IMG/VR virus record: IMGVR_UViG_3300020048_000104
Location: 9,084-73,083 of that record
Direction: 5' to 3' (one strand)
DNA: 64,000 bases
Origin: a virus
Lineage: Duplodnaviria; Caudoviricetes
Shown here: one piece after another, positions 1 to 64,000 of the stretch
How the letters are laid out: every line of letters begins with the position of its first letter
How positions within the stretch are numbered: position 1 is the first letter of the stretch
Made by a program: the position numbers and the translations under genes
The notes under the pieces: generated by a model
The model's input: only the letters and a program-made list of their open reading frames with translations
What the model was told of the DNA's origin: nothing
Databases searched by the model: none

Positions 1-78
1 TTGTTTGTTAAAAACACAAATTCAACTGATGTAAGGGTTTCAGATTTTAATATTAATATTTCAAAAATAGCTAGTTAA
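1..78 (+). CDS. 3' end of an upstream gene truncated by the window edge
   Basis: Frame 1 is open from base 1 (LFVKNTNSTDVRVSDFNINISKIAS) to TAA at 76-78, just before the next ATG at 90. Confidence 0.4.
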   Translation: MFVKNTNSTDVRVSDFNINISKIAS

Positions 79-89
79 AATAAAATATA

Positions 90-614
90 ATGAATTATAA
101 ATATAAAATAATAACAACTATAAAATACTTACTTGTAATATTAATACTTACTTCTTGTTCAGCATCATACTATTATACAAAAGCTATAAAGAAAGGTATA
201 AGAATAAATACTTTAAAAGATACTATACAAGTACCTTATATAGATTCTATTCCTTATTATATTCCTGGTACTGATTCTTTAATATACATTCCTAAGATAG
301 AATACAGAGATACTGTTATAGATGTATCTAATTTCTTTTTACCTAAAACACGTAAAGAAATAAGATTAGAAAAAACTAAAGTAAGACAGTCAGCAAAAAC
401 AGAAAGAAAATTAATATCTGTTAAAGGTAATATTAAACAGGATTCTATTAAGCAATTTGCTAAAACAGAACGTGTTATAAAAAGACAAGAAAATAAATGT
501 AGAAATAGTTGGTGGAAATTTTGGCTAGGTCTTATCGCTGGTGTTGGAATAACTATTATATTTACAATATTATACAACAAATTACACAGTTTTAAGGCAG
601 TCAATCATGGATGA
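90..614 (+). CDS. Probable unimolecular spanin (u-spanin)
   Basis: N-terminal lipoprotein signal with lipobox (LLVILILTSC), basic periplasmic segment and C-terminal TM helix (WWKFWLGLIAGVGITIIFTILY). It is the first gene of the lysis cluster, with the same topology as T1 gp11-type u-spanins. Confidence 0.65.
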   Translation: MNYKYKIITTIKYLLVILILTSCSASYYYTKAIKKGIRINTLKDTIQVPYIDSIPYYIPGTDSLIYIPKIEYRDTVIDVSNFFLPKTRKEIRLEKTKVRQSAKTERKLISVKGNIKQDSIKQFAKTERVIKRQENKCRNSWWKFWLGLIAGVGITIIFTILYNKLHSFKAVNHG

Positions 615-975
615 AAGATACGTATTCGGAGCAGCATCATTATTATTAGGTATAATTAGTTATTTTTTAAAGATGTCTGTGAACGACTTAAAAAATACAA
701 TTAAAGAATTGAAGATTGACATGGGTGATTTAGAAGATGATCTTATTGTAACCAATACAGAATTAGGAAAAGCTAACGGTAGATTAGCTTTAGTAGAATC
801 ACAGACTAAAAGTGAAATATCTAGTTTGAAAGACCTTACTACACAACAGTTTAAATCAATGGCTGATCAATTAACAAGACTTGAAAGTATTGTAACACAT
901 TCTGATAATCAAGCTAAAACAAATGCTCAATTATTTACATCATTATTAGAAGAATTAACTAAGAAGAAATCATGA
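607..975 (+). CDS. Holin/antiholin-like membrane protein (one N-terminal TM plus coiled coil)
   Basis: Hydrophobic YVFGAASLLLGIISYFL followed by a heptad-rich coiled coil; overlaps both neighbours in the lysis operon. Confidence 0.45.
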   Translation: MDERYVFGAASLLLGIISYFLKMSVNDLKNTIKELKIDMGDLEDDLIVTNTELGKANGRLALVESQTKSEISSLKDLTTQQFKSMADQLTRLESIVTHSDNQAKTNAQLFTSLLEELTKKKS

Positions 976-1295
976 TTGAGCAAATGAAATCTATAGAACA
1001 ACTAACTGTACTTCATTGGTTTCTTGCCTATGGAGGGTTATTAGTTCACATCCTATTAAAACTATCTCAAATCAAAGGTGCTTTTTTAAAAGGTATCACA
1101 CGTAAAGAAGTATTTACATTTATTGCATCAATAGTATCTATTCCTATTATTTTAATAGTTTGTACAGATTCTATGATGAAAGAAGTATTACCAATCAATT
1201 ACGTTACTGCTTTTCTAGCAGGTTATCAAACACAATCATTTATGAGAAGTGTAAGTAAAATAACAAATAACAAAACATCTGATGAGAACAGCTAA
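972..1295 (+). CDS. Putative holin
   Basis: 107 aa with 2-3 hydrophobic segments and a charged C-terminus; ATGA-coupled within the lysis operon. Confidence 0.55.
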   Translation: MIEQMKSIEQLTVLHWFLAYGGLLVHILLKLSQIKGAFLKGITRKEVFTFIASIVSIPIILIVCTDSMMKEVLPINYVTAFLAGYQTQSFMRSVSKITNNKTSDENS

Positions 1296-2205
1296 TATAC
1301 TTTCTATTAATGGAGGAGGAATAAGAGGTTTAATTGCTCTTCAGCAACTTGTACAATTAGAAAAAACAATACCTGTTCCTTTACATGAACACTTCGATTA
1401 TATAGCAGGTACTTCAACAGGTGGTATAATTGCTGTATTCTTATCAATAGGATATACTCCTTCTGAACTATTAGATATTTATCTGAAACATGGAGATAAG
1501 ATATTTGATAAAAGATTCTTACGATTAGGATTACTTAGAACTAAGTACAACGATGAGTATTTTAATAAAGTAATCAATGATTTTGCAAAAGGTAAGTCGT
1601 TAAAAGATTGTAAAACATCTATTGTTATTCCTGCTTATAACGCTACTAAAAAGGAGTTGAAATTATTCAAATCAGATAAAGCAAAAGAAGAAAACAGACA
1701 TAACTATTCTTTATTTGATGTAGTTCGCTCAACAGCTTCAGCTCCTTCTTATTTTAAACCTATTACAATAAGGAACGATTATTATATAGACGGTGGTTTA
1801 GTAGTTAATAATCCTGTTATGATGGTATTCTTAGAAGCTCTTAAAGAAGGCTTTGATACATTCAACATTCTTTCTTTTTCAACAGGAACTATTGAAGAGC
1901 CTTTATCTACATCAATTGCTGAAGGAGGTGCTATAAATTGGGCTAAAGAATCTGTAGACATTCTTCTTACAGAAATGGACCAAACGACACATTATACAAT
2001 GACACAAATATTTGATTTGTTTTCTGTTTTAAATAAGAAAAGATTAGGTATGTACATTAGATGTGATTCTTATATAGAAAAGTCTTCAGGAAAGATTGAT
2101 GATGCTTCTGATGAAAATATATTTAGAATGACTTTAGATGGCTTAATGTCAGCTACTAAGAATAAAGATAAGATGATGACTTATTATTTAAACTCAATTA
2201 AATGA
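1282..2205 (+). CDS. Patatin-like phospholipase
   Basis: Oxyanion loop GGGIRG, nucleophile elbow GTSTG and catalytic DGG are all intact. Confidence 0.9.
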   Translation: MRTANILSINGGGIRGLIALQQLVQLEKTIPVPLHEHFDYIAGTSTGGIIAVFLSIGYTPSELLDIYLKHGDKIFDKRFLRLGLLRTKYNDEYFNKVINDFAKGKSLKDCKTSIVIPAYNATKKELKLFKSDKAKEENRHNYSLFDVVRSTASAPSYFKPITIRNDYYIDGGLVVNNPVMMVFLEALKEGFDTFNILSFSTGTIEEPLSTSIAEGGAINWAKESVDILLTEMDQTTHYTMTQIFDLFSVLNKKRLGMYIRCDSYIEKSSGKIDDASDENIFRMTLDGLMSATKNKDKMMTYYLNSIK

Positions 2206-2822
2206 AAAAAATTATTGAATTTCAAAAAGCTAATGGTCTATTAGATGATGGTATCGTAGGTAAAAAAACATTACTGAAATTAAAAGAAGTATTGAATATT
2301 AAAAGCAATACTCACTTGATACACTTTGTTGCTCAATGCGATCATGAATCAGGAGGATTTAAAGCAGATACTGAAAACTTAAATTATTCAGCTAAAGGAT
2401 TATTCACTACCTTTAGAAAATATTTCGAAGACTATGAGCACTGTTTACAGTACGCTAGACAACCTGAAAGAATAGGATCAAGAGTATATGCAAATAGAAT
2501 GGGTAATGGTAACGAAATGACTAAAGAAGGATTTGTATTCAGAGGTAGAGGTGCTATTCAATTAACAGGAAAGAATAATTATAAAGCATTTGCTGAGTAT
2601 ATTAAAAATCCTAAAATTGTATACGATCCTGCTTTAGTAGCAAAAGAATACTTTTTTGAAAGTGCTTTATTCTTTTTTGATAAGAATAAATTATTTGATA
2701 TGTGTGTAGATATTAAAGAAGACACTGTTAAAAAATTAACAAGAAGAATCAATGGTGGTTTTAATGGATTAGAACATAGACTAGAATTAACTGATAAATA
2801 TTATAAAATACTAAATAGATAA
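2202..2822 (+). CDS. Endolysin: peptidoglycan-binding domain plus GH19 (chitinase-like) lysozyme
   Basis: N-terminal FQKANGLLDDGIVGKKT (PG_binding_1 pattern); GH19 motifs HFVAQCDHESGGF, FRGRGAIQLTGKNNY and TRRINGGFNGLEHR. Confidence 0.9.
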   Translation: MKKIIEFQKANGLLDDGIVGKKTLLKLKEVLNIKSNTHLIHFVAQCDHESGGFKADTENLNYSAKGLFTTFRKYFEDYEHCLQYARQPERIGSRVYANRMGNGNEMTKEGFVFRGRGAIQLTGKNNYKAFAEYIKNPKIVYDPALVAKEYFFESALFFFDKNKLFDMCVDIKEDTVKKLTRRINGGFNGLEHRLELTDKYYKILNR

Positions 2823-2831
2823 TTTAGTTTG

Positions 2832-2839
2832 TATATTTG
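2832..2839 (+). promoter_or_regulatory. Bacteroidota-type -7 promoter element (TAnnTTTG)
   Basis: TATATTTG lies in the short intergenic gap 18 nt upstream of the ATG at 2857; the same TATATTTGTAAA context recurs at 15550. Confidence 0.5.
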
Positions 2840-2856
2840 TAAATAAATAATAATGT

Positions 2857-3555
2857 ATGTTACCATTACAAGACCTTTTTAGTCAATTAGATGAAGCATT
2901 GAATATCAATTCTTCTGATTCTGTATTTACAGATTTATACTACACTGATTTAATTAACGAGCAACGTTCTGTATGGATCAGGAACGAGTATAATAAGAAC
3001 CGTTCGATAGATCCTAATATTCAACAAACAATAGGTGATTTAGAATTAGAATTAGTTGATCCTGTTGCTTGTTGTGTTACTATACCAGGTACTTGTAAAG
3101 TATTAAGGTCTAAGGTAAAATTACCTAATACTATTGAGTTTTACAATTGGAAAGGTATCACATCTGTTGGTCCTGTTGATATTAGTAAGAAAAGATTTAC
3201 AATGATTGATTACGCTAGAGTTCCTTATATAGGTTCTGGTAGAGTAACTAAAAGAAATGTATATACTTTTCTATACGAACAATACTTATATGTAATAAGT
3301 GAAGATCCTGCTGTACTTACTTTAAGACATGTTAATGTAAGAGGATTGTTTGAAGATCCTACAGCTATTGGTGAATTTTGTACTTGTACAGGAATACCTT
3401 GCTGGAATCCTGCTGTAGATACATATCCTATTAATTTATGGATGTGGGCTTATGTTAAAGACATACTTGTACAAATGTTATTACAAAAGAAAACCATACC
3501 ATTAGATGAATCTAATGATAATAAAGATGAAGTGTTAGATGGAACAAAAAAGTAG
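2857..3555 (+). CDS. crAss-like structural protein, probable neck/ring (head-tail connector) protein
   Basis: Position immediately before the IHF-like and tail tubular genes matches crAss-like tail-module synteny; motif VRGLFEDP. Confidence 0.45.
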   Translation: MLPLQDLFSQLDEALNINSSDSVFTDLYYTDLINEQRSVWIRNEYNKNRSIDPNIQQTIGDLELELVDPVACCVTIPGTCKVLRSKVKLPNTIEFYNWKGITSVGPVDISKKRFTMIDYARVPYIGSGRVTKRNVYTFLYEQYLYVISEDPAVLTLRHVNVRGLFEDPTAIGEFCTCTGIPCWNPAVDTYPINLWMWAYVKDILVQMLLQKKTIPLDESNDNKDEVLDGTKK

Positions 3556-4087
3556 CCCTAGTTGGAAAATAAGAGGTAAAAGTAAGGTAACTCAAGATAA
3601 CGGTAAATACTTATTTTATTCTTATTATATAAAAAATACAGTTGGTAAAAAAATACCACGTAAACAGTTTGATGCTTTTATGAATGATATTATAAAATCA
3701 TTAACTGATGCTATGATTAAAGAAGGATTAGAAATAAAGATTCCTGTATTAGGTTCTTTTAGAGTACGTGAGAAAGAAATGAAATTACTTGATAATGATG
3801 GTAATATCAATAAGTATTTAAAAGTAGATTGGAAGAGTAGTTGGGAGTATTGGAGAATGACATATCCTGATTTATCAGATGATGATATTATTAAAATAAA
3901 AGATAAAAAACTAATTCGTTTTGATAATGCACATACAAATCATTACTTTTACAAAATAATATGGGATAAAAGAAGATGTTTATTAAGAAATCAATTTGTA
4001 TATTCTTTTAAACCTACTAGATTATTATTAAAACAATTAGCAGATGTTGTAAAAGACGAAAACAAAACAGTATATTATTATGGATGA
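3539..4087 (+). CDS. IHF/HU-like DNA-binding protein (crAss type)
   Basis: Helix followed by EGLEIKIPVLGSFRVRE, the HU/IHF beta-arm signature; canonical location upstream of tail tubular/stabilisation genes. Confidence 0.7.
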   Translation: MEQKSSPSWKIRGKSKVTQDNGKYLFYSYYIKNTVGKKIPRKQFDAFMNDIIKSLTDAMIKEGLEIKIPVLGSFRVREKEMKLLDNDGNINKYLKVDWKSSWEYWRMTYPDLSDDDIIKIKDKKLIRFDNAHTNHYFYKIIWDKRRCLLRNQFVYSFKPTRLLLKQLADVVKDENKTVYYYG

Positions 4088-4358
4088 AATGAAAAGTATA
4101 AGTGGTAATTCAGATGCTCAAGTAAGTTGGTCTAAAAGAGTAAAGAAAGAAGACGGTTCTGAGATTCGTGTTGATGTTGAAAAAATCAATAATGGTTTCT
4201 TAAAAACTACTACTACAGAAGGTAAAAGTAGTAATGGTGATTGGGAATATAAAACAGAAAAAGAATTTTCAGAAACAAATCCTTTTGAAGAAGATGAAGA
4301 GTCTGAAGAAAAAGAATTATCTTTAGCTGATAAGTTAGAATCATTTTTCAAAAAATAA
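4080..4358 (+). CDS. Small acidic hypothetical protein
   Basis: 92-aa ORF overlapping the upstream gene and in operon orientation. Confidence 0.6.
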   Translation: MDEMKSISGNSDAQVSWSKRVKKEDGSEIRVDVEKINNGFLKTTTTEGKSSNGDWEYKTEKEFSETNPFEEDEESEEKELSLADKLESFFKK

Positions 4359-4361
4359 GCT

Positions 4362-5510
4362 ATGTATTCAGGAAACACAGTATCATACAAAACAATAGTA
4401 AACAAACTCTTTAGAGATTTTCCTTTTGAAGAAAAGTTTAACGATGAGGAATGTTTAGAATGGTTAGCAGAGTTTATGGCTCATGCTAATTCTGGTGTGG
4501 TAATGGAATCCAAAATAGCTTTCTTAGACATAAATGATGGTAGAGGTGATCTACCTTTTGACTTGCATAAAATTAAACAAGTAGCTAGTGTAACTAATGT
4601 TCTTAATGCTGAAGATGCTCTATGTGGAAAAGGACATTTACACCCTATGCGATGGGCTACTGATAATTTTCATAAACGATACCATACAGATACTAGAGAT
4701 TATACATCTCAATCATTACATACTTATACAGTAGGTCAAAACTTTGTATTTCCTTCTTTTACATGTGGTGTATTAGCAATATCTTATGAAGCAATACCTA
4801 CAGACGATGAAGGTTATCCTACTATTCCTGCTGAACAACAATGGTTAGAAGGAGCTACTCATTATATTGCTGCTAAAATAGCTAAAAAGCTATGGTTAAG
4901 AAACGAATTAACTGCTGATAAGTATAGAGAAATTGATAAAGATAGAGATTGGTATTTTGCACAAGCTGTAAATCATTCTAAACAATGGAATGGTGTTGAT
5001 GAAGCAGAGTCATTCAAAAATCAAATGGTGCGTACAATTCCTTCTATTCAGGATCACGCTTCATTTTTTGCTAATATGCAATTACCAGAACAACGTTATT
5101 TTAAAGGTGCTAGTAATACTACAATTTCTTTAAATAACGCAACAGGATTACTTAGTGGTATTCCTAATACTACTACTGTAGGTACAGCTGTAAATGGTAC
5201 ACCTACATCATATCCTACTTTAATAACAGGAATAGCTAGTTCTATAACTCAAACTACAGCAAGTTGTGCTAATCAAATTACTTTTTATGGAGGTAGTGCA
5301 ATTACAGATCATGGTGTTTGTTACGGTACATCTCCTAATCCTACATTGTTAAACAGTGTTGTGAATCTAGGAAACACAGGTGTAGTAGGTGCTTTTGTTA
5401 CATCATTAACAGGACTTACAGCAGGAACATATTACTATGTACGTTCTTTTGTATCAAATGGATTAGGAACTTTTTACGGAAATGAAATAACATTTACAAC
5501 TTTACCTTAA
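4362..5510 (+). CDS. Tail tubular/ring protein (P22 gp4-like, crAss type) with C-terminal FN3-like domain
   Basis: N-terminal ~270 aa has crAss tail-tubular features (LPFDLHKI, YEAIPTDDEGYPTIP). The C-terminal ~100 aa is FN3-like (ITDHGVCYGTSPNPT...LTGLTAGTYYYVRSFVSNGLGTFYGNEITFTT). Confidence 0.7.
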   Translation: MYSGNTVSYKTIVNKLFRDFPFEEKFNDEECLEWLAEFMAHANSGVVMESKIAFLDINDGRGDLPFDLHKIKQVASVTNVLNAEDALCGKGHLHPMRWATDNFHKRYHTDTRDYTSQSLHTYTVGQNFVFPSFTCGVLAISYEAIPTDDEGYPTIPAEQQWLEGATHYIAAKIAKKLWLRNELTADKYREIDKDRDWYFAQAVNHSKQWNGVDEAESFKNQMVRTIPSIQDHASFFANMQLPEQRYFKGASNTTISLNNATGLLSGIPNTTTVGTAVNGTPTSYPTLITGIASSITQTTASCANQITFYGGSAITDHGVCYGTSPNPTLLNSVVNLGNTGVVGAFVTSLTGLTAGTYYYVRSFVSNGLGTFYGNEITFTTLP

Positions 5511-8500
5511 TGAAAGTAGCAGTAAATACATACGGAGGATTGAATCAGGATGCATCTTATGATAGCATACAACCGTCTTTTTATATAGATGCTTTAGATG
5601 TAAGAATTACTACATCAACAGGAGATTCTCAAGGTTCTATTACCAATAAAAAAGGTGAATTATTTTCTTTTACTATTCCTAATAGTGGTAAGATAATAGG
5701 AACTTGTAATATTCGAAATACTATTATTATTTTTACATTACATAGTACAGGAATAACAAGTAGGATTTATAAAATCATATACGATGATGTAGATACTTCT
5801 ATTGTAACAGGTCCTACTTTAGTATATGCTAATAATGACTTGAATTTCAGCGATCTTAATCCTATAGAAGCAGTGGGTAGATTTGAGTCAAATGCTGTTC
5901 AAAGAATTTACTGGACTGATTATAATGAACAATTAAGAACATTGAATATTAATGATCCTAATGTATTAACTACTCCTGTATCATTAATAAATATCAATCC
6001 TAGTATTAAATATCAACAACCTTTACTAACAAGTATTAGTGGAGGTGGTGTATTACCTGTAGGTCTATATCAATGTGCTTATAGACTTATAACTTTTGAT
6101 GGAAAAGAAACATTAATATCTCCTCCTAGTAATATGATACATGTTGTTTCTGATTCAGAAACTGTTGTTAATTCAGCTAGATATACAGGAGAACCTAAAG
6201 GTACTATTACTTCAAAAGCATTAGGTATAACAGTAGACACTACTGATTATTCAGATTATAATAAAATAGAATTTATAATTTTATTTCATGAAGATTTTAA
6301 TGGTGTACCTACTGTTAAGTCTATAGAAACAGTATTGATAAGTGGTCAATCATCAGTATCATTTACTTACACAGGTAATGAAAATTCTACTTATGTTATT
6401 TCTATTGAAGACTTTACGTTAAAAACATATCCTTTTTCTACATGTAAAACACTTGCTCAAGTAGACAGTTCTTTATTAATAGGAAATCTGAAAGCTAGTA
6501 GTTATAGTGTACAAGATTCTTTAGGTCCTGGTGAAACATTCAGTGCTTCTACATTGAGGTATAATTCATTAGGTGAATCTATGGTAGGTAAAACTAACTT
6601 TAGAAAAGTAGGAACTCCTGTTTATACAGCTGATGAAGTAAAGTTCAATACTGCTTATAATGAAGATGCACATTGGGATTCTAGGTGGCATACATTAGGA
6701 CAGTTTAAATATAAATCTAACGGTACTACATTAGGTGGTGAGTCAGTTCCTTCAGGTTTAAATCCTCCTAATGTTAGTTATGAGTTTATATTAGAACCAA
6801 TGATTATAGATCAAGGAGGTGCTAATAATCCAGGTGTGTTAGCTCCTATTCCTTATACTACACATAACTTAAATGATGGATATACCTATACAAATACTAC
6901 ATTTGATTCATACGCTTCTCCTTTTATTAGTGGTTTATTAAAAGGATATAAGCGAGGTGAAACATATAGATTTGGTATTGTGTTTTACCGTAAAGGAGAA
7001 GTATCATTTACTGAGTTCATAGGAGATATTAAATTTCCTGATATTTCAGAAGAATCAGATGCTGTGAATAGTTCTGGAGAATTATATTTTCCTTTGTCTA
7101 AAAACTTATCAGGAACTTCTACTACTGCTTATGCAATGGGTATTCAATTTACAATTGATTTTACATCATGTCCTAGTTTATTAGCAGATATAGATTCTTA
7201 TCAAATAGTAAGAGTAGAAAGAAAAATTGAAGATACTAGACGTATTTCATCAGGAAGTTTAAAAGTCTTCTCAGATGTAAATTTAAACGCTCCTCCTAGT
7301 GGTGGTTGGGATTTACGTATTAATGGTTCATCTAATGTATTACATCTATTTAAAAGAAACAATAGTGGTGATACAAGTAATGGTAGTATTTTATATTTAA
7401 AAGATACTGCTCCTGTTTCAGGAGATCATCATCAAGTAAAAGGATCTTATGTAAGTTATATATCACCAGAATTATCTTACGAATATGATAATATTAAAGA
7501 GTTAATATTAAGTGAATCTAATTCATATTTATTATTAACAGGTACTTATAGTACACCTACAAGTAATCAATATGTTTCTACAAGTACAACAGGTACTGAA
7601 AATTTAGGTACTGTTATAGATGATGTTAATAAATGGGATAATTGCGTAAAAGTAAATTCTAACGTAAATGGTTATGAGTATGTAAAATCTCTAAACGATA
7701 AAAATTATATTAAATTTCAAAATACTTTAGCATCAGCTTATGAAACAGATGTAAATACAATTACTCCTTTAATAAATGGTACTTATTATTTAAGAAATTA
7801 CTATGCTGAATGTATAGATTCATCAGATATGAACAATTGTAATGGTAATGGTAGTTTTTCTAAAGGTGCTCAATCTATATTAGGAAGACTTGCTAAAATA
7901 CAATACGATCCAATTACAGGAGTTGATTTATCAACAACAGGTACAATATCATCAACTGATTATTTTATAGTAAGTGCTCCTTTACCTGCATTATCATTAG
8001 GTAATACTAAAGCCATATTAGATATATTAGTTCCTCGTATTGAAGTGTACGGAGGATATTCTGATTCAGCTTTAGAAAATAATATATTTATTGCATCATC
8101 ACCTGTTATTAACAAATCAAATACTAATCCTAAAGTATTTGGAGGAGATATGTTTATCAATACGTTTATACACCAAGCAGGTTCTACTGTTAATAGTTCT
8201 TTGTATTTTCAAAACGCAGCTCAACCAGCTCAAGAAATAGGTCAAAATATGTCAATGACAAATATATACCCTATTGAAACTACTATCAACTTAGATTTGA
8301 ATTACGGTGCTGATTTAAAAAGAGGTGTTAGATATGATGTTCCTGGAGGATCAGGAGGTGTAAAAGCTAAGCGATACAGACAAGAATCAAATAATTACGA
8401 TACAACGTATGGTAAGAGTAATGATATGTATAAATACAATCCTGTTTATTCAGAAGAATCTACAGATGTTGTATATGTAACAAAACCTACTTCTTTTGTA

Positions 8501-9601
8501 GGTAGTATAGTAAACGATGTTAGAACAATGATTTCCAATGTTAAAATTAACAATGAGGAAATAGATTCATGGACTAAATTTCTTACTAACAATTACTATG
8601 ATGTAGACGATCATGGTCCTATTAATAAATTATTGAAATGGAATAATAATGTTTATTATTTTCAAGATACAGCAGTAGGTGTATTAATTGTTAATCCTAT
8701 TTCTGTAGTAACTGGTTCGTCTGGTATTCCTACTAATTTAGGTACAGGAGAAGGAATTATTAAACACCAATACTTATCTACTACTAATGGTTCTATTCAT
8801 CAATGGGGAATAAAAGAAACTGACTCAGGTATTTATTATTTTGATGCTATTTCTAAAAAGATGTTTGTAATAGGACAAGGTAATTCTCCGTTATCAGAAA
8901 TAAAAGGAATGCATAGTTTCTTTAATAATTTATCAGGTGATATGTTTTTAAAGAAAGAAAATGGAGGTGATAATCCTATTGTTAGTAAAGGAGTTGTTAT
9001 AGGTAGAGATGTTATAAATGATGAAGTATTAATAACATTAAAAGGTATTATAGAAGGAGATTCTTCTATTTCTAAAACATTAGTATATGATGAATTAATA
9101 CAACAATTTTCATCAAGATATTCATCTACTCCTTATATATACATAGCTAATAAGAATGTATTATTATCACCTGGTGCAAATAATAGTTCTATTTATTTAC
9201 ATAACGAAGGATCGTATGGTAGTAGTTATGGTACTATAAAAGAATGTTATATTAAGTTAGTAGTAAATCAAGAAGCTGATTTAAACAAAGTGATAAGATT
9301 TATAGAATTTAATTCTATATCAAGAGATACCTCAAAAGTTATAGATAGAACAGAAACAATAACAGCTTTCCAAATAGACACAGAAGAACAGTCAACAGGT
9401 AAGATTGCTTTCTCCACAGATAGATTTAGACGAAAATTTAACAAATGGAGATTAAAGATACCTAGAGATCAAAATTCAGTTTCTAAACAAGGTAGGTTGA
9501 GAAATACATATTTTATTGTAACTTTATATTTTGATAATAGTTCTGGAAATGAATTAATATTGAATAGATTGTTAACGTATTACGATACTCAAATGTTTTA
9601 A
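5510..9601 (+). CDS. Tail stabilisation / muzzle protein (P22 gp10-like, crAss type)
   Basis: 1363 aa, beta-rich; motifs GGLNQD, RIYWTD and KGYKRGETYRFGIVFY; follows the tail tubular gene as in crAss-like phages. Confidence 0.75.
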   Translation: MKVAVNTYGGLNQDASYDSIQPSFYIDALDVRITTSTGDSQGSITNKKGELFSFTIPNSGKIIGTCNIRNTIIIFTLHSTGITSRIYKIIYDDVDTSIVTGPTLVYANNDLNFSDLNPIEAVGRFESNAVQRIYWTDYNEQLRTLNINDPNVLTTPVSLININPSIKYQQPLLTSISGGGVLPVGLYQCAYRLITFDGKETLISPPSNMIHVVSDSETVVNSARYTGEPKGTITSKALGITVDTTDYSDYNKIEFIILFHEDFNGVPTVKSIETVLISGQSSVSFTYTGNENSTYVISIEDFTLKTYPFSTCKTLAQVDSSLLIGNLKASSYSVQDSLGPGETFSASTLRYNSLGESMVGKTNFRKVGTPVYTADEVKFNTAYNEDAHWDSRWHTLGQFKYKSNGTTLGGESVPSGLNPPNVSYEFILEPMIIDQGGANNPGVLAPIPYTTHNLNDGYTYTNTTFDSYASPFISGLLKGYKRGETYRFGIVFYRKGEVSFTEFIGDIKFPDISEESDAVNSSGELYFPLSKNLSGTSTTAYAMGIQFTIDFTSCPSLLADIDSYQIVRVERKIEDTRRISSGSLKVFSDVNLNAPPSGGWDLRINGSSNVLHLFKRNNSGDTSNGSILYLKDTAPVSGDHHQVKGSYVSYISPELSYEYDNIKELILSESNSYLLLTGTYSTPTSNQYVSTSTTGTENLGTVIDDVNKWDNCVKVNSNVNGYEYVKSLNDKNYIKFQNTLASAYETDVNTITPLINGTYYLRNYYAECIDSSDMNNCNGNGSFSKGAQSILGRLAKIQYDPITGVDLSTTGTISSTDYFIVSAPLPALSLGNTKAILDILVPRIEVYGGYSDSALENNIFIASSPVINKSNTNPKVFGGDMFINTFIHQAGSTVNSSLYFQNAAQPAQEIGQNMSMTNIYPIETTINLDLNYGADLKRGVRYDVPGGSGGVKAKRYRQESNNYDTTYGKSNDMYKYNPVYSEESTDVVYVTKPTSFVGSIVNDVRTMISNVKINNEEIDSWTKFLTNNYYDVDDHGPINKLLKWNNNVYYFQDTAVGVLIVNPISVVTGSSGIPTNLGTGEGIIKHQYLSTTNGSIHQWGIKETDSGIYYFDAISKKMFVIGQGNSPLSEIKGMHSFFNNLSGDMFLKKENGGDNPIVSKGVVIGRDVINDEVLITLKGIIEGDSSISKTLVYDELIQQFSSRYSSTPYIYIANKNVLLSPGANNSSIYLHNEGSYGSSYGTIKECYIKLVVNQEADLNKVIRFIEFNSISRDTSKVIDRTETITAFQIDTEEQSTGKIAFSTDRFRRKFNKWRLKIPRDQNSVSKQGRLRNTYFIVTLYFDNSSGNELILNRLLTYYDTQMF

Positions 9602-9603
9602 TT

Positions 9604-12600
9604 ATGCCTGGTTCTGATTTTGATAAACGTATTTATAGTTATGTAGTAAACACTATAAATGAATTAAAAGAAAGTGGAAGACTTCCTGAAGGAAAGAATC
9701 TTAATGCTGCTGGTATAGCTGCTCAGATAATTTTAGAAACTGGACACGGTAAATCTAAATTATCACAAGAAGCATATAACTACGGTGGTATAAAAGCAGA
9801 TTCTTCTTGGACAGGTGATACCTATACATCTAAGGATGGTAGTGTTTATCGTAAATATGAATCAGCAGAACAAGGACTAGCAGATCAGCTTAGTTTCTAT
9901 TTAGATAATCCTCGTTATGATAACGCAGGTGCTTTAGATGCAACTAACGCATCTGATTGGGCTAAAGCTATAAAGAAAGCAGGGTATGCTGAAGATCCTG
10001 ATTATGTAAAGAAATTAAATAGTATAAGTAGAAAGTTTGAAGATCCTACTTATCAAGATACTGAGAGTTCAGTAGAACCTGTAAACACAAGCTCTACTAA
10101 TTCTCAATATAAACCTTTAGAGAAAGTTAATGTAGGTACTGTTGATAATTATCAATTACCTAATATTGATTATTCTGTAACAGGAGAAAATACTAAAGTA
10201 GATAATACAATACCGTATAAACCAATGACTACACCTACTGTAAATACATCATTTACAGGACAAAGTAGTATGTTTAAATTAGGTGGTAATTTATTCCCTG
10301 ATGGTGGACCTTTAAACAAACCTTCTCAAGTATTTACATATCCTAATAGACCTGGTGTAAGATACGCTTTAGATGGAAATGGTAAATGGTTAGTAAATGT
10401 TCCTGATGAAAACAATAAAGGATGGATTCCTTTAGATGATCCTGATGGATCTAAAAGTAGAGAGTTGATGAAAAATGCAGAATCTGTAGATGATGTTGCT
10501 TATGACGAATCATTACTTATGAATCCTGATTATAGACATTTACCTACAACTACTGTAACAGCTGAAAAACCTACTGATTATTATAACACATTAATAAAAC
10601 CAACTATTCAATTTATGGATCCTACAGGAATAACTTCATGGGGAGATGTAAAAGAATCGTATGATAAGAATGGTTTGTTTTCTGGAGAAACAGCTTTTGA
10701 AATATTAGGAGCATTACCACTATTAGGTAAAATAGGGAAGTCTGGTAAGATATTAGGTCCTGCTTTTGAAACATTAGTGAAAGCAAATAAAACAATTAAT
10801 AAATTACCTGTATCAAATAAAACAAAAGAGGTATTATTTAAAACAGTAGGTAAAAGTTATGATAAGGTTAAAGATTATGATAATGTATCAGGTTCAATAA
10901 CAAAATCATTAAAAGATAATATTAAATATATTAATCCTTCTTCACAAAAAGTAAATAAAACAGCAGTGGATGCTTTTAATACATTAAATAAAACAGCTAA
11001 ATTAGCAAATAAAGCTCAGTTATTGGATGATACAGGTGTTGTGGATGAAGCTAAAGATGTATTAGTAGATGCTTTAGAGAATAAAACAGAATGGAATTAT
11101 ACTGATGATAGAACATTTAATTTTAAATTAGGAGGAAATATGAATAAATATTACGCAACAGGTGGTCCTATGGAAGGTATGCCTACAGACGGACAAGCAG
11201 GACAACTTACATCATTTGATGCAGGTGGTAAGCATGAAGAAAATCCTATGGGTGGAATACCACAAGGTATGAATCCTAATGGTCAACAGAATTTAGTAGA
11301 AGAAGGAGAAACAAAACTTAATGCTAAGAATTATATATTTTCAGATAGTTTAAAAATAGATAAAGATACAGCTAAAGAGTTCTATTTTCCTTCTAAGTAC
11401 GTAGGTAAAACATTTGCAGAAGTATCTAAATTAATGGAGCGACCTGATTCTCGTAGAAAACATGATTCTATAGAAGAGAATGCTAAGAAAAAGGATTTAG
11501 AAGCTTTGATGAGTGCTCAAGAAGAATTTAAAGCAAAGGATTTACAAAGAGATATGGAAAACATGATGGTAAAACATCCTGATTTCATGCAATCTATGTT
11601 AGCTCAACAAGCTCCTCAAATGCCTGAACAAGCACCTGTTGATCCTATGATGGCTCAAGATCCTATGATGCAACAAGGAATGCCTATGGAAGCACCTATG
11701 GCTAAAATGGGAGGTTATCAAAATCAAATGAACTTCGGAGGCTTTATGAATAAAGTTGGTCAAGTAGGTAAAAACTATGGACTAGCTTTAGCTGATAACG
11801 CTTTAGGTATGGTAGGAGCAAATAATGTAATTAAAGATTCTGATTATACAGGAGCTGGATCAGAGTTTGCTAAAGGTGCTCAGCAGTTTACAGGTGTTGT
11901 TAATAGAATAGGACAAGGTGTTGCAGCTGCTGCATTACCTGGTATTGGAGGTGCTTTAGTAGGAGGTGCTCAAAATGCTATGGGTGGTATAGGTGGTGAA
12001 AATACTACTATACAAAATGGTAGAGTTATGGAATGGGGAGGTGGTTTAAACACTTCTAATAAATATGGTAACTATTCAACAGGTGTAGGATTAGACAATC
12101 CTTATTTACAAGATAATGGTTTATCTAATAGTACATTACCTGTTGAAAAGAGTTTAACTATACCTTCTGTAGGATCATCTAATGTATCTGGACAAGGTGC
12201 TCCTGAAGCACAATCTTACGATCAATCATTAGCAAATGCGATAGGTACTTATGCTCCTGTTGCTTATAATATAGGACAAGGATTATTTGGTAAAGTAGAT
12301 AAATTAAGTGCTGATGATTATATTAATAAGGCTACTATAGAAAATTATAGAGAAAATATTAATCCTCAGTTACGTGCTTCTGATGAAGCATTTGCAGGTG
12401 CTAAAAAAGGATTAAGAAATGCTGGTGCTGGTAGTGGTGCATACATGGCTAATTTACAAGCTATGCATTCACAAGACCAAGCACAAAAAGCAGGTATTTA
12501 TGCTAATGCTGAGAATCAGTACGCTGGTCGTCAATTACAAATTGATCAAGCAAATGCATCTAGAGGGGATCAAGCCGCAGCGATGAGATTACAGATACAT

Positions 12601-12810
12601 GATTATAACATGAGAGCAAAAGCAGCTAAAGATACAATGTTACAAGAAGGATTAAAACAAACAGGTGATATTTCTAAAGCTAAAACATCTAATGAATTAG
12701 CTACAATGTACAACAATTTATACGCTCCTGATTTTAAAGATTTCGCTAGTTATAATAGTTATGCTGATATGTTAAAACAAAAAGCACAAGCTAAAAAGAA
12801 AAATAAGTAA
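9604..12810 (+). CDS. Virion cargo/ejection protein with N-terminal GH73 glucosaminidase (FlgJ-like muramidase) domain
   Basis: aa ~35-145 AAQIILETGHG...NYGGIKA...YRKYES...IKKAGYAEDPDYVKKL is GH73. The rest is low-complexity with repeated xxGG motifs and Gly/Ala-rich membrane-like helices. Confidence 0.75.
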   Translation: MPGSDFDKRIYSYVVNTINELKESGRLPEGKNLNAAGIAAQIILETGHGKSKLSQEAYNYGGIKADSSWTGDTYTSKDGSVYRKYESAEQGLADQLSFYLDNPRYDNAGALDATNASDWAKAIKKAGYAEDPDYVKKLNSISRKFEDPTYQDTESSVEPVNTSSTNSQYKPLEKVNVGTVDNYQLPNIDYSVTGENTKVDNTIPYKPMTTPTVNTSFTGQSSMFKLGGNLFPDGGPLNKPSQVFTYPNRPGVRYALDGNGKWLVNVPDENNKGWIPLDDPDGSKSRELMKNAESVDDVAYDESLLMNPDYRHLPTTTVTAEKPTDYYNTLIKPTIQFMDPTGITSWGDVKESYDKNGLFSGETAFEILGALPLLGKIGKSGKILGPAFETLVKANKTINKLPVSNKTKEVLFKTVGKSYDKVKDYDNVSGSITKSLKDNIKYINPSSQKVNKTAVDAFNTLNKTAKLANKAQLLDDTGVVDEAKDVLVDALENKTEWNYTDDRTFNFKLGGNMNKYYATGGPMEGMPTDGQAGQLTSFDAGGKHEENPMGGIPQGMNPNGQQNLVEEGETKLNAKNYIFSDSLKIDKDTAKEFYFPSKYVGKTFAEVSKLMERPDSRRKHDSIEENAKKKDLEALMSAQEEFKAKDLQRDMENMMVKHPDFMQSMLAQQAPQMPEQAPVDPMMAQDPMMQQGMPMEAPMAKMGGYQNQMNFGGFMNKVGQVGKNYGLALADNALGMVGANNVIKDSDYTGAGSEFAKGAQQFTGVVNRIGQGVAAAALPGIGGALVGGAQNAMGGIGGENTTIQNGRVMEWGGGLNTSNKYGNYSTGVGLDNPYLQDNGLSNSTLPVEKSLTIPSVGSSNVSGQGAPEAQSYDQSLANAIGTYAPVAYNIGQGLFGKVDKLSADDYINKATIENYRENINPQLRASDEAFAGAKKGLRNAGAGSGAYMANLQAMHSQDQAQKAGIYANAENQYAGRQLQIDQANASRGDQAAAMRLQIHDYNMRAKAAKDTMLQEGLKQTGDISKAKTSNELATMYNNLYAPDFKDFASYNSYADMLKQKAQAKKKNK

Positions 12811-12833
12811 CTTTACAGTAAAAATAATTAGAT

Positions 12834-15536
12834 ATGCCGATTAGTCCATATAGCACCCCTATACAGTTTGAATATAAACCATTAGGTTTAGAAGGTTTTG
12901 CGAAACCTCTTAGTGAGATGCAAACTCAATATGATGATACTTTAAATAAAGTAGATGCTTTAGATTTTGATATTCAAGCATTGTCTAAAGATGATCCTGC
13001 TGCAAAAGAGAAAATCAATGCTTTAATGGAGCAACGTAATCAGTTGCGTGATGAACTAATGAACACTAAGAATTTTAAACAAGGTGCTCGTAAAGTATTG
13101 GATTTGAATCGTCAATATACTAAAGATGAGGATATTCAATCTATGCAATCTAATGCTAAATCTTGGCAAGAATATGACAAACTTGAAAAAGAAAGATACT
13201 TAAAAGGAGAAATCAGTAGAGAAGAGTACGAATCTAATCGTGCTGTTAGAATGGGTGAGTATGCTGGTTATAAAGAAGGAAGTATTAACACTACTCCTTT
13301 GTCTAAAAATGAAGAAGATAATATTCGTAAAGAAACTAATGCGTTATTAAGTGCTGCTCCTGAACAATTAGAGTATATGTATAATGATTTAGGTATTGAT
13401 GCTACAACAGGTAAAAAACTTAAAGAAATTATAGAGAATAAAGAAATAAGTAAAAATCAAATTGCTCAAGAAGTAAGTAAAATAATTCTTACTTCTGATA
13501 AGTACAAGGAATTTTATAATTCTCGTGCTGATTTAGCATGGAGAAGTTATAAGTTAGCAGGAAAAGAAGAAGATATTGCTACTAGTACATATCAAGCAGA
13601 TATTGCTAATACTACTAATAAGATAACAGCTGCTCAATCAGAATTAGATAGACTTACTAAATTAAAAGAGTCTGGTAAATATTCAGGTGAAGGTCTTGAA
13701 AATATTGAAAAAGGTATCACTCAATATACTACTACATTAGAAAGTTTAAATAATAGAATAGCTAATGTACAAAGTGCTTTAGAAACAGGAAATGTTAATC
13801 CTCAAGTAGCTAAAAGATTATTTGAAGATCAGTTCCTTGAAGGTAAAGTAAATCAATTAGTTACTGCTAATGCTGATTTATATGATTATCGTAATACTGA
13901 AATCACAGACCAATATACAACTATTGATGATGGAGGAACTGGAGATGGTTCAGGTATTAATGGTTCATCAGATGCAGCTGCTTTTATACCTAATACTTTT
14001 TCAGGAACTATTACAAATGAAAATTTACAAGACGTTACTAAAAAATTACGTAAAGGTGTAGATGATGTATATGATGAATTAGATTTTAGGACTAGAGCAG
14101 ATGGTACATCTGTTGGTATATTTAATCAATTGTTCGGTAATCAAGACAGAGGTTCTAAAGCAGCTACAACTAATGCTATATATCAAGCAATTAGAGAAAC
14201 AAAAACAGAAGGTGGTAACGCTGTAACATTTGCATCAAAACTAGCAGAAAAAGGAATTGGAGGGTATGACCAAAAGAAACTAGATGTTATTTATAATAAA
14301 TTTAGCTCACCTGACGGATTAACTACTTTATCTGAATCTGTTGGTAAAATTCAAAGAGATATAGCTAGAATAGAAGAAGTTAAAGGTATGCAACGAAATG
14401 CTACTGAGCAAATTTTAAAAAGTAATGATTTTAAAAATAATGAAGATTTAAAATATTCTGGGTATAATTATAATAACGCACCTGAAAATTTAGCAATAAA
14501 AGAAAAACACATGGATGCAGCATCTAAATCACCTTTGTTTATGAATTTTGGTGAAAAAGCAGATGTTATAATTAATTCAAAAAATAGTACCAGTGAAGAA
14601 AAATTAATAGCTAAAGCGTATAAAGTAGCTTATGAGAGAGATCCTAAATATTTTAAAGTAACTAATGAGGATATAGCTAAAGTTGCTGGTTATAATAATG
14701 TAGAAGATGCTATACTTAAAGGTTTTAAATTTCCTACATCTCGTATTAATGATTATATCAATACTAAAATGAACGATGCTTTAAAAACATCAACTTATTT
14801 ATCTACATTGAGTATTACTGGTGATACAAAAGAAGCTAAATTGCTTAGAGCAACAATTAATGATCGTGTAACAGATGTGGTTAAAACAGTAGGTATAGAT
14901 GGATTAGTTCCTGCTTTTGCAGATGGATGGTCTGAAGAAGAAGGTCTATTTGAAGAAGTTGATAATAAACCTACTTTTGTAGGAGAAGTAGTAGGTAAGT
15001 CTACTGTTTCTAAAAGTGATAGAAATATATATATTACTACAACTGTTAAAAATAAAAAAACAGGAGCTACTAAAACAATACATACATTATTTCCTGAAAA
15101 CGATAAATTAATAGAAAAAGAAATATATAAAAACATATATGAAACTTCTAATCCTGATGAAGCATTAGGTAAACGTAATAGAAATATGGCAGGATCAGGA
15201 ATGTTTGATATATCTCATCCTGATAATCCTTTAACAAGTAGCCAAACGAAATCATTACAGCCGACTGATGAAAAACCAATTATGATATATTCTTATAATA
15301 TACAAGGTTTTGGAGATGCTGGTAAGATTAGAATATTTATGAACTCTAAACAAAAATCTGGAGAAAAAGGAAAAGCTCATAATTATTACACAGCTAAAAG
15401 ATATGATCCTGCTACATTAACTTGGGTTCCTATTAATATAGATGAAAAAGGTAATATTGTTTTCAGTGGTGGTAAATTATTACAGACAGAAGATCCTAAT
15501 GGTATAAAATCTAAGTTAGGTAGTCTTTACTTTTAA
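12834..15536 (+). CDS. Virion cargo/ejection protein (helical, crAss type)
   Basis: 900 aa with an N-terminal coiled coil; lies between the GH73 cargo gene and the giant RNAP genes as in crAss-like layouts. Confidence 0.55.
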   Translation: MPISPYSTPIQFEYKPLGLEGFAKPLSEMQTQYDDTLNKVDALDFDIQALSKDDPAAKEKINALMEQRNQLRDELMNTKNFKQGARKVLDLNRQYTKDEDIQSMQSNAKSWQEYDKLEKERYLKGEISREEYESNRAVRMGEYAGYKEGSINTTPLSKNEEDNIRKETNALLSAAPEQLEYMYNDLGIDATTGKKLKEIIENKEISKNQIAQEVSKIILTSDKYKEFYNSRADLAWRSYKLAGKEEDIATSTYQADIANTTNKITAAQSELDRLTKLKESGKYSGEGLENIEKGITQYTTTLESLNNRIANVQSALETGNVNPQVAKRLFEDQFLEGKVNQLVTANADLYDYRNTEITDQYTTIDDGGTGDGSGINGSSDAAAFIPNTFSGTITNENLQDVTKKLRKGVDDVYDELDFRTRADGTSVGIFNQLFGNQDRGSKAATTNAIYQAIRETKTEGGNAVTFASKLAEKGIGGYDQKKLDVIYNKFSSPDGLTTLSESVGKIQRDIARIEEVKGMQRNATEQILKSNDFKNNEDLKYSGYNYNNAPENLAIKEKHMDAASKSPLFMNFGEKADVIINSKNSTSEEKLIAKAYKVAYERDPKYFKVTNEDIAKVAGYNNVEDAILKGFKFPTSRINDYINTKMNDALKTSTYLSTLSITGDTKEAKLLRATINDRVTDVVKTVGIDGLVPAFADGWSEEEGLFEEVDNKPTFVGEVVGKSTVSKSDRNIYITTTVKNKKTGATKTIHTLFPENDKLIEKEIYKNIYETSNPDEALGKRNRNMAGSGMFDISHPDNPLTSSQTKSLQPTDEKPIMIYSYNIQGFGDAGKIRIFMNSKQKSGEKGKAHNYYTAKRYDPATLTWVPINIDEKGNIVFSGGKLLQTEDPNGIKSKLGSLYF

Positions 15537-15549
15537 TAAAATTAAATAG

Positions 15550-15557
15550 TATATTTG
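15550..15557 (+). promoter_or_regulatory. Bacteroidota-type -7 promoter element (TAnnTTTG)
   Basis: TATATTTG in the 44-nt gap, 24 nt upstream of the ATG at 15581. Confidence 0.5.
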
Positions 15558-15580
15558 TAAAATATACAAATATACTATTT

Positions 15581-18500
15581 ATGTTACAGCCGAAAAAGTC
15601 TACGTTTTTACAAGATCTTAAAAAACATGAAGATCAATTAATAAAAGATGGTAAAATAGATGATCCTAAAGTTCTCGAAGAACAATTAGGAGGTATTCCT
15701 GAAAGAGTATCATCTATAGATGTGTTATATCCTAATAAATCACCTGAAGAATTTGAGAATTTTGAAGAATATATGCCTACTCAAACAGTACGTAGTGGTC
15801 AATATTCAACAGAACAGTTATCTAATATACGTGCTGAGAATCAATCTAATTGGGAACAAGCTGGTAATGCATCTGCTAGATTTGCATTAAATATTGTTCC
15901 TTCTATTGTATCAGGATTCGCATCTATGTTAGATATTCCTGGTTACTTTGATGCTGAACATGCTGCAACTAATGATCTAGTAAATACAGTAGAAGAATGG
16001 AAACAACAAGTAAATCAAGAAATAGCTCCTATTTATTTAGAAAATCCTGATACTCCTATGGACCTTGGGGATTTTGCATGGTGGATGGATCGTGGAGAAG
16101 GACTAGCAGAATCAGTAGCTTCTTTTTTAGTACAAGGTGCTGCTATGGGTGCTGGAGTTGGTGCTTTAGTAAAAGGTGCTAATGCATTCAATAATGCTTC
16201 TAAATTAGCTAAATTAGTAGGAGCAAGTGCTAAAACACAAAGTAAAGTAGGTACTGTCGCAAATATATTTGTTGAAAAAGCAGGTACATTAACTAATGCT
16301 ATTGCTTTAAATCAATCAGAAGCTGTATTAGAAGCAACAAGTGTATATAACGATACTAAAACTTATTGGCTTGATAAAGGTTACTCTATGGAGGATGCTA
16401 AGAAACAAGCAGCTATAGGAGCATCTACAACAATGAATATGAATAGAGCTAACATTCTATTAAATATTACATCTGCTTACATGTTCATGACACCAATGAA
16501 ACTAGCTAGGAAATTAGTAGATCCTGTTAGTAGAGCTAATACACTTAAATCATTAGTTGCTGAAGGTTCTCAAGAAGCATTAGAAGAACTTATCAATCAC
16601 TCAGCATCACAAGCAGGTAAAGCTCATGGTAAAGGTGAGGAGTATGGTTTTAATGATGCTATTAAAGATATGAAATCAGCTGAAGGTATTGAAGCTGCTT
16701 TATTAGGTGCTTTTGGAGGTATTGCTCAAACAGGTGGTAGTATTGCTTTTAAACATTCTAAATATGGTACTGGTTCTGCTGTAAATAAAGAAACAGGTGA
16801 AAGAGAATCAGCTTATACTCAACAAACTAACAGATACGAAAAACAACAAAAAGTAATAGAAGATTTAAAAGCATCTGGTGTTAAGAGTTTTGATGTATTG
16901 AATAATCTTGCTTATACAATGAAGTTAGGTCAAGATATGGCTGATGCTCAAAATAATAATGATATAGATAAGTACAATCAGTTACAAGCTGAATTATTCG
17001 AAACAAAAGCATTAACAGCATTCCAATCAGGTACTACTCAAATATTAGAAGACTTGATTAGGTCTTCTGCTGGAGAAGATGGTGAAACAGGAATATCAAA
17101 AGAGCAAGTTAACGAAGCTATTTCTAATTTGAGAGAGTTAGAAGCTGTGTATAACAACTATGAGAATTTTGAAAATGTTGATGATTTATTTTTCAACAGA
17201 GCTAATAAAATTCGTACAGAAAGAATATTACGTTCTCAAAAAGCAAATCAGATAGAAACTAAAATGAATCTTCAAGCAACTGCTGAACAAATTGCTAAGA
17301 AGTATAAATTCAAAGTAGATAAAGAAGTAGTATATAAAAAAGAAGGTGTTCAGACAGGTACTGAAACACTTACTACAGAACAACCTATTACATTTTCATT
17401 GGAAAACTTAGGAGATAATCCTGGTACTACAGAGGATAATAGAAAAGTGTACGATGCTTTCGTAGAAGAATTATCTAATACAGAAGTATATAAGAATGCT
17501 CAAGAACAAGATCTTACTGTAGAAGAAACAGAAAACTTATTAAACGGTTTAAATGAGAAATTCGTATCACTTAAATCTAAAGAAGGTCAAGAAAAAGCTA
17601 AAGTTGAGAAAGCTGAAAAAGCAATTGAGTCAGAAAGAATGTCTAAAATATTACGTGATGATTTCGAAGATTTGGATGAATTACGTAAAATGGCTGCTGA
17701 AACAAAAGATGATAATGTTAGACGTAAGGCTGAAAAGAAAATAAAGACTATTGAAACAAATCGTGCTATTGAAGCTCAACAGAAAAAAGACGATACTGTA
17801 TTCAATAAGTATAGTACAGCTATTGCCAAAACAGATAGTAGTCCTGAAGGTAAAGCTGAGTTTGAAAAATTAAAAGCAGAGATAGCAAAATTGAAAAACT
17901 TATCTCCTGCTTTAAAACAAAGATTAGCTGATTCTATTGATGCTCGTCAAAGAAACATGGATGCAGGTATGATGTCAGATGAAAAGGTTACTAAACCAAA
18001 TCCTTCTGATGAAAATACCGTAGACTTATCTGAATTGATAACAAATTCTAAATTACCAGAAGATTTTGTAACAGATGATGTTGAAGAAAACATAGAAGCT
18101 GAAATAGCAGATGCTGTTAAAGAAGTATATGAAAAAGACCGTAAACCTCAACTTAATGAAAAAGGTGACTTAGAATACGACTTTGATCGTTCTGAACAAG
18201 GACATGATAAAGGTGCATTCTTAGCAAGAGATTTTGTACAAAACGAATTTAGTGGTAAAGTTACTAGAGAAGATATAGACAATGAACTTAATGAAGTAAA
18301 TCCAGATATATTAAATCCTGATACGTTAAATGAAGGTACTAAAATTACTATTAAGGTAGATGATGATTATGATGGTGATGTTTATGTAGGTGACACTAAA
18401 GAAAAAATGCCTTGGTCTGAAAGGAAAAAGCAAATAGGTAATAATCCTGATACCATGCGTGATGAAATACCAATGGTTGTTGTTGACAATACTGGTAAGA

Positions 18501-21500
18501 AATTATTTCATATACACGATGTTAACTGGATTAATGAAACTAATGTATATGGTGATATAGAATCCGATAGAGATGCATTAAGAGCTATTAGAGATAAAGT
18601 ATTAGCTAGTGGAACAAGTGGTGTAGAAACATCTATTACAAGTAAATCAGCAGGTATATTATTTACTACAGCTAAAGGAGAATCTGTATTATTAAAAGAT
18701 GGTATGCCTGATCCTAATTTACAATTAGTAGTAGGTAAAGATAATGCATTTACTGATAATTCTGTAGATAGAGAATCACTACTTAATAAGAAAATCAGAG
18801 ATGGTCAATTGTATGCTATTATTCCTGTTGGTAAAGAGAAGATAGCTATTCCTTTACAGCGTACTCAGTTGAAAAACAATCCTGAAATATACAATACTAT
18901 TGTTAAAGCTATAGAAGCATATTTAGATCCTGAGAATAATCAGGAATTTATAGAAGGTGTAGCTAAAGTAGGATCTAAATTAGATGTTTCTGATTTATCC
19001 AATTTATCTAAATTCATATCCCAATTTGTATATTTATATCCTTTGGAAAAAAATGAATCTTTAGTTGATGTAGTATCTCGTTCTTCTGAAAAATTCAATA
19101 GACAAAATTCAATAATATCAATTACTGGTAACTCTATAGAATTTTGTAAACCAGGTATTAGTAATTCATGGGGAAGTATATCAACAAACACACCTGCTAA
19201 TATGCTTCCTGCTTTATTGAAAAGACTTAAATATGTATTGAGTGATGTTAAGACACATGCTAAAAAAGATAAAAATACAGGTAAAGTAATAACTACAGAT
19301 GTTGCTGTTGTTAATGCTGAAGGACAAGTAGTATCTAAACCATATAGAGAATTTATTGGTGAAAACTTTAAATCTAATGTGTTATCTACAAAGATAAATA
19401 CTAAAGATGGTGTTAAATATGTATATAGTATTCAACAGAATATTACATTTGATACAAGTTTTGCTCCTGTTCAAAAGAAACCTGTTATTGCTACAACTAC
19501 TCAATCTACAAATACTCAAGAAGCTGATGTAGAATCAGAAATTGTTGATAATGCTTTAAAACAACAATTAGATAATGATGTTAAACAAGTAGTTGAAGAT
19601 ACACAAACATATCCTACTGAAAAATTAATTAATGATTTAGCTGATTTGAAAGCAGGTAACTTAAAAACATTTGGTGAATCTGCTGAAGATGCACCAGATC
19701 AAAAAGAAGTTAATTATACGATATACATATTTGAAAACGCACTTAGAATACGTAAAGAAGCTAATAACACAACTGATTTATCACAATTAATTAATAATGA
19801 TAGAAAGATTACTCTGGACTCAGATGATGTTTCTAATGATGATGATACGGATTTCCAATTAATTCCTGAAACAAATGTTAAAAATGCTGTTAACGATGCT
19901 ATTTCTGAAATGACTGTTAAAGGTATTAGTCTTCGTCAACAAAATTCATTAATAGGATATATAGGTTCTAAAATAATTAAAGCAAGTATAGATAAATTAC
20001 AAGAAACAGGAAAGTCTAAAGTTTCTATTAATGACATATTTGATGAGGTAGAAAATGATTTAAAGAAAGATTATCAGACATACGTAGATAACATACTTCC
20101 TAATAAAGCAGGTAGAGTTAAAGCAATTCTTGATGACTTTGCTAAAGTTAAACAGTTAACTATTGCTAAAATAGAGTTAATGAACACTGGTACATTAACT
20201 TTAAAAGAGAATAACGATGCTGCTGAAATAGAATCTGATGATATTACAACATCTGTTTTATCTGATGAGGAAATGGATATGTCAGATGAAGCATCTGGAG
20301 GATTAGAAAATGTATTACATAGTGACGATTGGACTTTTACACTTGATTCTAAATCAACAGCTTCTGCTAATTTGAAAAAGTTTTTAACTTTTGTAGAAGA
20401 CAAAGAAGACGGATTGACTAAGTTTAATGAATTAGGATTTCCTGAAATTATAGAGTTTGATGTTGTTTATAATACGTTACATGAATTACTAGCAGGATTA
20501 CCTGCTAACTATGATAAAATGTTAGCTACGTTAGAAGCACATACAAATAAATTCCCATGGTTACAAACAGTAATAGAACGACTAGATGATGCTCCAGATC
20601 AAATAAGAAATGAATTTGTTTCTGATATGGCTAAACATGCTATTACAATGAAGTTTATTCTTTGGAATAAATTACAAAACGGTAAATATGTATTGTTTAC
20701 TAAAGATGCCAATTCTGCATCTACTCAAAAAAGATTACTTACAACATGGAATTATAATATTACAGATGGTAATAATCCTTATTCTATTTTAAAAGTAGAT
20801 GATAGTGGTACTTATGTGTACGATAGAACTAAAATAGAACCTTTAGTAGCATTAGCAAAGGAATGGGAGAACGCAACAGTAGATAATCTTCCTACTAATG
20901 ATGAGTTGTTAAAATGGCTAAATGCTTTTGGTATTACTGTTAGTGAAGAAACACTTAATGAATTAAGATTAGGTAAATTTAAAAATAAAGGAACATTAAC
21001 TTTCCAAAGATTGTTTACTGCTCATAACGGATTGGTAAAAGTATTAGCAACACAGATTGACAAGTATTCTGAGAAAACTAAATTTGATGATACTAAAATA
21101 ATAAATGATACTGTTATTCAATCACTTGCTACAATGGAAGCAAGTAATGCAGAAAACATATTCAGTAACTCATTTAACGCAGGAGGTAAAACAATTTACA
21201 CATTTAGTAATAACAAGTATGTAATTAACAGATTCCGTGATTTAAAAGAAGATGCTCAATTACGTGCTGATTTAGAGAATGTTCCTTTTATAAAAGGTAG
21301 TTTGTGGTTGAATGAATTAAATAATAATCCTGCTTTCAATGAGCATTTTGGAATAGACTATTTATCATTAGAAGCAATTAAAAAAGAATTTACTCCTTCT
21401 AAAGATAATCGTAAATTGAATAATTTAACAGAAGACGAGCATGAGGTTATTAAATTAGCTATGTTCTTTAATAATTACAATAATAGACAAGTGTCATTTT

Positions 21501-23245
21501 TCTATCCTACTATGTCAGATAAGACTACAATGATGGTAGTTAATGCTTTAGCTAGAAAGATAGAAGTAAATGATGATTTTGAATTAGCTGATGACAAAGT
21601 TGTTGAATTATATGATGCTATAGTTATGCCTGAAATACAACGTATGCTATCAGAAAAGTCTGATAACATTGCAGGATATAAACCAAACTTCTTCTATTTT
21701 ATTCCTTCTTTAAATGAAGTCACTGTTACTATCAATGGTAAAGAAAAAACAATAGTAGAGCATGTATTAAGTTCTAATGGTGAAATTACAGATGATTTAA
21801 GAAATATTATTCTTGAAGAATTGAAAACAACTTTTCAACAATTAACAGAAGATAAAATTGATGAGTGGGTAGAATTAGGTGTAGGTGTTAATAATGCGTT
21901 CTTAAACAGTCCTTACATGGATAACGTAGCAGAAGGATTGACTAAACCTAAAGCTGATGATAAAGTAAGTCAGAAAGTAAGATACGCAGCTACTGACTAT
22001 GTATTTAATTATTTAATAGCAAATGCAGAGATGTTCAAAGTATCTATTGGAGATCCTGCTTTATACGCAAAATTTAAAGATGGTAACACTGTTAAGCAAA
22101 ATCTGGAATCGACTTTTGGAAATATTGGAAAAAGATTGGCAGGAGATATAGCTCCTGGTATTGAATTAGCTGATTCTGAAAAGAACGAGTATTATCAAAT
22201 ATTTATGAATGATACAACAACACAAAGTAAAGCGTATCTTAATGAAATATTTGATAAAGTATCTGAAAACACTAAAAAAGAATATAGTAAAATTAAAGGT
22301 TCTGATGCTCAAGAGTACACTACTTGGCAAGAGCATTTATATGTATTGAATAAATTAGGTAGAATATCTAAAAAGCAACATACTGATTTTAGTGATAAAT
22401 TACGAAAAGGAGAAGAGTTAGATTTCAATGAGTTGAATCTTGTACTACAACCTATGAAGCCTGTTTACGTAGGAAATAGATTAGAGAAATTAGCTGATCG
22501 TAGAATCTATATCAAGTCATCTTCTTTTCCTTTGATTCCTCAACTTACAAAAGGATTACAAATTGATAAGTTGCGTGTACAAATGGAACAGTTTGAAAGA
22601 AGTAAAAACAGTACAGTTCGAGCATCTTTCAATACTGCTAATAAAGTAGGTAGTGTTGTACAAGCATTAGATGTATTTGATACTAATGGTAACGTATTAG
22701 ATGTTAACATCACAGATGCTAATGTATTGAAATTACAACGTAAGAACTTTAGGATTCAACAAGACGTACCTTATGACCATGAGAAATCAGCTGTTAACAT
22801 AGGTACTCAGGAACGTAAATTGTTATTCAATAATATCCTTAGTATTTCTAATTTTGACTATAACGGTAAAAAGCTAACAGGTGCTGAACTAAAATCAAAG
22901 TATGATGATTTGTATAAAAAAATGTTTGAGCATAAGCGTACATTGTTAGAAAAGGAATTAGGATTACTTGAAGATGTATCTGAAGAAATTAATCCTAAAG
23001 ACTTTTTATCTATTCGAGAAAGTAGTACATTTACAGCATTGGAAGAAATGGAGAAAGCAAGTGAAGCTATCAAATCTCCTGTTGCTAAATCTAAACTTAA
23101 AAACGAATTACAAGATAAGATGGGTACTAAGCAATTTGCAAGAGCTCAATATGTTAATAAGAATTTTGATAAAATAATAGAGAAATTAATGAATGCTAAA
23201 GTAAATGTATTCTTTGATGAAAACATAGATAAAAAATGTGAATAA
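15581..23245 (+). CDS. Giant virion protein carrying the N-terminal (beta-like) part of the virion RNA polymerase
   Basis: 2554 aa. The C-terminal third has crAss vRNAP-like motifs (KRLAGDIAPG, DAQEYTT, KPVYVG, IYIKSSSFPLIPQ, FRIQQDVP, IGTQERKLLF). The N-terminal part has Gly/Ala-rich ejection-protein helices. Confidence 0.7.
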   Translation: MLQPKKSTFLQDLKKHEDQLIKDGKIDDPKVLEEQLGGIPERVSSIDVLYPNKSPEEFENFEEYMPTQTVRSGQYSTEQLSNIRAENQSNWEQAGNASARFALNIVPSIVSGFASMLDIPGYFDAEHAATNDLVNTVEEWKQQVNQEIAPIYLENPDTPMDLGDFAWWMDRGEGLAESVASFLVQGAAMGAGVGALVKGANAFNNASKLAKLVGASAKTQSKVGTVANIFVEKAGTLTNAIALNQSEAVLEATSVYNDTKTYWLDKGYSMEDAKKQAAIGASTTMNMNRANILLNITSAYMFMTPMKLARKLVDPVSRANTLKSLVAEGSQEALEELINHSASQAGKAHGKGEEYGFNDAIKDMKSAEGIEAALLGAFGGIAQTGGSIAFKHSKYGTGSAVNKETGERESAYTQQTNRYEKQQKVIEDLKASGVKSFDVLNNLAYTMKLGQDMADAQNNNDIDKYNQLQAELFETKALTAFQSGTTQILEDLIRSSAGEDGETGISKEQVNEAISNLRELEAVYNNYENFENVDDLFFNRANKIRTERILRSQKANQIETKMNLQATAEQIAKKYKFKVDKEVVYKKEGVQTGTETLTTEQPITFSLENLGDNPGTTEDNRKVYDAFVEELSNTEVYKNAQEQDLTVEETENLLNGLNEKFVSLKSKEGQEKAKVEKAEKAIESERMSKILRDDFEDLDELRKMAAETKDDNVRRKAEKKIKTIETNRAIEAQQKKDDTVFNKYSTAIAKTDSSPEGKAEFEKLKAEIAKLKNLSPALKQRLADSIDARQRNMDAGMMSDEKVTKPNPSDENTVDLSELITNSKLPEDFVTDDVEENIEAEIADAVKEVYEKDRKPQLNEKGDLEYDFDRSEQGHDKGAFLARDFVQNEFSGKVTREDIDNELNEVNPDILNPDTLNEGTKITIKVDDDYDGDVYVGDTKEKMPWSERKKQIGNNPDTMRDEIPMVVVDNTGKKLFHIHDVNWINETNVYGDIESDRDALRAIRDKVLASGTSGVETSITSKSAGILFTTAKGESVLLKDGMPDPNLQLVVGKDNAFTDNSVDRESLLNKKIRDGQLYAIIPVGKEKIAIPLQRTQLKNNPEIYNTIVKAIEAYLDPENNQEFIEGVAKVGSKLDVSDLSNLSKFISQFVYLYPLEKNESLVDVVSRSSEKFNRQNSIISITGNSIEFCKPGISNSWGSISTNTPANMLPALLKRLKYVLSDVKTHAKKDKNTGKVITTDVAVVNAEGQVVSKPYREFIGENFKSNVLSTKINTKDGVKYVYSIQQNITFDTSFAPVQKKPVIATTTQSTNTQEADVESEIVDNALKQQLDNDVKQVVEDTQTYPTEKLINDLADLKAGNLKTFGESAEDAPDQKEVNYTIYIFENALRIRKEANNTTDLSQLINNDRKITLDSDDVSNDDDTDFQLIPETNVKNAVNDAISEMTVKGISLRQQNSLIGYIGSKIIKASIDKLQETGKSKVSINDIFDEVENDLKKDYQTYVDNILPNKAGRVKAILDDFAKVKQLTIAKIELMNTGTLTLKENNDAAEIESDDITTSVLSDEEMDMSDEASGGLENVLHSDDWTFTLDSKSTASANLKKFLTFVEDKEDGLTKFNELGFPEIIEFDVVYNTLHELLAGLPANYDKMLATLEAHTNKFPWLQTVIERLDDAPDQIRNEFVSDMAKHAITMKFILWNKLQNGKYVLFTKDANSASTQKRLLTTWNYNITDGNNPYSILKVDDSGTYVYDRTKIEPLVALAKEWENATVDNLPTNDELLKWLNAFGITVSEETLNELRLGKFKNKGTLTFQRLFTAHNGLVKVLATQIDKYSEKTKFDDTKIINDTVIQSLATMEASNAENIFSNSFNAGGKTIYTFSNNKYVINRFRDLKEDAQLRADLENVPFIKGSLWLNELNNNPAFNEHFGIDYLSLEAIKKEFTPSKDNRKLNNLTEDEHEVIKLAMFFNNYNNRQVSFFYPTMSDKTTMMVVNALARKIEVNDDFELADDKVVELYDAIVMPEIQRMLSEKSDNIAGYKPNFFYFIPSLNEVTVTINGKEKTIVEHVLSSNGEITDDLRNIILEELKTTFQQLTEDKIDEWVELGVGVNNAFLNSPYMDNVAEGLTKPKADDKVSQKVRYAATDYVFNYLIANAEMFKVSIGDPALYAKFKDGNTVKQNLESTFGNIGKRLAGDIAPGIELADSEKNEYYQIFMNDTTTQSKAYLNEIFDKVSENTKKEYSKIKGSDAQEYTTWQEHLYVLNKLGRISKKQHTDFSDKLRKGEELDFNELNLVLQPMKPVYVGNRLEKLADRRIYIKSSSFPLIPQLTKGLQIDKLRVQMEQFERSKNSTVRASFNTANKVGSVVQALDVFDTNGNVLDVNITDANVLKLQRKNFRIQQDVPYDHEKSAVNIGTQERKLLFNNILSISNFDYNGKKLTGAELKSKYDDLYKKMFEHKRTLLEKELGLLEDVSEEINPKDFLSIRESSTFTALEEMEKASEAIKSPVAKSKLKNELQDKMGTKQFARAQYVNKNFDKIIEKLMNAKVNVFFDENIDKKCE

Positions 23246-23718
23246 TGGAAAAATTATTAAATGAAGTAGAGATCAAAACATTGAATAAGTTTGGTCAGTT
23301 TGAATTAACAGCAAGTCAGACATATTTATTTTTAGCTAACAGAATGAAAACATTATCTTGTTTTGGAGCTGAAAAATTATTTAATGGTGAGTCAGATGGT
23401 GAAAGAGATCATTATAGAAAAATAGAAAAATTCATGAATAATTTAGGATGTGAACTTTCTGTTGAAGCATTAGATAAAGCAGAACATGATATTTCTAATA
23501 TCAAAGAAGCGTTAGAACTAGCTTATGTAATGGAAAAAGATTTACTAGATGCTTATGAAACAGCTGCTAGAAATTCAGAATTATCTTTAAAAGTTGTACT
23601 TTTGTTACAAAAATTTACAACACATCAGGTATCTGCTGTAGGTGAATTTAGTGACTTGTTAGCACGAATAGAACTTACTAATGATATGTTATTGTTTGAT
23701 AAAGAGTTAGGTAACTAA
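23245..23718 (+). CDS. Ferritin (FtnA-like four-helix bundle)
   Basis: Aligns by eye along its length to bacterial ferritin: ELTASQTY (E17/Y24), ERDH (E50/H53), AYVME (E94), HQ (Q127), FDKEL C-terminus. Its start overlaps the upstream stop (TAATG). Confidence 0.85.
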   Translation: MEKLLNEVEIKTLNKFGQFELTASQTYLFLANRMKTLSCFGAEKLFNGESDGERDHYRKIEKFMNNLGCELSVEALDKAEHDISNIKEALELAYVMEKDLLDAYETAARNSELSLKVVLLLQKFTTHQVSAVGEFSDLLARIELTNDMLLFDKELGN

Positions 23719-23728
23719 ATAGTATAAT

Positions 23729-26700
23729 ATGGCTTGTGAATATTTTGTAAACGGTGAATGGATTTCTGAAAATCAATTTAAAGAAATTTTAATTGGTGAT
23801 GAATCAGGAGGATTATTAGATGCTCTTATTAATTCAGGTAAAGTAGAAATGAAAGGATTTCCTACTGTCGATGCTCCTGTACGTGAAACATTAAGAAATA
23901 ACACAATACCTGTACAAAAATTACAGGCTATGTTAATTAAAGAAGTGAAGAGTAGAAAAGGTTATCCTATTAATATTCTTTCTGCTCTTGAATTAAATAA
24001 GGAAGGTACTGATTTCAAAATACCACTATGGTCAAGTAACTATGCTGATAAATTTGAAAGTTTATTAACATCAATTGTCAATAACAATGTCATTAAGCAA
24101 AAGTTCAATGGACATTCATATATCCTCGGATCTGAAGAAGGTTTTACTTTAAAAGAAGGTGACGATGCAGAAAATGAATTAAGTCGCTCAGGGATTGTCT
24201 ATACTGATTCATTTGATCCTAAAATAGGATTACAACCTATGCGAATAGGAGAAAATGGAGAAATATTACCTGCGCAGATTATGATTCCTTTTAATTTTAA
24301 AAACAAGGATCAATATGGTAATAAATTGAAATTGAAAGATTTTATGATTCCTGGTACTAACAAAATAGACTTATCTAAATTAGATCCTAAGATGTTAAAA
24401 CTGTTTGGGTTCCGTATTCCTACACAAGGACACAACTCAATGTCTACTGTAGAAATAGTAGGATTCCTACCAGAAGCATCAGGAGATTTAGTTTTAGCAC
24501 CTAAAGATTTTACTGTTCAGATGGGATCGGATTTTGACGTTGATAAATTATACACGTATATGTATAATGTACAACTTAAAGAAGGTAAATTAACTACAGA
24601 GTTTTCTGAAGATAACATAATTGAAAATGCACAAAACGCAATACTTGATATTCATCACTCAGTGCTTACTAATCCTGATAGTAATATAGTTAGTGCTATA
24701 TTAAAACCTGATGGGTTTGGAGATTTTAAAGATTTATCATCTGATGTTGTAGATAATAGGACAACAGCAGGAACATTAAAACAAACATTGACTATCTTAT
24801 CTGATTCGTATCAAAAAAAGAAATTTATATCAGGTACAGCAGGTAAAGACGGATGTTTAGGTTATGGTACAAAAGTATTAATGTATGATGGTAGATTTAA
24901 AGAAGTTCAAGATGTCATAGTAGGAGATCAATTAATGGGTATAGATAGTACACCTAGAAATGTAACATCTTTAAAAAGAGGGGTTGAACAAATGTACATA
25001 GTTCAGCAAAAAAGAGGTATTAATTATCGTGTAAACGAATCTCATATATTGTCATTGAAAGAACATATTCCTGCTTTATACAGTAAACCAGTAATCAATA
25101 ATGTTAGAGTTATTGATAAATCTAAACTATTGAGAGAAAAACAAATTATAACTAATAACATAAAAGTAAGTGATTATTTATTAGCAAATAATGATTTTAA
25201 ACGTAGAACAAAAGGTTATAAAAATACAAGTATTGAATTTCCTGATACTGATACTCCTATATCTCCTTATTATTTAGGACTGTGGTTAGGTGATGGTGTT
25301 ACTAAAGACATAAAAGAAATAGCAACTATTGATGAACTTATAGAAAATTATTTAGCTCTTACATTTGGTATTAGTAGTGTGTATGGACCAAATAACATAT
25401 CTAAACGAGTATTTGATAATGGTTTAAATGATAATTTTAAAAAAATATTTAATGTATCTAAGTGTGGTTTGTTACCAGGTTGTAAACATATACCTGATAG
25501 TTATTTATATACATCAAAAGAAAACAGATTATCTTTATTAGCAGGTTTAATTGATAGTGATGGTCATTATTGTAAAATAAATAAACAATATACATTTTCA
25601 AATATTAATGAGAAACTAATAAATCAAGTTGCTTTTCTTACAAGAAGTCTTGGTTTTTATACAGCTATTTATAGAAAAGAAGCTCAAATTTCAAAAAGAG
25701 GATTGAATGAGCAAGTATCTTTTAAAGTTAATTTTGTAGCAACTTATGATATACCTGTATTATTAGAAAGAAAAAAACAACTCTCTAATTCAGTATTCAA
25801 AAACAGATTATATACAGGAATTACTTTGAAAAAAGATGTTGTGGATAATTATTACGGATTTACTTTAGATGGGGATCATTTATTTATGTTAGAAGATTTT
25901 ACAGTAACTCACAATACTGGATCATTCTCATTAGATGCTACTTTTAATGCTATTATTCAAGGTAAGGATTTATTCTTTTTTAAACCTGAAACAGTAGGTT
26001 TAGATAAGTTTGGTAAGTATTCAAGAGATGAACAAATAGCAATGACTAGAGATACTTTTACATTAGGTAATTTATCATCTGATGGAGATTTGTCTAATCC
26101 TTATAATTTAAAATCTCAAAAGATACTTAATTCTGTAAATGGAGATATTAATAAATTATCAAAAGAACAAAGAGCTAAATTGAAATTCAAATCGGATGTG
26201 ATACAAGGATTACAATCATCTGCTGTGGATAATGCTAATGAGGAAATATTAGATAAAATTAATATTACTTCTCAAACATTTGATGCTATTCGTGGAATGG
26301 CTCAATTAGGATTTGAAGAATCTGAAATCGTAGGATTGATGACTCAAGATATTATGTGGGAATATGTTGATTTTGTTAAATCAAGAAAATCATCATTAAA
26401 AGAAGAATTTGCATCTGGAGATTCTTATGAAGATTTCTTATCTATAAAGAAAAAACAATATGATCCTAATGGTGATTTTGATAAATTAACACAAGAACAA
26501 ATCAATACATTAAGTTCTAAGTCAGGTACTCAATTAATTGATGTCCTTATCAGTAAGCAGTTAGTAGATGTAAAAGAAGGTAGTAGTACACCATTGTCTA
26601 ATTTAGAACAATTTGCTATACTTGATAAATTCATAAAATTTAGTGAAGTAGGTAAAGCTATTAAAACAGTACAGTCTACTATCAATACTGAATCATCAGG

Positions 26701-28936
26701 ACTTCCTAAAAACTTATTAGAAACTAATGCTAAGATAGAACAAATTAAAAGACTTCCTTTAAGTCCTATTGTTGGAGCTACTAAGCTATTAGGAGAGTTT
26801 GATAATAATAATAATTTAGTTAATCCTACTACTATAAATGGATTTGCTGCTTATCACGGTGCTATATTAGCAGATAAGATGTATGCTAAATATTTCCCAT
26901 ATACTACAAATGGATTCACTACTCAATACAATGAGTTATTAGAACATATCGCAGGAGAAGAAGTATCTGATTCTAAACGAGTAGATATTAAAATCAATGC
27001 GTTTAAAGAAATGCGTTCTTATTTATTTACAAGTGGTGCTTTAAATATTTACGATGGTAATGCTGAAGGTGTTCAAAGAAGACTATTTATTGATATTCCT
27101 GGTGAACATCAATCACTATCATCTATACTAAAAACCATAAAAGGACAAAATAAACAATGGTTTAATAACAATCAGTTTTTGAATAAGTTATTGTTTGAGC
27201 CTAGAGTTGATGGTAAAGTATCAAGAGTTGATTTCCAAGCAGCGACTGGAGAAAACTATGATGAACAAGCTATTTATTTAGGATTCATGCAGTTGTTTCA
27301 ATTAGACACACAAGTATTAGATACTAAATTTAATGGAGAAGATTATACACCTGCTAGACTAGCACACGAATTGGTAATGTATGCTTACTTAGAAGGAGGT
27401 TCTCAAGGATCTAAATCATTCATGAAATACATTCCTATTGAGTATTTAAAAAGTCAACGATTTGGAGAAGGATTACAATCATTAAGTAGTTTTGACTACA
27501 ATTCTATTTTTGGAGGTTCTGGAGTAGTAGCGAAGTATGTCAATCCTTCTCGTTTTACAGTACAATATTTTCAAAACAATCCTAATAATGCTAAGAAATT
27601 AACATTAGAAGATATAGATACCAATCATAAAAGCATTACAGCAGTTGATAATTTCAAATTAAAACCTGATGCTATTGCTGGTAATATGGTATCGTACACG
27701 AATGAATTAGGTGAGAAAACAAATACTCAAACAGGGTTTGTTGCTATATATGATTCTAAATTAAAAAGTAAATACGCATTGTATCAATATGATAATGTGG
27801 AACATGTATATAAACGTATTCCTGTTGTATCAGGTGCTTATGGATTTAAGCAATATAACATCAACGGTGATATTACAAAACCTGTACAAACAGCAAATGA
27901 GATAGTTGCACCAAATACAATAAATGTAAAACAACCATCAACACCATCTATGAATCCTGTTCCTGTACAACCTGTACAAGGCTACAATCCTAACATAGTG
28001 AATAATAATAATCCTATTGAGAAAGTAGGAGGTTTAGAGATCAATCGTAAATTAGGTAGTGATGCAGAAATAATAACAGACTTCTTTTTACAGATTGCTA
28101 ATAATCCTGCTGTTCCTAAGTATTATCAGGAATTAGCAAAGGAGTATTATAAATTAAAATTACCTCATGGTATTAAATTACAAGGAACAGATAAAGGAAA
28201 AGGATCTTATAATGCTGGTACTAATGTTTTAAAATTAAATAAAGAAGAGTTAAACGTAGAAGGTGCCTTAGAAACAGCTATTACTATATTGCATGAATCT
28301 ACTCATATTTTTACAAGTGCTGTAATAAAGAATTATGGTAATTTAAAAGGAGAACAGAAAGAAGCTGTTACACGTTTGAACGGTTTGATGAATAAGTATA
28401 TAGCTTTTCTTAATAAATCTGGTAAAGGACCTCAAAGAGAAGCATTTAGACAAGCATATAATGATTGGAAGAATGCAAAAGAATCAGGTGATAATACAAT
28501 GATTCCTAGTCCTGAGTTTACAAAAGATAATCTAAATGAGTTTTATGGTTCTATTAAATTAGAAGAGTTTGTAGCTATGGCACAAACATCTAAAGAGTTC
28601 CAGCAAATACTTAATAATGTAATAGATTCTGATGGTAAATCATTCCTTAGTAAAATGATGGAGCAAATAGGAAAGATTCTAAAATCAATAGGTATAAACC
28701 TTAATAAAAATTCATTACTGTATAGTACATTAGAAGGTGTTCAAAACTTAATTGATGTGAATCAGAAGAATGTAGAATCGTCTACAGAAACAGAACCTGC
28801 TCAGCAACTTACTGATTTAGTAAAACCAAAATTTAATCCTTTTGATGGAAGAAATCTTAATCCTAATGATTTGATTGATGAACAATTGTTACCTTTACAG
28901 GAAGATTTAGAAGAATTTAAACGAATGTGTAAATAA
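23729..28936 (+). CDS. Virion RNA polymerase catalytic (beta-prime-like) subunit with intein and C-terminal zincin-like domain
   Basis: FRIPTQG plus catalytic DFDVD (24530-24544), intein at aa 376-729 and HESTH (HExxH) at 28292-28306; about 1381 aa after splicing. Confidence 0.88.
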   Translation: MACEYFVNGEWISENQFKEILIGDESGGLLDALINSGKVEMKGFPTVDAPVRETLRNNTIPVQKLQAMLIKEVKSRKGYPINILSALELNKEGTDFKIPLWSSNYADKFESLLTSIVNNNVIKQKFNGHSYILGSEEGFTLKEGDDAENELSRSGIVYTDSFDPKIGLQPMRIGENGEILPAQIMIPFNFKNKDQYGNKLKLKDFMIPGTNKIDLSKLDPKMLKLFGFRIPTQGHNSMSTVEIVGFLPEASGDLVLAPKDFTVQMGSDFDVDKLYTYMYNVQLKEGKLTTEFSEDNIIENAQNAILDIHHSVLTNPDSNIVSAILKPDGFGDFKDLSSDVVDNRTTAGTLKQTLTILSDSYQKKKFISGTAGKDGCLGYGTKVLMYDGRFKEVQDVIVGDQLMGIDSTPRNVTSLKRGVEQMYIVQQKRGINYRVNESHILSLKEHIPALYSKPVINNVRVIDKSKLLREKQIITNNIKVSDYLLANNDFKRRTKGYKNTSIEFPDTDTPISPYYLGLWLGDGVTKDIKEIATIDELIENYLALTFGISSVYGPNNISKRVFDNGLNDNFKKIFNVSKCGLLPGCKHIPDSYLYTSKENRLSLLAGLIDSDGHYCKINKQYTFSNINEKLINQVAFLTRSLGFYTAIYRKEAQISKRGLNEQVSFKVNFVATYDIPVLLERKKQLSNSVFKNRLYTGITLKKDVVDNYYGFTLDGDHLFMLEDFTVTHNTGSFSLDATFNAIIQGKDLFFFKPETVGLDKFGKYSRDEQIAMTRDTFTLGNLSSDGDLSNPYNLKSQKILNSVNGDINKLSKEQRAKLKFKSDVIQGLQSSAVDNANEEILDKINITSQTFDAIRGMAQLGFEESEIVGLMTQDIMWEYVDFVKSRKSSLKEEFASGDSYEDFLSIKKKQYDPNGDFDKLTQEQINTLSSKSGTQLIDVLISKQLVDVKEGSSTPLSNLEQFAILDKFIKFSEVGKAIKTVQSTINTESSGLPKNLLETNAKIEQIKRLPLSPIVGATKLLGEFDNNNNLVNPTTINGFAAYHGAILADKMYAKYFPYTTNGFTTQYNELLEHIAGEEVSDSKRVDIKINAFKEMRSYLFTSGALNIYDGNAEGVQRRLFIDIPGEHQSLSSILKTIKGQNKQWFNNNQFLNKLLFEPRVDGKVSRVDFQAATGENYDEQAIYLGFMQLFQLDTQVLDTKFNGEDYTPARLAHELVMYAYLEGGSQGSKSFMKYIPIEYLKSQRFGEGLQSLSSFDYNSIFGGSGVVAKYVNPSRFTVQYFQNNPNNAKKLTLEDIDTNHKSITAVDNFKLKPDAIAGNMVSYTNELGEKTNTQTGFVAIYDSKLKSKYALYQYDNVEHVYKRIPVVSGAYGFKQYNINGDITKPVQTANEIVAPNTINVKQPSTPSMNPVPVQPVQGYNPNIVNNNNPIEKVGGLEINRKLGSDAEIITDFFLQIANNPAVPKYYQELAKEYYKLKLPHGIKLQGTDKGKGSYNAGTNVLKLNKEELNVEGALETAITILHESTHIFTSAVIKNYGNLKGEQKEAVTRLNGLMNKYIAFLNKSGKGPQREAFRQAYNDWKNAKESGDNTMIPSPEFTKDNLNEFYGSIKLEEFVAMAQTSKEFQQILNNVIDSDGKSFLSKMMEQIGKILKSIGINLNKNSLLYSTLEGVQNLIDVNQKNVESSTETEPAQQLTDLVKPKFNPFDGRNLNPNDLIDEQLLPLQEDLEEFKRMCK
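24854..25915 (+). mobile_element. Intein with LAGLIDADG homing endonuclease in the vRNAP gene
   Basis: Starts CLGYGTKVLMYDG and ends DHLFMLEDFTVTHN followed by Thr; internal YYLGLWLGDG and LLAGLIDSDG blocks; 354 aa. Confidence 0.92.
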
Positions 28937-28938
28937 TT

Positions 28939-31900
28939 ATGGCAAACAAAAACTGTCCTTTAGAAAGCAATACTGAGTGGGTTGAAATGAAACGTCAATT
29001 AGGGTATGATTTAGCTGCATATACTTATGTAAAAAGAAAATGGGAAGTACCTCAACTTACTAATGAAAAAGAATTATCTAAGCGAATAGGATTTACTAAC
29101 AAAACAGTTAGTGAAAACAAATATTACGAGTTAAGTATTAAACTAGGTGGTTTTAATGAATTACGTAAAAATGCTCATTTCTTAAAGACTGTTAAAAAGT
29201 ATAGTAAGAATGGTAGAATGGTTCGTGATGTAGAATTACAGATGAATTATTTATCTATTGCTGAAGAACAAGCTAGAAGAATGATGGCAGCAAACAATCC
29301 TATTTACGAAGTTCCTGCTGATATTGCTAGAAAAGAAGAAGAGAAAAAAGCAAAAAAAGAAACACCTTCTCAAGTAAATCCTGGGTATTATTTAAAACCA
29401 GGAGATAGTAACTATACTGTTAGAAATGGTGAAGTTGTTAATTTAGCAGATGCTAAAACAATGGATGATGTAGATTATCTTATTCCTACTGCTAAAGATC
29501 CTATTAAAGATGCTGAGCAAGTACGTAAAAGAAAACTACAAAAAGAGATTGCTGTACTTACAACTAAAAGTAATAATGCAAAAGATTCTTTTGTGGTACG
29601 TTCTTTATTGACACAAATAGAATCATTAAAAGCTATTTTAGAAAAAGCAGATGAGCGTATTGGAGCAACAGAAAATATAGAAAAATATGATAATGTATTA
29701 CAATTTGCAGATTCTCAATTAAATGAAATAGAAGGAATATTAAGTGATGATGCAATATCTTCTGAGAATATTTTATACATAGAACGTATATTAAACTTAT
29801 GGGAGAAAGCAAGTAATTTTAAAGGAGATCCTTCTGAGCATATTATTTTAGATGAGTTTGAATTTCAATCAGATGAAATAAAAAAACTATTTAGAAATAT
29901 AGGAGCACGAGTAGAAGATTATCAAAGTAGATTAGGTGTTATACGTGAAGAACACGTGGTAGCTTTCATGCGTGAATATTCTAATAATAAAACTCTTACT
30001 AAAGAAGAAATATTTGCTGATTTTGCAGATAGTGGTACAATGAGTGCTTTGACATTGAATCTAGGTAGATTGGATGATCCTATTTTAAAAGTAATATTTT
30101 CAGCTGTTGAAGAAATGCATGTTAACGCTAGATTTGAAATCAATGAAGTATTCAAAGATATTGATTTAGTAACAAGTAAAGCATTACCTAAATTAAAAAG
30201 ATTATCAGGTAATAAAAATCCTTGGAGATTCTATGAACAAGTAACTAAAGATGGTTTGGGTACAGGTAAAATAGTACATAGATTTTCAGACGATTTCTTT
30301 AAGACAATTAAGGATTTGCGATACAAGGCATTTTATATGACTGATAAAAAAGGTAAATCTACTTCTAAAGCATCTGATGTGGAAAGATACTATAAGTGGT
30401 TGGAGGAAAACACTATTACTTTTGATGCTCGTAAATTATTTGATGATAGTCATTATGATGAAGTTGAATTTGATGATAAGTATTTATTTACTAATCAAAA
30501 ATATTCAGATGCTGAAAAACAAGCACATATTAATCAACTTAAAGCACAATTAGGAGAAAAAGGATATACTCAATATTTTGAATCAATTAGTAAGAAAATA
30601 GAATTATTTAAACGTGATAGAGCTGTTGCGTGGGGTAGCATTGTTAATGATTCTACTTTATCAAAAGAACAACAGGATGCTTTATTTACTGAATGGAATA
30701 TAGAAAATTCACCTTTTTGGAGTTCTGAATTAATAGAAAATCCTACAATGCGTAAAAAGCCAGGAGGTAAAGGATTTTATAAAATTGATAGTTCTCGTAA
30801 ATACACAGAACAAATACCATTAAGAACTACTAAATCTGGTAAAACTACTAAATGGTATGATGGAAATTTTGAAAAAATTGAAGCAGATGAAGATCTATTA
30901 GCATATTATAATGTAATGTTGAATACATTAAAAGATATGAGATCTTTACTTCCTGCTAACAAACGTGACTCAATGGGTATTACAGACATTCCTAAAATGA
31001 AACAGTCATTAGCTGATATGTTTGGAGAAAAAGGAATGAGGATGGGTGTTAAACCTTTTTGGGAAAGACTTCAAGAAATGTCTAAAACTACTGATTTAGC
31101 TAATACTACAACAGCAGATATAGATCCTCTTACTGGAGAACGTATAAATGAACAATCTTTAAGATACATTGAAGATACTACTGAAAAAGTAAATTCTATA
31201 GTACAAACTAAAATAATTCAACACAAGCAAAATACAGGAACTGTTCCTTCATCAGCATTGATACAAAAGTTTAAAGATGAGGCTAGAAATGAAGTATCAC
31301 AAGAATACTCATTTGATTTGACTAAACTGCTAAAAGCATATTCTACAATGGCATTAGAATATAAACATAAGTCTTTAATAGAACCTCAAATAAAAATGCT
31401 AGAAAAAGCATTTAAAAGTAAAAAAGAAATAATTACTAATAACTCAAGCAAACCTGTTGTTAAAATCAATAGTGACGGTACTGAAACAATACAAAGTAAA
31501 GAAGGATTAGCAAATGCTAAAAGTGCATTGGAGTTCTATTTAGATACTAAGATGTGGGGAACAGGAGGTCGTAAAGTAGAAGGTGTGAGTAAAAAGAAAA
31601 CTTATACTATTTCTGAAAAGAAAAAGAAAGCTGATTTAGAAGCGTTGTATGAAGCTACTTCTGATAGTAAAGAACAAGAACATTTACAATCAGAAATAGA
31701 TAAACTAGGAGGATTTACATCAGCTTCTGGTGTTGGTGATATGTTATTAAAATTAATGACTTATAAAGGGTTAGCTTATAACTTAGGTTCTGCTTTTAGT
31801 AACGTTGGTTTTGGTATTATTTCTAACTTGAATGAAGCATCTGATGGTAGAAACTATAATATGGCTCAAATGCGACATGCTTATTTACTTACTACTAACT

Positions 31901-33102
31901 CAATAGGTAAAAATTTATCAGGAAATAAATGGGATGGTGCTGGTAAAAACGCATTAAAAATTCGTACACTTATGGATAAGTACGATTTACTTAAAACATC
32001 AGATCAAGAAATATACGATTTAAGTACAAAATCTACACTGACTAAAAACTTAGGTAGATTCGGACCAATGAGTTTACAACAATCATCAGAGTATTTGAAT
32101 TATGCTCCTGTTATGGTAGCTATGATGATGAACGCTAAAGCTACAGATCCTGATGGTAAAGAAACTACTTTGTGGGATGCTATTGATGAGAATGGTGAGT
32201 TAAGAGAAGGTTATTCTGATGCTGGTTTAAATGAATCACGATTTGTACTTAAAGTAAAACGTGTAATTGAAATGAATCACGGTGATTATAATAATCAACA
32301 ACAAGCAAAAGCAACTATTACAGGTAGAATGTTATCTCAATTCCGTACTTGGATGTTTGAAGGATTTGCTAACAGATTTGAAAAACAAAAAGTAGATGAT
32401 ATACTGAGTTATAATAATAAAGATATAGATACACCATTTCTTAGAAAAGGTAGATATAGAAGTTACACAGCAGGTCAGTTAGCTACAGCAGGTGCTACAT
32501 TAGGTACTACTTTTATGCCTGGTATAGGTACTGTATTAGGAGGAGGAGCTGGGTTTTTAATTGGTAAATTTGCAGGAATGCAAACTGAGGAATCTGCTAT
32601 AAATGATACTTTGTTTACATTAAAACAGATGGCTAGAAAGCTAATGTTTAAACCTACTCAATTTCAGGATAGATTTAATGAAGTAGATGCTGCTAATATG
32701 CGTAAAAATATGACAGAGTTATATATGCTTATGACTATAGCAGGATTAGGTTTACTTATAGCTGCTGTAGGAGGAGGTGAAGATGATGATGAGCGTATGT
32801 CAAGATCAGCTAATTTCTTATTAAACCAAATGACAAGATTAGAAACAGATATAGCATTTTATACTAATCCTTTGGAATTTGAGAAGTTAACAAAAACAGC
32901 TGTACCTATGGCTCAATTAGTAGATGATACTCGTAAATGGTTTGTTGATGTATTCAATTTATTTGATGGAGATCCTGAAAATGATGTGTTTAGATCAGGT
33001 ATATTTAAAGATAAATCTAAATTGTTAGTACACACAGGAGAATTAATTCCTGGTATATCTACAGCTATTAAATTAGCTAGGTCTACTTCTCAAGTTTATT
33101 AA
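28939..33102 (+). CDS. Third giant virion (ejection) protein
   Basis: 1387 aa, helical, with C-terminal hydrophobic helices and motif MLSQFRTWM; last gene of the structural block as in crAss-like phages. Confidence 0.6.
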   Translation: MANKNCPLESNTEWVEMKRQLGYDLAAYTYVKRKWEVPQLTNEKELSKRIGFTNKTVSENKYYELSIKLGGFNELRKNAHFLKTVKKYSKNGRMVRDVELQMNYLSIAEEQARRMMAANNPIYEVPADIARKEEEKKAKKETPSQVNPGYYLKPGDSNYTVRNGEVVNLADAKTMDDVDYLIPTAKDPIKDAEQVRKRKLQKEIAVLTTKSNNAKDSFVVRSLLTQIESLKAILEKADERIGATENIEKYDNVLQFADSQLNEIEGILSDDAISSENILYIERILNLWEKASNFKGDPSEHIILDEFEFQSDEIKKLFRNIGARVEDYQSRLGVIREEHVVAFMREYSNNKTLTKEEIFADFADSGTMSALTLNLGRLDDPILKVIFSAVEEMHVNARFEINEVFKDIDLVTSKALPKLKRLSGNKNPWRFYEQVTKDGLGTGKIVHRFSDDFFKTIKDLRYKAFYMTDKKGKSTSKASDVERYYKWLEENTITFDARKLFDDSHYDEVEFDDKYLFTNQKYSDAEKQAHINQLKAQLGEKGYTQYFESISKKIELFKRDRAVAWGSIVNDSTLSKEQQDALFTEWNIENSPFWSSELIENPTMRKKPGGKGFYKIDSSRKYTEQIPLRTTKSGKTTKWYDGNFEKIEADEDLLAYYNVMLNTLKDMRSLLPANKRDSMGITDIPKMKQSLADMFGEKGMRMGVKPFWERLQEMSKTTDLANTTTADIDPLTGERINEQSLRYIEDTTEKVNSIVQTKIIQHKQNTGTVPSSALIQKFKDEARNEVSQEYSFDLTKLLKAYSTMALEYKHKSLIEPQIKMLEKAFKSKKEIITNNSSKPVVKINSDGTETIQSKEGLANAKSALEFYLDTKMWGTGGRKVEGVSKKKTYTISEKKKKADLEALYEATSDSKEQEHLQSEIDKLGGFTSASGVGDMLLKLMTYKGLAYNLGSAFSNVGFGIISNLNEASDGRNYNMAQMRHAYLLTTNSIGKNLSGNKWDGAGKNALKIRTLMDKYDLLKTSDQEIYDLSTKSTLTKNLGRFGPMSLQQSSEYLNYAPVMVAMMMNAKATDPDGKETTLWDAIDENGELREGYSDAGLNESRFVLKVKRVIEMNHGDYNNQQQAKATITGRMLSQFRTWMFEGFANRFEKQKVDDILSYNNKDIDTPFLRKGRYRSYTAGQLATAGATLGTTFMPGIGTVLGGGAGFLIGKFAGMQTEESAINDTLFTLKQMARKLMFKPTQFQDRFNEVDAANMRKNMTELYMLMTIAGLGLLIAAVGGGEDDDERMSRSANFLLNQMTRLETDIAFYTNPLEFEKLTKTAVPMAQLVDDTRKWFVDVFNLFDGDPENDVFRSGIFKDKSKLLVHTGELIPGISTAIKLARSTSQVY

Positions 33103-33111
33103 CGCAGTGTT

Positions 33112-33150
33112 AAAAAAAAGAGATGCGTTAATAGCATCTCTTTTTATTTT
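33112..33150. terminator. Bidirectional rho-independent terminator between the convergent gene blocks
   Basis: AAAAAGAGATGC-gttaata-GCATCTCTTTTT perfect 12-bp stem flanked by A and T tracts. Confidence 0.85.
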
Positions 33151-34831
33151 ATAAACTAATAGCTTTTATAACATTAGGAAATTCATTTCTGAATAACTCT
33201 AATATATTTAATGCTATTTCTCTATGTTCTAGTTGTGTATGTTCATCACATCTAATTTGAAAGTAATGAATCCATGATCGTAAACTTCCTTTCATATACA
33301 AAGTCGTACCTACTGTTAATGGTAATACCATTCTAGCACATTCTTTAGCAACTCCATTAGCAAGTAAATTATCATATAATCTTTGTCCTTCTGCTATATG
33401 GTTTTTTACCATTTTACTAGCACTAACATTATGAATAGTAGGATTAAATACTTCCATGCTAGATTGTCTATTTGTTGCACCAGCTCTTCTTAATTCAACT
33501 AATTCGAAATCTTGTACTTCAGAATACCTTTGTGAATTATGTACAATTATACCATTAGCTACATAATTATGATTTTCATTATAAATTTCTAAATCGTAAG
33601 TTTCTATTTCTCCAACATACTCGATTGATTCTATTATCTGCCACTCCACAGTTAAAGTATTACCTTTACTTTTCATTCTCCATTTTTTAGGATCTCCTGC
33701 GATATTATGTTTTTCATTGTGACATTTTTTACAAAGAACTTGTATATTATTCTTATCATAAGCTAATGAAATATCTTCAAAAACAGGTATGATGTGATCT
33801 AGTTCTAATTTTTCATTAGTTTGACAATTTTTACATTTATAATTAGACTCTATTAATTTTTCAGCTCTTATGGTATTACACCAATCTGCTATTTTCAATC
33901 TTTCTGTTCTACAACTACCTCCTTTGTATAAATTACTTTCACTACCTTTTTTAGCACTTTTTCTCATTTTTTCAATTGTTTCTATACTATGAGGTTTATT
34001 TTTATATCCGAATTTATTTTTATTCCATACCTCTGTGTATTGAGATACTTCTTTTTTAGTAAACCCTATATTATGTAATTTTAACCATTTTCTTATAGTA
34101 TGATAACTAACATTAGCACTATCAGCTATTCCTTGTACCCCAGTTTTATTTTTAATAACTATTGCTTTTTGAGCAATAAGCCATTCTTTAGATTGATGTA
34201 AAGGAATACCATTAGTGGCAATTATACCTTTTTTAGACATTGTTATTTTAGTACCATGTGTTTCTAAACCTATTATGTCTTCTAAAGAGTAAAATCCGTT
34301 TTTTGTTAAAAATTTATGTTCTTTAGTACATACTATTTCTTTTCCTCCAGATGTTATAATTTTAAAACAAGGCTTTATTCCTGTTTTAAACACCTCTTTA
34401 ATTCTTGACGTAGTAAATTTTTCACCATCATAAAATCTAACTAAAGGTAATCCATTATTTTTAGTATGATTATTAGGTTTTGATTGAAGATTATACAAAT
34501 GGCTTATTTTTCTTTTATACGTTGCTCCACTAGGTAATTTTAAAGTTATCATACTATCACCAGCTATACAAAATTCCTGAAATGAAAATGAACGATGTCT
34601 TAATATCTGTGCAGCAATAGCTCTACTTGTTTTAATTTCAACAGTAATATCTACCATTTCAAAAGGACTCCAATGCTTGTGTTTAATTAAATAATTTAAC
34701 AGTCTATCAGCTGTTTCCATATTTAATTGATTCTCAGGATTACTAACTCTAGCTGTATAAACAACTAATTCTTCAGGTGTAGACACTCCTTCTATAAGAG
34801 GCTGTGTCATTGAAATTATTTTTGTTTCCAT
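33149..34831 (-). CDS. thyX: Flavin-dependent thymidylate synthase ThyX, intein-containing
   Basis: HWSPFE, RHRSFSFQEF|SQRY ThyX motif split by an intein, KECARMVLP, LRSWIHY; about 215 aa after splicing. Confidence 0.93.
   Translation of the reverse strand: METKIISMTQPLIEGVSTPEELVVYTARVSNPENQLNMETADRLLNYLIKHKHWSPFEMVDITVEIKTSRAIAAQILRHRSFSFQEFCIAGDSMITLKLPSGATYKRKISHLYNLQSKPNNHTKNNGLPLVRFYDGEKFTTSRIKEVFKTGIKPCFKIITSGGKEIVCTKEHKFLTKNGFYSLEDIIGLETHGTKITMSKKGIIATNGIPLHQSKEWLIAQKAIVIKNKTGVQGIADSANVSYHTIRKWLKLHNIGFTKKEVSQYTEVWNKNKFGYKNKPHSIETIEKMRKSAKKGSESNLYKGGSCRTERLKIADWCNTIRAEKLIESNYKCKNCQTNEKLELDHIIPVFEDISLAYDKNNIQVLCKKCHNEKHNIAGDPKKWRMKSKGNTLTVEWQIIESIEYVGEIETYDLEIYNENHNYVANGIIVHNSQRYSEVQDFELVELRRAGATNRQSSMEVFNPTIHNVSASKMVKNHIAEGQRLYDNLLANGVAKECARMVLPLTVGTTLYMKGSLRSWIHYFQIRCDEHTQLEHREIALNILELFRNEFPNVIKAISL
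33536..34570 (-). mobile_element. Intein with HNH endonuclease in thyX
   Basis: Starts CIAGDSMITL and ends HNYVANGIIVHN followed by Ser; internal CKNC...LELDHIIP...NIQVLCKKCHNEKH; 345 aa. Confidence 0.92.
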
Positions 34832-34842
34832 ATATTATTTTA

Positions 34843-36003
34843 TTACATATCTACTGATTCTCTCATTCTTATGAATTTAGGGAATCTTAACTTATTACTA
34901 TTTGTATATCCAAAGTATTGAAATGTAGCTCTTTTACCTTCAAATTCATCTTTATAACGTAACATGTATCTAGCACGATCATGGTCAATACCTTTACCTA
35001 ATCCTGCTTCTTGCTCAGTTCCGTCATCTAATCGTATTTTCATTTTACCACATATTCCAGTATTAGTTCCTTCTCCTTCAATGATTTCTAATATATTGGC
35101 TTCCAGGTCATAAACTTCCTTACGTTTAAGTAATACTTTAGATCGTTTGTCTGGTTCATAAGGAGCATCTAATCTAAGAATAGTACCTTCATATCCTAAC
35201 AATAATGCTTTTTCATGCAACCTATCAAATTCTTCTTCTGAATAAACAGTTTTAGATTTACAATGACTGATGTTATCTTCATTAAACATAAGATGAAAAT
35301 CCTTATGAGATAATAAAATATCATTTCTTATAATAAATGATTGTTCAGGAATACATTTATTGAAAAAATCATAAATATGATATTCTACATGTAAATAGGA
35401 TAATTCTATGTCCTTATCTGTAGGTTTTTCTTTTTTGATAATTGATAACAAGTCTTCAAAATTATCTTTGAATTTATGACTGTATAATTCACCATCTAAA
35501 ATAATATCAGGATATACATCAAATATACCTTTCAACTGTGATTCAATATGCATACAATTTTTCCATATCTTACCTGTACGAGTCTTTAATACTATTTTAC
35601 CATCAATCATCATAGCGTTACATCTAGCACCATCTAACTTAGGAGAAACCCAAGCAGGATATGTTACTTTTGATTTCCATTCTTGCCATTTCATACCAGA
35701 AGGACATAACATAGGTCTGAACTCTTTTTCAATAGATACTGCTTCTTCTTTTGTTTTGAAATAACCTTCTCTAAGTTTTTTATCAACAGTCTGCTGAAAC
35801 AATACAACTGCTTGTTCAGCAGGTGTTGTAGCATTAGATTTACCGATGTTTTTAGCTTCTGTTTTAGTTAGTGTCCAGTCTTTAATCTTTCCTTCTTCTA
35901 AACCATCTCTATAACGAATACCGTTAAATATATCCGTTACTGCTTCACAATCCCAAACTCTTATTTTTCCTTTGGAATCTGTTTTGTACAATCTTATTAT
36001 CAT
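34843..36003 (-). CDS. lig: ATP-dependent DNA ligase
   Basis: Motif I SPKLDGAR, motif III ILDGELY, YHIYDF, motif IV YEGTILR, motif V LLKRK, and an OB-fold ending RFPKF. Confidence 0.92.
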   Translation of the reverse strand: MIIRLYKTDSKGKIRVWDCEAVTDIFNGIRYRDGLEEGKIKDWTLTKTEAKNIGKSNATTPAEQAVVLFQQTVDKKLREGYFKTKEEAVSIEKEFRPMLCPSGMKWQEWKSKVTYPAWVSPKLDGARCNAMMIDGKIVLKTRTGKIWKNCMHIESQLKGIFDVYPDIILDGELYSHKFKDNFEDLLSIIKKEKPTDKDIELSYLHVEYHIYDFFNKCIPEQSFIIRNDILLSHKDFHLMFNEDNISHCKSKTVYSEEEFDRLHEKALLLGYEGTILRLDAPYEPDKRSKVLLKRKEVYDLEANILEIIEGEGTNTGICGKMKIRLDDGTEQEAGLGKGIDHDRARYMLRYKDEFEGKRATFQYFGYTNSNKLRFPKFIRMRESVDM

Positions 36004-36536
36004 TCTTTATGTATTATTGATTTACCTAATTTATCTAATCCTTCAACAATATGCTCTACTCCTAAATTATTAGAATCTCTCATTTGTGTAATGTTTTTAT
36101 ATTTTTTACTTACACTATCAGCATATTCAGTACATATCTTTTCTAAATATTGTAAATGCACATCTGTATAGTTCATTTCTTTTACATCATTAGCTATACT
36201 TCTTGCTTTAGCGTAAGTCAAAAACAAAGCTGTCATTTCTTCATTAATTAGCCATATCTTATCAGAAAATTCTCTAAATGATAGTTGAAGATCTTTTTGT
36301 ATTTCTTGATCTGCTCCAACAAATGCTTTTAAAAACTCAGAACTAAATTTATCTATGTAGTTACCGAATAAAGGAAATATTTCTTTCAGTTCATGCTTAA
36401 TGTATTTAGATTTCTTTTCTTGATATAAATCGTCAACAATATCAAAATCAATAAGACAGTCGGCACATTTAAGGGCTATCCTGACAAGTCTTATTGTATC
36501 TCCTTTAGTAACATTTTTCCTTTTTGTTTTACTCAT
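36000..36536 (-). CDS. Hypothetical protein
   Basis: 178-aa ORF, ATGA-coupled in the operon. Confidence 0.65.
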   Translation of the reverse strand: MSKTKRKNVTKGDTIRLVRIALKCADCLIDFDIVDDLYQEKKSKYIKHELKEIFPLFGNYIDKFSSEFLKAFVGADQEIQKDLQLSFREFSDKIWLINEEMTALFLTYAKARSIANDVKEMNYTDVHLQYLEKICTEYADSVSKKYKNITQMRDSNNLGVEHIVEGLDKLGKSIIHKE

Positions 36537-37000
36537 AGTCTTGTGTATTCTATTTTATACAAATCATTTATACTTGAGTCAGCTTCTAGCTCATAAGCTA
36601 TCTGTGATGCTTCTTTATCATCATAACAAGTAAGTATCTTAGAAGTAAGATAATTATCGTTATCGTCTAAGTAAGTGAATTTGTAGTCTACATTTACAAG
36701 AATTGTAATATCATCTATAAATTCTAAAGCAGCAGGATTATAATCTATTATACCGTCTTCATCGTCATCTTCAGTAATGTAAGATGGTATGTAATCACTA
36801 TTTTCAAATAATGTTTTTACAGTGCATGAAAATGAACCTTGCTTTTTCAAATCTTCTAACATGCGTGATCCCCAATATATTAAGTCCTCTTCATCAGATA
36901 TAAACCAATTAATAAACCTACTGGCTAATATTTTCTTTTTTTCTCCATTCATATTTAATATTGTTATAAATTTCTTTTTCTTCTTCTGATAATGAATCAT
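36533..37000 (-). CDS. Hypothetical protein (true start probably later, MNGEKKK)
   Basis: Acidic ORF in operon orientation; its 5' end overlaps the upstream ORF in another frame. Confidence 0.6.
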   Translation of the reverse strand: MIHYQKKKKKFITILNMNGEKKKILASRFINWFISDEEDLIYWGSRMLEDLKKQGSFSCTVKTLFENSDYIPSYITEDDDEDGIIDYNPAALEFIDDITILVNVDYKFTYLDDNDNYLTSKILTCYDDKEASQIAYELEADSSINDLYKIEYTRL

Positions 37001-37334
37001 AAGTAAGATTTGTTAATACTTCGTAATTATGAGATTCACTATCTTCTTTTAAATAATAAGGCTCTTGTTTATTACCTAAACATACACCTTGATGAATATA
37101 AGGTTTACAATTATTTATTTTAGCTTTTGTTTGAAGTCCTAATGTAATTGCTAACTGTTCTTTTTTATATTCCTTGTACTTTATCTGTTTGCAATAAACG
37201 CATTGATAAGTACGTAATTTTATAATACCATCTTTTCGAATAGAATTAGCAATTACAAATCTAGTCAAAGGAAAATAATTACCACAGTATCTACATTGCC
37301 TCAGATCCCCAGTTGATAATGTGTTCTGTTCCAT
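36918..37334 (-). CDS. Zn-ribbon protein (CxxC...CxxC)
   Basis: CRYC...RKDG...CVYC resembles the N-terminal Zn ribbon of some phage endonucleases; no nuclease domain is visible. Confidence 0.45.
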   Translation of the reverse strand: MEQNTLSTGDLRQCRYCGNYFPLTRFVIANSIRKDGIIKLRTYQCVYCKQIKYKEYKKEQLAITLGLQTKAKINNCKPYIHQGVCLGNKQEPYYLKEDSESHNYEVLTNLTYDSLSEEEKEIYNNIKYEWRKKENISQ

Positions 37335-37992
37335 ATTTACTTATTAATAAATCATTACATTCTTTAAAAGAAATGCTACACCATGTAGCATGTTGTTTTC
37401 CTGCTGTAACAGGATGTACATCTTTGATAATTTCATTATTAGGACCTATCATTGGCAACAACTCATTATTTTCATCACCCCATATAATGAATATAGTACC
37501 AGGTCTATAATCATTAATAGCTTGTATTACTGATAATGTGAATTTATTCCAAGGTTTTTTATGTTCTCCTGTTTTAAACTCAGGAGCTGTCAAAGAAGTG
37601 TTTAATAATAATACTCCTTGTTTAGCCCATGATTGTAATGAAAAATCAAAATCTAAGCATAATGAATTAGATGTCTGTTCTACAGCTTTTCTAATCTCAT
37701 ATAATGCTATATTAGGATAATTATTAGCTACTTTAGTACCAAATGCTAAACCGTTAGGATTCATATCCCAAGCAGGATCTAATCCTAATATTACTACTTT
37801 CAAATCTTCCCACGGACATAATTTAAAAGCATTGAATACATCCTCACGAGAAGGATGTATTTTTTGCTTTCCATATTGTACATTTAAAAAATCTGTAAGT
37901 TTATCCATATAAGGACTTCTAAGTGTTTCCTGTAGAGCATTTACCCAACCTTCTCCTAGTTTCTCAACCCAGAATTTTTTACTTTGTGCCAT
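37291..37992 (-). CDS. ung: Family-1 uracil-DNA glycosylase homologue with altered specificity pocket
   Basis: HPSREDVFNAFKLCPWEDLKVVILGLDPAW, GLAF, SWAKQGVLLLNTSLT, FIIWG and HP motif; start at MAQSKK preferred over the longer ORF. Confidence 0.85.
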   Translation of the reverse strand: MAQSKKFWVEKLGEGWVNALQETLRSPYMDKLTDFLNVQYGKQKIHPSREDVFNAFKLCPWEDLKVVILGLDPAWDMNPNGLAFGTKVANNYPNIALYEIRKAVEQTSNSLCLDFDFSLQSWAKQGVLLLNTSLTAPEFKTGEHKKPWNKFTLSVIQAINDYRPGTIFIIWGDENNELLPMIGPNNEIIKDVHPVTAGKQHATWCSISFKECNDLLISKYGTEHIINWGSEAM

Positions 37993-37994
37993 AT

Positions 37995-38189
37995 CTAATG
38001 AATTGTTATTGTTACATTTTCTAAAATAGAATGATCGCATTCACCATAAGGAGTATTTAATATTCCTTTGTCTACTAAGGATTGATGAAAATCTACTATT
38101 TCATCATATCCGTCAATACCGTAAGGATAGTCAAATACATGTATTTCATTCTTTTCGTATTCTGTAATTATTAATTTACATTTTGCCAT
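37995..38189 (-). CDS. Small hypothetical protein
   Basis: 64-aa ORF tightly packed in the operon. Confidence 0.55.
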   Translation of the reverse strand: MAKCKLIITEYEKNEIHVFDYPYGIDGYDEIVDFHQSLVDKGILNTPYGECDHSILENVTITIH

Positions 38190-38791
38190 TATTCAAATTC
38201 TTTTGATGGTTTTAAAAATTTATGCATGAATACAGATTCTAATTTATCTAACGTTAATGTTTCTTCTGATTCATCCATAATAGTCCATACTTCATTATCC
38301 CCTAAATCTGCACCTATTTTATCTTCCCAAGCTGTTTTTAAAGATTTTGACTTGTTAAATATCATAGGAATAACAGAAGATTGGCTATCGAAATAATGAT
38401 TTTTTAGAATCATTTGTTTACCTTCTGGTGATATTTTAGAATACTCTCCATTAACTACTTTAGCAAAATCATCTATTCTCTCAGCAGGAATTTCAAATAC
38501 CATCACAAGTACACCGTGAGCTTCATAAGAATCTACAAATGTAGGATGTGATGATAATTCATTATAAAAATTATCAAAGTGAACATCTCTATAAGAACTA
38601 ATAATAATTGATACATGATTATTGTATTTTTTACATACATCATCGTATATGAATGCATTAACAAATCTGGATTTAATATCAACTCTGCTGAACGTTCTTT
38701 CATCATATACAAACTTTGATTTATTAATACCTAGTAGAGGAAATATGAAAGTAGCTGTTTTTGTAAAGTGTTTCTTTTTCTTAGTCCTCAT
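38189..38791 (-). CDS. Conserved crAss-like hypothetical protein
   Basis: 200 aa; TATFIFPLLG and GEYSKIS patterns; adjacent to the PD-(D/E)XK gene. Confidence 0.6.
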   Translation of the reverse strand: MRTKKKKHFTKTATFIFPLLGINKSKFVYDERTFSRVDIKSRFVNAFIYDDVCKKYNNHVSIIISSYRDVHFDNFYNELSSHPTFVDSYEAHGVLVMVFEIPAERIDDFAKVVNGEYSKISPEGKQMILKNHYFDSQSSVIPMIFNKSKSLKTAWEDKIGADLGDNEVWTIMDESEETLTLDKLESVFMHKFLKPSKEFE

Positions 38792-39807
38792 ACCTCTATA
38801 AACATTGTTTTGTTAGTATAATACTCCATAGGATAATCCCATTCGTTACTTTGTTTATGAAATGCATATCTTTCAATAGCTTGTCTTACACCTTCTAGTT
38901 GTTTACCATTAGCTACACCACCATTAGTACCTACTTGTAATGATTCATGTGTCATTGTAAATATCATAGGTTTGTTAATACATTCTTTTTCAACAACAAA
39001 AAACATAAACGGTTCAATAGCATATCCTTTTTCTACAAGTTCTTTTACAGCAGGATATTCAGTTACTGCTTTTGAATAAAATGCACCTTGAAAATCATAT
39101 CTGTATTTCCAGAAATTACCAGGAAAATCAGTAATCATTCCTGACATTGTTTTAATATCAATAGGGTATACTTTCTTTTCGTTATGGTCGATAGTAATCA
39201 TATCACCCTCACCTTTGAAATCAATACCTTTAAATGTAAACTCAAATATAGGTTTCTTGATAATCTCTACATTCTTAGTTTTAGTTAAGAAAGGAGAAAT
39301 GTATTTATCACTTTTTAATGCAGCACAAGCAATTATAGCTTTCTGATAATCCTCTTGAGAAATTACTGTTTTATTAGAAGACTTTTGTAAAACAAGGAAA
39401 TAATCACTTCCTGCTTCTATTACCTTACTATATAATGTATCAGGTTTCCAAGACTGACCATATCCTATTCTACCAGCAGCTTCTAAAATATGACTTGCGT
39501 GTTGTACTAATTCTCCTTCAGAAGAATATTCATTAAATACTATATTGACAATTTCAACAATAGCATCAGAAGGAAGTTTCATACTTTTCATTATGTAATA
39601 CACATCTTCAAATTCAGTATCTTCTGTTAACATGTGATCTACAGCACTACCGAATACAAAATGATCTGGTGTTTTTTCAATAATACCATTAGCTTCATTT
39701 TCTAATTTCTGAATGAATCTTTCTTGTGTTTGTAAAAACGTCTGAGGATGTTTCAATATTTGTTTTAACAAAGACTGATTCATTTTATCTAAATTTCTAT
39801 ATCCCAT
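38788..39807 (-). CDS. PD-(D/E)XK exonuclease (Cas4/RecE-like)
   Basis: FVFGSAVDHMLT; KGEGDMITID...PIDIKT; YRYDFQGAFY. Confidence 0.8.
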   Translation of the reverse strand: MGYRNLDKMNQSLLKQILKHPQTFLQTQERFIQKLENEANGIIEKTPDHFVFGSAVDHMLTEDTEFEDVYYIMKSMKLPSDAIVEIVNIVFNEYSSEGELVQHASHILEAAGRIGYGQSWKPDTLYSKVIEAGSDYFLVLQKSSNKTVISQEDYQKAIIACAALKSDKYISPFLTKTKNVEIIKKPIFEFTFKGIDFKGEGDMITIDHNEKKVYPIDIKTMSGMITDFPGNFWKYRYDFQGAFYSKAVTEYPAVKELVEKGYAIEPFMFFVVEKECINKPMIFTMTHESLQVGTNGGVANGKQLEGVRQAIERYAFHKQSNEWDYPMEYYTNKTMFIEV

Positions 39808-40298
39808 TATATTTGTGTTATTTTATAAACTAATTTTCTTTCATGTAGATGTTTTACTTCTACAAAACTACCTCCAAATCCTTGAAAGTATTCAATGTTA
39901 TCATCAGGAAGAATACCTGCATGTATTACAGCATCGTCTAATGATTTTAACCATACAGCTGCTAAATTAAATATATCCCAATTAGGCTTATATCCTTCTG
40001 CTGGAGGTTTCCAGCTTAATTTCCGTACTCCTGTTTTCTTATCCATTAATGATTTAACATTACCGTAATTCAAAGGAGCATGTATAATCACTTCTGTTTT
40101 AACAGGACCTTCAATTTTTAATCCTTTAGGTATATGTTTTTCAATATATGTATGCATTGCTCCTACAAACGCATTTCTCATTGTAAAATGAGGAGATGCA
40201 TGAATTGCATTATACCCTATCTTTTTCCATTTGTTTTTGGATAATGGTACATGTGTGATAAATTCAGGAAACTCAATTATTATTTCTTTCTTATTCAT
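39807..40298 (-). CDS. RusA-like Holliday junction resolvase
   Basis: WDIFNL...KSLDDA...GILPDDN matches the RusA DxDN...K...D...G..DD arrangement. Confidence 0.65.
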   Translation of the reverse strand: MNKKEIIIEFPEFITHVPLSKNKWKKIGYNAIHASPHFTMRNAFVGAMHTYIEKHIPKGLKIEGPVKTEVIIHAPLNYGNVKSLMDKKTGVRKLSWKPPAEGYKPNWDIFNLAAVWLKSLDDAVIHAGILPDDNIEYFQGFGGSFVEVKHLHERKLVYKITQI

Positions 40299-41112
40299 TA
40301 ATTAATTGTTTTCCTATTTGATGCATAGACTCTTTATTTATTCTATGACATCCTATTGTTAATACTCCATTTAAGTTAGTGACTTTGTAATTTTCAATTT
40401 TATGACCTACTATATTAATACCTTTAGTAATAGCTTGATATAATTCTTTAGCTGATTCTACAGATACTTTTACTCCTTGTGTTGTTTCTACTTTAGTACC
40501 ATCTTCAGATATTCTTAAATAATCTTCACTACCTATTCTAACAGAAGAAATATCATAATTCATAAATTTAACTAATGCTTTTTCCAATCTGATCTTCTCA
40601 GCTTTTTTAGCTTTTTGTTGAGCTATCTTAATATTATCTTTCCAAGCATCTAGGTTCTTAGTTATATCAGTGTATATCTTTTTAATTGCTTTGTAATCAT
40701 CATGTTTTTTAAGTTCTTTCTTTTTCGAATATTCTATCCAGTCATTTAATTTTTCAAATCGGTAAATAATTGAATCTATGTATAACTCAGGTTTTCTAGC
40801 ATTAGCTAATTTTTGAGCTAATGCTTCCATTTTATTTTTTACAAGATCCACTTTGATTTCAGTATAGAAAAATTGTTTGTACTGACTTGTAGCATACTTT
40901 AACATGTGAATATGTTTATTTGTAGTAGATGACCACCCTGTATCATTAATAACAATAGTTTCATCATTGATAAAGTGACCTAATAAATAATGACTACCAT
41001 AACTGTATATTTTATCTCCTTCAAAAAATACATTACTACATCTTGCTTCTTCTTGTGTTCTTTGTGCAAATAAGTGAATTACATCACTAGCACTACCAAA
41101 TACTTTTTTCAT
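40291..41112 (-). CDS. Hypothetical phage protein
   Basis: 273-aa ORF in operon; no catalytic motif recognised. Confidence 0.65.
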   Translation of the reverse strand: MKKVFGSASDVIHLFAQRTQEEARCSNVFFEGDKIYSYGSHYLLGHFINDETIVINDTGWSSTTNKHIHMLKYATSQYKQFFYTEIKVDLVKNKMEALAQKLANARKPELYIDSIIYRFEKLNDWIEYSKKKELKKHDDYKAIKKIYTDITKNLDAWKDNIKIAQQKAKKAEKIRLEKALVKFMNYDISSVRIGSEDYLRISEDGTKVETTQGVKVSVESAKELYQAITKGINIVGHKIENYKVTNLNGVLTIGCHRINKESMHQIGKQLINE

Positions 41113-41122
41113 AATTACTTAA

Positions 41123-42328
41123 TTAAATTTCTACAAAATTACCTTGTCTATTTTCAAGTCGTATAGTATATTTACCTTCTGATATACATGCTTTATATAA
41201 TAACATATCTTTTATATATGCTTTAGTTTTAGTACCTTCATCAAAAATATGACTTACTATACGATTTCCTGATTCATCAAATAACATTCCTTTTAGCTCA
41301 TCTTTAGAAATAGTTTTGAACGTTACGTTAAGATTAGTCTTTTTAACAGTATTGCTCTTATTCATAGATGAAACCATTACCAGTTTTTTACGAGGTCTTG
41401 ATACAGCTACATACAAAGATTGATTCTTACCTTGTATTGGAGAACCATTAGACTGTCCTAAAATGTTATCTTCAAATACATAAACACATTGATAGGTAGA
41501 ACCTTGTGATTTGTGAGAACTTATAGCATACCCATATTGTAAATTAGCAAATTGCTTCTTTAAATCGAAATATAGCTTTTTGCAATTGTTCCATAGGTAT
41601 TTTAAATTCTCATTACATAATTCTGTACCAGCATCTGTTAAAACAGGAACACTAATAATATCATCAGTATCATTGTTTCTTAATAACAATTCGTATATTT
41701 CATATTCATCCGTATGTGAATGACGAGTATGAGTATATCTGTCGTAATGGTCTAATTCGACATACTTCATACGAGGTTCTGATACAGAAAGAACAACAAA
41801 ATCTTCAGAATTATGAAACAAGCATTTAGAAGTGTACATAGCTTTACCAGCTCTTGTAGTTCCTATTTTCTCAGAAACATAAAACGAATCATAAGCTGTT
41901 AGCATTTCATTTGGATAATACTTATTAGGATTATTTCCCCACAGTTTAATACGAATTTTAGTATTTAAGTTTTTAACTGATTGAGGATGATTGTGATTCT
42001 CATTATTATAAGTAATCATCTTACAGTAATCTGTATTTCCTTCTGAAACATGAAAATCTTCAACAAACATATCTAATACCGTATTTTCATCACTTTCAAA
42101 TAATACAGAAGAACCACTTACATCATCATACTTAGTTACTCTATCTTCTGGTTTTAAAGCACGTAAAACAGGATTATCAGATGTCTGATTTTCATTAATG
42201 ATTTCTCCTATTCTTATGATTGGAGAAGTAGCTGCCTGACGCATTTTTTCTGTAAGTAAATACTTATTTTTAATTTGAAATACAGATGATATTTTATCAG
42301 AACCGACAGGTGGCAGTTGTGCAGAATC
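41123..42328 (-). CDS. dda: Dda/RecD-like SF1B helicase, exon 2
   Basis: Begins DSAQLPPV (motif III); RQAATSPI, YGYAISSHKSQGSTY, YVAVSRP. Confidence 0.88.
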   Translation of the reverse strand, partial: DSAQLPPVGSDKISSVFQIKNKYLLTEKMRQAATSPIIRIGEIINENQTSDNPVLRALKPEDRVTKYDDVSGSSVLFESDENTVLDMFVEDFHVSEGNTDYCKMITYNNENHNHPQSVKNLNTKIRIKLWGNNPNKYYPNEMLTAYDSFYVSEKIGTTRAGKAMYTSKCLFHNSEDFVVLSVSEPRMKYVELDHYDRYTHTRHSHTDEYEIYELLLRNNDTDDIISVPVLTDAGTELCNENLKYLWNNCKKLYFDLKKQFANLQYGYAISSHKSQGSTYQCVYVFEDNILGQSNGSPIQGKNQSLYVAVSRPRKKLVMVSSMNKSNTVKKTNLNVTFKTISKDELKGMLFDESGNRIVSHIFDEGTKTKAYIKDMLLYKACISEGKYTIRLENRQGNFVEI

Positions 42329-43436
42329 CATGCACTGATTGTTATTTTTTCTAAGTAATGTATCAAATTACATAACAATCCTTATACTTTCATATAAGAT
42401 TAGACTATATCTTGTATTGTGTAAATATTATATTTTTATGTGATTTTTTTGAACCATTAACTACTTGTGATACGTTTTTAGGAGTAAATCCATCTTTTTC
42501 AGTATCTTTTATCGAGTTATATGATTTTATAAATATATATTCTTTAGTATATGAATATATTTTCTTTTTACGTGTAACAGAAGTATAATTAAATACAATA
42601 TCAGATCTATATTCTTTTTCTCTTATGAATATATGTTCTTTATGCGATTTTCTTTTTTTATTACATACTGCTACAACACTTGATGGTGAATAACCGTCTT
42701 GTCTAGTTTGTTCCGATGAAGCATATTTTTTTATAAATACTCCATCTAAATCAAAACATAAAACAGGTACAGATAATGGATTTTTTTCATTTTTATTATT
42801 ATAATTCCCATTATTTTTTCCATATAATCTCACATTATAAAAATAATTTAATTCTCCACATAAACCAGCTTCTCCACCTAATGAAATATTAGTTAAATTT
42901 TCTAAACCTATTTCAGAAATCAACTTCTTTTCTATTTCACAAGCTTCTAAAGAAGTTAAATTATATTTATATAATTCTATTTTAATACCATGTTTTAAAG
43001 CAGTATTGACCCAGTGTTTAGTCCTATTATGATATGATGTACATCTATATCTTTTTCCCTTACCTACATAAAAAATTTCATCAGTTGTTAATTTTTTATG
43101 TACATATACATAAAAATTAGTAACTGTTTTATTCTTTACTTGTTTAGTAATTAACTCTGGATTTACTTTTAAAACTTCATATTTCATATTCAAATATAAC
43201 AATATTATACACACAATACCCTCCCTTTTCGAATAATAAATGATAAATTTATTATTCTACTCCTTACGGATAGTCGTTGAACGTTCCTCATTTTAAAAAG
43301 GCTTCGCTGCTGATTGCCTATTAGACATCTTAATAATTTTCAAACATTCACGCTTACTTTTTGAAGTTACGTTGTAGTTTATTAAGCTTTAAGGGTTTCC
43401 AGCAATTAAAGAGGTTTATACTCGGCAATTCACTCT
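42329..43436 (-). mobile_element. Group I intron (IA-like) in the helicase gene
   Basis: P1 is exon CUCGGU paired with GCCGAG (U-G at the splice site). P element AAUUGCUGGAAAC, Q AAUCAGCAGC, R GUUCAACGACUA, S AAGAUAUAGUCU and terminal G at 42329 are present. Splicing restores IIFLG|DSAQLPPV in frame. Confidence 0.92.
42405..43214 (-). CDS. Intron-encoded GIY-YIG endonuclease with NUMOD1 repeats
   Basis: FYVYVHKK...FYVGKG..R GIY-YIG variant and two NUMOD1-like repeats; lies between the R and S elements (P8) with its stop codon inside S. Probable start ATG at 43187. Confidence 0.85.
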   Translation of the reverse strand: MCIILLYLNMKYEVLKVNPELITKQVKNKTVTNFYVYVHKKLTTDEIFYVGKGKRYRCTSYHNRTKHWVNTALKHGIKIELYKYNLTSLEACEIEKKLISEIGLENLTNISLGGEAGLCGELNYFYNVRLYGKNNGNYNNKNEKNPLSVPVLCFDLDGVFIKKYASSEQTRQDGYSPSSVVAVCNKKRKSHKEHIFIREKEYRSDIVFNYTSVTRKKKIYSYTKEYIFIKSYNSIKDTEKDGFTPKNVSQVVNGSKKSHKNIIFTQYKI

Positions 43437-43886
43437 ACCGAGAAATATAATCTTAGCGTTCTTCTTTTTCAGTTTTTTCATTTCTTTTATGATCTCATCT
43501 GAAATCATTGATGCTTCATCTACAACTACTAAATCCATTGATTTAATAGGAATTTTATCCTCATCTCTACGATTGTATTCATCTATTTTAAATTCTCCTG
43601 TTTCCTCATTTAATTTGATACTTAATGCAGATGCTACAGTCATTACTTTATCATATCCTATAGATAAACCTAATACTTTTTTAGCTTTGTGAGAAATAGC
43701 AATACCTCCTATTTTACCAGGATAGTTAGATATAGCCTTCTTTAATATTGTTGTTTTTCCTGTTCCACCAGGTCCACATAAAATGAATGCTTTTTCATCA
43801 GATTTTAAAAAAGTGAATAATAAATCCAACGCTTCTGTCTGACCTTGATTAGCATACACCCCAGGGAATAATTCATATTTATTCAT
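43437..43886 (-). CDS. dda: Dda/RecD-like SF1B helicase, exon 1
   Basis: Walker A GPGGTGKTT, Walker B VVVDEASM; ends IIFLG at the splice site; about 551 aa after splicing. Confidence 0.88.
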
Positions 43887-44904
43887 TTTTTAATGTTTTA
43901 TTAATTAATTGATGTATTAGTTTAGATGATTCTTCTTTACCTTTCATCCTTACTAAATCGCTAAAATCAGTTACTCTAGGTAATTCTGGTATCAGGAAAT
44001 AAGGAATATTGTATAATTCTGCAAATTGCTCTGACAGTTTTTTACCAGCATTATCGTTATCAAATAAACATATTACATTTTTAAATCTTGATTTGTATTC
44101 ATCCATTACTGATTCTTTCATAGTAACGGATTCTGATTGTAAACCAATAGAAGAAATACCTACTACATCATGTAAACTCATTACATCTTTCAATGCTTTT
44201 GTTATGATAAGTAAATCTCCTGTTTTGGGTAATTGTGTGTACCCTTGATGAACACTATAATTAGCATTGTTTATCCATTTAAACCTTTTATTTGTTGAAT
44301 GAGGTTGGTATATCTTATAAGATAACACACCATCTTTATATTCTCTGTAAGCATAAGCTAAAGGTTCTGCTAAAACAGGATTATCGTTATAGAATATGTA
44401 TTTTATAGGAATTACATTAAACTTATCTAATGTCTTTTTACTAATTCCAAAACCACTCCAAAACAATTTATCTTGTCTATTCCAATCTCTTCTATTTATT
44501 CCTATTTTAACAACTGCTTTTTCTTTTAGTCTTTCCATTTTGGCATAAGAATGCGTGTTTGTATTAGTAGTAATATCAAATTCAGATAAGCCTAAATCGT
44601 ATGCTATTTTACCTAATGCTTGAGGATAATTTAGTCCAAACATTTTCATAACAAGGACTATGAAATCACCACAATCTTTAGTAGCAAAATCATAGAACAT
44701 TAAAGTATTTCTTTTTTCTCTATGATAATAAATAGAAAAAGAAGGTACTCTATCATTTCTAAAAGGACTGCTAATTTTAGTAACTTCCGTAATATCCTCA
44801 TTCAAATAGTATCTAAATATATCTTCTTGAGATACGTGTTTGAGTATGGATTCTTTTGTAAGTTGTTCATCGAAAGCAATAGAGTTTAAATTTATACTTT
44901 CCAT
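43879..44904 (-). CDS. dnaG: DNA primase (crAss-type DnaG/TOPRIM)
   Basis: Degenerate Zn-binding region (SPFRNDRVPSFSIY...FYDFAT) and TOPRIM LIITKALKDVM...CLFDNDNAG. Confidence 0.85.
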   Translation of the reverse strand: MESINLNSIAFDEQLTKESILKHVSQEDIFRYYLNEDITEVTKISSPFRNDRVPSFSIYYHREKRNTLMFYDFATKDCGDFIVLVMKMFGLNYPQALGKIAYDLGLSEFDITTNTNTHSYAKMERLKEKAVVKIGINRRDWNRQDKLFWSGFGISKKTLDKFNVIPIKYIFYNDNPVLAEPLAYAYREYKDGVLSYKIYQPHSTNKRFKWINNANYSVHQGYTQLPKTGDLLIITKALKDVMSLHDVVGISSIGLQSESVTMKESVMDEYKSRFKNVICLFDNDNAGKKLSEQFAELYNIPYFLIPELPRVTDFSDLVRMKGKEESSKLIHQLINKTLKNE

Positions 44905-44916
44905 GTAATAAAATAA

Positions 44917-44939
44917 AAGGAGGGCTGATAACCCTCCTT
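44917..44939 (-). terminator. Intrinsic terminator downstream of the SSB-like gene
   Basis: AAGGAGGG-7nt-CCCTCCTT stem, followed on the minus strand by TTATTTT. Confidence 0.65.
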
Positions 44940-44962
44940 AATTAATAATTAGTTACGAGATA

Positions 44963-45556
44963 TTAATCCCAGTCAGATACTAAGTCGTTTGCATCAGCTA
45001 CTGAATCATTTTTAGATTCGTTATCAGCAGTAGGTCTAGTTAAATTATCTAAATCACTTACTGTTAAACGAGATTCTGCAACAGATACAGGCTCAATAAA
45101 TGGAACCCATGTACGAGCTTGAATAAACTTTTTAGGATATTCTTTAGTACCATAATTAGCCATTACTCTGAACTTAGCACCTGCTGGTGTTTGTTCTTTT
45201 AATGCTTTCATACATAAGTCTAACATTTGTTTAGCGTTCTCTGCTTTAGGAAATACAAAAGTAGGAGAAATAGCAGCATGTAATAAGTGTTTTAATACTT
45301 TACCTTGCTTTTTGATTTGGTCTTCAATAGTGCTGTATGATGTAGCTTCCGTTACATAATACAATCCCATATCTGTAGAACCTCCTTCAGAATCAGTAAA
45401 ATTTACTTTGTAATCTGGAGCTTTCTCATGATCCTCTTTTTTCTTTTTAGTAACAGCTAATGTTACATTATTAACTACTCCTGCAACACCTTTGTTGAAG
45501 ATTACTACATTACCACCTTCTTTTTGGTCGTACTCTGAACTGTTTAAATCAATCAT
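44963..45556 (-). CDS. Probable single-stranded DNA-binding protein
   Basis: Beta-rich core and acidic tail ending DLVSDWD; sits between primase and AAA ATPase. Confidence 0.5.
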   Translation of the reverse strand: MIDLNSSEYDQKEGGNVVIFNKGVAGVVNNVTLAVTKKKKEDHEKAPDYKVNFTDSEGGSTDMGLYYVTEATSYSTIEDQIKKQGKVLKHLLHAAISPTFVFPKAENAKQMLDLCMKALKEQTPAGAKFRVMANYGTKEYPKKFIQARTWVPFIEPVSVAESRLTVSDLDNLTRPTADNESKNDSVADANDLVSDWD

Positions 45557-45601
45557 TGTTATTTGTTTTTAAAAATTAATAAATTATTTACTTGTTTACT
45601 T

Positions 45602-46255
45602 TTACCACTCTTCTTCTTCATCATTTTCAGATGATGCTTTTTCTTCTACTACAGGTTCGTCTTCAGTATTATCTATAGCAAACTTAACTCTTTCTGGAGC
45701 TGGTTCTGCTTTAACTACAGGTTCTGCTACTTTTTTGATAACGTTTGTAATTGATGCAGATGAATTATTTGTTTTCATTTCTTCATCAGATTTAAAAACA
45801 TCATCAGCTGTTTCTTCAACTACTTCTTGCACATCAGCAAGAGTAGATACTAAATCAGTATCTATATTACTTTGTATCATGAAAGGTTGTCCTTCAACAG
45901 GAATTAAATGAATGTGGTGTTCCTTTGTAATATCCAACTTATTCAATTTGATAACGTGTTCGAATATTTTCTTATCTGAAAAAGTCAAACTCTTAGTTAC
46001 TGTAAAAGCACCATAAGGAGCTTCTTCTCCTTCTTCTAAGTTACCTAAGTTTTTAATTACTACTTTACCTTCAGCAAATCCTAACATTACATTACAGTAA
46101 TCTGTTAATCCTAATGCTTCTTTTGCAGCTTTATTGAATGTAAACTTACGAGCAGCTTTTGATGCTGTTATAGCTACTAATGATACAACAGGTGTTGTAA
46201 ATCTTTCTTCTTTTACCGTTCTAGTTGTTGTCGGTAATCCCCATGTAATTTCCAT
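45602..46255 (-). CDS. Conserved crAss-like hypothetical protein with acidic tail
   Basis: 217 aa ending ENDEEEEW. Confidence 0.6.
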   Translation of the reverse strand: MEITWGLPTTTRTVKEERFTTPVVSLVAITASKAARKFTFNKAAKEALGLTDYCNVMLGFAEGKVVIKNLGNLEEGEEAPYGAFTVTKSLTFSDKKIFEHVIKLNKLDITKEHHIHLIPVEGQPFMIQSNIDTDLVSTLADVQEVVEETADDVFKSDEEMKTNNSSASITNVIKKVAEPVVKAEPAPERVKFAIDNTEDEPVVEEKASSENDEEEEW

Positions 46256-46280
46256 ATTGTTTTGTTTTATTGGTTTTTAA

Positions 46281-46955
46281 TTAAATTCCGTAATATTCTC
46301 TAATTGCGTTATCTACAATTACTAAATCATTGTCTATGAAGTCTTCTTCAAACATATCCATAGGTGTTTTTGCAGAATTAGATCCTGAGTTTTTTGTAGA
46401 AAAAACATGCTTATTAGGTTCTCCATGAATTTTTTGAATTTCTGTATATAATACGATAGAGCTAAACGACTCTGGTACAAATTTTTCAAGAGCTTTACCT
46501 TGTACAGCTATTCTTTCAACAGACAATCCTGATTCATTATAATGAATTTCAGGATGAGCAAACATATATACAATAATATCTTCTCTCATTTTATCATTAA
46601 TTAAGTTGATTAAATCGTACTGAGCAGCTGCAAATCTTGAATATTTATCAAAACCTTTTTCTTTTCTAAACTCAGGATCCATCACATAATTTGATTGTAC
46701 TCTTGACCATGTATCAACTATTACAGATTTGATATTAGGGTTTTTATGAGCTGCTTTAAACATATCTACCATTTCACTTGTCTTAGACGTGTTAAAATAA
46801 TTACCTTTTTCAGAATTATATTTTTCTGAAAATTTTCTAAAAGGTAATGCTTTTTGATCTGCGTTACCTATAAAAGTTTCATCAGGATTTAGATTCCTGA
46901 TTGATGTAGATTTTCCCATTCCTGATTTACCTACAATAAAGACTAATTGTGCCAA
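46281..46955 (-). CDS. AAA_24 / Sak4-like ATPase (putative recombinase)
   Basis: TTG start; Walker A VGKSGMGKST, VIVDT, FAHPE and AKTPMDMF. Confidence 0.75.
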   Translation of the reverse strand: MAQLVFIVGKSGMGKSTSIRNLNPDETFIGNADQKALPFRKFSEKYNSEKGNYFNTSKTSEMVDMFKAAHKNPNIKSVIVDTWSRVQSNYVMDPEFRKEKGFDKYSRFAAAQYDLINLINDKMREDIIVYMFAHPEIHYNESGLSVERIAVQGKALEKFVPESFSSIVLYTEIQKIHGEPNKHVFSTKNSGSNSAKTPMDMFEEDFIDNDLVIVDNAIREYYGI

Positions 46956-46984
46956 AATTTTAAATTTTAAATGTTAATATTAAT

Positions 46985-47503
46985 TTATAAATACCTATTT
47001 GTGATATTATTTTCTTTTTCGAAATCACATCTTGCTTGATATGCTTCTATTTCAGTATTAAATCTACCAAGGTTTTTATTTTTTAAACCTTTGATGTTTA
47101 TCTGAGCTTTCCATTTGTTTTGATCGTTACACCATGAAACACCTATATAATCAGATGATGTATTTCGTCTACGAGAACCATGACATCCATTTTCTATAGT
47201 TGTAGTCCATTCTAAGTTTAAATAATGATTGTTGAAATTATTACCATCTATGTGATTTATTACATTCAAAGATCTAGGGTTATTAACAAAATGTATTGCT
47301 ACAAGACGATGTACTTTAAAATGTTTTCTACTTTTACTACGATGAAATTCAATATCTAAATATTTATTATTTTCTTTTGGACCTATAGCACGAGGTTTTA
47401 ATACTCTAACTTTATTACCTTTTAGACTTCGTACATTTCCATAATTACTAATTTGATATTCACCAATGTAATTTTCAACATCTTTCCATATTTCTTTTTC
47501 CAT
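46985..47503 (-). CDS. Free-standing NUMOD4-HNH-AP2 homing endonuclease
   Basis: NUMOD4 EIWKDV..Y.G.YQISNYGNVRS, HNH VHRLVA...NHIDGN..NN...NLEW, AP2 YIGVSW...KWKAQI...LGRF; start ATG at 47503. Confidence 0.88.
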   Translation of the reverse strand: MEKEIWKDVENYIGEYQISNYGNVRSLKGNKVRVLKPRAIGPKENNKYLDIEFHRSKSRKHFKVHRLVAIHFVNNPRSLNVINHIDGNNFNNHYLNLEWTTTIENGCHGSRRRNTSSDYIGVSWCNDQNKWKAQINIKGLKNKNLGRFNTEIEAYQARCDFEKENNITNRYL

Positions 47504-47508
47504 AAAAT

Positions 47509-47590
47509 AAAAATCCCCACAAATCAGAAGTCGCTGTTTCCTCAATGCAGGGTTTTAATAATGTGTTTAATGTATCAGCGACAATACATT
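47509..47590 (-). promoter_or_regulatory. Two-hairpin structured element with complementary loops upstream of the HNH gene
   Basis: Hairpin AAUGUAU-[UGUCGCUG]-AUACAUU, plus a second hairpin whose loop has CAGCGAC, ending in a U tract just before the ATG. Confidence 0.55.
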
Positions 47591-47600
47591 TCAAAGATAC

Positions 47601-48686
47601 TCATTTTTCTTCAGATTTACTACGATAATACTTATTAATTTTCTGTAATTCTTCTGGTGCTTTTACTTCATATTCCGATGATTTACCTAATTGTGTATAT
47701 TGTCCTATTTCACCTACAAATAAGAAACTTGCTAATAGATTTGATTCACCATCTCTGTTTTTACAAATCTTAACAAGTCTGTATCTATCTTTGAATCTAG
47801 TGATGTCAAAACCTAAACATTTATCTACCCCTAGATAAAAAGGACTAGCTATACCTATTACAGTATTTGCATCTTCTGCCATTCCTCCAGTTTCTTTTAT
47901 GTCGCTCAAAATCGGCATCCAGCTATCACCATTATCTCTACGATCCATTTGTTCAGAACCTCTATTGATTTGTGATATTACAACAGGAGAAAAGTTAAAC
48001 ATGTTTCTGAAAAATACTAAATGCTTAGATGTTTGATCTATAGCCTCCTTCAAAGTTTTATACTTGCCTTTATTAATTAATCCTGCATGGTCTATTACAA
48101 TAAGCGTAATAAGATTAGGATTATTAGGTACATAGCTCTGTACTGTTCCTTCTTCATCTGTAGTTACTTTACCTCTCGACCTAGCATATTTAACAATATC
48201 AGTATATAAAGAATCAGGATTACAAGAAGATCTAAAGAATAAATATTTATTTTGTAATTCAGCTAATTCCTGTTCGTAACTATCAATCAATGCTAATATT
48301 TCAGGTCTTATTTTATTGTTACCCCTTGATAATATTTCATTAACTGTAGTTAGAATATTATGCTCTTTCCATATCTTAGCAGATATAAATTTAGCTATTT
48401 GTAATTCAGGAGTAATTTCTAAACTGTAATAAATTATCTCTAAATCATTTACATGTTCTGGATGTTTTTGCATGTATCTAATAGCACCAAATACATAAGT
48501 GCTGTTAACTAGGGCAGTTTTTCCAATCCCTGTTCCTGCAAATACTAAATCATATCTACCTTGTTGAATATTACAAATGTAATCACTAAAAGTTCCAAAA
48601 CCATCAAAAGGAATACCTGTATTTAAACCTTTAACACCTCGCTGAATACTAGATTTTAAACTATCCCATGTTTTGTTCTTTATCAT
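47601..48686 (-). CDS. dnaB: Replicative helicase (DnaB-like)
   Basis: LVFAGTGIGKT, YYSLEI, IVIDH, VVISQINR, DIKETGGMAEDA and ICKNRDG. Confidence 0.88.
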   Translation of the reverse strand: MIKNKTWDSLKSSIQRGVKGLNTGIPFDGFGTFSDYICNIQQGRYDLVFAGTGIGKTALVNSTYVFGAIRYMQKHPEHVNDLEIIYYSLEITPELQIAKFISAKIWKEHNILTTVNEILSRGNNKIRPEILALIDSYEQELAELQNKYLFFRSSCNPDSLYTDIVKYARSRGKVTTDEEGTVQSYVPNNPNLITLIVIDHAGLINKGKYKTLKEAIDQTSKHLVFFRNMFNFSPVVISQINRGSEQMDRRDNGDSWMPILSDIKETGGMAEDANTVIGIASPFYLGVDKCLGFDITRFKDRYRLVKICKNRDGESNLLASFLFVGEIGQYTQLGKSSEYEVKAPEELQKINKYYRSKSEEK

Positions 48687-48689
48687 AAA

Positions 48690-49424
48690 TTATTTATTAA
48701 AATATACCCATGTTTCTCTGTTCTCATAATAGAAAGCTTTCTCAACAACTTCTTTAGATACACCACTGTTTTCTACAATACCGTCAATATCTTCGCCGTA
48801 GAAACCACTGCAACTGTCGTGGTGATTCCACTCAAGCTCATCGTCTACATTTTCAAATATACCAGCATCAAAGTCTTCTCTAGTGAGCTTCACCATTTCT
48901 GTAGCTTTTTCAATTGTAAATCTGTAAACATCACCCCAAGCCCAAGCATCAAATAGTTTTTCAGAACCTTCTAATATCTCTTTATGCTTACGTCTATCAC
49001 ATCCCGTGCGTTCATAGAAATCATCAGTTAAGACTAATAACACATCAGCCCAATCTCCTTGAATGTATCCCTTTGATTGATGATAAGAATGTTGTATCTT
49101 AAATATTTCACAAAGTTCTTTTAATTGAAAAACGCTTAAACTATTACAAATTCCCCATCTAATTTCATCAGCTTTTTCGTCTTTAGTAAGTTCACGCTCA
49201 CAAAGATAATCATGGTCTATCTCTAAGATGTCGCATAAATCTTTTTGATGTTTTATAATTTTTCCGTTTGTTGGAAATTGTTTAACGAACTCTACTATTT
49301 TTCCATCACTACAATCAGTTGCATAATTTCTTCCAAATCTGTAAATTAGTTCAGGCTCACAATCCCAAGCTTCAAATGGATTTTCAGCTTCAACATTGTC
49401 TATTTTAATTCTAAACTTTTCCAT
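48690..49424 (-). CDS. Hypothetical phage protein
   Basis: 244-aa acidic ORF; AWAWGDVY and SCSGFYG patterns common in uncharacterised phage proteins. Confidence 0.65.
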   Translation of the reverse strand: MEKFRIKIDNVEAENPFEAWDCEPELIYRFGRNYATDCSDGKIVEFVKQFPTNGKIIKHQKDLCDILEIDHDYLCERELTKDEKADEIRWGICNSLSVFQLKELCEIFKIQHSYHQSKGYIQGDWADVLLVLTDDFYERTGCDRRKHKEILEGSEKLFDAWAWGDVYRFTIEKATEMVKLTREDFDAGIFENVDDELEWNHHDSCSGFYGEDIDGIVENSGVSKEVVEKAFYYENRETWVYFNK

Positions 49425-49998
49425 TATTTTTTCTATTAGCTACTTCATCAAGCATTTTGTATACCATGTCAACAGCTGTTCTAGGAGCTTGTTCTAACAC
49501 TACTGAATTGTTTTCAATCAATGTAATCATTGTACTAAAACACAAATGTTCTACGTTAAAAAGACTCTCAGTGATATGTTGAACAGGAGAAGTATTAATC
49601 ATAGATTCTTCATAACTACGTTCAAAAACCCAACCATCTTCTGAAGGAGGTTTGTTTTCAATTTCTTCTTCCTTTTCACACACAGGTTCATCTTCTACTT
49701 TTTTCTCTGTTAGACTTTTATTGTATTCTATAATACCATCTAATACATCATTTATAGTTTCTCTATCTAAAGGACAAGGTTGCCATGCTTCATCTTCACG
49801 TTTCCAGACATACACACCATTTCTAACTTTATCTACAACACCTAATCGTACAAGCATTTTAAAGAAAGAACTGTTAATTTTATACTCTCTGGATATACTT
49901 TCAAATTTCACATACTTGTTACTTTTAATAGCTGTATATAAAGCTAATGATGCGTTGTAGTATTTTTCTACTACTGTTTTACTTCTTTTATTGCTCAT
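49411..49998 (-). CDS. Hypothetical protein (possible N-terminal HTH)
   Basis: 195-aa ORF in operon. Confidence 0.6.
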   Translation of the reverse strand: MSNKRSKTVVEKYYNASLALYTAIKSNKYVKFESISREYKINSSFFKMLVRLGVVDKVRNGVYVWKREDEAWQPCPLDRETINDVLDGIIEYNKSLTEKKVEDEPVCEKEEEIENKPPSEDGWVFERSYEESMINTSPVQHITESLFNVEHLCFSTMITLIENNSVVLEQAPRTAVDMVYKMLDEVANRKNNGKV

Positions 49999-50266
49999 CT
50001 ATTTTGTTGTTAATTTGTTCTAATATAAATAATAAATCATCTGTGCAAAAACTCTTTAATGACACATCTTCAGAATCTAACCATACATCTGTTTTTGTAA
50101 TATGTAAACTCATAGGATCATCAATGTCTAAAGGTTGGTGATAGCCAAAATTGTCAATAATTATTTCTTCATCTTCCAATAATAGGATAGCCTTATTAAT
50201 TTCATCAATTAATCCTATCCTCATTACCATTAATATGCTGTCAAAACAGCTTTGTAAATCACTCAT
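49988..50266 (-). CDS. Hypothetical protein
   Basis: 92-aa ORF in operon. Confidence 0.55.
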   Translation of the reverse strand: MSDLQSCFDSILMVMRIGLIDEINKAILLLEDEEIIIDNFGYHQPLDIDDPMSLHITKTDVWLDSEDVSLKSFCTDDLLFILEQINNKIDEQ

Positions 50267-50269
50267 AGT

Positions 50270-50833
50270 TTAAATATTTGTTGAGTTCCATGTTTTTCCT
50301 TCTTCTCCAGCAGTATCTACTAAAGCTTCCCAGTTTTCCCAAGTAGCATTATTCAATACTGTTTCAATATTAGGTAAGAATTGCAGTTTATTGGATGCTT
50401 TTTGCAAAGCTACAAATGCTTCTGTTGCACGTATAGCTTGAGAGTGTTGGTCCTTAGTTTTAATTTTTTTAAGGTATTTTTCTTTATGTTTTTTATAAAG
50501 TAGTGCTTTTGATGAGGTAGCTCGTAATACTCTATTTCCTACTTTAATAGGATATATGTGATACCATTCATCAAAATCTACTAATTCAACATGTATATCT
50601 AATAATCTTTCAACTTCTACTTTACTAATTATAGTATTAGGAGGAGTTACTGAATTATCAGAAAGAATATACTTTGTATTAAGTAAACTATCTCGGACCT
50701 CAGATACTTGCTTTTTAGTAAGCATCTGTAGAATGTAATTAAAATCCTTATAATAAACAGCATGTAAGAACATGAACTGATAAGGATTAAGTTTATTATC
50801 TACTAATTTTTCAATACTAATATGTGTAATCAT
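50270..50833 (-). CDS. Putative replication initiator/helicase-loader-like protein
   Basis: Located between SF2 helicase and DnaB; C-terminal FDEWY..YP...G...TVLNNATWE resembles phage replisome-organiser tails. Confidence 0.35.
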   Translation of the reverse strand: MITHISIEKLVDNKLNPYQFMFLHAVYYKDFNYILQMLTKKQVSEVRDSLLNTKYILSDNSVTPPNTIISKVEVERLLDIHVELVDFDEWYHIYPIKVGNRVLRATSSKALLYKKHKEKYLKKIKTKDQHSQAIRATEAFVALQKASNKLQFLPNIETVLNNATWENWEALVDTAGEEGKTWNSTNI

Positions 50834-51051
50834 AACTCAAGATAATGTACACCATCTAATATAAATTGATTGATTTGTATTACTTCTTTAGTCAATTTAT
50901 ATTCTTCACAGATTGATTTACACTGATCTATTTCATATTGAGAACTAGATTCATCATGTGCAATCATTGAAGGTGTTACGAATTTTTTAATTAATTCTTT
51001 AGCTTTAAAAGATAATAAGGAAGGCATGTATTCTACTACTATTCTACTCAT
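50830..51051 (-). CDS. Hypothetical protein
   Basis: 73-aa ORF, ATGA-coupled. Confidence 0.55.
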   Translation of the reverse strand: MSRIVVEYMPSLLSFKAKELIKKFVTPSMIAHDESSSQYEIDQCKSICEEYKLTKEVIQINQFILDGVHYLEL

Positions 51052-52130
51052 ATAAATTTAATTTTAGATTTGTTAAATCCTTCTAATGCAGAATGCATCC
51101 ATACTTCATCTTGAGTATCTTTTAAATACACAATATAAATAGTTGCTTTCTTATCATTTTCCAGATTCATTGTTCTTAATGCTTGTTGAATAAATAAAGA
51201 CTCATTACTCTTTACTTGATTGAATACAGCTACTTTTAAATCAGGAATGGTTATACCCATTGATACCATAGACACTACAGATAGTTTATTTACAGTTCCT
51301 TCTATAAACTGACTTAATGTATCTTCTTTAGATTTACTATGATAACTTTTATCACCAATAGAATCAGCAACTTCTTGTAATCCTGTAAATACTAAACACC
51401 TATCAACATCTTTTATCAACTCTAATGTTTTATTGATTTTAGTACGAGATTCATAAATGATTGTTTTCCTTCTTGAAATAATAGATTTACGTAGATGAAA
51501 GTCACCTCTAGCTTCTATGTTTTTATACCTATTATTCCAATAAGTATAAGCTGCTTTTTCAGTTTGCTCGAAGGATGTTTTATCATTTCCTGCTTTAATA
51601 TAAGCCTCTTCAGTGTCTAATTCGCAACCTACACAAATAATTTCATAATCTGCTATAATTCCATCAGCAATAGCTTCTTCAAAACTATAGTTGTATAAAG
51701 TATTAATTTTCAATATATTATGAAGCAATACTTCTTTTACTTCAGGAAGTGTACCAGTAAGTCCTAATATTCTACTACCTTTTAATTGATGTTTTCTTAT
51801 GTGTGAGATTACTTTATCGTTGTACTCATGTATTTCATCACATACTATTAGATGATAGCTCTCGTTCAATTTTTTAATAGAATTACTCCAACATAAAGTA
51901 TATGATATTTTATCAGATAATCCCCATTTCTTTATTTCCTGTTTCCAGGATGTTAAGATAGGTAATTTAGGAGCAAGTATCAATACATTTATAGGAGTCT
52001 TTATATTATTCATTGCATCAATAGCAACTTTTGTTTTTCCAACACGAGGGCTAATATGTACCAATCCGTTATATTTGTTTTCAATAATTAAATCAGTAGC
52101 TTCTTTTTGTTTAATTGCTCTAATATCCAT
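51048..52130 (-). CDS. Superfamily 2 helicase
   Basis: SPRVGKT, IVCDEIH, LGLTGT, SMGITIPDL and FIQQALR. Confidence 0.85.
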   Translation of the reverse strand: MDIRAIKQKEATDLIIENKYNGLVHISPRVGKTKVAIDAMNNIKTPINVLILAPKLPILTSWKQEIKKWGLSDKISYTLCWSNSIKKLNESYHLIVCDEIHEYNDKVISHIRKHQLKGSRILGLTGTLPEVKEVLLHNILKINTLYNYSFEEAIADGIIADYEIICVGCELDTEEAYIKAGNDKTSFEQTEKAAYTYWNNRYKNIEARGDFHLRKSIISRRKTIIYESRTKINKTLELIKDVDRCLVFTGLQEVADSIGDKSYHSKSKEDTLSQFIEGTVNKLSVVSMVSMGITIPDLKVAVFNQVKSNESLFIQQALRTMNLENDKKATIYIVYLKDTQDEVWMHSALEGFNKSKIKFI

Positions 52131-52390
52131 TATTGTAAAACATTTACACGAATTAGTGACTTAGATAAACATAATACAGCATCTTCTATTCTATGATGAA
52201 TTAGATACTCATTAGACGTATATCGTTTTTTAGAATCTCCTATTGGTGCACATACTGTAATTATTTCATCAGCATGACTTTCATAAGTTTTTACTTTACA
52301 AGGTACTATTACTCTATTTTTAACAGTAAGGTAATTTTTATGAACTAGGAATACTGTTTTACCAACAGGATAAATATAGACTGTTTTCAT
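52130..52390 (-). CDS. Hypothetical protein
   Basis: 86-aa ORF in operon. Confidence 0.55.
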   Translation of the reverse strand: MKTVYIYPVGKTVFLVHKNYLTVKNRVIVPCKVKTYESHADEIITVCAPIGDSKKRYTSNEYLIHHRIEDAVLCLSKSLIRVNVLQ

Positions 52391-52596
52391 ACTCTAAATT
52401 GTTTTTTAAAATCTTCAAATGACATATCTACATGATCTACTCTAAAATTAGGAACTTTAACAGGTTCTTTTACTTCTGGAAGTTCATTTATTTTTGTTAA
52501 TACATGAGTTAATGCATCACGAGTATACGTATTTGAGAATTGTATTATTTCTTTTTGTATTACAGATAATACTTGTGTTTTATCAACTAATTTCAT
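52387..52596 (-). CDS. Hypothetical protein
   Basis: 69-aa ORF, ATGA-coupled. Confidence 0.55.
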   Translation of the reverse strand: MKLVDKTQVLSVIQKEIIQFSNTYTRDALTHVLTKINELPEVKEPVKVPNFRVDHVDMSFEDFKKQFRV

Positions 52597-52598
52597 AA

Positions 52599-53165
52599 TT
52601 AATAAGAAGCGTAACCAAAAAATACATATTCACCAGGTGCTTCTTTTGGTGATTTTTTGTAATTAATTTTAGCAACTATATTACTACCTGAAGTTTTATC
52701 TAAAACTCTTGAAATTTTTACAATCGTAGATTCTCCAGTTTTTTCACTATAAGCTCTAGCTTCTTTGACAGCGTCTGCTTTGTTATCATGTACTTTACCT
52801 TGCCATCCTGGATATTCTGTTCTAGGAATATAAACTAAATTCCATTTACGAGTTCCTTTAAATACAGAATGCTCAACAACAGATTTAACTTTGTTTGTGT
52901 TACCAACAGGTTCTTGTATGCAAATACCTTGAGCACCATCATGTTTACTTAAATCACCAGCTTCTTCATTATCAATAAATTGCTGTAATGATAGTTTAGT
53001 TCTTTTCCACTCAGATGTAATATCTGTAAATCCTGCTGATGAATTGATTTGTCCAGAATATCCTTCTTGATGTCCATATTCATCATTTGCTTGTTCTACT
53101 AACTTATTATACGCTTCTTGTATTGATTTTGCTCTTGTACTATTTTGAAAAAATTGTGCTCCCAT
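52599..53165 (-). CDS. Hypothetical phage protein
   Basis: 188 aa; EYGHQEGYSGQI and YVFFGYAS patterns. Confidence 0.65.
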   Translation of the reverse strand: MGAQFFQNSTRAKSIQEAYNKLVEQANDEYGHQEGYSGQINSSAGFTDITSEWKRTKLSLQQFIDNEEAGDLSKHDGAQGICIQEPVGNTNKVKSVVEHSVFKGTRKWNLVYIPRTEYPGWQGKVHDNKADAVKEARAYSEKTGESTIVKISRVLDKTSGSNIVAKINYKKSPKEAPGEYVFFGYASY

Positions 53166-53179
53166 ACTTTTTAATTTTA

Positions 53180-53214
53180 AAAACTGCGAGATTCTCGAAA
53201 AATCTCGCAGTTTT
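53180..53214 (-). terminator. Intrinsic terminator
   Basis: Perfect 14-bp stem AAAACTGCGAGATT-7nt-AATCTCGCAGTTTT in the intergenic gap. Confidence 0.75.
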
Positions 53215-53228
53215 GATTAAACATTTAA

Positions 53229-53708
53229 TTAATCTTCTATTGCTCCATTCATAGGAGCTCTTGAAATTTCTTTATCAAGTTCTTCTTCATAAGGAAAAAT
53301 ATCCACAATAGGAGAAACTGATACACCTGTAATTTCAAAATCAACCATCATAGAAGATAGGTGTTCTTTAAGGTTATCATTTCCTTCTTTTACAGAACCT
53401 GCTGCAACTAAAAATGTTTGTCTTACTTTTTTAGATTTACCACCATCTTCAGCACTACCTTCAAACACAATTTTAGCATCATACCAAGTATCTGCTTCAG
53501 GATTACTGAATACATCATGTAATTCAGTACGAGTGATAGCTACTACTTGAAATTCACCTCTGATCATCTGACCTAATTCTTCATAGATTCTGTTTTCAGC
53601 ATCACCAAAAGTCATAGCTGTTAATAAATAAGGTTCTGTTACCCTTTTGAAAGTACCATTCTCTAATTGCTTAGTGTACTTTACTTTTACTGTAAACCAA
53701 TTGTTCAT
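53229..53708 (-). CDS. DUF4494-family protein
   Basis: MNNWFTVKVKY.K..ENG..KRVTEPYLL.A.TF..AE.RI..E and SPIVDIFPY pattern typical of Bacteroidota DUF4494. Confidence 0.75.
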   Translation of the reverse strand: MNNWFTVKVKYTKQLENGTFKRVTEPYLLTAMTFGDAENRIYEELGQMIRGEFQVVAITRTELHDVFSNPEADTWYDAKIVFEGSAEDGGKSKKVRQTFLVAAGSVKEGNDNLKEHLSSMMVDFEITGVSVSPIVDIFPYEEELDKEISRAPMNGAIED

Positions 53709-54946
53709 ATTACTTGTTTTATTTGATTACTTAATAATGTTACATAGTCTTTATAAATTAAATTTTTATCAGAACTATCTAATCTGTATTGTTCTTTTAC
53801 TATTTCCCACAAATCTGCTTCAGTAAAGTCATTAGATACATAAAGACATGATTCTCTTGTATCAGCTAATACTTTATAAGAATTAGAAATAATTGATTCT
53901 TTAACAGGATATTTTAATTCTATGTTGTAAGAATCACATATTTTAAGAACAGCTTCTGCAAAAGATAATTGTATTTCTACAGGCTCTTCAACCATTACTT
54001 TTTCAGCATACCATTCATTACTTGATGATAATTTACGTTTACCTAATTCAAATCTTCTATCTGTGTACATATCACCAAGGATTCGTGATGATAAAGCAGG
54101 TAGTTCTTTTAATACATGTAACTCATTAATTACATGTACCCATTGATCTGAATAAGTACCATAATCTACTATTCTTGATTCTACAAAATTTTCGTCATAA
54201 TTAGCTATAAATTCAAGTACGTATTCTGGTTTATCAAATGATCTGATAGCATAAGAAATATCTATTTCTACATTAGTAATATTTAATAACTGTCTTCTTT
54301 CATCTAATGTACCATCACTGATTTCATATAAATACATACTTTGTTTTTCAGGATCTGAGTAAACTAACACACCATTTTTATAAATCCTATAAGATTTATC
54401 AGGTAATGTATTATGGTAAATCTTTACATTGTTATACTTATGAAAATAAAAATGATCATTGATGAAATAAGAATCCCAATTATCTAAGATGTCTGATACT
54501 TTATCATGAGAAGCATCTATTAATATCTGAGTATCTAAATTATAATCATCACTCATGTAATTAAGAACTTCTCCTCCTTCATCTATACAATTTGAAAAAA
54601 GTTCTCTAATAGCCATCCAGAAATCCCAATCAAATCCTAAGTTAACAGCAAATGCACTTGTGAAGAATTTATTTTCTCCTGTCATCCAGTTGTGTTGCTT
54701 GATTCGTATAAGGTTTTTTGACTTACCATCTTCAGATTTTAAATATTCAGAAAAAGTATATTTGAAACCACCTGTGAGTATTTCGAAATCTACATTGTTT
54801 CTAACAAGAATAGATATAGCATACTTTAATCCTGAGTCAAATTGTCCTATTTTAGAAGAATCTGTTCTCTTAGAAGAATCTCCCATAGTTGTTAAATCTA
54901 ACAAGGATATGATACTATTGTTAGCAAAATTTAATATTCTTTCCAT
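53705..54946 (-). CDS. GHKL (HATPase_c)-like protein
   Basis: G2-box-like KIGQFDSGLKYA and N-box-like WMAIRELFSNCIDEG. Confidence 0.6.
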   Translation of the reverse strand: MERILNFANNSIISLLDLTTMGDSSKRTDSSKIGQFDSGLKYAISILVRNNVDFEILTGGFKYTFSEYLKSEDGKSKNLIRIKQHNWMTGENKFFTSAFAVNLGFDWDFWMAIRELFSNCIDEGGEVLNYMSDDYNLDTQILIDASHDKVSDILDNWDSYFINDHFYFHKYNNVKIYHNTLPDKSYRIYKNGVLVYSDPEKQSMYLYEISDGTLDERRQLLNITNVEIDISYAIRSFDKPEYVLEFIANYDENFVESRIVDYGTYSDQWVHVINELHVLKELPALSSRILGDMYTDRRFELGKRKLSSSNEWYAEKVMVEEPVEIQLSFAEAVLKICDSYNIELKYPVKESIISNSYKVLADTRESCLYVSNDFTEADLWEIVKEQYRLDSSDKNLIYKDYVTLLSNQIKQVI

Positions 54947-54947
54947 T

Positions 54948-55694
54948 TTAAAATAGTGTTAATTGATTATCTACTACGTTTCTAATTTCCTTATTAGCTT
55001 GTCTTATATAATAGTCGTAATCAACATGATAATCATCCTTTTCTTCATATTTATTAAATATGATAACAGGTACACCTTCATTAATTATTGATTGACGACC
55101 ATCATTGAAATGCTTGATAAACTTATGTCCTTTTTTAGAAATGTAGTATCTTACATTTTTCTGTTGTTTAACAGGAATTATACCTCCCATAAGGTATTCG
55201 TATGTTACTCCATAACTTGCAGAATTGAATTTTTGACGACCACAGAAATCATAGATGTTTTTATGATTCATGATAGTTTGCTCAACAGGAACATCGTTAA
55301 TGAAATACTCAGATAATGCAATACGTATTACTTTGAAACTATTATCCTTATGGTAATCCTTATCTAATTCAAAAGCACCTTTGTATTTAACTTTTCCATT
55401 AGTATAAATTCCGATATAATTATTGACATCTCGTATTACCATTTTAGAATATTCGACATATTCAAGATTAAGTCTTGTAAGTTTTTCCCACATAGCACAA
55501 ATCTTATAATATTTATCTAAATCAGTTCTGCGTATTTTCATAGTAAAGCCATCTGTATTTGCTTGTAACATGATAGAATCAGGAAATGATAATACTAATT
55601 TCTCACACAACATAGATAATGTTAACTGACCAGTTAACGTAGTCTGCATTGTATAAAGAGGATCATATAAAAAAGAATGTTCATCATTGGATTT
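54948..55694 (-). CDS. polB: Family B DNA polymerase, exon 2
   Basis: Begins KSNDEHSFLYDP; motif C QANTDG, RDVNNY and VKYKGAF. Confidence 0.9.
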   Translation of the reverse strand, partial: KSNDEHSFLYDPLYTMQTTLTGQLTLSMLCEKLVLSFPDSIMLQANTDGFTMKIRRTDLDKYYKICAMWEKLTRLNLEYVEYSKMVIRDVNNYIGIYTNGKVKYKGAFELDKDYHKDNSFKVIRIALSEYFINDVPVEQTIMNHKNIYDFCGRQKFNSASYGVTYEYLMGGIIPVKQQKNVRYYISKKGHKFIKHFNDGRQSIINEGVPVIIFNKYEEKDDYHVDYDYYIRQANKEIRNVVDNQLTLF

Positions 55695-55925
55695 CAGTTG
55701 TGTTATCATAAGGCTCTTTATCCTTATTTCTGTATATTACTATACAGCTCAGACTATATCATCACCCTTAATTAAAAGGGGTAAGGCGCTCGTGTTACCA
55801 TTACTTTCCTCAACATTACTTGTTTGGAATCGGGTATTAGTCGTTGAACCTTCAAGAATATTACTATTCAAGATTGGCTGCTGATTGCCCTCACGGACTG
55901 TGATAGGGTTTCCCAGCAATTCACC

Positions 55926-56738
55926 TCATTTCTTATCATCAATTACTTGATGTAAGGGCTTAATTGAAAAATATAAATTTTTATATGGTTTGCCGTAATT
56001 ACATGATTTATTGATATTTACAGATTGTAGTAATTTTACAGGTTTACCCATTCGATCACCTTGAAATCTACTTTTTATAGGTAGGTTGTTTTTTGATGTT
56101 AACGACCATTCTTCAAGATCTTTAGCACAATTCCATTTACCTAAAAAATTATAATTAATATCATATACATATATTTCTGGACAAATTAGATTTCTTCTAT
56201 TTTCATTATTTTGTTTTCTTGCTTTTATTGACTTTTCAGTAATTGTTTTAGTAATACCTTTTAAATATGAATAATCTATTACAGAGCCATCTTTACCTTT
56301 ATTCCAAGGAGTATGACCTTTGTGAAAATTACTAACTATTTCCCCAGAAGCATAACGTTTTTTCATTGTAGCTCTACGTTTATCTATAGTTACTCTATCG
56401 GTAGATGGTACATTTGTTGCTTTTGGGTTTATATTATATCCAATTTTCATATTATGAGATTGGTAATAATCCATCCAATATTGTTCTTTACTCAAACATT
56501 CTTCTTTTTCACAAATTTCTAATATTTCAAAAGAAAAATTGTCTTCTCCGTATTTATTAAAAGACGACTGTAAGTAAGGATTTTTATGTTTGTTAATTCT
56601 TAACATTGCTTGATGATGCCACATACGTTTTAATAAAGTTACAGAAGCACTTCCGATGTATTTTTTATTATTTACTAAATTTTCAATTTTATAAACTCCT
56701 TTGAGTTTTAATTTTTCAAGATCACAATTTAATTTCAT
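55926..56738 (-). CDS. Intron-encoded GIY-YIG endonuclease (I-TevI-like)
   Basis: GVYKIENLVNNKKYIGSA...R...H...L...H.N..LQ.SFNKYG; located 5' of the intron core (P1 loop region). Confidence 0.88.
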   Translation of the reverse strand: MKLNCDLEKLKLKGVYKIENLVNNKKYIGSASVTLLKRMWHHQAMLRINKHKNPYLQSSFNKYGEDNFSFEILEICEKEECLSKEQYWMDYYQSHNMKIGYNINPKATNVPSTDRVTIDKRRATMKKRYASGEIVSNFHKGHTPWNKGKDGSVIDYSYLKGITKTITEKSIKARKQNNENRRNLICPEIYVYDINYNFLGKWNCAKDLEEWSLTSKNNLPIKSRFQGDRMGKPVKLLQSVNINKSCNYGKPYKNLYFSIKPLHQVIDDKK

Positions 56739-56754
56739 AGACTAAAGTTTTTTA

Positions 56755-56762
56755 CAAACTTA
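56755..56762 (-). promoter_or_regulatory. Possible -7 promoter (TAAGTTTG) for the intron endonuclease
   Basis: TAnnTTTG match ending 16 nt upstream of the ATG at 56738, inside the intron. Confidence 0.35.
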
Positions 56763-56805
56763 CACTTAATTCTTTATATAATTTTATTTTTTTCAATTTT
56801 TATCA

Positions 56806-57942
56806 ACCGTACACACTATTTAAGGAAAGCTTATACCCATCTGAAAGAATCATATCTCCTGCTTTTTTAGCTATCATTCTCATTTGTAGTATTTCTTTAT
56901 AAATATTACAAAACTCAATTCCTAATTGAGCAGGATATAAATTATTTTCTACACCTATACTAGGGTACATTGATCCTACGTCAGCATCTATGATTATCCA
57001 TTCATCATCTGATGCATACACACCTGCTTTAATACATCCATGTATTCCTCCTGTACCAAAATCATACTTGAATCCTTTGAATACAACAGATTCGTTAATA
57101 GATCCTTTTGTTTCTTTGATTGTTTTGCTTTTTAAAGTATCTAGTAATTTATTGAACTCTGGTGTTTTGAATTTAACATAATCAAATATACAATCCTTTA
57201 AAGCTATACTATCACGCTTAGTTCTTAATTGTCTAACTTCACGAGGATCTAATCCTGTTTTATCACAATACAATTTAAGCATAAGTGATTCACCTATTTT
57301 ACTATCAGGATAATTTATACAAGGTAATTTATACTTTGCCATCAAACCTTTACGTAACTCTATTTTACCTTTAGATAATTTAAAGAACTCATAAGTAGAA
57401 TATACATCATTAGCATTATATGCAAGAATATCTTTCAACATACTTTCAGATATTTTCTTTGTGGTATGAGGAATATCCATATCTTGTACATTATGATAAT
57501 TCATTGCAATCTGTAAAGATTTTAAGCTGGTAGAACGTGCTGCATTATTGTAATGATAGATTCTAAATAAGTCTAATTGAGGTATCTTAACATCTTTAGA
57601 CTTGATTCCAAAACCTCCTCCAAATCGAGAATTATTCTGCTCACTAATTATAGACTGAGCTTTAGCATAAATATCATCAATAATGTCTTTAGCTTCCATA
57701 CCACTATTCAATTGCCATTTCCAATCCTCATAATTTATCATTATAAAATGTATAATAGGGTAATCAAATGACACGTTATTGAAGCCAATTTGCCCTGTAC
57801 ATTTATTTAGATGATTCATTAAGTCATCTAACTGATTCAAGTTAGGATGAATGACATATTGATATAATTCTTCTGTTCTGATGTCTAAAGCAGTATATGT
57901 AAAAGTACCTGCTAAAGTTTCAATATCGAAAACAACCTTCAT
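56806..57942 (-). CDS. polB: Family B DNA polymerase, exon 1 (3'-5' exonuclease plus motifs A/B)
   Basis: FDIET, GFNNVSFDYP, YNANDV, motif A DADVGSMYP and motif B KLSLNSVYG; about 627 aa after splicing. Confidence 0.9.
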
Positions 57943-58268
57943 CTTTCGTATTCTAGCATTTCTAATAATTCATCAATAGATACATCTTCTTCTTCACTAG
58001 CTGTTTGTTCATGAGCTTCTAATTTTCTAAACCTGTCTTGTCTAAAAGCAGGTTCTTGCATAGCATCTATTAGATGTATGTAGCAAAGAGGATTTACCAA
58101 CTCTTCTAATAACACACCTGTTACAATACCTTGATTGTCAACAAATGCTCTCACTGTATATTTTTCATCTTTTTTTACCCAGTTAGGAAATACTTCTGAT
58201 ACAAAAGATTCTTTACCAAGTTTAATAGAATCATCTATACATATAATAATTTCTCCTATTTTAAACAT
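57939..58268 (-). CDS. Hypothetical protein
   Basis: 109 aa; ATGA-coupled to polB. Confidence 0.6.
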   Translation of the reverse strand: MFKIGEIIICIDDSIKLGKESFVSEVFPNWVKKDEKYTVRAFVDNQGIVTGVLLEELVNPLCYIHLIDAMQEPAFRQDRFRKLEAHEQTASEEEDVSIDELLEMLEYER

Positions 58269-58292
58269 ATTTGTATTAATATTTAATTAAAT

Positions 58293-58319
58293 AAAAACCC
58301 CTTGAAAATCAAAGGGTTT
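58293..58319 (-). terminator. Probable intrinsic terminator
   Basis: AAACCC/CTTG...CAAAGGGTTT imperfect stem followed by a T tract on the minus strand. Confidence 0.5.
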
Positions 58320-58372
58320 AATGTAGTTGCGTCAATATAGTTGTTAGTACCAATTAAACAGCATACTTCCAT

Positions 58373-58546
58373 TCAAAACCACTTGAAGACTTGTTGTTTA
58401 AGTGGTGCTTTTACAGCTCCTAACCATTCTGCTGTGTCATCATTTATCAGATCTCCCTCATCATCAATATACATTAAACAAGGTTCATCAAAACCCATAG
58501 ACTTTAGTTTTAAAGCTTGTTCATAGTTTACAAAGTGCTCTTTCAT
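58373..58546 (-). CDS. Small phage protein (57 aa; absent from the supplied ORF track)
   Basis: MKEHFVNYEQALKLKSMGFDEPC...APLKQQVFKWF read manually; resembles a small-protein pattern of Bacteroidota phages and may be 3'-truncated. Confidence 0.55.
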   Translation of the reverse strand: MKEHFVNYEQALKLKSMGFDEPCLMYIDDEGDLINDDTAEWLGAVKAPLKQQVFKWF

Positions 58547-58547
58547 A

Positions 58548-58799
58548 CTATTTAATATTAGTGAGTGGATAACTATTTAAAATTGAATCATCATCAACAC
58601 CCCATATAGGTCTAAAAGAACCTTCTGAAATTTCTTCATGGTCTATTGGTGTGACTGTTGCTTTCTCACTTGCTTCTTTCAATGCAGCTTCAACATGCAT
58701 TTTAGCAAATTCAATCATGAGTGTTTCATCATCGACATCCCCAGTTAAGTGCCCTGGATGATTTGTTATAAACGCACAAGCTGTTGGTATTTTCTTCAT
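58548..58799 (-). CDS. Hypothetical protein
   Basis: 83 aa; MIEFAKMHVEAALKEASEKA...SILNSYP pattern. Confidence 0.6.
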   Translation of the reverse strand: MKKIPTACAFITNHPGHLTGDVDDETLMIEFAKMHVEAALKEASEKATVTPIDHEEISEGSFRPIWGVDDDSILNSYPLTNIK

Positions 58800-58800
58800 A

Positions 58801-59655
58801 TTATTTCTTTTTAGTTGGTACTAGACACTTCCAACCTAGAGAATTTATTTCAATATTCCAATTATATCTTTCATTTAACCAAAAGCTATCTTTCGTACTA
58901 GGTTCAGCCTTATGCTTTATAATATACACATTATCTAATAATACACCAACTTCGTCGTATACAACTCTACTTAAATCAACACTACCATCATCTTGTTTAA
59001 GATATTTAGATACAATTGGTAATTGCTCTTTAGTACATTCTCCAAACATTGCATCAACTTCTTCTTGTGTCAGCTCAATATAATATTCTAATGGATTTCT
59101 AGCACCATATCTTTCTAAGTTCATTTTCCATGCAGAACAAGCTACTGAATGTATTTCTTTTAATCCTGCTCTACTTAATCTTTGTGTTTCCATAATTTTA
59201 TTTTTTTCTTTTTTAACTATTTCAGCCCATTTACCCCTGTAATAGATATCAGGTACCATACAAGGATTATTAGGAATTTCACCATATGCCATTATATTAC
59301 TAATTCCATAGCTACTTGGTTTACCAGTCAATTCTATTTCACAACCTGTATGTATTGATTTAATAACTGTGCCAATAGGATAATGTTTTTCTGCATAAGC
59401 TAATCTACCCTCATTAGTGGTCATATCAAACTCTTCTTCAGGTAATTCAATGATTTCTGCGTTATAAGCATTAACCTTATTTAAAGAATAACTAAGAAAC
59501 TCACCATTAATTACACCATAATAAATACAAGTATCACCTTCATCTTCACACAGTTGCCCCCAAGACCCTTTGGTGTCCACACCTTGTGAGTTCCAATATT
59601 CAATTACTTTTTTACCGTGCTCTATATTAAGCACTTTAATTACTTGATTTTTCAT
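58801..59655 (-). CDS. Mosaic hypothetical protein
   Basis: 284 aa made of short modules ending in AEII/AEIV. Confidence 0.65.
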   Translation of the reverse strand: MKNQVIKVLNIEHGKKVIEYWNSQGVDTKGSWGQLCEDEGDTCIYYGVINGEFLSYSLNKVNAYNAEIIELPEEEFDMTTNEGRLAYAEKHYPIGTVIKSIHTGCEIELTGKPSSYGISNIMAYGEIPNNPCMVPDIYYRGKWAEIVKKEKNKIMETQRLSRAGLKEIHSVACSAWKMNLERYGARNPLEYYIELTQEEVDAMFGECTKEQLPIVSKYLKQDDGSVDLSRVVYDEVGVLLDNVYIIKHKAEPSTKDSFWLNERYNWNIEINSLGWKCLVPTKKK

Positions 59656-59681
59656 AGCTTTTGTATTACATTGTATAAAAA

Positions 59682-59697
59682 TGCTGTCTTTCCAGCA
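59682..59697 (-). other. Small hairpin UGCUG-GAAAGA-CAGCA in the 5' leader of the 284-aa gene
   Basis: Perfect 5-bp stem with GAAAGA loop, about 27 nt upstream of the ATG. Confidence 0.35.
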
Positions 59698-59994
59698 GTC
59701 ACCTTACAAAATACTCCACCAATGGACACCTGTTGTACCTCTAAGGCTGATAGAACTATCGACTGTTCTGTACTATAAGGGTTTCTGGAATCGAACCAGT
59801 TTCGTAAACGGATAAGGTATTAACTTTATCCGTTTATATCAATTCTAAATGGATCGCTACTCCTAGATTTTAAATATTTATGGTTTTACGCAATTTATTA
59901 GAATTGATAAGTCATTACTATAAGGATCGTTACTCCAAAGGATGTTCATCGAATAACATTTATTTTTAGTTTAACGCAATTTAATAGTAACTAG

Positions 59995-60074
59995 CAGTCA
60001 TGACAAGATTCAAACTTGTGTGTGCACATATCATCTATGTATATGTTACAGCCTAATCACTCAGCCACATGACT
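59995..60074 (-). ncRNA. tRNA-like element (non-canonical)
   Basis: Acceptor AGUCAUG/CAUGACU, D arm GCU-GAGUGAUUA-GGC and T arm ACAAG-UUUGAAU-CUUGU; anticodon arm elongated with a 9-nt loop; no CCA. Confidence 0.55.
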
Positions 60075-60079
60075 ATAAA

Positions 60080-60179
60080 TAAATATGTTTGTTTATAAGT
60101 TCTTCGCATATATCTTGCGTAAACAACCTGGAATTAACTAACGTACGACTTCCAGAACTTTCTTCGTACTACATATTTA
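60080..60179. ncRNA. Compact multi-helix, double-pseudoknot-like element
   Basis: Six complementary pairs: 60080-88/60171-79, 60089-95/60120-26, 60105-08/60116-19, 60097-103/60154-60, 60128-33/60150-55 and 60143-48/60164-69. Confidence 0.5.
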
Positions 60180-60186
60180 AGTTTTT

Positions 60187-60233
60187 GAAGCTAGGACTTG
60201 AACCTAGATGAGAGCACTTGTAACCTCTACTTC
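60187..60233 (-). ncRNA. Minimal tRNA-like (T-loop) element
   Basis: GAAG/CUUC closing stem, AGAG..CUCU hairpin and canonical T arm CUAGG-UUCAAGU-CCUAG. Confidence 0.4.
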
Positions 60234-60243
60234 GTCATAATTT

Positions 60244-60269
60244 TAAATAAAAACAGGAAGCAACCTGTT
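60244..60269 (-). terminator. Probable intrinsic terminator within the non-coding region
   Basis: AACAGG-UUGCUU-CCUGUU followed by UUUAUUU. Confidence 0.5.
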
Positions 60270-60612
60270 CATTCAGATTGTGTTACATTTCGCTGACCTC
60301 TAGTGCGTAACACTTCTTTTTGTTGTGAGGTAACCTAATCACCCATGCCTTTGGGTCAATCTGTTTTGTACATATTTCCCTTTAGTACTTAGGTCCAGCC
60401 CTCATTTATCTGGTGCATTCAATGTATATTTCAACATAAGGGAAGAACAATAATAAATCCCTGTACTCTCAGTAAGTAATACACAATGGACTTTAACCAT
60501 TTTTTGCTGATGTAAACATCTGTGTATCTAACTCCTAAACAACTACACTCTGAATGTGTATCAATAGCGGTGTCACAGACTATTTAGTTTATTCATTAGC
60601 AGGGAAATGTTT

Positions 60613-61032
60613 TTAAATAATTGTATAATCCATGTGACAACTACTCAAATCATCGTAAAAATTAAAACTTATAGAAGTTTTTGTATAATTAGGAAAATCA
60701 TAAGTTAATGATAACAAGTCTAAATTCTTTTGACTTGTTGGAGTTACTACTATTTCATCAGAATAATTACAATTTATAGCTACTGAATACCAAGTATGAT
60801 AGTCTAATTCATAGAAATGAATACCATAATCATCTTCAGAATCTTTTAATAATACATTTCTATATTCTTCAGTATTAACAGTAGATTTTATTCTGATGTC
60901 ATTATACTTAACTAATTCTTCTAATGCTTTATTATAAAATTCTACAGCTAAATCTTCACTAGAAAATACATCTATTTGAGGATCACTATAACCCTCTCCA
61001 TTGGTTACTTGTACTATTAAATATTTCTTCAT
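60613..61032 (-). CDS. Hypothetical protein
   Basis: 139 aa; ATGA-coupled. Confidence 0.6.
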   Translation of the reverse strand: MKKYLIVQVTNGEGYSDPQIDVFSSEDLAVEFYNKALEELVKYNDIRIKSTVNTEEYRNVLLKDSEDDYGIHFYELDYHTWYSVAINCNYSDEIVVTPTSQKNLDLLSLTYDFPNYTKTSISFNFYDDLSSCHMDYTII

Positions 61033-61235
61033 TGTCCTAATTCTTCTAGTTTAGTTAAATAATAATCATACCATCTGTTAAAATGTTCTTGAATATGTTC
61101 TTTGTATATAAAACACTCTTGTGTTTCGTATTCATACATTTCAGAAGAATCAATAATATCTAATTCTAATTGTGTACGATCATGAGCTAATTCACAAGCT
61201 ACCTCAATTTTATTAATTCTTAATGTTTCACTCAT
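61029..61235 (-). CDS. Hypothetical protein
   Basis: 68 aa; ATGA-coupled. Confidence 0.55.
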   Translation of the reverse strand: MSETLRINKIEVACELAHDRTQLELDIIDSSEMYEYETQECFIYKEHIQEHFNRWYDYYLTKLEELGQ

Positions 61236-62104
61236 AGAATAATAGAATTACAAAAAGCTAATGATTTTTGATTCATGTCATATCCACTACCACTAATTAA
61301 CGATTCAATTCTACCATTATCTCTACGAGGAACAGAAATAGAATGAGTTGTGTAAGATGTTACTCCAGAATGCAAACCCCAAAGATTATTACCCTTATCA
61401 TTCATTTCTTTTTCTAAATGTTCATACAATGCTTCCATTGAGTTTAATGATCTAGTAGACTTTTCTTTTGTTAATTCAGGAGTATGTAATTTATCAAATC
61501 CTAATAAATTAAGAACTAACTTAGATGCTAAATCTCTACTAATATCAGTAGATTGGAATCTTTTATATAATTCTATTTGCCTCATAGACTCAGCTAATGC
61601 ATTCTCTATAATAGAAGGAATAGTTAGTATTCTTTCTTTTAAAGATGATGAATGCATAAACTTTGTAGAAGATGCTTTATAGAACTTATAAAATTGATTT
61701 GAACAACTTAATGTTAAATCTCCAATACCTATTGATAATCCTGATGAACTATCATTAGAGTCAAGAATAGTGATGTATTTTTCAACATCATCTTTACCTA
61801 CTTTCGAAAGTCCTTCTATTTTAAGTTGTAAATAAATCTTACGACCATCATTAATAGAACCTCCTTTTTGTACACTTACTTTACCATTAAAAGATTCTAT
61901 TCCTTGTAACACTAATTCTACTAAATCTCTGTTTTGAGATACTGTATATCCTTCTTTAACAGTATTTATGACATTACCTGATTTACTATTAAGTAATCCG
62001 TAATAAGGACTTTTTACCATAGATACACCTGTATCGGCATACAATGGTAACTTTTCAATGGTAAAGTCCAAACCATTATTTACTAAAATTTCATCTACAG
62101 TCAT
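61232..62104 (-). CDS. DUF932-family phage/plasmid protein
   Basis: GLDFTIEKLPL, GYTVSQN, KGGSINDGRKIY, LSCSNQF and LWGLHSGVTSY. Confidence 0.75.
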   Translation of the reverse strand: MTVDEILVNNGLDFTIEKLPLYADTGVSMVKSPYYGLLNSKSGNVINTVKEGYTVSQNRDLVELVLQGIESFNGKVSVQKGGSINDGRKIYLQLKIEGLSKVGKDDVEKYITILDSNDSSSGLSIGIGDLTLSCSNQFYKFYKASSTKFMHSSSLKERILTIPSIIENALAESMRQIELYKRFQSTDISRDLASKLVLNLLGFDKLHTPELTKEKSTRSLNSMEALYEHLEKEMNDKGNNLWGLHSGVTSYTTHSISVPRRDNGRIESLISGSGYDMNQKSLAFCNSIIL

Positions 62105-62115
62105 TCTTTTTTATT

Positions 62116-62301
62116 TTACGAACCACATGATAAACACTCGTCATCATCTAATTCAGGATTATCAACTATTTCAGGATTCAATATTTTCTTCAATTCATAT
62201 ATTTCCTGTTGTGTTTCCATATCAGTAAATAAATCACCTGTCAATTTATTTTTCAATATTTGAATCTGTTCTCTTATTTCATTTTCTGACATATTGTACA
62301 A
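62116..62301 (-). CDS. Small protein with C-terminal CxxC (CLSCGS)
   Basis: 61 aa; LTGDLFTDME...ECLSCGS. Confidence 0.6.
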   Translation of the reverse strand: MYNMSENEIREQIQILKNKLTGDLFTDMETQQEIYELKKILNPEIVDNPELDDDECLSCGS

Positions 62302-62303
62302 AT

Positions 62304-62334
62304 AAAAACCCTGTGATAAATGAATACCACAGGG
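62304..62334 (-). terminator. Probable intrinsic terminator
   Basis: CCCTGTG...CACAGGG stem followed by TTTTT on the minus strand. Confidence 0.5.
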
Positions 62335-62354
62335 CTGATAAATAATAGGAATTA

Positions 62355-62816
62355 TTATATATTGTTGATTTTCTCAATTCTATATGTTAATTCTTTGATT
62401 TCTTTTTCTAAGTTTTCTAATTTCTCAGAATGTTGTTTAGTAGCTTTTTCAATAGATTCTTGAATATCTTCTACTTCTTGAGTAGCTTTTTCAATTCCTG
62501 CTAAGTATTGTGCTCTATATAATTTTTGTGATTCTCTAGTAGATCCTATTACTTCAGGATTTACATTCAACCATGCATTATCAAGAGTTAATTTAGCATC
62601 TTCTAAATTATCATTTAGTCTACCAAGTAAGGCATCTTGCTCAAAATTTAATGAACCAATGTTATGTTGTCTTCTTGAGATTTCAGACTTTAATTCTTTT
62701 TCTAAACCTATGAAAAAGCTATCTACTTTACCATCATCTCCAACATTAAAAAATGCTAATACTCTACGAGTAATGTTAAATTTACTCTTTACTTCTGTGT
62801 TGTTTACTTCACTCAT
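62355..62816 (-). CDS. Coiled-coil hypothetical protein
   Basis: 153 aa with heptad periodicity. Confidence 0.6.
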   Translation of the reverse strand: MSEVNNTEVKSKFNITRRVLAFFNVGDDGKVDSFFIGLEKELKSEISRRQHNIGSLNFEQDALLGRLNDNLEDAKLTLDNAWLNVNPEVIGSTRESQKLYRAQYLAGIEKATQEVEDIQESIEKATKQHSEKLENLEKEIKELTYRIEKINNI

Positions 62817-62838
62817 CTTATTTTGATTTTAAAAATTA

Positions 62839-63906
62839 CTACTTAAATTGTTTACTTACTCTTACTGGTTTTACATCTAGTAAGATTAGATGCGAAGATA
62901 CAGTTTCTTCTTTACATAAATCAGGAACTTTAAAAGATTGTTCTGGTGTCATAGGATAATCACGCATATGTTGTACATGTTGATCCACCCAAGAATAAAT
63001 AGTATCTGGGTGAGTATCACGGACTTCAGTGTAGTCACTGTGTTTAAGCACCCAATCATCTTCAATATTAAAAATATAGTCATTTCTTAACAGACATTCA
63101 TCTGTAATAATACCCCTTATTTCTACCCATTGTCCGAAATATTTATCCATTTCACCATTAGAACACCAATGGGTAGGTCTACCTTCTTCAGGTTCATCAA
63201 TAATTTTCACCCACTGACCTACTTTTAATTCAGTAGGAATTGCAGGTTTCACATCAACATACTTATCTGCTTTAATACAAGCATCAAGATGTTCTATTTC
63301 ATCTTCTGTTGAATATCTCCAGGTTCTATAGTCAGTAGTATATAAAGTGTCATTACGCTTATAATATGCTCTTTTTTTAAACCCTAAGACAGGTGAGTTT
63401 CTAAGTCTACATTCTTCATATTCATCAAATCCAAGAACTTTTGTAATAAATACATCTTCAGATGAACTGTCTGTAATAGTAATATACCTACTTATTTGAG
63501 GCTTATCTTGTTCTTTAATAGTAAATCTATCAGGATGATTATAAGGTAAGAACTTTTGTATAACTGACAAGTCATCTAATAATTTATATCTTTCTATAAA
63601 TGAATTATCATTCAAACTTCCACTATAAACTTCTTGATATGTACCGATACTCCATATAACATTAGCGGTTTTTTTACTTATTGCTTTAATAAATAAACCT
63701 TTTGTCTTTTTAGCTTCGTACCATTTACCTATTTGAAATTCTTCTTTAGACTCTTCAATGATTTCAGCATACTTTTTTGATTGGCTACAATACAATTCTC
63801 TTTCTCCATTACGTGTATAAATGTACCCTTTATCATTCATGTATATACTGTTAACATCATCTTCTGTAAGTAATGCTTTAGATCCTAGTGTTGATCTGAT
63901 TTTCAT
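62839..63906 (-). CDS. Mosaic hypothetical protein
   Basis: 355 aa made of short modules; true N-terminus may start at 63953 via a homopolymer slip (see findings). Confidence 0.65.
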   Translation of the reverse strand: MKIRSTLGSKALLTEDDVNSIYMNDKGYIYTRNGERELYCSQSKKYAEIIEESKEEFQIGKWYEAKKTKGLFIKAISKKTANVIWSIGTYQEVYSGSLNDNSFIERYKLLDDLSVIQKFLPYNHPDRFTIKEQDKPQISRYITITDSSSEDVFITKVLGFDEYEECRLRNSPVLGFKKRAYYKRNDTLYTTDYRTWRYSTEDEIEHLDACIKADKYVDVKPAIPTELKVGQWVKIIDEPEEGRPTHWCSNGEMDKYFGQWVEIRGIITDECLLRNDYIFNIEDDWVLKHSDYTEVRDTHPDTIYSWVDQHVQHMRDYPMTPEQSFKVPDLCKEETVSSHLILLDVKPVRVSKQFK

Positions 63907-64000
63907 ACCTACCTTGTATTTTTCTTTACAGATTTCCAGTGGTGTTTTTTCATTTGTTATCTTTTATGAATGTTATTTTATACAGTTGTGTCAATGTCAT

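Follow-up and report, generated by a model that had tools for sequence, protein, structure and literature searches.

Cysteines at the meeting ends of the giant RNA-polymerase cargo proteins of a crAss-like phage: a pattern consistent with a head-to-tail disulfide chain

In a crAss-like phage of the Caudoviricetes, three giant and nearly cysteine-free proteins carry cysteines at the chain ends that face the next protein. The phage is represented here by a window of 64,000 nt (positions 9,084-73,083 of the IMG/VR record IMGVR_UViG_3300020048_000104), and the three proteins, P0001, P0003 and P0004, constitute, as judged by homology, its RNA-polymerase cargo block, the counterpart of gp67-gp66-gp65 of phage phi14:2. 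We propose that the tip cysteines probably join the three chains head to tail by interchain disulfides into a pseudo-polyprotein; docking of the ends, ejection in a fixed sequence and reductive release belong to the same interpretation, which we favor with somewhat better than even confidence. The pattern bears on how crassviruses, the most abundant phages in the human gut, pack and inject ~700 kDa of polymerase-associated protein. The relations of the three proteins were called unresolved in a 2026 paper.

The gene block lies downstream of the tail genes and includes the crAss cargo-protein-1 domain (PF25725 crAss_CARG1, E 2.1e-27), which is found together with a glucosaminidase domain (PF01832, E 4.5e-23) on a 1068-aa cargo protein (9604..12810, + strand). 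This protein and the second cargo-type protein (12834..15536, +; 900 aa) have no cysteine at all and stand outside the chain. The first protein of the chain, P0001 (15581..23245, +; 2554 aa), comprises a gp67-like part and the N-terminal half of the virion RNA polymerase (RNAP) as far as the Connector loop, an assignment that comes from tblastn matches to phi14:2 g066 and to a fused Flavobacterium phage gene. The second, P0003 (23729..28936, +; 1735 aa), has tblastn matches to phi14:2 g066 and to many crassviruses and corresponds to the C-terminal catalytic half; residues 268-272 (24530-24544, +) form DFDVD, the catalytic motif of the second double-psi barrel, and residues 1522-1526 (28292-28306, +) a zincin-type HExxH. 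The third, P0004 (28939..33102, +; 1387 aa), is of the gp65, or RNAP-associated, type. The homologous genes are g067-g066-g065 in Cellulophaga phage phi14:2, whose g066 encodes the virion RNAP described by Drobysheva et al., and gp47-gp50-gp49 in Bacteroides phage crAss001; both series follow the cargo genes in a like order and share with the window the DxDxD catalytic motif and the restriction of cysteine to the tips. The window differs from both in that its gp67-like part shares one gene with the N-terminal half of the polymerase, that the Connector loop is broken by a tail-ferritin-head cassette, and that the zincin HExxH is located on the catalytic half. Presence in the virion has been established by mass spectrometry for the phi14:2 and crAss001 orthologues only, and neither of the papers published on these phages refers to the cysteines. 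A megablast of positions 22000-30000 against cultured phages gave no match.

The ORFs and termini of the giants given in an earlier note on this DNA were confirmed. P0001 ends in ..DKKCE, so that Cys2553 is its penultimate residue, and its N-terminal tip is without cysteine. P0003 begins MACEYFVNGEW and finishes ..FKRMCK, with Cys1734 (codon 28928..28930, +) again penultimate. P0004 starts MANKNCPL; Cys6 (codon 28954-28956), in a C-P-x(5)-E-W motif, is its sole cysteine and its C-terminal tip has none. The only other cysteine of P0001, Cys1189, stands where almost all relatives have Gly, and a 93%-identical relative lacks it. The cysteines of P0003 are at residues 3, 376, 579, 585, 615 and 1734, and the four internal ones all fall within an insert that the earlier note had missed, an intein with a LAGLIDADG homing endonuclease (24854..25918, +; residues 376-730; PF05203, PF05204 and PF14528, all above cut-off). 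Its boundaries, G/CLGYG...VTHN/TGSF, supply Cys1, a terminal ..THN and Thr as the +1 residue; the 92%-identical relative P0024 lacks it, leaving a clean alignment gap with Val at +1. The Hint and endonuclease domains, Cys1, the His-Asn end, the +1 nucleophile and the intein-free, near-identical allele place the insert, on sequence grounds, in class 1 of the inteins. Once the intein is removed, five cysteines remain in the three giants (5,321 aa), and four of them lie within 24 junction-facing tip positions (binomial P ~2e-9). The proposition that penultimate cysteines face N-terminal ones in otherwise cysteine-poor proteins is thus borne out, and the pattern is real and far from chance. Other proteins of this phage mostly contain 0.5-2.6% cysteine, a few having none and the maximum being 4.4%.

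These terminal residues are conserved in orthologues, and the pairs persist down to 24-30% identity. A C-terminal tip cysteine (within the last three residues) is present in 117 of 120 relatives of P0001, in 81 of which it is the sole cysteine, and C2553 is invariant in alignment A1 of this family. Relatives of P0003 have both Cys3 and the C-terminal tip cysteine, 27 out of 39 having exactly two, one per tip; alignment A2 of this family shows no variation at C3 and at least 90% conservation of C1734. Among close relatives of P0004 a cysteine occurs at residues 3-6 in 19/20 (in 18 as the only one), and 73 of 76 stand-alone gp65-type representatives have one within their first 10 residues. The outer chain ends, that is the N-terminus of the P0001 family and the C-terminus of the P0004 family, never bear one. 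All told, the rule is seen in hundreds of proteins at 24-90% identity. The distance of the cysteine from the chain end is mostly 0-2 residues but reaches 8 in crAss001 gp50, its spacing from the start or stop codon varies, and the residues at the C-terminal tip may be CE, CD, CK, CGK, CN, or the cysteine may itself be last. A minority of relatives have at least one internal cysteine, and cr56_1 gp39 has seven.

The number of tip cysteines is twice the number of chain breaks. The three chains of phi14:2 have four (g067 ending ..TIC, g066 beginning MAC.. and ending ..ECK, and g065 beginning MSC..), and the two chains of the Flavobacterium phage FPSV-S29 have two, a 4419-aa fusion with Cys4418 as its sole cysteine being followed by a protein that starts MAC... 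The unsplit relatives P0065-67, P0148 and P0176-177 have a single cysteine, at the C-terminal tip, and P0178 has this one plus one internal; fusions of gp66 with gp65 retain only the N-terminal tip cysteine. When all three modules of the window are united in one reading frame, as in the fully fused crAss-like polyproteins (at least 4,500 aa), cysteine is absent altogether from 34 of 43, some of these 34 being up to 7,385 aa long; the earlier note's question of whether the terminal cysteines vanish on fusion is thereby answered with a clear yes. The pair is lost on fusion and gained on fission. In crAss001, gp47 has Cys2339 of 2341 residues as its only cysteine, gp50 has Cys5 and Cys2404, and gp49 has Cys5 alone; here the gp47 gene lies on the strand opposite to that of gp50 and gp49. 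Because of this arrangement, and because a whole gene separates the partners of the first junction in the window, the tip pattern is not an artefact of gene junctions, and a nucleotide-level junction signal was rejected on account of the opposite-strand gp47. The one-frame fusions show that the three are a single functional unit. A cleavage of the polyprotein into parts has been assumed (Yutin et al., cited in Drobysheva et al.); the cysteine-less state of the fused forms suggests the converse relation, in which separate chains are re-joined. The usual view of the fused forms would then be reversed, the separate chains imitating a polyprotein rather than a polyprotein being cut.

The first junction falls inside the polymerase. 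By tblastn, the end of P0001 and the start of P0003 match contiguous parts of phi14:2 g066 (E 3e-12 and 1e-16), and PHROG 16227 matches the two halves on adjoining profile positions (2749-2990 and 2995-3244). The break at junction 1 is a derived one. It corresponds to about residues 1167-1174 of g066, whose Connector spans 1095-1238, and lies in a surface loop of the Connector, between the two double-psi barrels. The window RNAP, which has the catalytic-motif homology of the gp66 family yet is encoded as two chains instead of one, is a two-chain variant of that family. That extra terminal segments flank this break had been proposed, and they exist, although their lengths are 92 and 59 aa and not the ~75 and ~55 aa first given. 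The tail module (22967..23242, +) comprises the final 92 aa of P0001 (residues 2463-2554), ending ..FFDENIDKKCE with the TGT codon of Cys2553 at 23237-23239; the head module (23729..23905, +) is the first 59 aa of P0003, with a MAC-x-Y-x-V-x-G-x-W motif and the TGT codon of Cys3 at 23735-23737. Unsplit relatives have neither module, merely a loop of 5-44 aa at the break site, and the tail is kept in 23/23 aligned split forms.

A 157-aa ORF (23245..23718, +), overlooked in the earlier note, lies between P0001 and P0003, and the partners of junction 1 are therefore not neighboring genes. Its start overlaps the P0001 stop (TAATG), and the remaining spacers in the block are 10 and 2 nt. The product is ferritin-like: it scores 47.2 bits with PF00210 (cut-off 24.5), its best match to a PDB ferritin has an E value of 2e-10, and its alignment to the ferritin 8ir0 retains the Glu, Tyr, Glu-x-x-His, Glu and Gln positions of the ferroxidase site, so that a four-helix-bundle domain with ferroxidase ligands is predicted. 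A ferritin gene of 157-160 aa occupies the equivalent place in relatives whose flanking genes are ~40% identical; a tblastn of the protein against cultured phages found no match. The Cys-ended tail of 92 aa, the ferritin-like gene and the 59-aa MAC head thus form a conserved cassette at junction 1.

In the arrangement that we favor, the C-terminal tip cysteine of each chain would be disulfide-bonded to the N-terminal tip cysteine of the next, and the three polypeptides would form one linear pseudo-polyprotein with free, cysteine-less outer ends. Such a thread would be packed in a 1:1:1 ratio and might be drawn through the narrow tail with its parts in a set sequence; a link placed within a few residues of the chain ends would produce almost no branch, and internal cysteines would be selected against as potential sources of blocking cross-links. 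The reducing cytoplasm would open the links after entry. At junction 1, where the cassette breaks the polymerase, the new ends would bring a cysteine pair of their own, and tail and head would probably dock first, bringing the correct cysteines together. The termini of gp66 are accessible, since they are disordered in crystallised gp66. The hosts in the gut are anaerobic and their cytoplasm is reducing, which counts against disulfides, and those found in purified virions could have formed after lysis. Virions of crAss001 have many intermolecular disulfides in their tail and portal-vertex proteins (PMC10172136); the maps of the same study do not resolve the cargo proteins.

The closest precedent is the pre-ejectosome of cyanophage A4, in which cryo-EM revealed a disulfide between gp27 Cys1715 and gp26 Cys5, beside a docking helix (PMC12002296). 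We checked the sequences of gp27 (1717 aa) and gp26 (1114 aa) of Anabaena phage A-4L, and these residues are their only cysteines. As in the window, consecutive giant ejection proteins place a single C-terminal tip cysteine opposite a single N-terminal one; A4 differs, however, in belonging to another phage family, in having no polymerase in its chain and in having one link versus two or more. The A4 paper (PMC12002296) describes the bond in one phage, with neither a general rule nor any behavior on gene fusion. BLASTP of A-4L gp26-gp29 against the window proteins gave nothing significant (E > 0.3; best values for gp26/gp27 0.58-2.3), and the precedent is hence one of analogy, there being no sequence similarity. 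The earlier note's belief that nothing of the kind had been described must accordingly be qualified by this published bond, but it stands for crAss-like phages, for which our literature search found no description of the tip-cysteine rule, and for the rule in general.

The logic of the pairs demands only that the tips meet, whatever the chemistry, and they might pair through a shared metal, with acidic neighbors or the termini contributing ligands, or through a thioether, a thioester or an enzyme-made ligation. The anaerobic hosts and the presence, in this clade, of an iron-handling, ferritin-like gene within junction 1 speak for such a link. We nonetheless consider it unlikely: metal sites usually need more than a single cysteine from each tip, no second conserved ligand accompanies it among the variable neighbors, no candidate ligase or transferase was identified, and the only such pair to have been solved, that of A4, is a disulfide. 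The disulfides of the crAss001 tail and portal vertex, together with the unresolved location of the cargo in the capsid, could also suggest that the tip cysteines serve as tethers to some third component of the virion, such as the portal barrel, an inner capsid protein or another cargo protein, and not to the neighboring chain. This seems distinctly improbable to us. The fully fused polyproteins that lack cysteine imply that packaging needs no third-party tether; the cysteines appear only at chain breaks, always on both new ends and never on the outer ones; and neither of the upstream cargo proteins offers a cysteine with which a tip could pair.

It is very improbable that the protein break at junction 1 is only apparent, in the sense that an intron or a split intein would restore a single chain and the terminal cysteines would serve splicing. 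P0003 does already hold a classical intein, and the 92-aa tail and 59-aa head have the size of split-intein halves. An intron was rejected, however, since no Rfam intron family matches 22700-24100 at E values up to 1, and this interval is coding throughout, with three tightly packed conserved ORFs. A split intein was likewise rejected: there is no Pfam Hint match in the tail or the head, nor anywhere outside residues 376-730; the first residue of the tail is L, I, V, T or R, which is no conserved nucleophile, and the last of the head is no conserved Asn; and the cysteines occupy the outer tips of the modules, whereas splicing requires them at the extein boundaries. We give scarcely any credence to the tips as a chance by-product of a general cysteine depletion of the cargo combined with nucleotide signals for coupled translation. 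Such signals might be sought in the tight coupling of the genes and in the repeat TGTGAATA that flanks the ferritin gene, but the probability calculated within the window, the hundreds of divergent proteins that obey the rule, even with a partner on the opposite strand, and the varying distance from start and stop codons all oppose this explanation.

If the chains are indeed linked by disulfides, the rule that cysteines occur only where chains meet becomes a testable model of a covalent cargo thread with a fixed order of entry that reduction dismantles, and it would account for an extreme avoidance of cysteine, with none at all in over 7,000 residues. It also points to small natural clasp modules that might allow an enzyme split in a loop to be re-joined. 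The cassette at junction 1 could even be a gene-splitting and re-joining module, its tail and head forming an address pair distinct from that of junction 2, so that a single order of assembly is imposed, with the ferritin closing the clasp disulfides by oxidation, through its ferroxidase chemistry, inside the capsid or close to it; this is a speculation to which we attach only a slight probability. Were it correct, it would constitute a phage-encoded, iron-driven route to specific protein-protein disulfides in a reducing, anaerobic host. Like split inteins and mobile introns, the cassette interrupts an essential gene at a tolerant site and is present or absent among close relatives; unlike them, it has no intron RNA, Hint fold or splicing residues, and the two chains would be expected to persist.

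The 8-nt direct repeat TGTGAATA occurs at 23237-23244 and 23735-23742, where it encodes Cys-Glu on both tips. A recent insertion of the ferritin gene with a target-site duplication was rejected: relatives of 37-92% identity all retain the split together with the tail and the MAC head, the ferritin gene is already there in relatives with flanking genes only ~40% identical, and the repeat is not a fresh duplication because relatives carry other residues after the cysteine. A search for direct repeats in 22900-29100 gave just low-identity, AT-rich matches. An HMM of the tail matched nothing outside its own family among the other proteins collected in this analysis, and an origin of the tail as a copy of junction 2 is for this reason unsupported beyond the short ..EFK(K/R)-x-C ending that the two share. 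In a small local database the head HMM also picked up P0226, a fusion of polymerase and gp65 from another lineage, at its N-terminus (i-E 0.0024).

The run of giant genes lies on the + strand between 9.6 and 33.1 kb of the window, whose DNA has a G+C content of 29%, and its products match the virion RNA-polymerase block of the crAss-like phages. On this strand, to which all the features discussed here belong, a glucosaminidase and crAss cargo-protein-1 domain protein (9604-12810, 1068 aa; Pfam) and a second cargo-type protein (12834-15536, 900 aa) precede P0001 (15581-23245, 2554 aa), the ferritin-like P0002 (23245-23718, 157 aa; PF00210, 47 bits), P0003 (23729-28936, 1735 aa) and P0004 (28939-33102, 1387 aa). 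The three giant chains P0001, P0003 and P0004 are the counterpart of gp67-gp66-gp65 of phage phi14:2. The C-terminal part of P0001 and the N-terminal part of P0003 match adjoining stretches of phi14:2 g066, whose annotation is "Catalytic RNA polymerase subunit", as well as a single continuous gene of Flavobacterium phage FPSV-S29 (4419 aa); the catalytic DFDVD motif is in P0003.

An earlier note had claimed that successive giant proteins face each other with cysteines at their very tips, and the translated ORFs confirm these termini. P0001 has cysteines at 1189 and 2553 (of 2554), P0003 at 3 and 1734 (of 1735) and also at 376, 579, 585 and 615, and P0004 at residue 6 only; the two upstream cargo proteins have none, while the phage's remaining proteins mostly contain 0.5-2.6% cysteine (highest 4.4%) and a few lack it. 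What that reading of the junctions overlooked was the ferritin-like gene and a classical intein with a LAGLIDADG homing endonuclease (24854-25918, P0003 residues 376-730; Pfam), situated some 100 aa downstream of DFDVD in the catalytic polymerase half. This intein is cleanly absent from the 92%-identical relative P0024 and has a same-site equivalent in the relative P0030. Since all four internal cysteines of P0003 fall within it, the mature chain is left with two, at residue 3 and at the last-but-one position. The three mature chains comprise 5,321 residues and five cysteines, four of which are in the 24 tip positions that face a junction (P ~2e-9). The sole exception, Cys1189 of P0001 (19145-19147), replaces a nearly invariant Gly in the consensus ..IEFG-x-PG.., is missing in a 93%-identical relative and stems either from recent substitution or from an error in the sequence.

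The pattern is widely conserved. Among the matches listed for P0001, 120 relatives were compared (41-93% identity; 1,536-4,261 aa, nearly all longer than 2,300), and 117 of them have a cysteine within the last three residues, in 81 cases the only one of the protein; none of the 120 has one near its N-terminus. Exactly two cysteines are found in 27 of 39 P0003-type proteins, the first at residue 3-4 and the second one or two residues before the last; the other proteins are truncated calls, carry an intein or have one additional cysteine. P0004-type proteins have a cysteine at residues 3-6 in 19 of 20 cases (the sole one in 18). An exhaustive profile-free search for this gp65 type, which yielded 149 representatives at ≤50% clustering, extends the result: 73 of 76 stand-alone proteins of 1,100-1,800 aa have a cysteine among residues 1-10, and 49 of these have no other. 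A subset of the stand-alone proteins (for instance P0192, P0195, P0201, P0221 and P0287) has a second cysteine about 90-130 residues before the C-terminus, which recurs over several clusters and is absent from P0004. The N-terminal tip motifs of the relatives fall into a few recurring types (among them C-P-N-K..E-W, C-x-Y-x-Y-x-G and C-x-x-x-P-x-x-x-G). The window phage uses different types at the P0001/P0003 junction (junction 1) and the P0003/P0004 junction (junction 2), which would fit an address-like specificity.

Comparison of unsplit, fused and polyprotein forms answers the note's question about the fate of the terminal cysteines in fused genes: they are lost. In close relatives with an unsplit polymerase gene (P0065-67, P0148, P0176-177) the product has a single cysteine, at the C-terminal tip, to which P0178 adds one internal residue; FPSV-S29 has one cysteine in 4,419 residues, at 4418, and its following protein begins MAC. 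Fusions of the polymerase with the gp65 type retain the N-terminal tip cysteine alone. Among 43 fully fused polyproteins of at least 4,500 aa, 34 are entirely free of cysteine, including one 7,385 aa in length; the whole set has 31 in 227,688 residues, 21 of them from a single outlier. The three chains of phi14:2 have exactly four cysteines, every one at a facing tip, and phage crAss001, in which gp47 is on the opposite strand from gp50 and gp49, obeys the same rule. The number of tip cysteines is twice that of the chain breaks, and the outer chain ends never carry one. The weakest adherence observed was in phage cr56_1, whose fused 4461-aa protein keeps the C-terminal tip cysteine together with seven internal ones; its gp38-gp41 genes each have 7-38 in-frame stops under table 11, as expected of a stop-codon-recoded crassvirus.

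Junction 1 amounts to a natural fission experiment, in which two freshly created chain ends come with a cysteine pair of their own. The break corresponds to about residues 1167-1174 of phi14:2 gp66; in the gp66 structure the Connector domain (1095-1238) joins the two double-psi barrels, so that by alignment the break is in the middle of this domain, the site that also separates beta from beta-prime in cellular polymerases. In unsplit relatives this place is taken by a variable loop of 5-44 aa (e.g., TDSGN). In the window's clade a cassette replaces it: a 92-aa tail at the end of P0001 (ending ..FFDEN-x-x-KKC-[DE], its stop overlapping the start of the ferritin gene), the ferritin gene itself, and a 59-aa head at the start of P0003 (beginning MAC-[EQ]-Y-x-V-x-G-x-W, 10 nt downstream of the ferritin gene's stop). 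The cassette, ferritin included, is kept in relatives whose flanking genes are only ~40% identical. A tree of the flanking polymerase segment places the unsplit state as ancestral, with the window's subclade nested within the unsplit ones (support 0.96). More than one gain, loss or exchange of the cassette therefore took place, although three truncated proteins make the tree's count of six changes too high. The cysteine pair accompanies the cassette every time. A further match to the head profile lies at the N-terminus of P0226, a polymerase+gp65 fusion of another lineage.

Junction 1 is neither an intron nor a split intein, nor is it a fresh insertion. An intron would likewise interrupt a continuous gene, but no Rfam intron family was found at junction 1 and the interval consists of three conserved ORFs. 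A split intein would reunite the halves, but there is no Hint match, the tail lacks a conserved first-residue nucleophile, the head lacks a conserved terminal Asn, and the cysteines are at the wrong ends of the modules. The 8-nt repeat TGTGAATA flanking the ferritin gene could be read as the target-site duplication of a fresh insertion, a view opposed by the conservation of the arrangement. Nor are the tip cysteines a nucleotide-level artefact of coupled genes, which is ruled out by the opposite-strand gp47 of crAss001 and by the gene that separates the junction-1 partners in the window. The phi14:2 paper assumes that fused polyproteins are cleaved; our comparison suggests instead separate chains that are re-joined.

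The pattern would be explained most economically by an interchain disulfide between the facing tip cysteines at each junction, which would join P0001-P0003-P0004 into a head-to-tail thread. Ejection is thought to need partial unfolding (crAss001 atlas, PMC10172136). A bond placed only a few residues from the ends of the chains would go through a narrow channel much as a peptide bond does, whereas internal cross-links would block such unfolding; together these would explain both the position of the tip cysteines and the purge of internal ones. The disulfide, the docking of tail and head, the order of ejection and the release by reduction are all things that we infer. There is a precedent by analogy in cyanophage A4, where the cryo-EM structure of the pre-ejectosome has a disulfide between gp27 Cys1715 and gp26 Cys5, adjoining a docking helix (PMC12002296). 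In the A-4L record these are the sole cysteines of the 1717-aa gp27 and the 1114-aa gp26, the same single-tip signature as in the window's proteins, with which they share no sequence similarity. Other intermolecular disulfides occur in crAss001 virions (PMC10172136), and the termini of crystallised gp66 are disordered.

The texts of the phi14:2 polymerase paper (preprint) and of the crAss001 atlas (PMC10172136) do not mention the tip cysteines, and literature searches for cysteines or disulfides in crassvirus cargo turned up nothing more. In a 2026 paper on phage N4, how the three polymerase-associated proteins of crassviruses relate to one another is still treated as open. The note's interpretation has gained comparative evidence and a structural precedent in an unrelated phage; the observation of the tip cysteines is confirmed, and their pairing as a clasp is supported, not demonstrated. 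Disulfide-linked ejection proteins were already known; here they would extend, as a rule, to a whole phage order, with the polymerase split by a clasp-bearing cassette as the particular feature of the window.

P0002, exactly between the polymerase halves, retains the ferroxidase-site ligand positions, and its gene has no tblastn match among ~50,000 cultured-phage records. Ferritin-like proteins are packaged cargo in encapsulins, and P0002 could be packaged cargo, a moron or a link to the clasp chemistry. A zincin-like domain was assigned to gp65 in the phi14:2 paper; in contrast, the window's gp65-type P0004 has no HExxH, and this zincin-type motif (28292-28306) is on P0003, the catalytic polymerase half, with H1522, E1523 and H1526 invariant in the family alignment. 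Most P0003 relatives carry a PIF1/AAA_30/UvrD_C helicase module shortly ahead of the clasp at the C-terminal end of the catalytic half; it measures ~480 aa in P0024, and others have bigger inserts. P0003 of the window lacks the module at the equivalent site (~28770), though it is elsewhere 92% identical to P0024.

Follow-up and report, generated by a model that had tools for sequence, protein, structure and literature searches.

We found that a 957 nt gap in the genome of a putative aquatic crAss-like phage probably specifies, on the minus strand, an array of structured RNAs that would be co-transcribed with the flanking genes and matured at tRNA-like ends. We place the probability of this reading, which is drawn from sequence comparison, at roughly two in three. 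What we observed in support of it is sequence conservation, structure-preserving variation, strand and synteny, and its core is upheld because modules of the array recur in unrelated phages, with near-invariant junctions, freely varying closed hairpins and covarying stems. The original prediction had proposed a cluster of structured RNAs that includes tRNA-like elements. The minus-strand cluster was borne out by the comparison of phages, and the stability of most of the individual folds was not.

The window, the whole 64,000 nucleotide stretch of DNA that was analysed, covers bases 9084-73083 of a linear IMG/VR virus record, which is 73 kb long and 55% complete by CheckV. The source genome, designated G000 in whole-record comparisons, has a GC content of approximately 30%, and its giant virion proteins and replication genes mark it as a putative aquatic crAss-like phage. 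The gap sits within a replication-gene block in which the flanking genes are all on the minus strand. A gene for a DUF932 protein and ORFs of 68 and 139 aa lie upstream, and a gene for a 284-aa protein, which has 684 metagenomic homologues, lies downstream and is followed by the N-terminal half of a DNA polymerase. Homing endonucleases are abundant in this genome: the polymerase is split, with a GIY-YIG gene, and an HNH domain is found inside thymidylate synthase. The gap is bounded by a stop codon at 60613 and an ATG at 59655. As had been claimed, ORFs of 60 aa or more are lacking from the approximately 950 nt, where the longest reaches 53 aa, and no frame across 59656-60612 was opened when TAA, TAG or TGA was reassigned as sense, one at a time. 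Hidden coding was also rejected on the evidence of module M1 (see below), where there are stops in two frames of the conserved blocks and the length differences in segment V1 are frame-breaking. The helices named in the original prediction are present, namely CCCUG/CAGGG (60604-60600 with 60463-60459), UUCCCUU/AAGGGAA and CAGAUUG/CAAUCUG.

Read along the minus strand, the array and its surroundings include the following features, where z values are those of RNAfold against dinucleotide shuffles, calculated per domain.

60452-60616, minus strand: M1, a multi-helix RNA that starts directly after the stop codon of the upstream gene
60365-60451, minus strand: M2, the 'core', in which UUCCCUU/AAGGGAA closes two small hairpins
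60245-60364, minus strand: M4, a CAGAUUG/CAAUCUG helix with a variable interior and a terminator-like end hairpin
60188-60236, minus strand: mini tRNA-like B, one hairpin and a T arm, CUAGG-UUCAAGU-CCUAG (60207-60191)
60083-60178, minus strand: pseudoknot-capable element, from the sequence and comparison with genome G002
59995-60074, minus strand: TL, a tRNA-like gene; acceptor stem and T arm present, D arm degenerate
59915-59994, minus strand: tandem repeat copy a, stem UUACUAU/AUAGUAA (59990-59984 with 59921-59915), z -1.78
59837-59914, minus strand: tandem repeat copy b, perfect 12-bp stem UAUCAAUUCUAA/UUAGAAUUGAUA (59909-59898 with 59848-59837)
59785-59836, minus strand: 12-bp hairpin (59836-59805; inverted repeat I2; z -5.85) and an orphan T arm
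59698-59784, minus strand: array tail, with a possible CCUUAUA/UGUAAGG closure read from the sequence only, z -0.71
59682-59697, minus strand: hairpin UGCUG-GAAAGA-CAGCA, then a U run; the 284-aa gene starts 27 nt further on

The loci of relatives were obtained via an alignment of the 284-aa protein (A1) and with DNA patterns; single-protein scans for close relatives returned little or nothing. The one true relative is G002 (88.9 kb), which is syntenic with G000 at nucleotide identities of 64-78%. What G001 (121 kb) has in common with G000 is limited to the 284-aa gene, a pair of short coding matches and an ncRNA piece, and G011 (74 kb) has nothing in common with G000 except ncRNA pieces. G001 is related to G014, and G011 to G013. 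The independent sequences are few, which weakens the case: they come from three or four lineages for M1, and number three copies for M2, two for M4 and two for the pseudoknot element. Homologous modules and compensatory changes, proposed as a check on the original prediction, were found in other phages, with the exception that helices P1-P3 of M1 and the whole of M2 are invariant.

M1 contains helices P1 (CCCUG/CAGGG), P2 (CUAAU-GAA-UAAAC with GUUUA-GGA-GUUAG, 5+5 bp with a GAA/GGA internal loop) and P3 (ACAC/GUGU, a small hairpin). It recurs in three other phage lineages, with copies in G011, G013, G014 and G015, the last of which is partial and ends at a contig end. Three conserved blocks, AUUUCCCUGCUAAUGAAUAAAC, AUACACAUUCAGAGUGUAGUUGUUUAGGRGUUAGAU and AUUACUUACUGAGAGUACAGGGAUUUAUUA, are 97-100% identical to the window in all four. 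The segments between the blocks, V1 (25, 59, 62 or 68 nt) and V2 (45 or 105 nt), are unrelated in sequence across lineages, and V1 forms a closed stem-loop in 5/5 copies and V2 closes end to end in 4/4. In the fold model made up of P1, P2, P3 and the V2 stem, 100% of cells are paired, compared with 29-48% in slid controls, and five of the six pairs of the V2 closing stem are changed on both sides in the window copy. As P1-P3 are invariant, they carry no covariation signal and are no proof by themselves. The combination of invariant junctions with freely replaced closed hairpins could not arise by recent transfer alone and argues for a folded RNA. A covariance model (R1) scored the M1 of the window at 170 bits and the G011, G013 and G014 copies at 207-211 bits, and found no further copies in 606 kb of collected sequence. 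A hammerhead ribozyme in M1 was considered and rejected, as CUAAUGA differs from CUGAUGA at the essential G.

M2 is 97.7% identical over 87 nt in G001, and M2 together with the 3' block of M1 is 99.1% identical over 116 nt in G011. When the ncRNA pieces are set aside, three short coding HSPs are all that G000 has in common with G001, and with G011 it has nothing in common. As the three copies of M2 are near-identical, constraint and recent exchange are inseparable here and no covariation is possible. M4 shares with G001 its closing helix, ACNCAAAGGCAUG and, at its end, the hairpin GAACAGG-UUGCUU-CCUGUUU with the U run that comes after it (60270-60251); the interior differs in G001. The M1-M2-M4 unit runs for approximately 370 nt, from the stop codon of the upstream gene to the terminator-like hairpin. 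In G001 and G011, M2 is followed by a further domain, M3, which is present twice in G013 and has one compensated pair (GAGG/CCUC versus GAAG/CUUC). M3 loosely resembles the conserved regions of RNase P, an identity that was rejected as there was no Rfam match.

In G013 and G014 these modules stand among tRNAs that score 45-57 bits, including one amber suppressor. The related G001 and G014 carry different module sets between homologous flanks at the same locus, from which it follows that the modules behave as exchangeable cassettes. A match at G009:22526-22554 was rejected as AT-rich coding DNA.

A pseudoknot structure had also been claimed for the gap, and the element at 60083-60178 is indeed pseudoknot-capable. 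Stem S1 is GUACGA/UCGUAC (60169-60164 with 60148-60143), its loop CUGGAA can pair with UUCCAG (60155-60150 with 60133-60128), and UUGUUUA/UAAACAA (60126-60120 with 60095-60089) encloses a variable hairpin. The element is 87-93% identical in G002, compared with 64-78% for G000-G002 coding DNA, and its conservation is above that of any coding segment between the two genomes. All 19 modelled pairs are kept in G002, two of them via changes on both sides: S1 becomes GUAAGG/CCUUAC. The inner hairpin is replaced by a larger one. With two sequences, the covariation was equalled by 105/500 shuffles, a control that is uninformative at this sample size. The element and TL are found in the same order in G002, between the homologue of the 139-aa gene and the 109-aa and polymerase genes, with other ORFs interspersed.

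Stability was a different matter. The original prediction had described closed domains that fold independently, and had named stability no better than shuffled controls as a result that would speak against it. Most domains are no more stable than their dinucleotide shuffles: z was -0.9 for M1, 0.0 to +0.9 for the M2 core, -0.5 for the whole of 60245-60612, -0.3 for the pseudoknot element and -0.1 for TL. The exceptions are the plain hairpins, the stems of the tandem repeats and 60274-60363 (z -2.05). Judged by that yardstick, much of the original prediction would fall. The case for structured RNA rests on comparison with other phages.

The second part of the array contains the tRNA-like elements. 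A scan for T arms (a G-C-closed stem with a UUCRANY-type loop) found four in the whole 73-kb genome on both strands, and three of them are in the gap, all on the minus strand (60207-60191, 60019-60003 and 59799-59785), where 0.026 would be expected in 957 nt. Three tRNA-like modules with T loops had been predicted; the three T arms stand, and two of the three modules lack a proper acceptor stem. The acceptor stem of mini tRNA-like B is only 4 bp in the window. Over 34 nt, this module has 85% identity with its copies in G011 and G013, and in the G011 copy a 7-bp acceptor stem with two G-U pairs is possible. The orphan T arm, CUGG-UUCGAUU-CCAG (59799-59785), has no acceptor partner. Both have a degenerate look in the window.

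TL has a 7-bp acceptor stem (AGUCAUG/CAUGACU) and a T arm with a 5-bp stem (ACAAG-UUUGAAU-CUUGU). Its D region, GCUG-AGUGAUU-AGGC, lacks the GG of G18 G19, and its anticodon arm consists of a 6-bp stem, ACAUAU/AUAUGU, and a 9-nt loop, ACAUAGAUG, without the U33/R37 pattern; the anticodon-arm region is 23 nt in the Rfam tRNA match rather than the usual 17. TL is orthologous to G002 L008:9531-9669, and its acceptor and T stems show compensatory changes between the window and G002. It belongs to a family of tRNA-Leu-like scaffolds, with the consensus AGUCAGGUGGCGGAAUUGGUAGACGC ... ACAGGUUCGAAUCCUGUCCUGACU, that is found in G001, G002, G011 and G014 and has at least six members in G013. Members are 80-199 nt long, and their middles form no decoding anticodon arm. 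Across ten members, 98.3% of the acceptor and T-stem cells are paired, a level reached by 0/500 shuffles and compared with 30-45% in slid controls, and 9/12 pairs are changed on both sides; as members were selected for pairing by script, the percentage paired is partly circular and only the window-G002 comparison is unbiased.

The tandem stem-loops that follow TL form direct repeat D1, two 86-nt units with 75% identity at a spacing of 86. Copy a has the conserved loop sequences AAAUUGCGU and GGAGUAACGAUCC, and the stem of copy b is inverted repeat I5, which is 100% complementary (z -2.86). Between the copies, 3/7 pairs of the stem differ on both sides (direct reading of alignment A9).

The foremost alternative is that the locus is a decaying tRNA island, left over from tRNA genes for which this lineage, with its small genome, has no further use, in which tRNA-like pseudogenes and spacer have been kept by hitch-hiking or recent recombination and have no RNA function. 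Such decay would suit the lack of any canonical tRNA, the degenerate D arm and 9-nt anticodon loop of TL, the 4-bp acceptor of mini tRNA-like B and the partnerless T arm at 59799-59785, as well as the many domains that fold no better than shuffles; the near-identity of M2 in three copies could likewise be recent transfer. However, the M1 blocks are 97-100% identical despite wholly replaced hairpins, a pattern that transfer of dead DNA cannot yield. Compensatory changes preserve the stems of TL, S1 of the pseudoknot element and the repeat stems, and no coding segment shared by G000 and G002 is as well conserved as the pseudoknot element. We consider decay unlikely.

Fold energy gives no choice of strand, as the z for the whole region is similar on both (minus, -2.6; plus, -3.0; 20 shuffles). 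An element that acts as DNA, such as a replication origin, a packaging or recombination site or the target of a homing endonuclease, would fit this equal folding and would explain the mosaic near-identity. Its location in the replication-gene block, the richness of the genome in homing endonucleases, the direct and inverted repeats in the region and the exchange of modules between unrelated phages point the same way. Against it, T-loop motifs and a tRNA cloverleaf are features of RNA and specific to one strand, and the G-U pairs in the covarying stems, which fit the minus strand, would turn into A-C mismatches on the plus strand. Folded RNAs typically show variable closed hairpins at fixed sites between invariant junctions, and no endonuclease gene was found inside or adjoining the array. 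A DNA-level role is very improbable.

The minus-strand terminator that had been claimed for the gap was recovered as two terminator-like hairpins, each a GC-containing hairpin followed by a U run (60270-60251 and 59697-59682), and a terminator scan of 1.8 kb returned five sites, where shuffles gave an expectation of 0.6. The TAnnTTTG promoter motif of the Bacteroidota (host) type was not found on the minus strand in 59000-61200. Together with the terminator in the middle of the array, this leaves transcription of the second half unaccounted for, which counts against the array reading.

Rfam at gathering thresholds gave no match in the whole 64-kb window, and ARAGORN at default settings gave nothing in the gap. 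With permissive filters only (59400-60900), TL matched the Rfam tRNA model RF00005 at 31.3 bits (cut-off 29), and at a 90% threshold ARAGORN called it tRNA-Ile(TAT). Members of the TL family from G001, G002, G011 and G013 have GGAAUUGGUAGACGC, a tRNA-Leu-type D arm, and bacterial LeuRS does not read the anticodon. These points favour TL, and possibly the other T-arm modules, as unusual but working tRNAs, divergent decoders for which the remainder of the array would be operon leader and spacers; we regard this as the least credible explanation, as the 6-bp stem and 9-nt loop of the TL anticodon arm lack the U33/R37 pattern, its relatives have loops of 7-12 nt of unrelated sequence without U33 or inserts of 40-66 nt, no anticodon is common to the family members, and the supposed spacers are more conserved than the tRNA-like genes.

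The Rfam check suggested with the original prediction gave only this borderline tRNA match. For GOLLD, ROOL, tmRNA, ribozymes and riboswitches, no Rfam match was found in 59400-60900 at E values up to 10. Nor was GOLLD or ROOL matched in the arrays of relatives at E up to 1, where G011, G013 and G014 gave only tRNA, and the ROOL model gave no match in G000, G001, G002, G003 or G011, though the control genomes were likewise silent. The whole region had no megablast or blastn match in 50,697 cultured-phage records, and the exact patterns of M1 and M2 had none in 185,579 bacterial and archaeal species genomes. To judge from these searches and the comparisons above, the array is real and uncatalogued, as none of its modules is in Rfam 15. 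The kind itself is known, namely structured RNAs associated with phage tRNA islands.

The closest known situation is that of GOLLD and ROOL, large ornate RNAs of phages and prophages, which are encoded in phage genomes, adjoin tRNA islands and sometimes have tRNAs inside a variable region (bioRxiv 10.1101/2024.12.08.627333). The modules described here also adjoin tRNA-like genes in the window, or tRNAs in G013 and G014, and are likewise multi-helix RNAs with invariant junctions and variable peripheral stems. However, they match neither Rfam model, the M1-M2-M4 unit is only approximately 370 nt and the modules are shuffled between phages, so membership of either family is not supported. A block of tRNAs is common in crAss-like phages (PMC12386605). 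The locus is of the same kind as those of crAss-like and other large phages, and in G013 and G014 the modules lie among real tRNAs, but in the window there is no canonical tRNA, the anticodon arms are replaced and it is the sequences between tRNA-like genes that are best conserved.

Bacteriophage T4 has two small stable RNAs, C and D (species 1 and 2), in its tRNA cluster, which are co-transcribed with the phage tRNAs and matured by tRNA-processing enzymes, and whose function is unknown. Their likeness to the array comes from this general description and not from sequence, and crAss-like phages are not related to T4. Bacterial Y RNAs (YrlA) are non-decoding RNAs that mimic the acceptor, T arm and D arm of tRNA (PMC4201824), as the TL scaffolds appear to do. 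The array, however, had no Rfam match to them, no Ro60 or Rsr gene was seen beside it, and the tRNA-like part of YrlA is one module, whereas in the array tRNA-like ends close the whole molecule.

The locus would then be of the tRNA-island type, now without any decoding tRNA, and the counterpart of the tRNA blocks of larger relatives; the array may have its origin in a phage tRNA island, and its modules would pass from phage to phage. Its first part would consist of the helix-closed modules M1-M2-M4, which other lake phages carry in different combinations beside genuine tRNA genes, and its second part of the mini tRNA-like module, the pseudoknot element, the scaffold that we take to be tRNA-Leu-derived, two tandem stem-loops and the orphan T arm. 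Transcription would be by read-through from the upstream genes, and host RNase P together with enzymes of tRNA 3' processing would then cut the transcript where its tRNA-like ends lie, releasing stable small RNAs. More speculatively, the non-decoding scaffolds, with their acceptor/T-arm 'elbow', could engage tRNA-binding host or defence factors, and the M modules could, like GOLLD or ROOL, serve as a structured RNA that accompanies tRNA islands. Decoys, nuclease blocks and regulators, the roles suggested in the original prediction, would be further candidates.

A bolder proposal, which we put forward only tentatively and judge less likely than not, is that M1-M2-M4 and their relatives M3 and M5 are a new class of phage tRNA-island RNA built by combining exchangeable helix-closed cassettes and that the tRNA-Leu-like scaffolds display idiosyncratic RNA inserts, the two together making up a toolkit of tRNA mimics directed against host tRNA-binding or tRNA-targeting factors. 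The tRNA ends of the scaffolds would in that case be used for processing and stability. Phage tRNA islands host enigmatic large RNAs, GOLLD and ROOL, whose role is not yet known, and to these the array adds an uncatalogued set of modules found in crAss-like phages of lakes that have not been cultured. It is unusual in two respects: the exchange of modules with near-invariant junctions as cassettes between unrelated phages, and a family of tRNA-Leu-shaped scaffolds in which diverse inserts replace the decoding arm. If expressed and processed, the array would offer a compact system of approximately 1 kb for the roles of non-decoding tRNA mimics and tRNA-island RNAs in infection.

The fourth T-arm motif of the genome is inside the DUF932 gene and probably arose by chance. 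The array tail (59698-59784) had no homologue in any locus compared. The hairpin beyond it, at 59697-59682, could terminate the array or form part of the leader of the 284-aa gene, and comparison with a relative favours the leader. At the equivalent place before the homologue of that gene in locus L009 we found UAUUG-AAAGA-CAAUA, in which both differences in the stem are compensated.

The minus-strand array of structured-RNA modules and tRNA-like elements contains three copies of the sequence UUAUAGU(A/C)A:

59768-59781, minus strand, UUAUAGU(A/C)A
59915-59924, minus strand, UUAUAGU(A/C)A
60070-60083, minus strand, UUAUAGU(A/C)A

One copy sits at the 5' end of the tRNA-like gene TL (59995-60074), and there AGUCAUGACU forms a perfect palindrome. 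In relatives, too, the tRNA-like genes follow either UAUAG or a run of U.

Two loci in other phages, G011 and G013, contain further features:

L057:3318-3687 (G011), GC-richer ORF-free sequence of approximately 370 nt, flanked by tRNA-Leu-like and tRNA-Ile-like genes
L087:2585-2656 (G013), minus strand, tRNA (57 bits) with anticodon loop CUCUAAA

The G011 stretch had no match in Rfam and may be another structured RNA from the same island. As the anticodon loop of the G013 tRNA reads CUCUAAA, its anticodon is CUA, that of an amber suppressor. The anticodon loops of two tRNAs next to it are 8 nt long. G013 is a 187 kb phage with the largest version of the array.

Upstream of the array, ARAGORN (90% threshold) calls a tRNA:

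61684-61758, minus strand, tRNA-Pro(TGG)

This call and the T-arm motif within it (61707, minus strand) both lie inside the DUF932 coding sequence, and are therefore probably due to chance.

Elsewhere in the window, two genes are associated with endonucleases:

54948-55709, minus strand, DNA polymerase, C-terminal half (phrog_1252 profile)
55926-56738, free-standing GIY-YIG homing endonuclease gene, between the polymerase halves
56803-57942, minus strand, DNA polymerase, N-terminal half (phrog_1252 profile)
33149-34831, minus strand, thymidylate synthase, 560 aa

The polymerase (54948-57942, minus strand) is broken at exactly position 412/413 of the phrog_1252 profile. In G002, an 88.9 kb syntenic relative, the polymerase gene appears to be unsplit (656 aa). 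The thymidylate synthase matches in two stretches, and between them lies an HNH endonuclease domain (approximately residues 213-421), which is an intein-like or inserted endonuclease.
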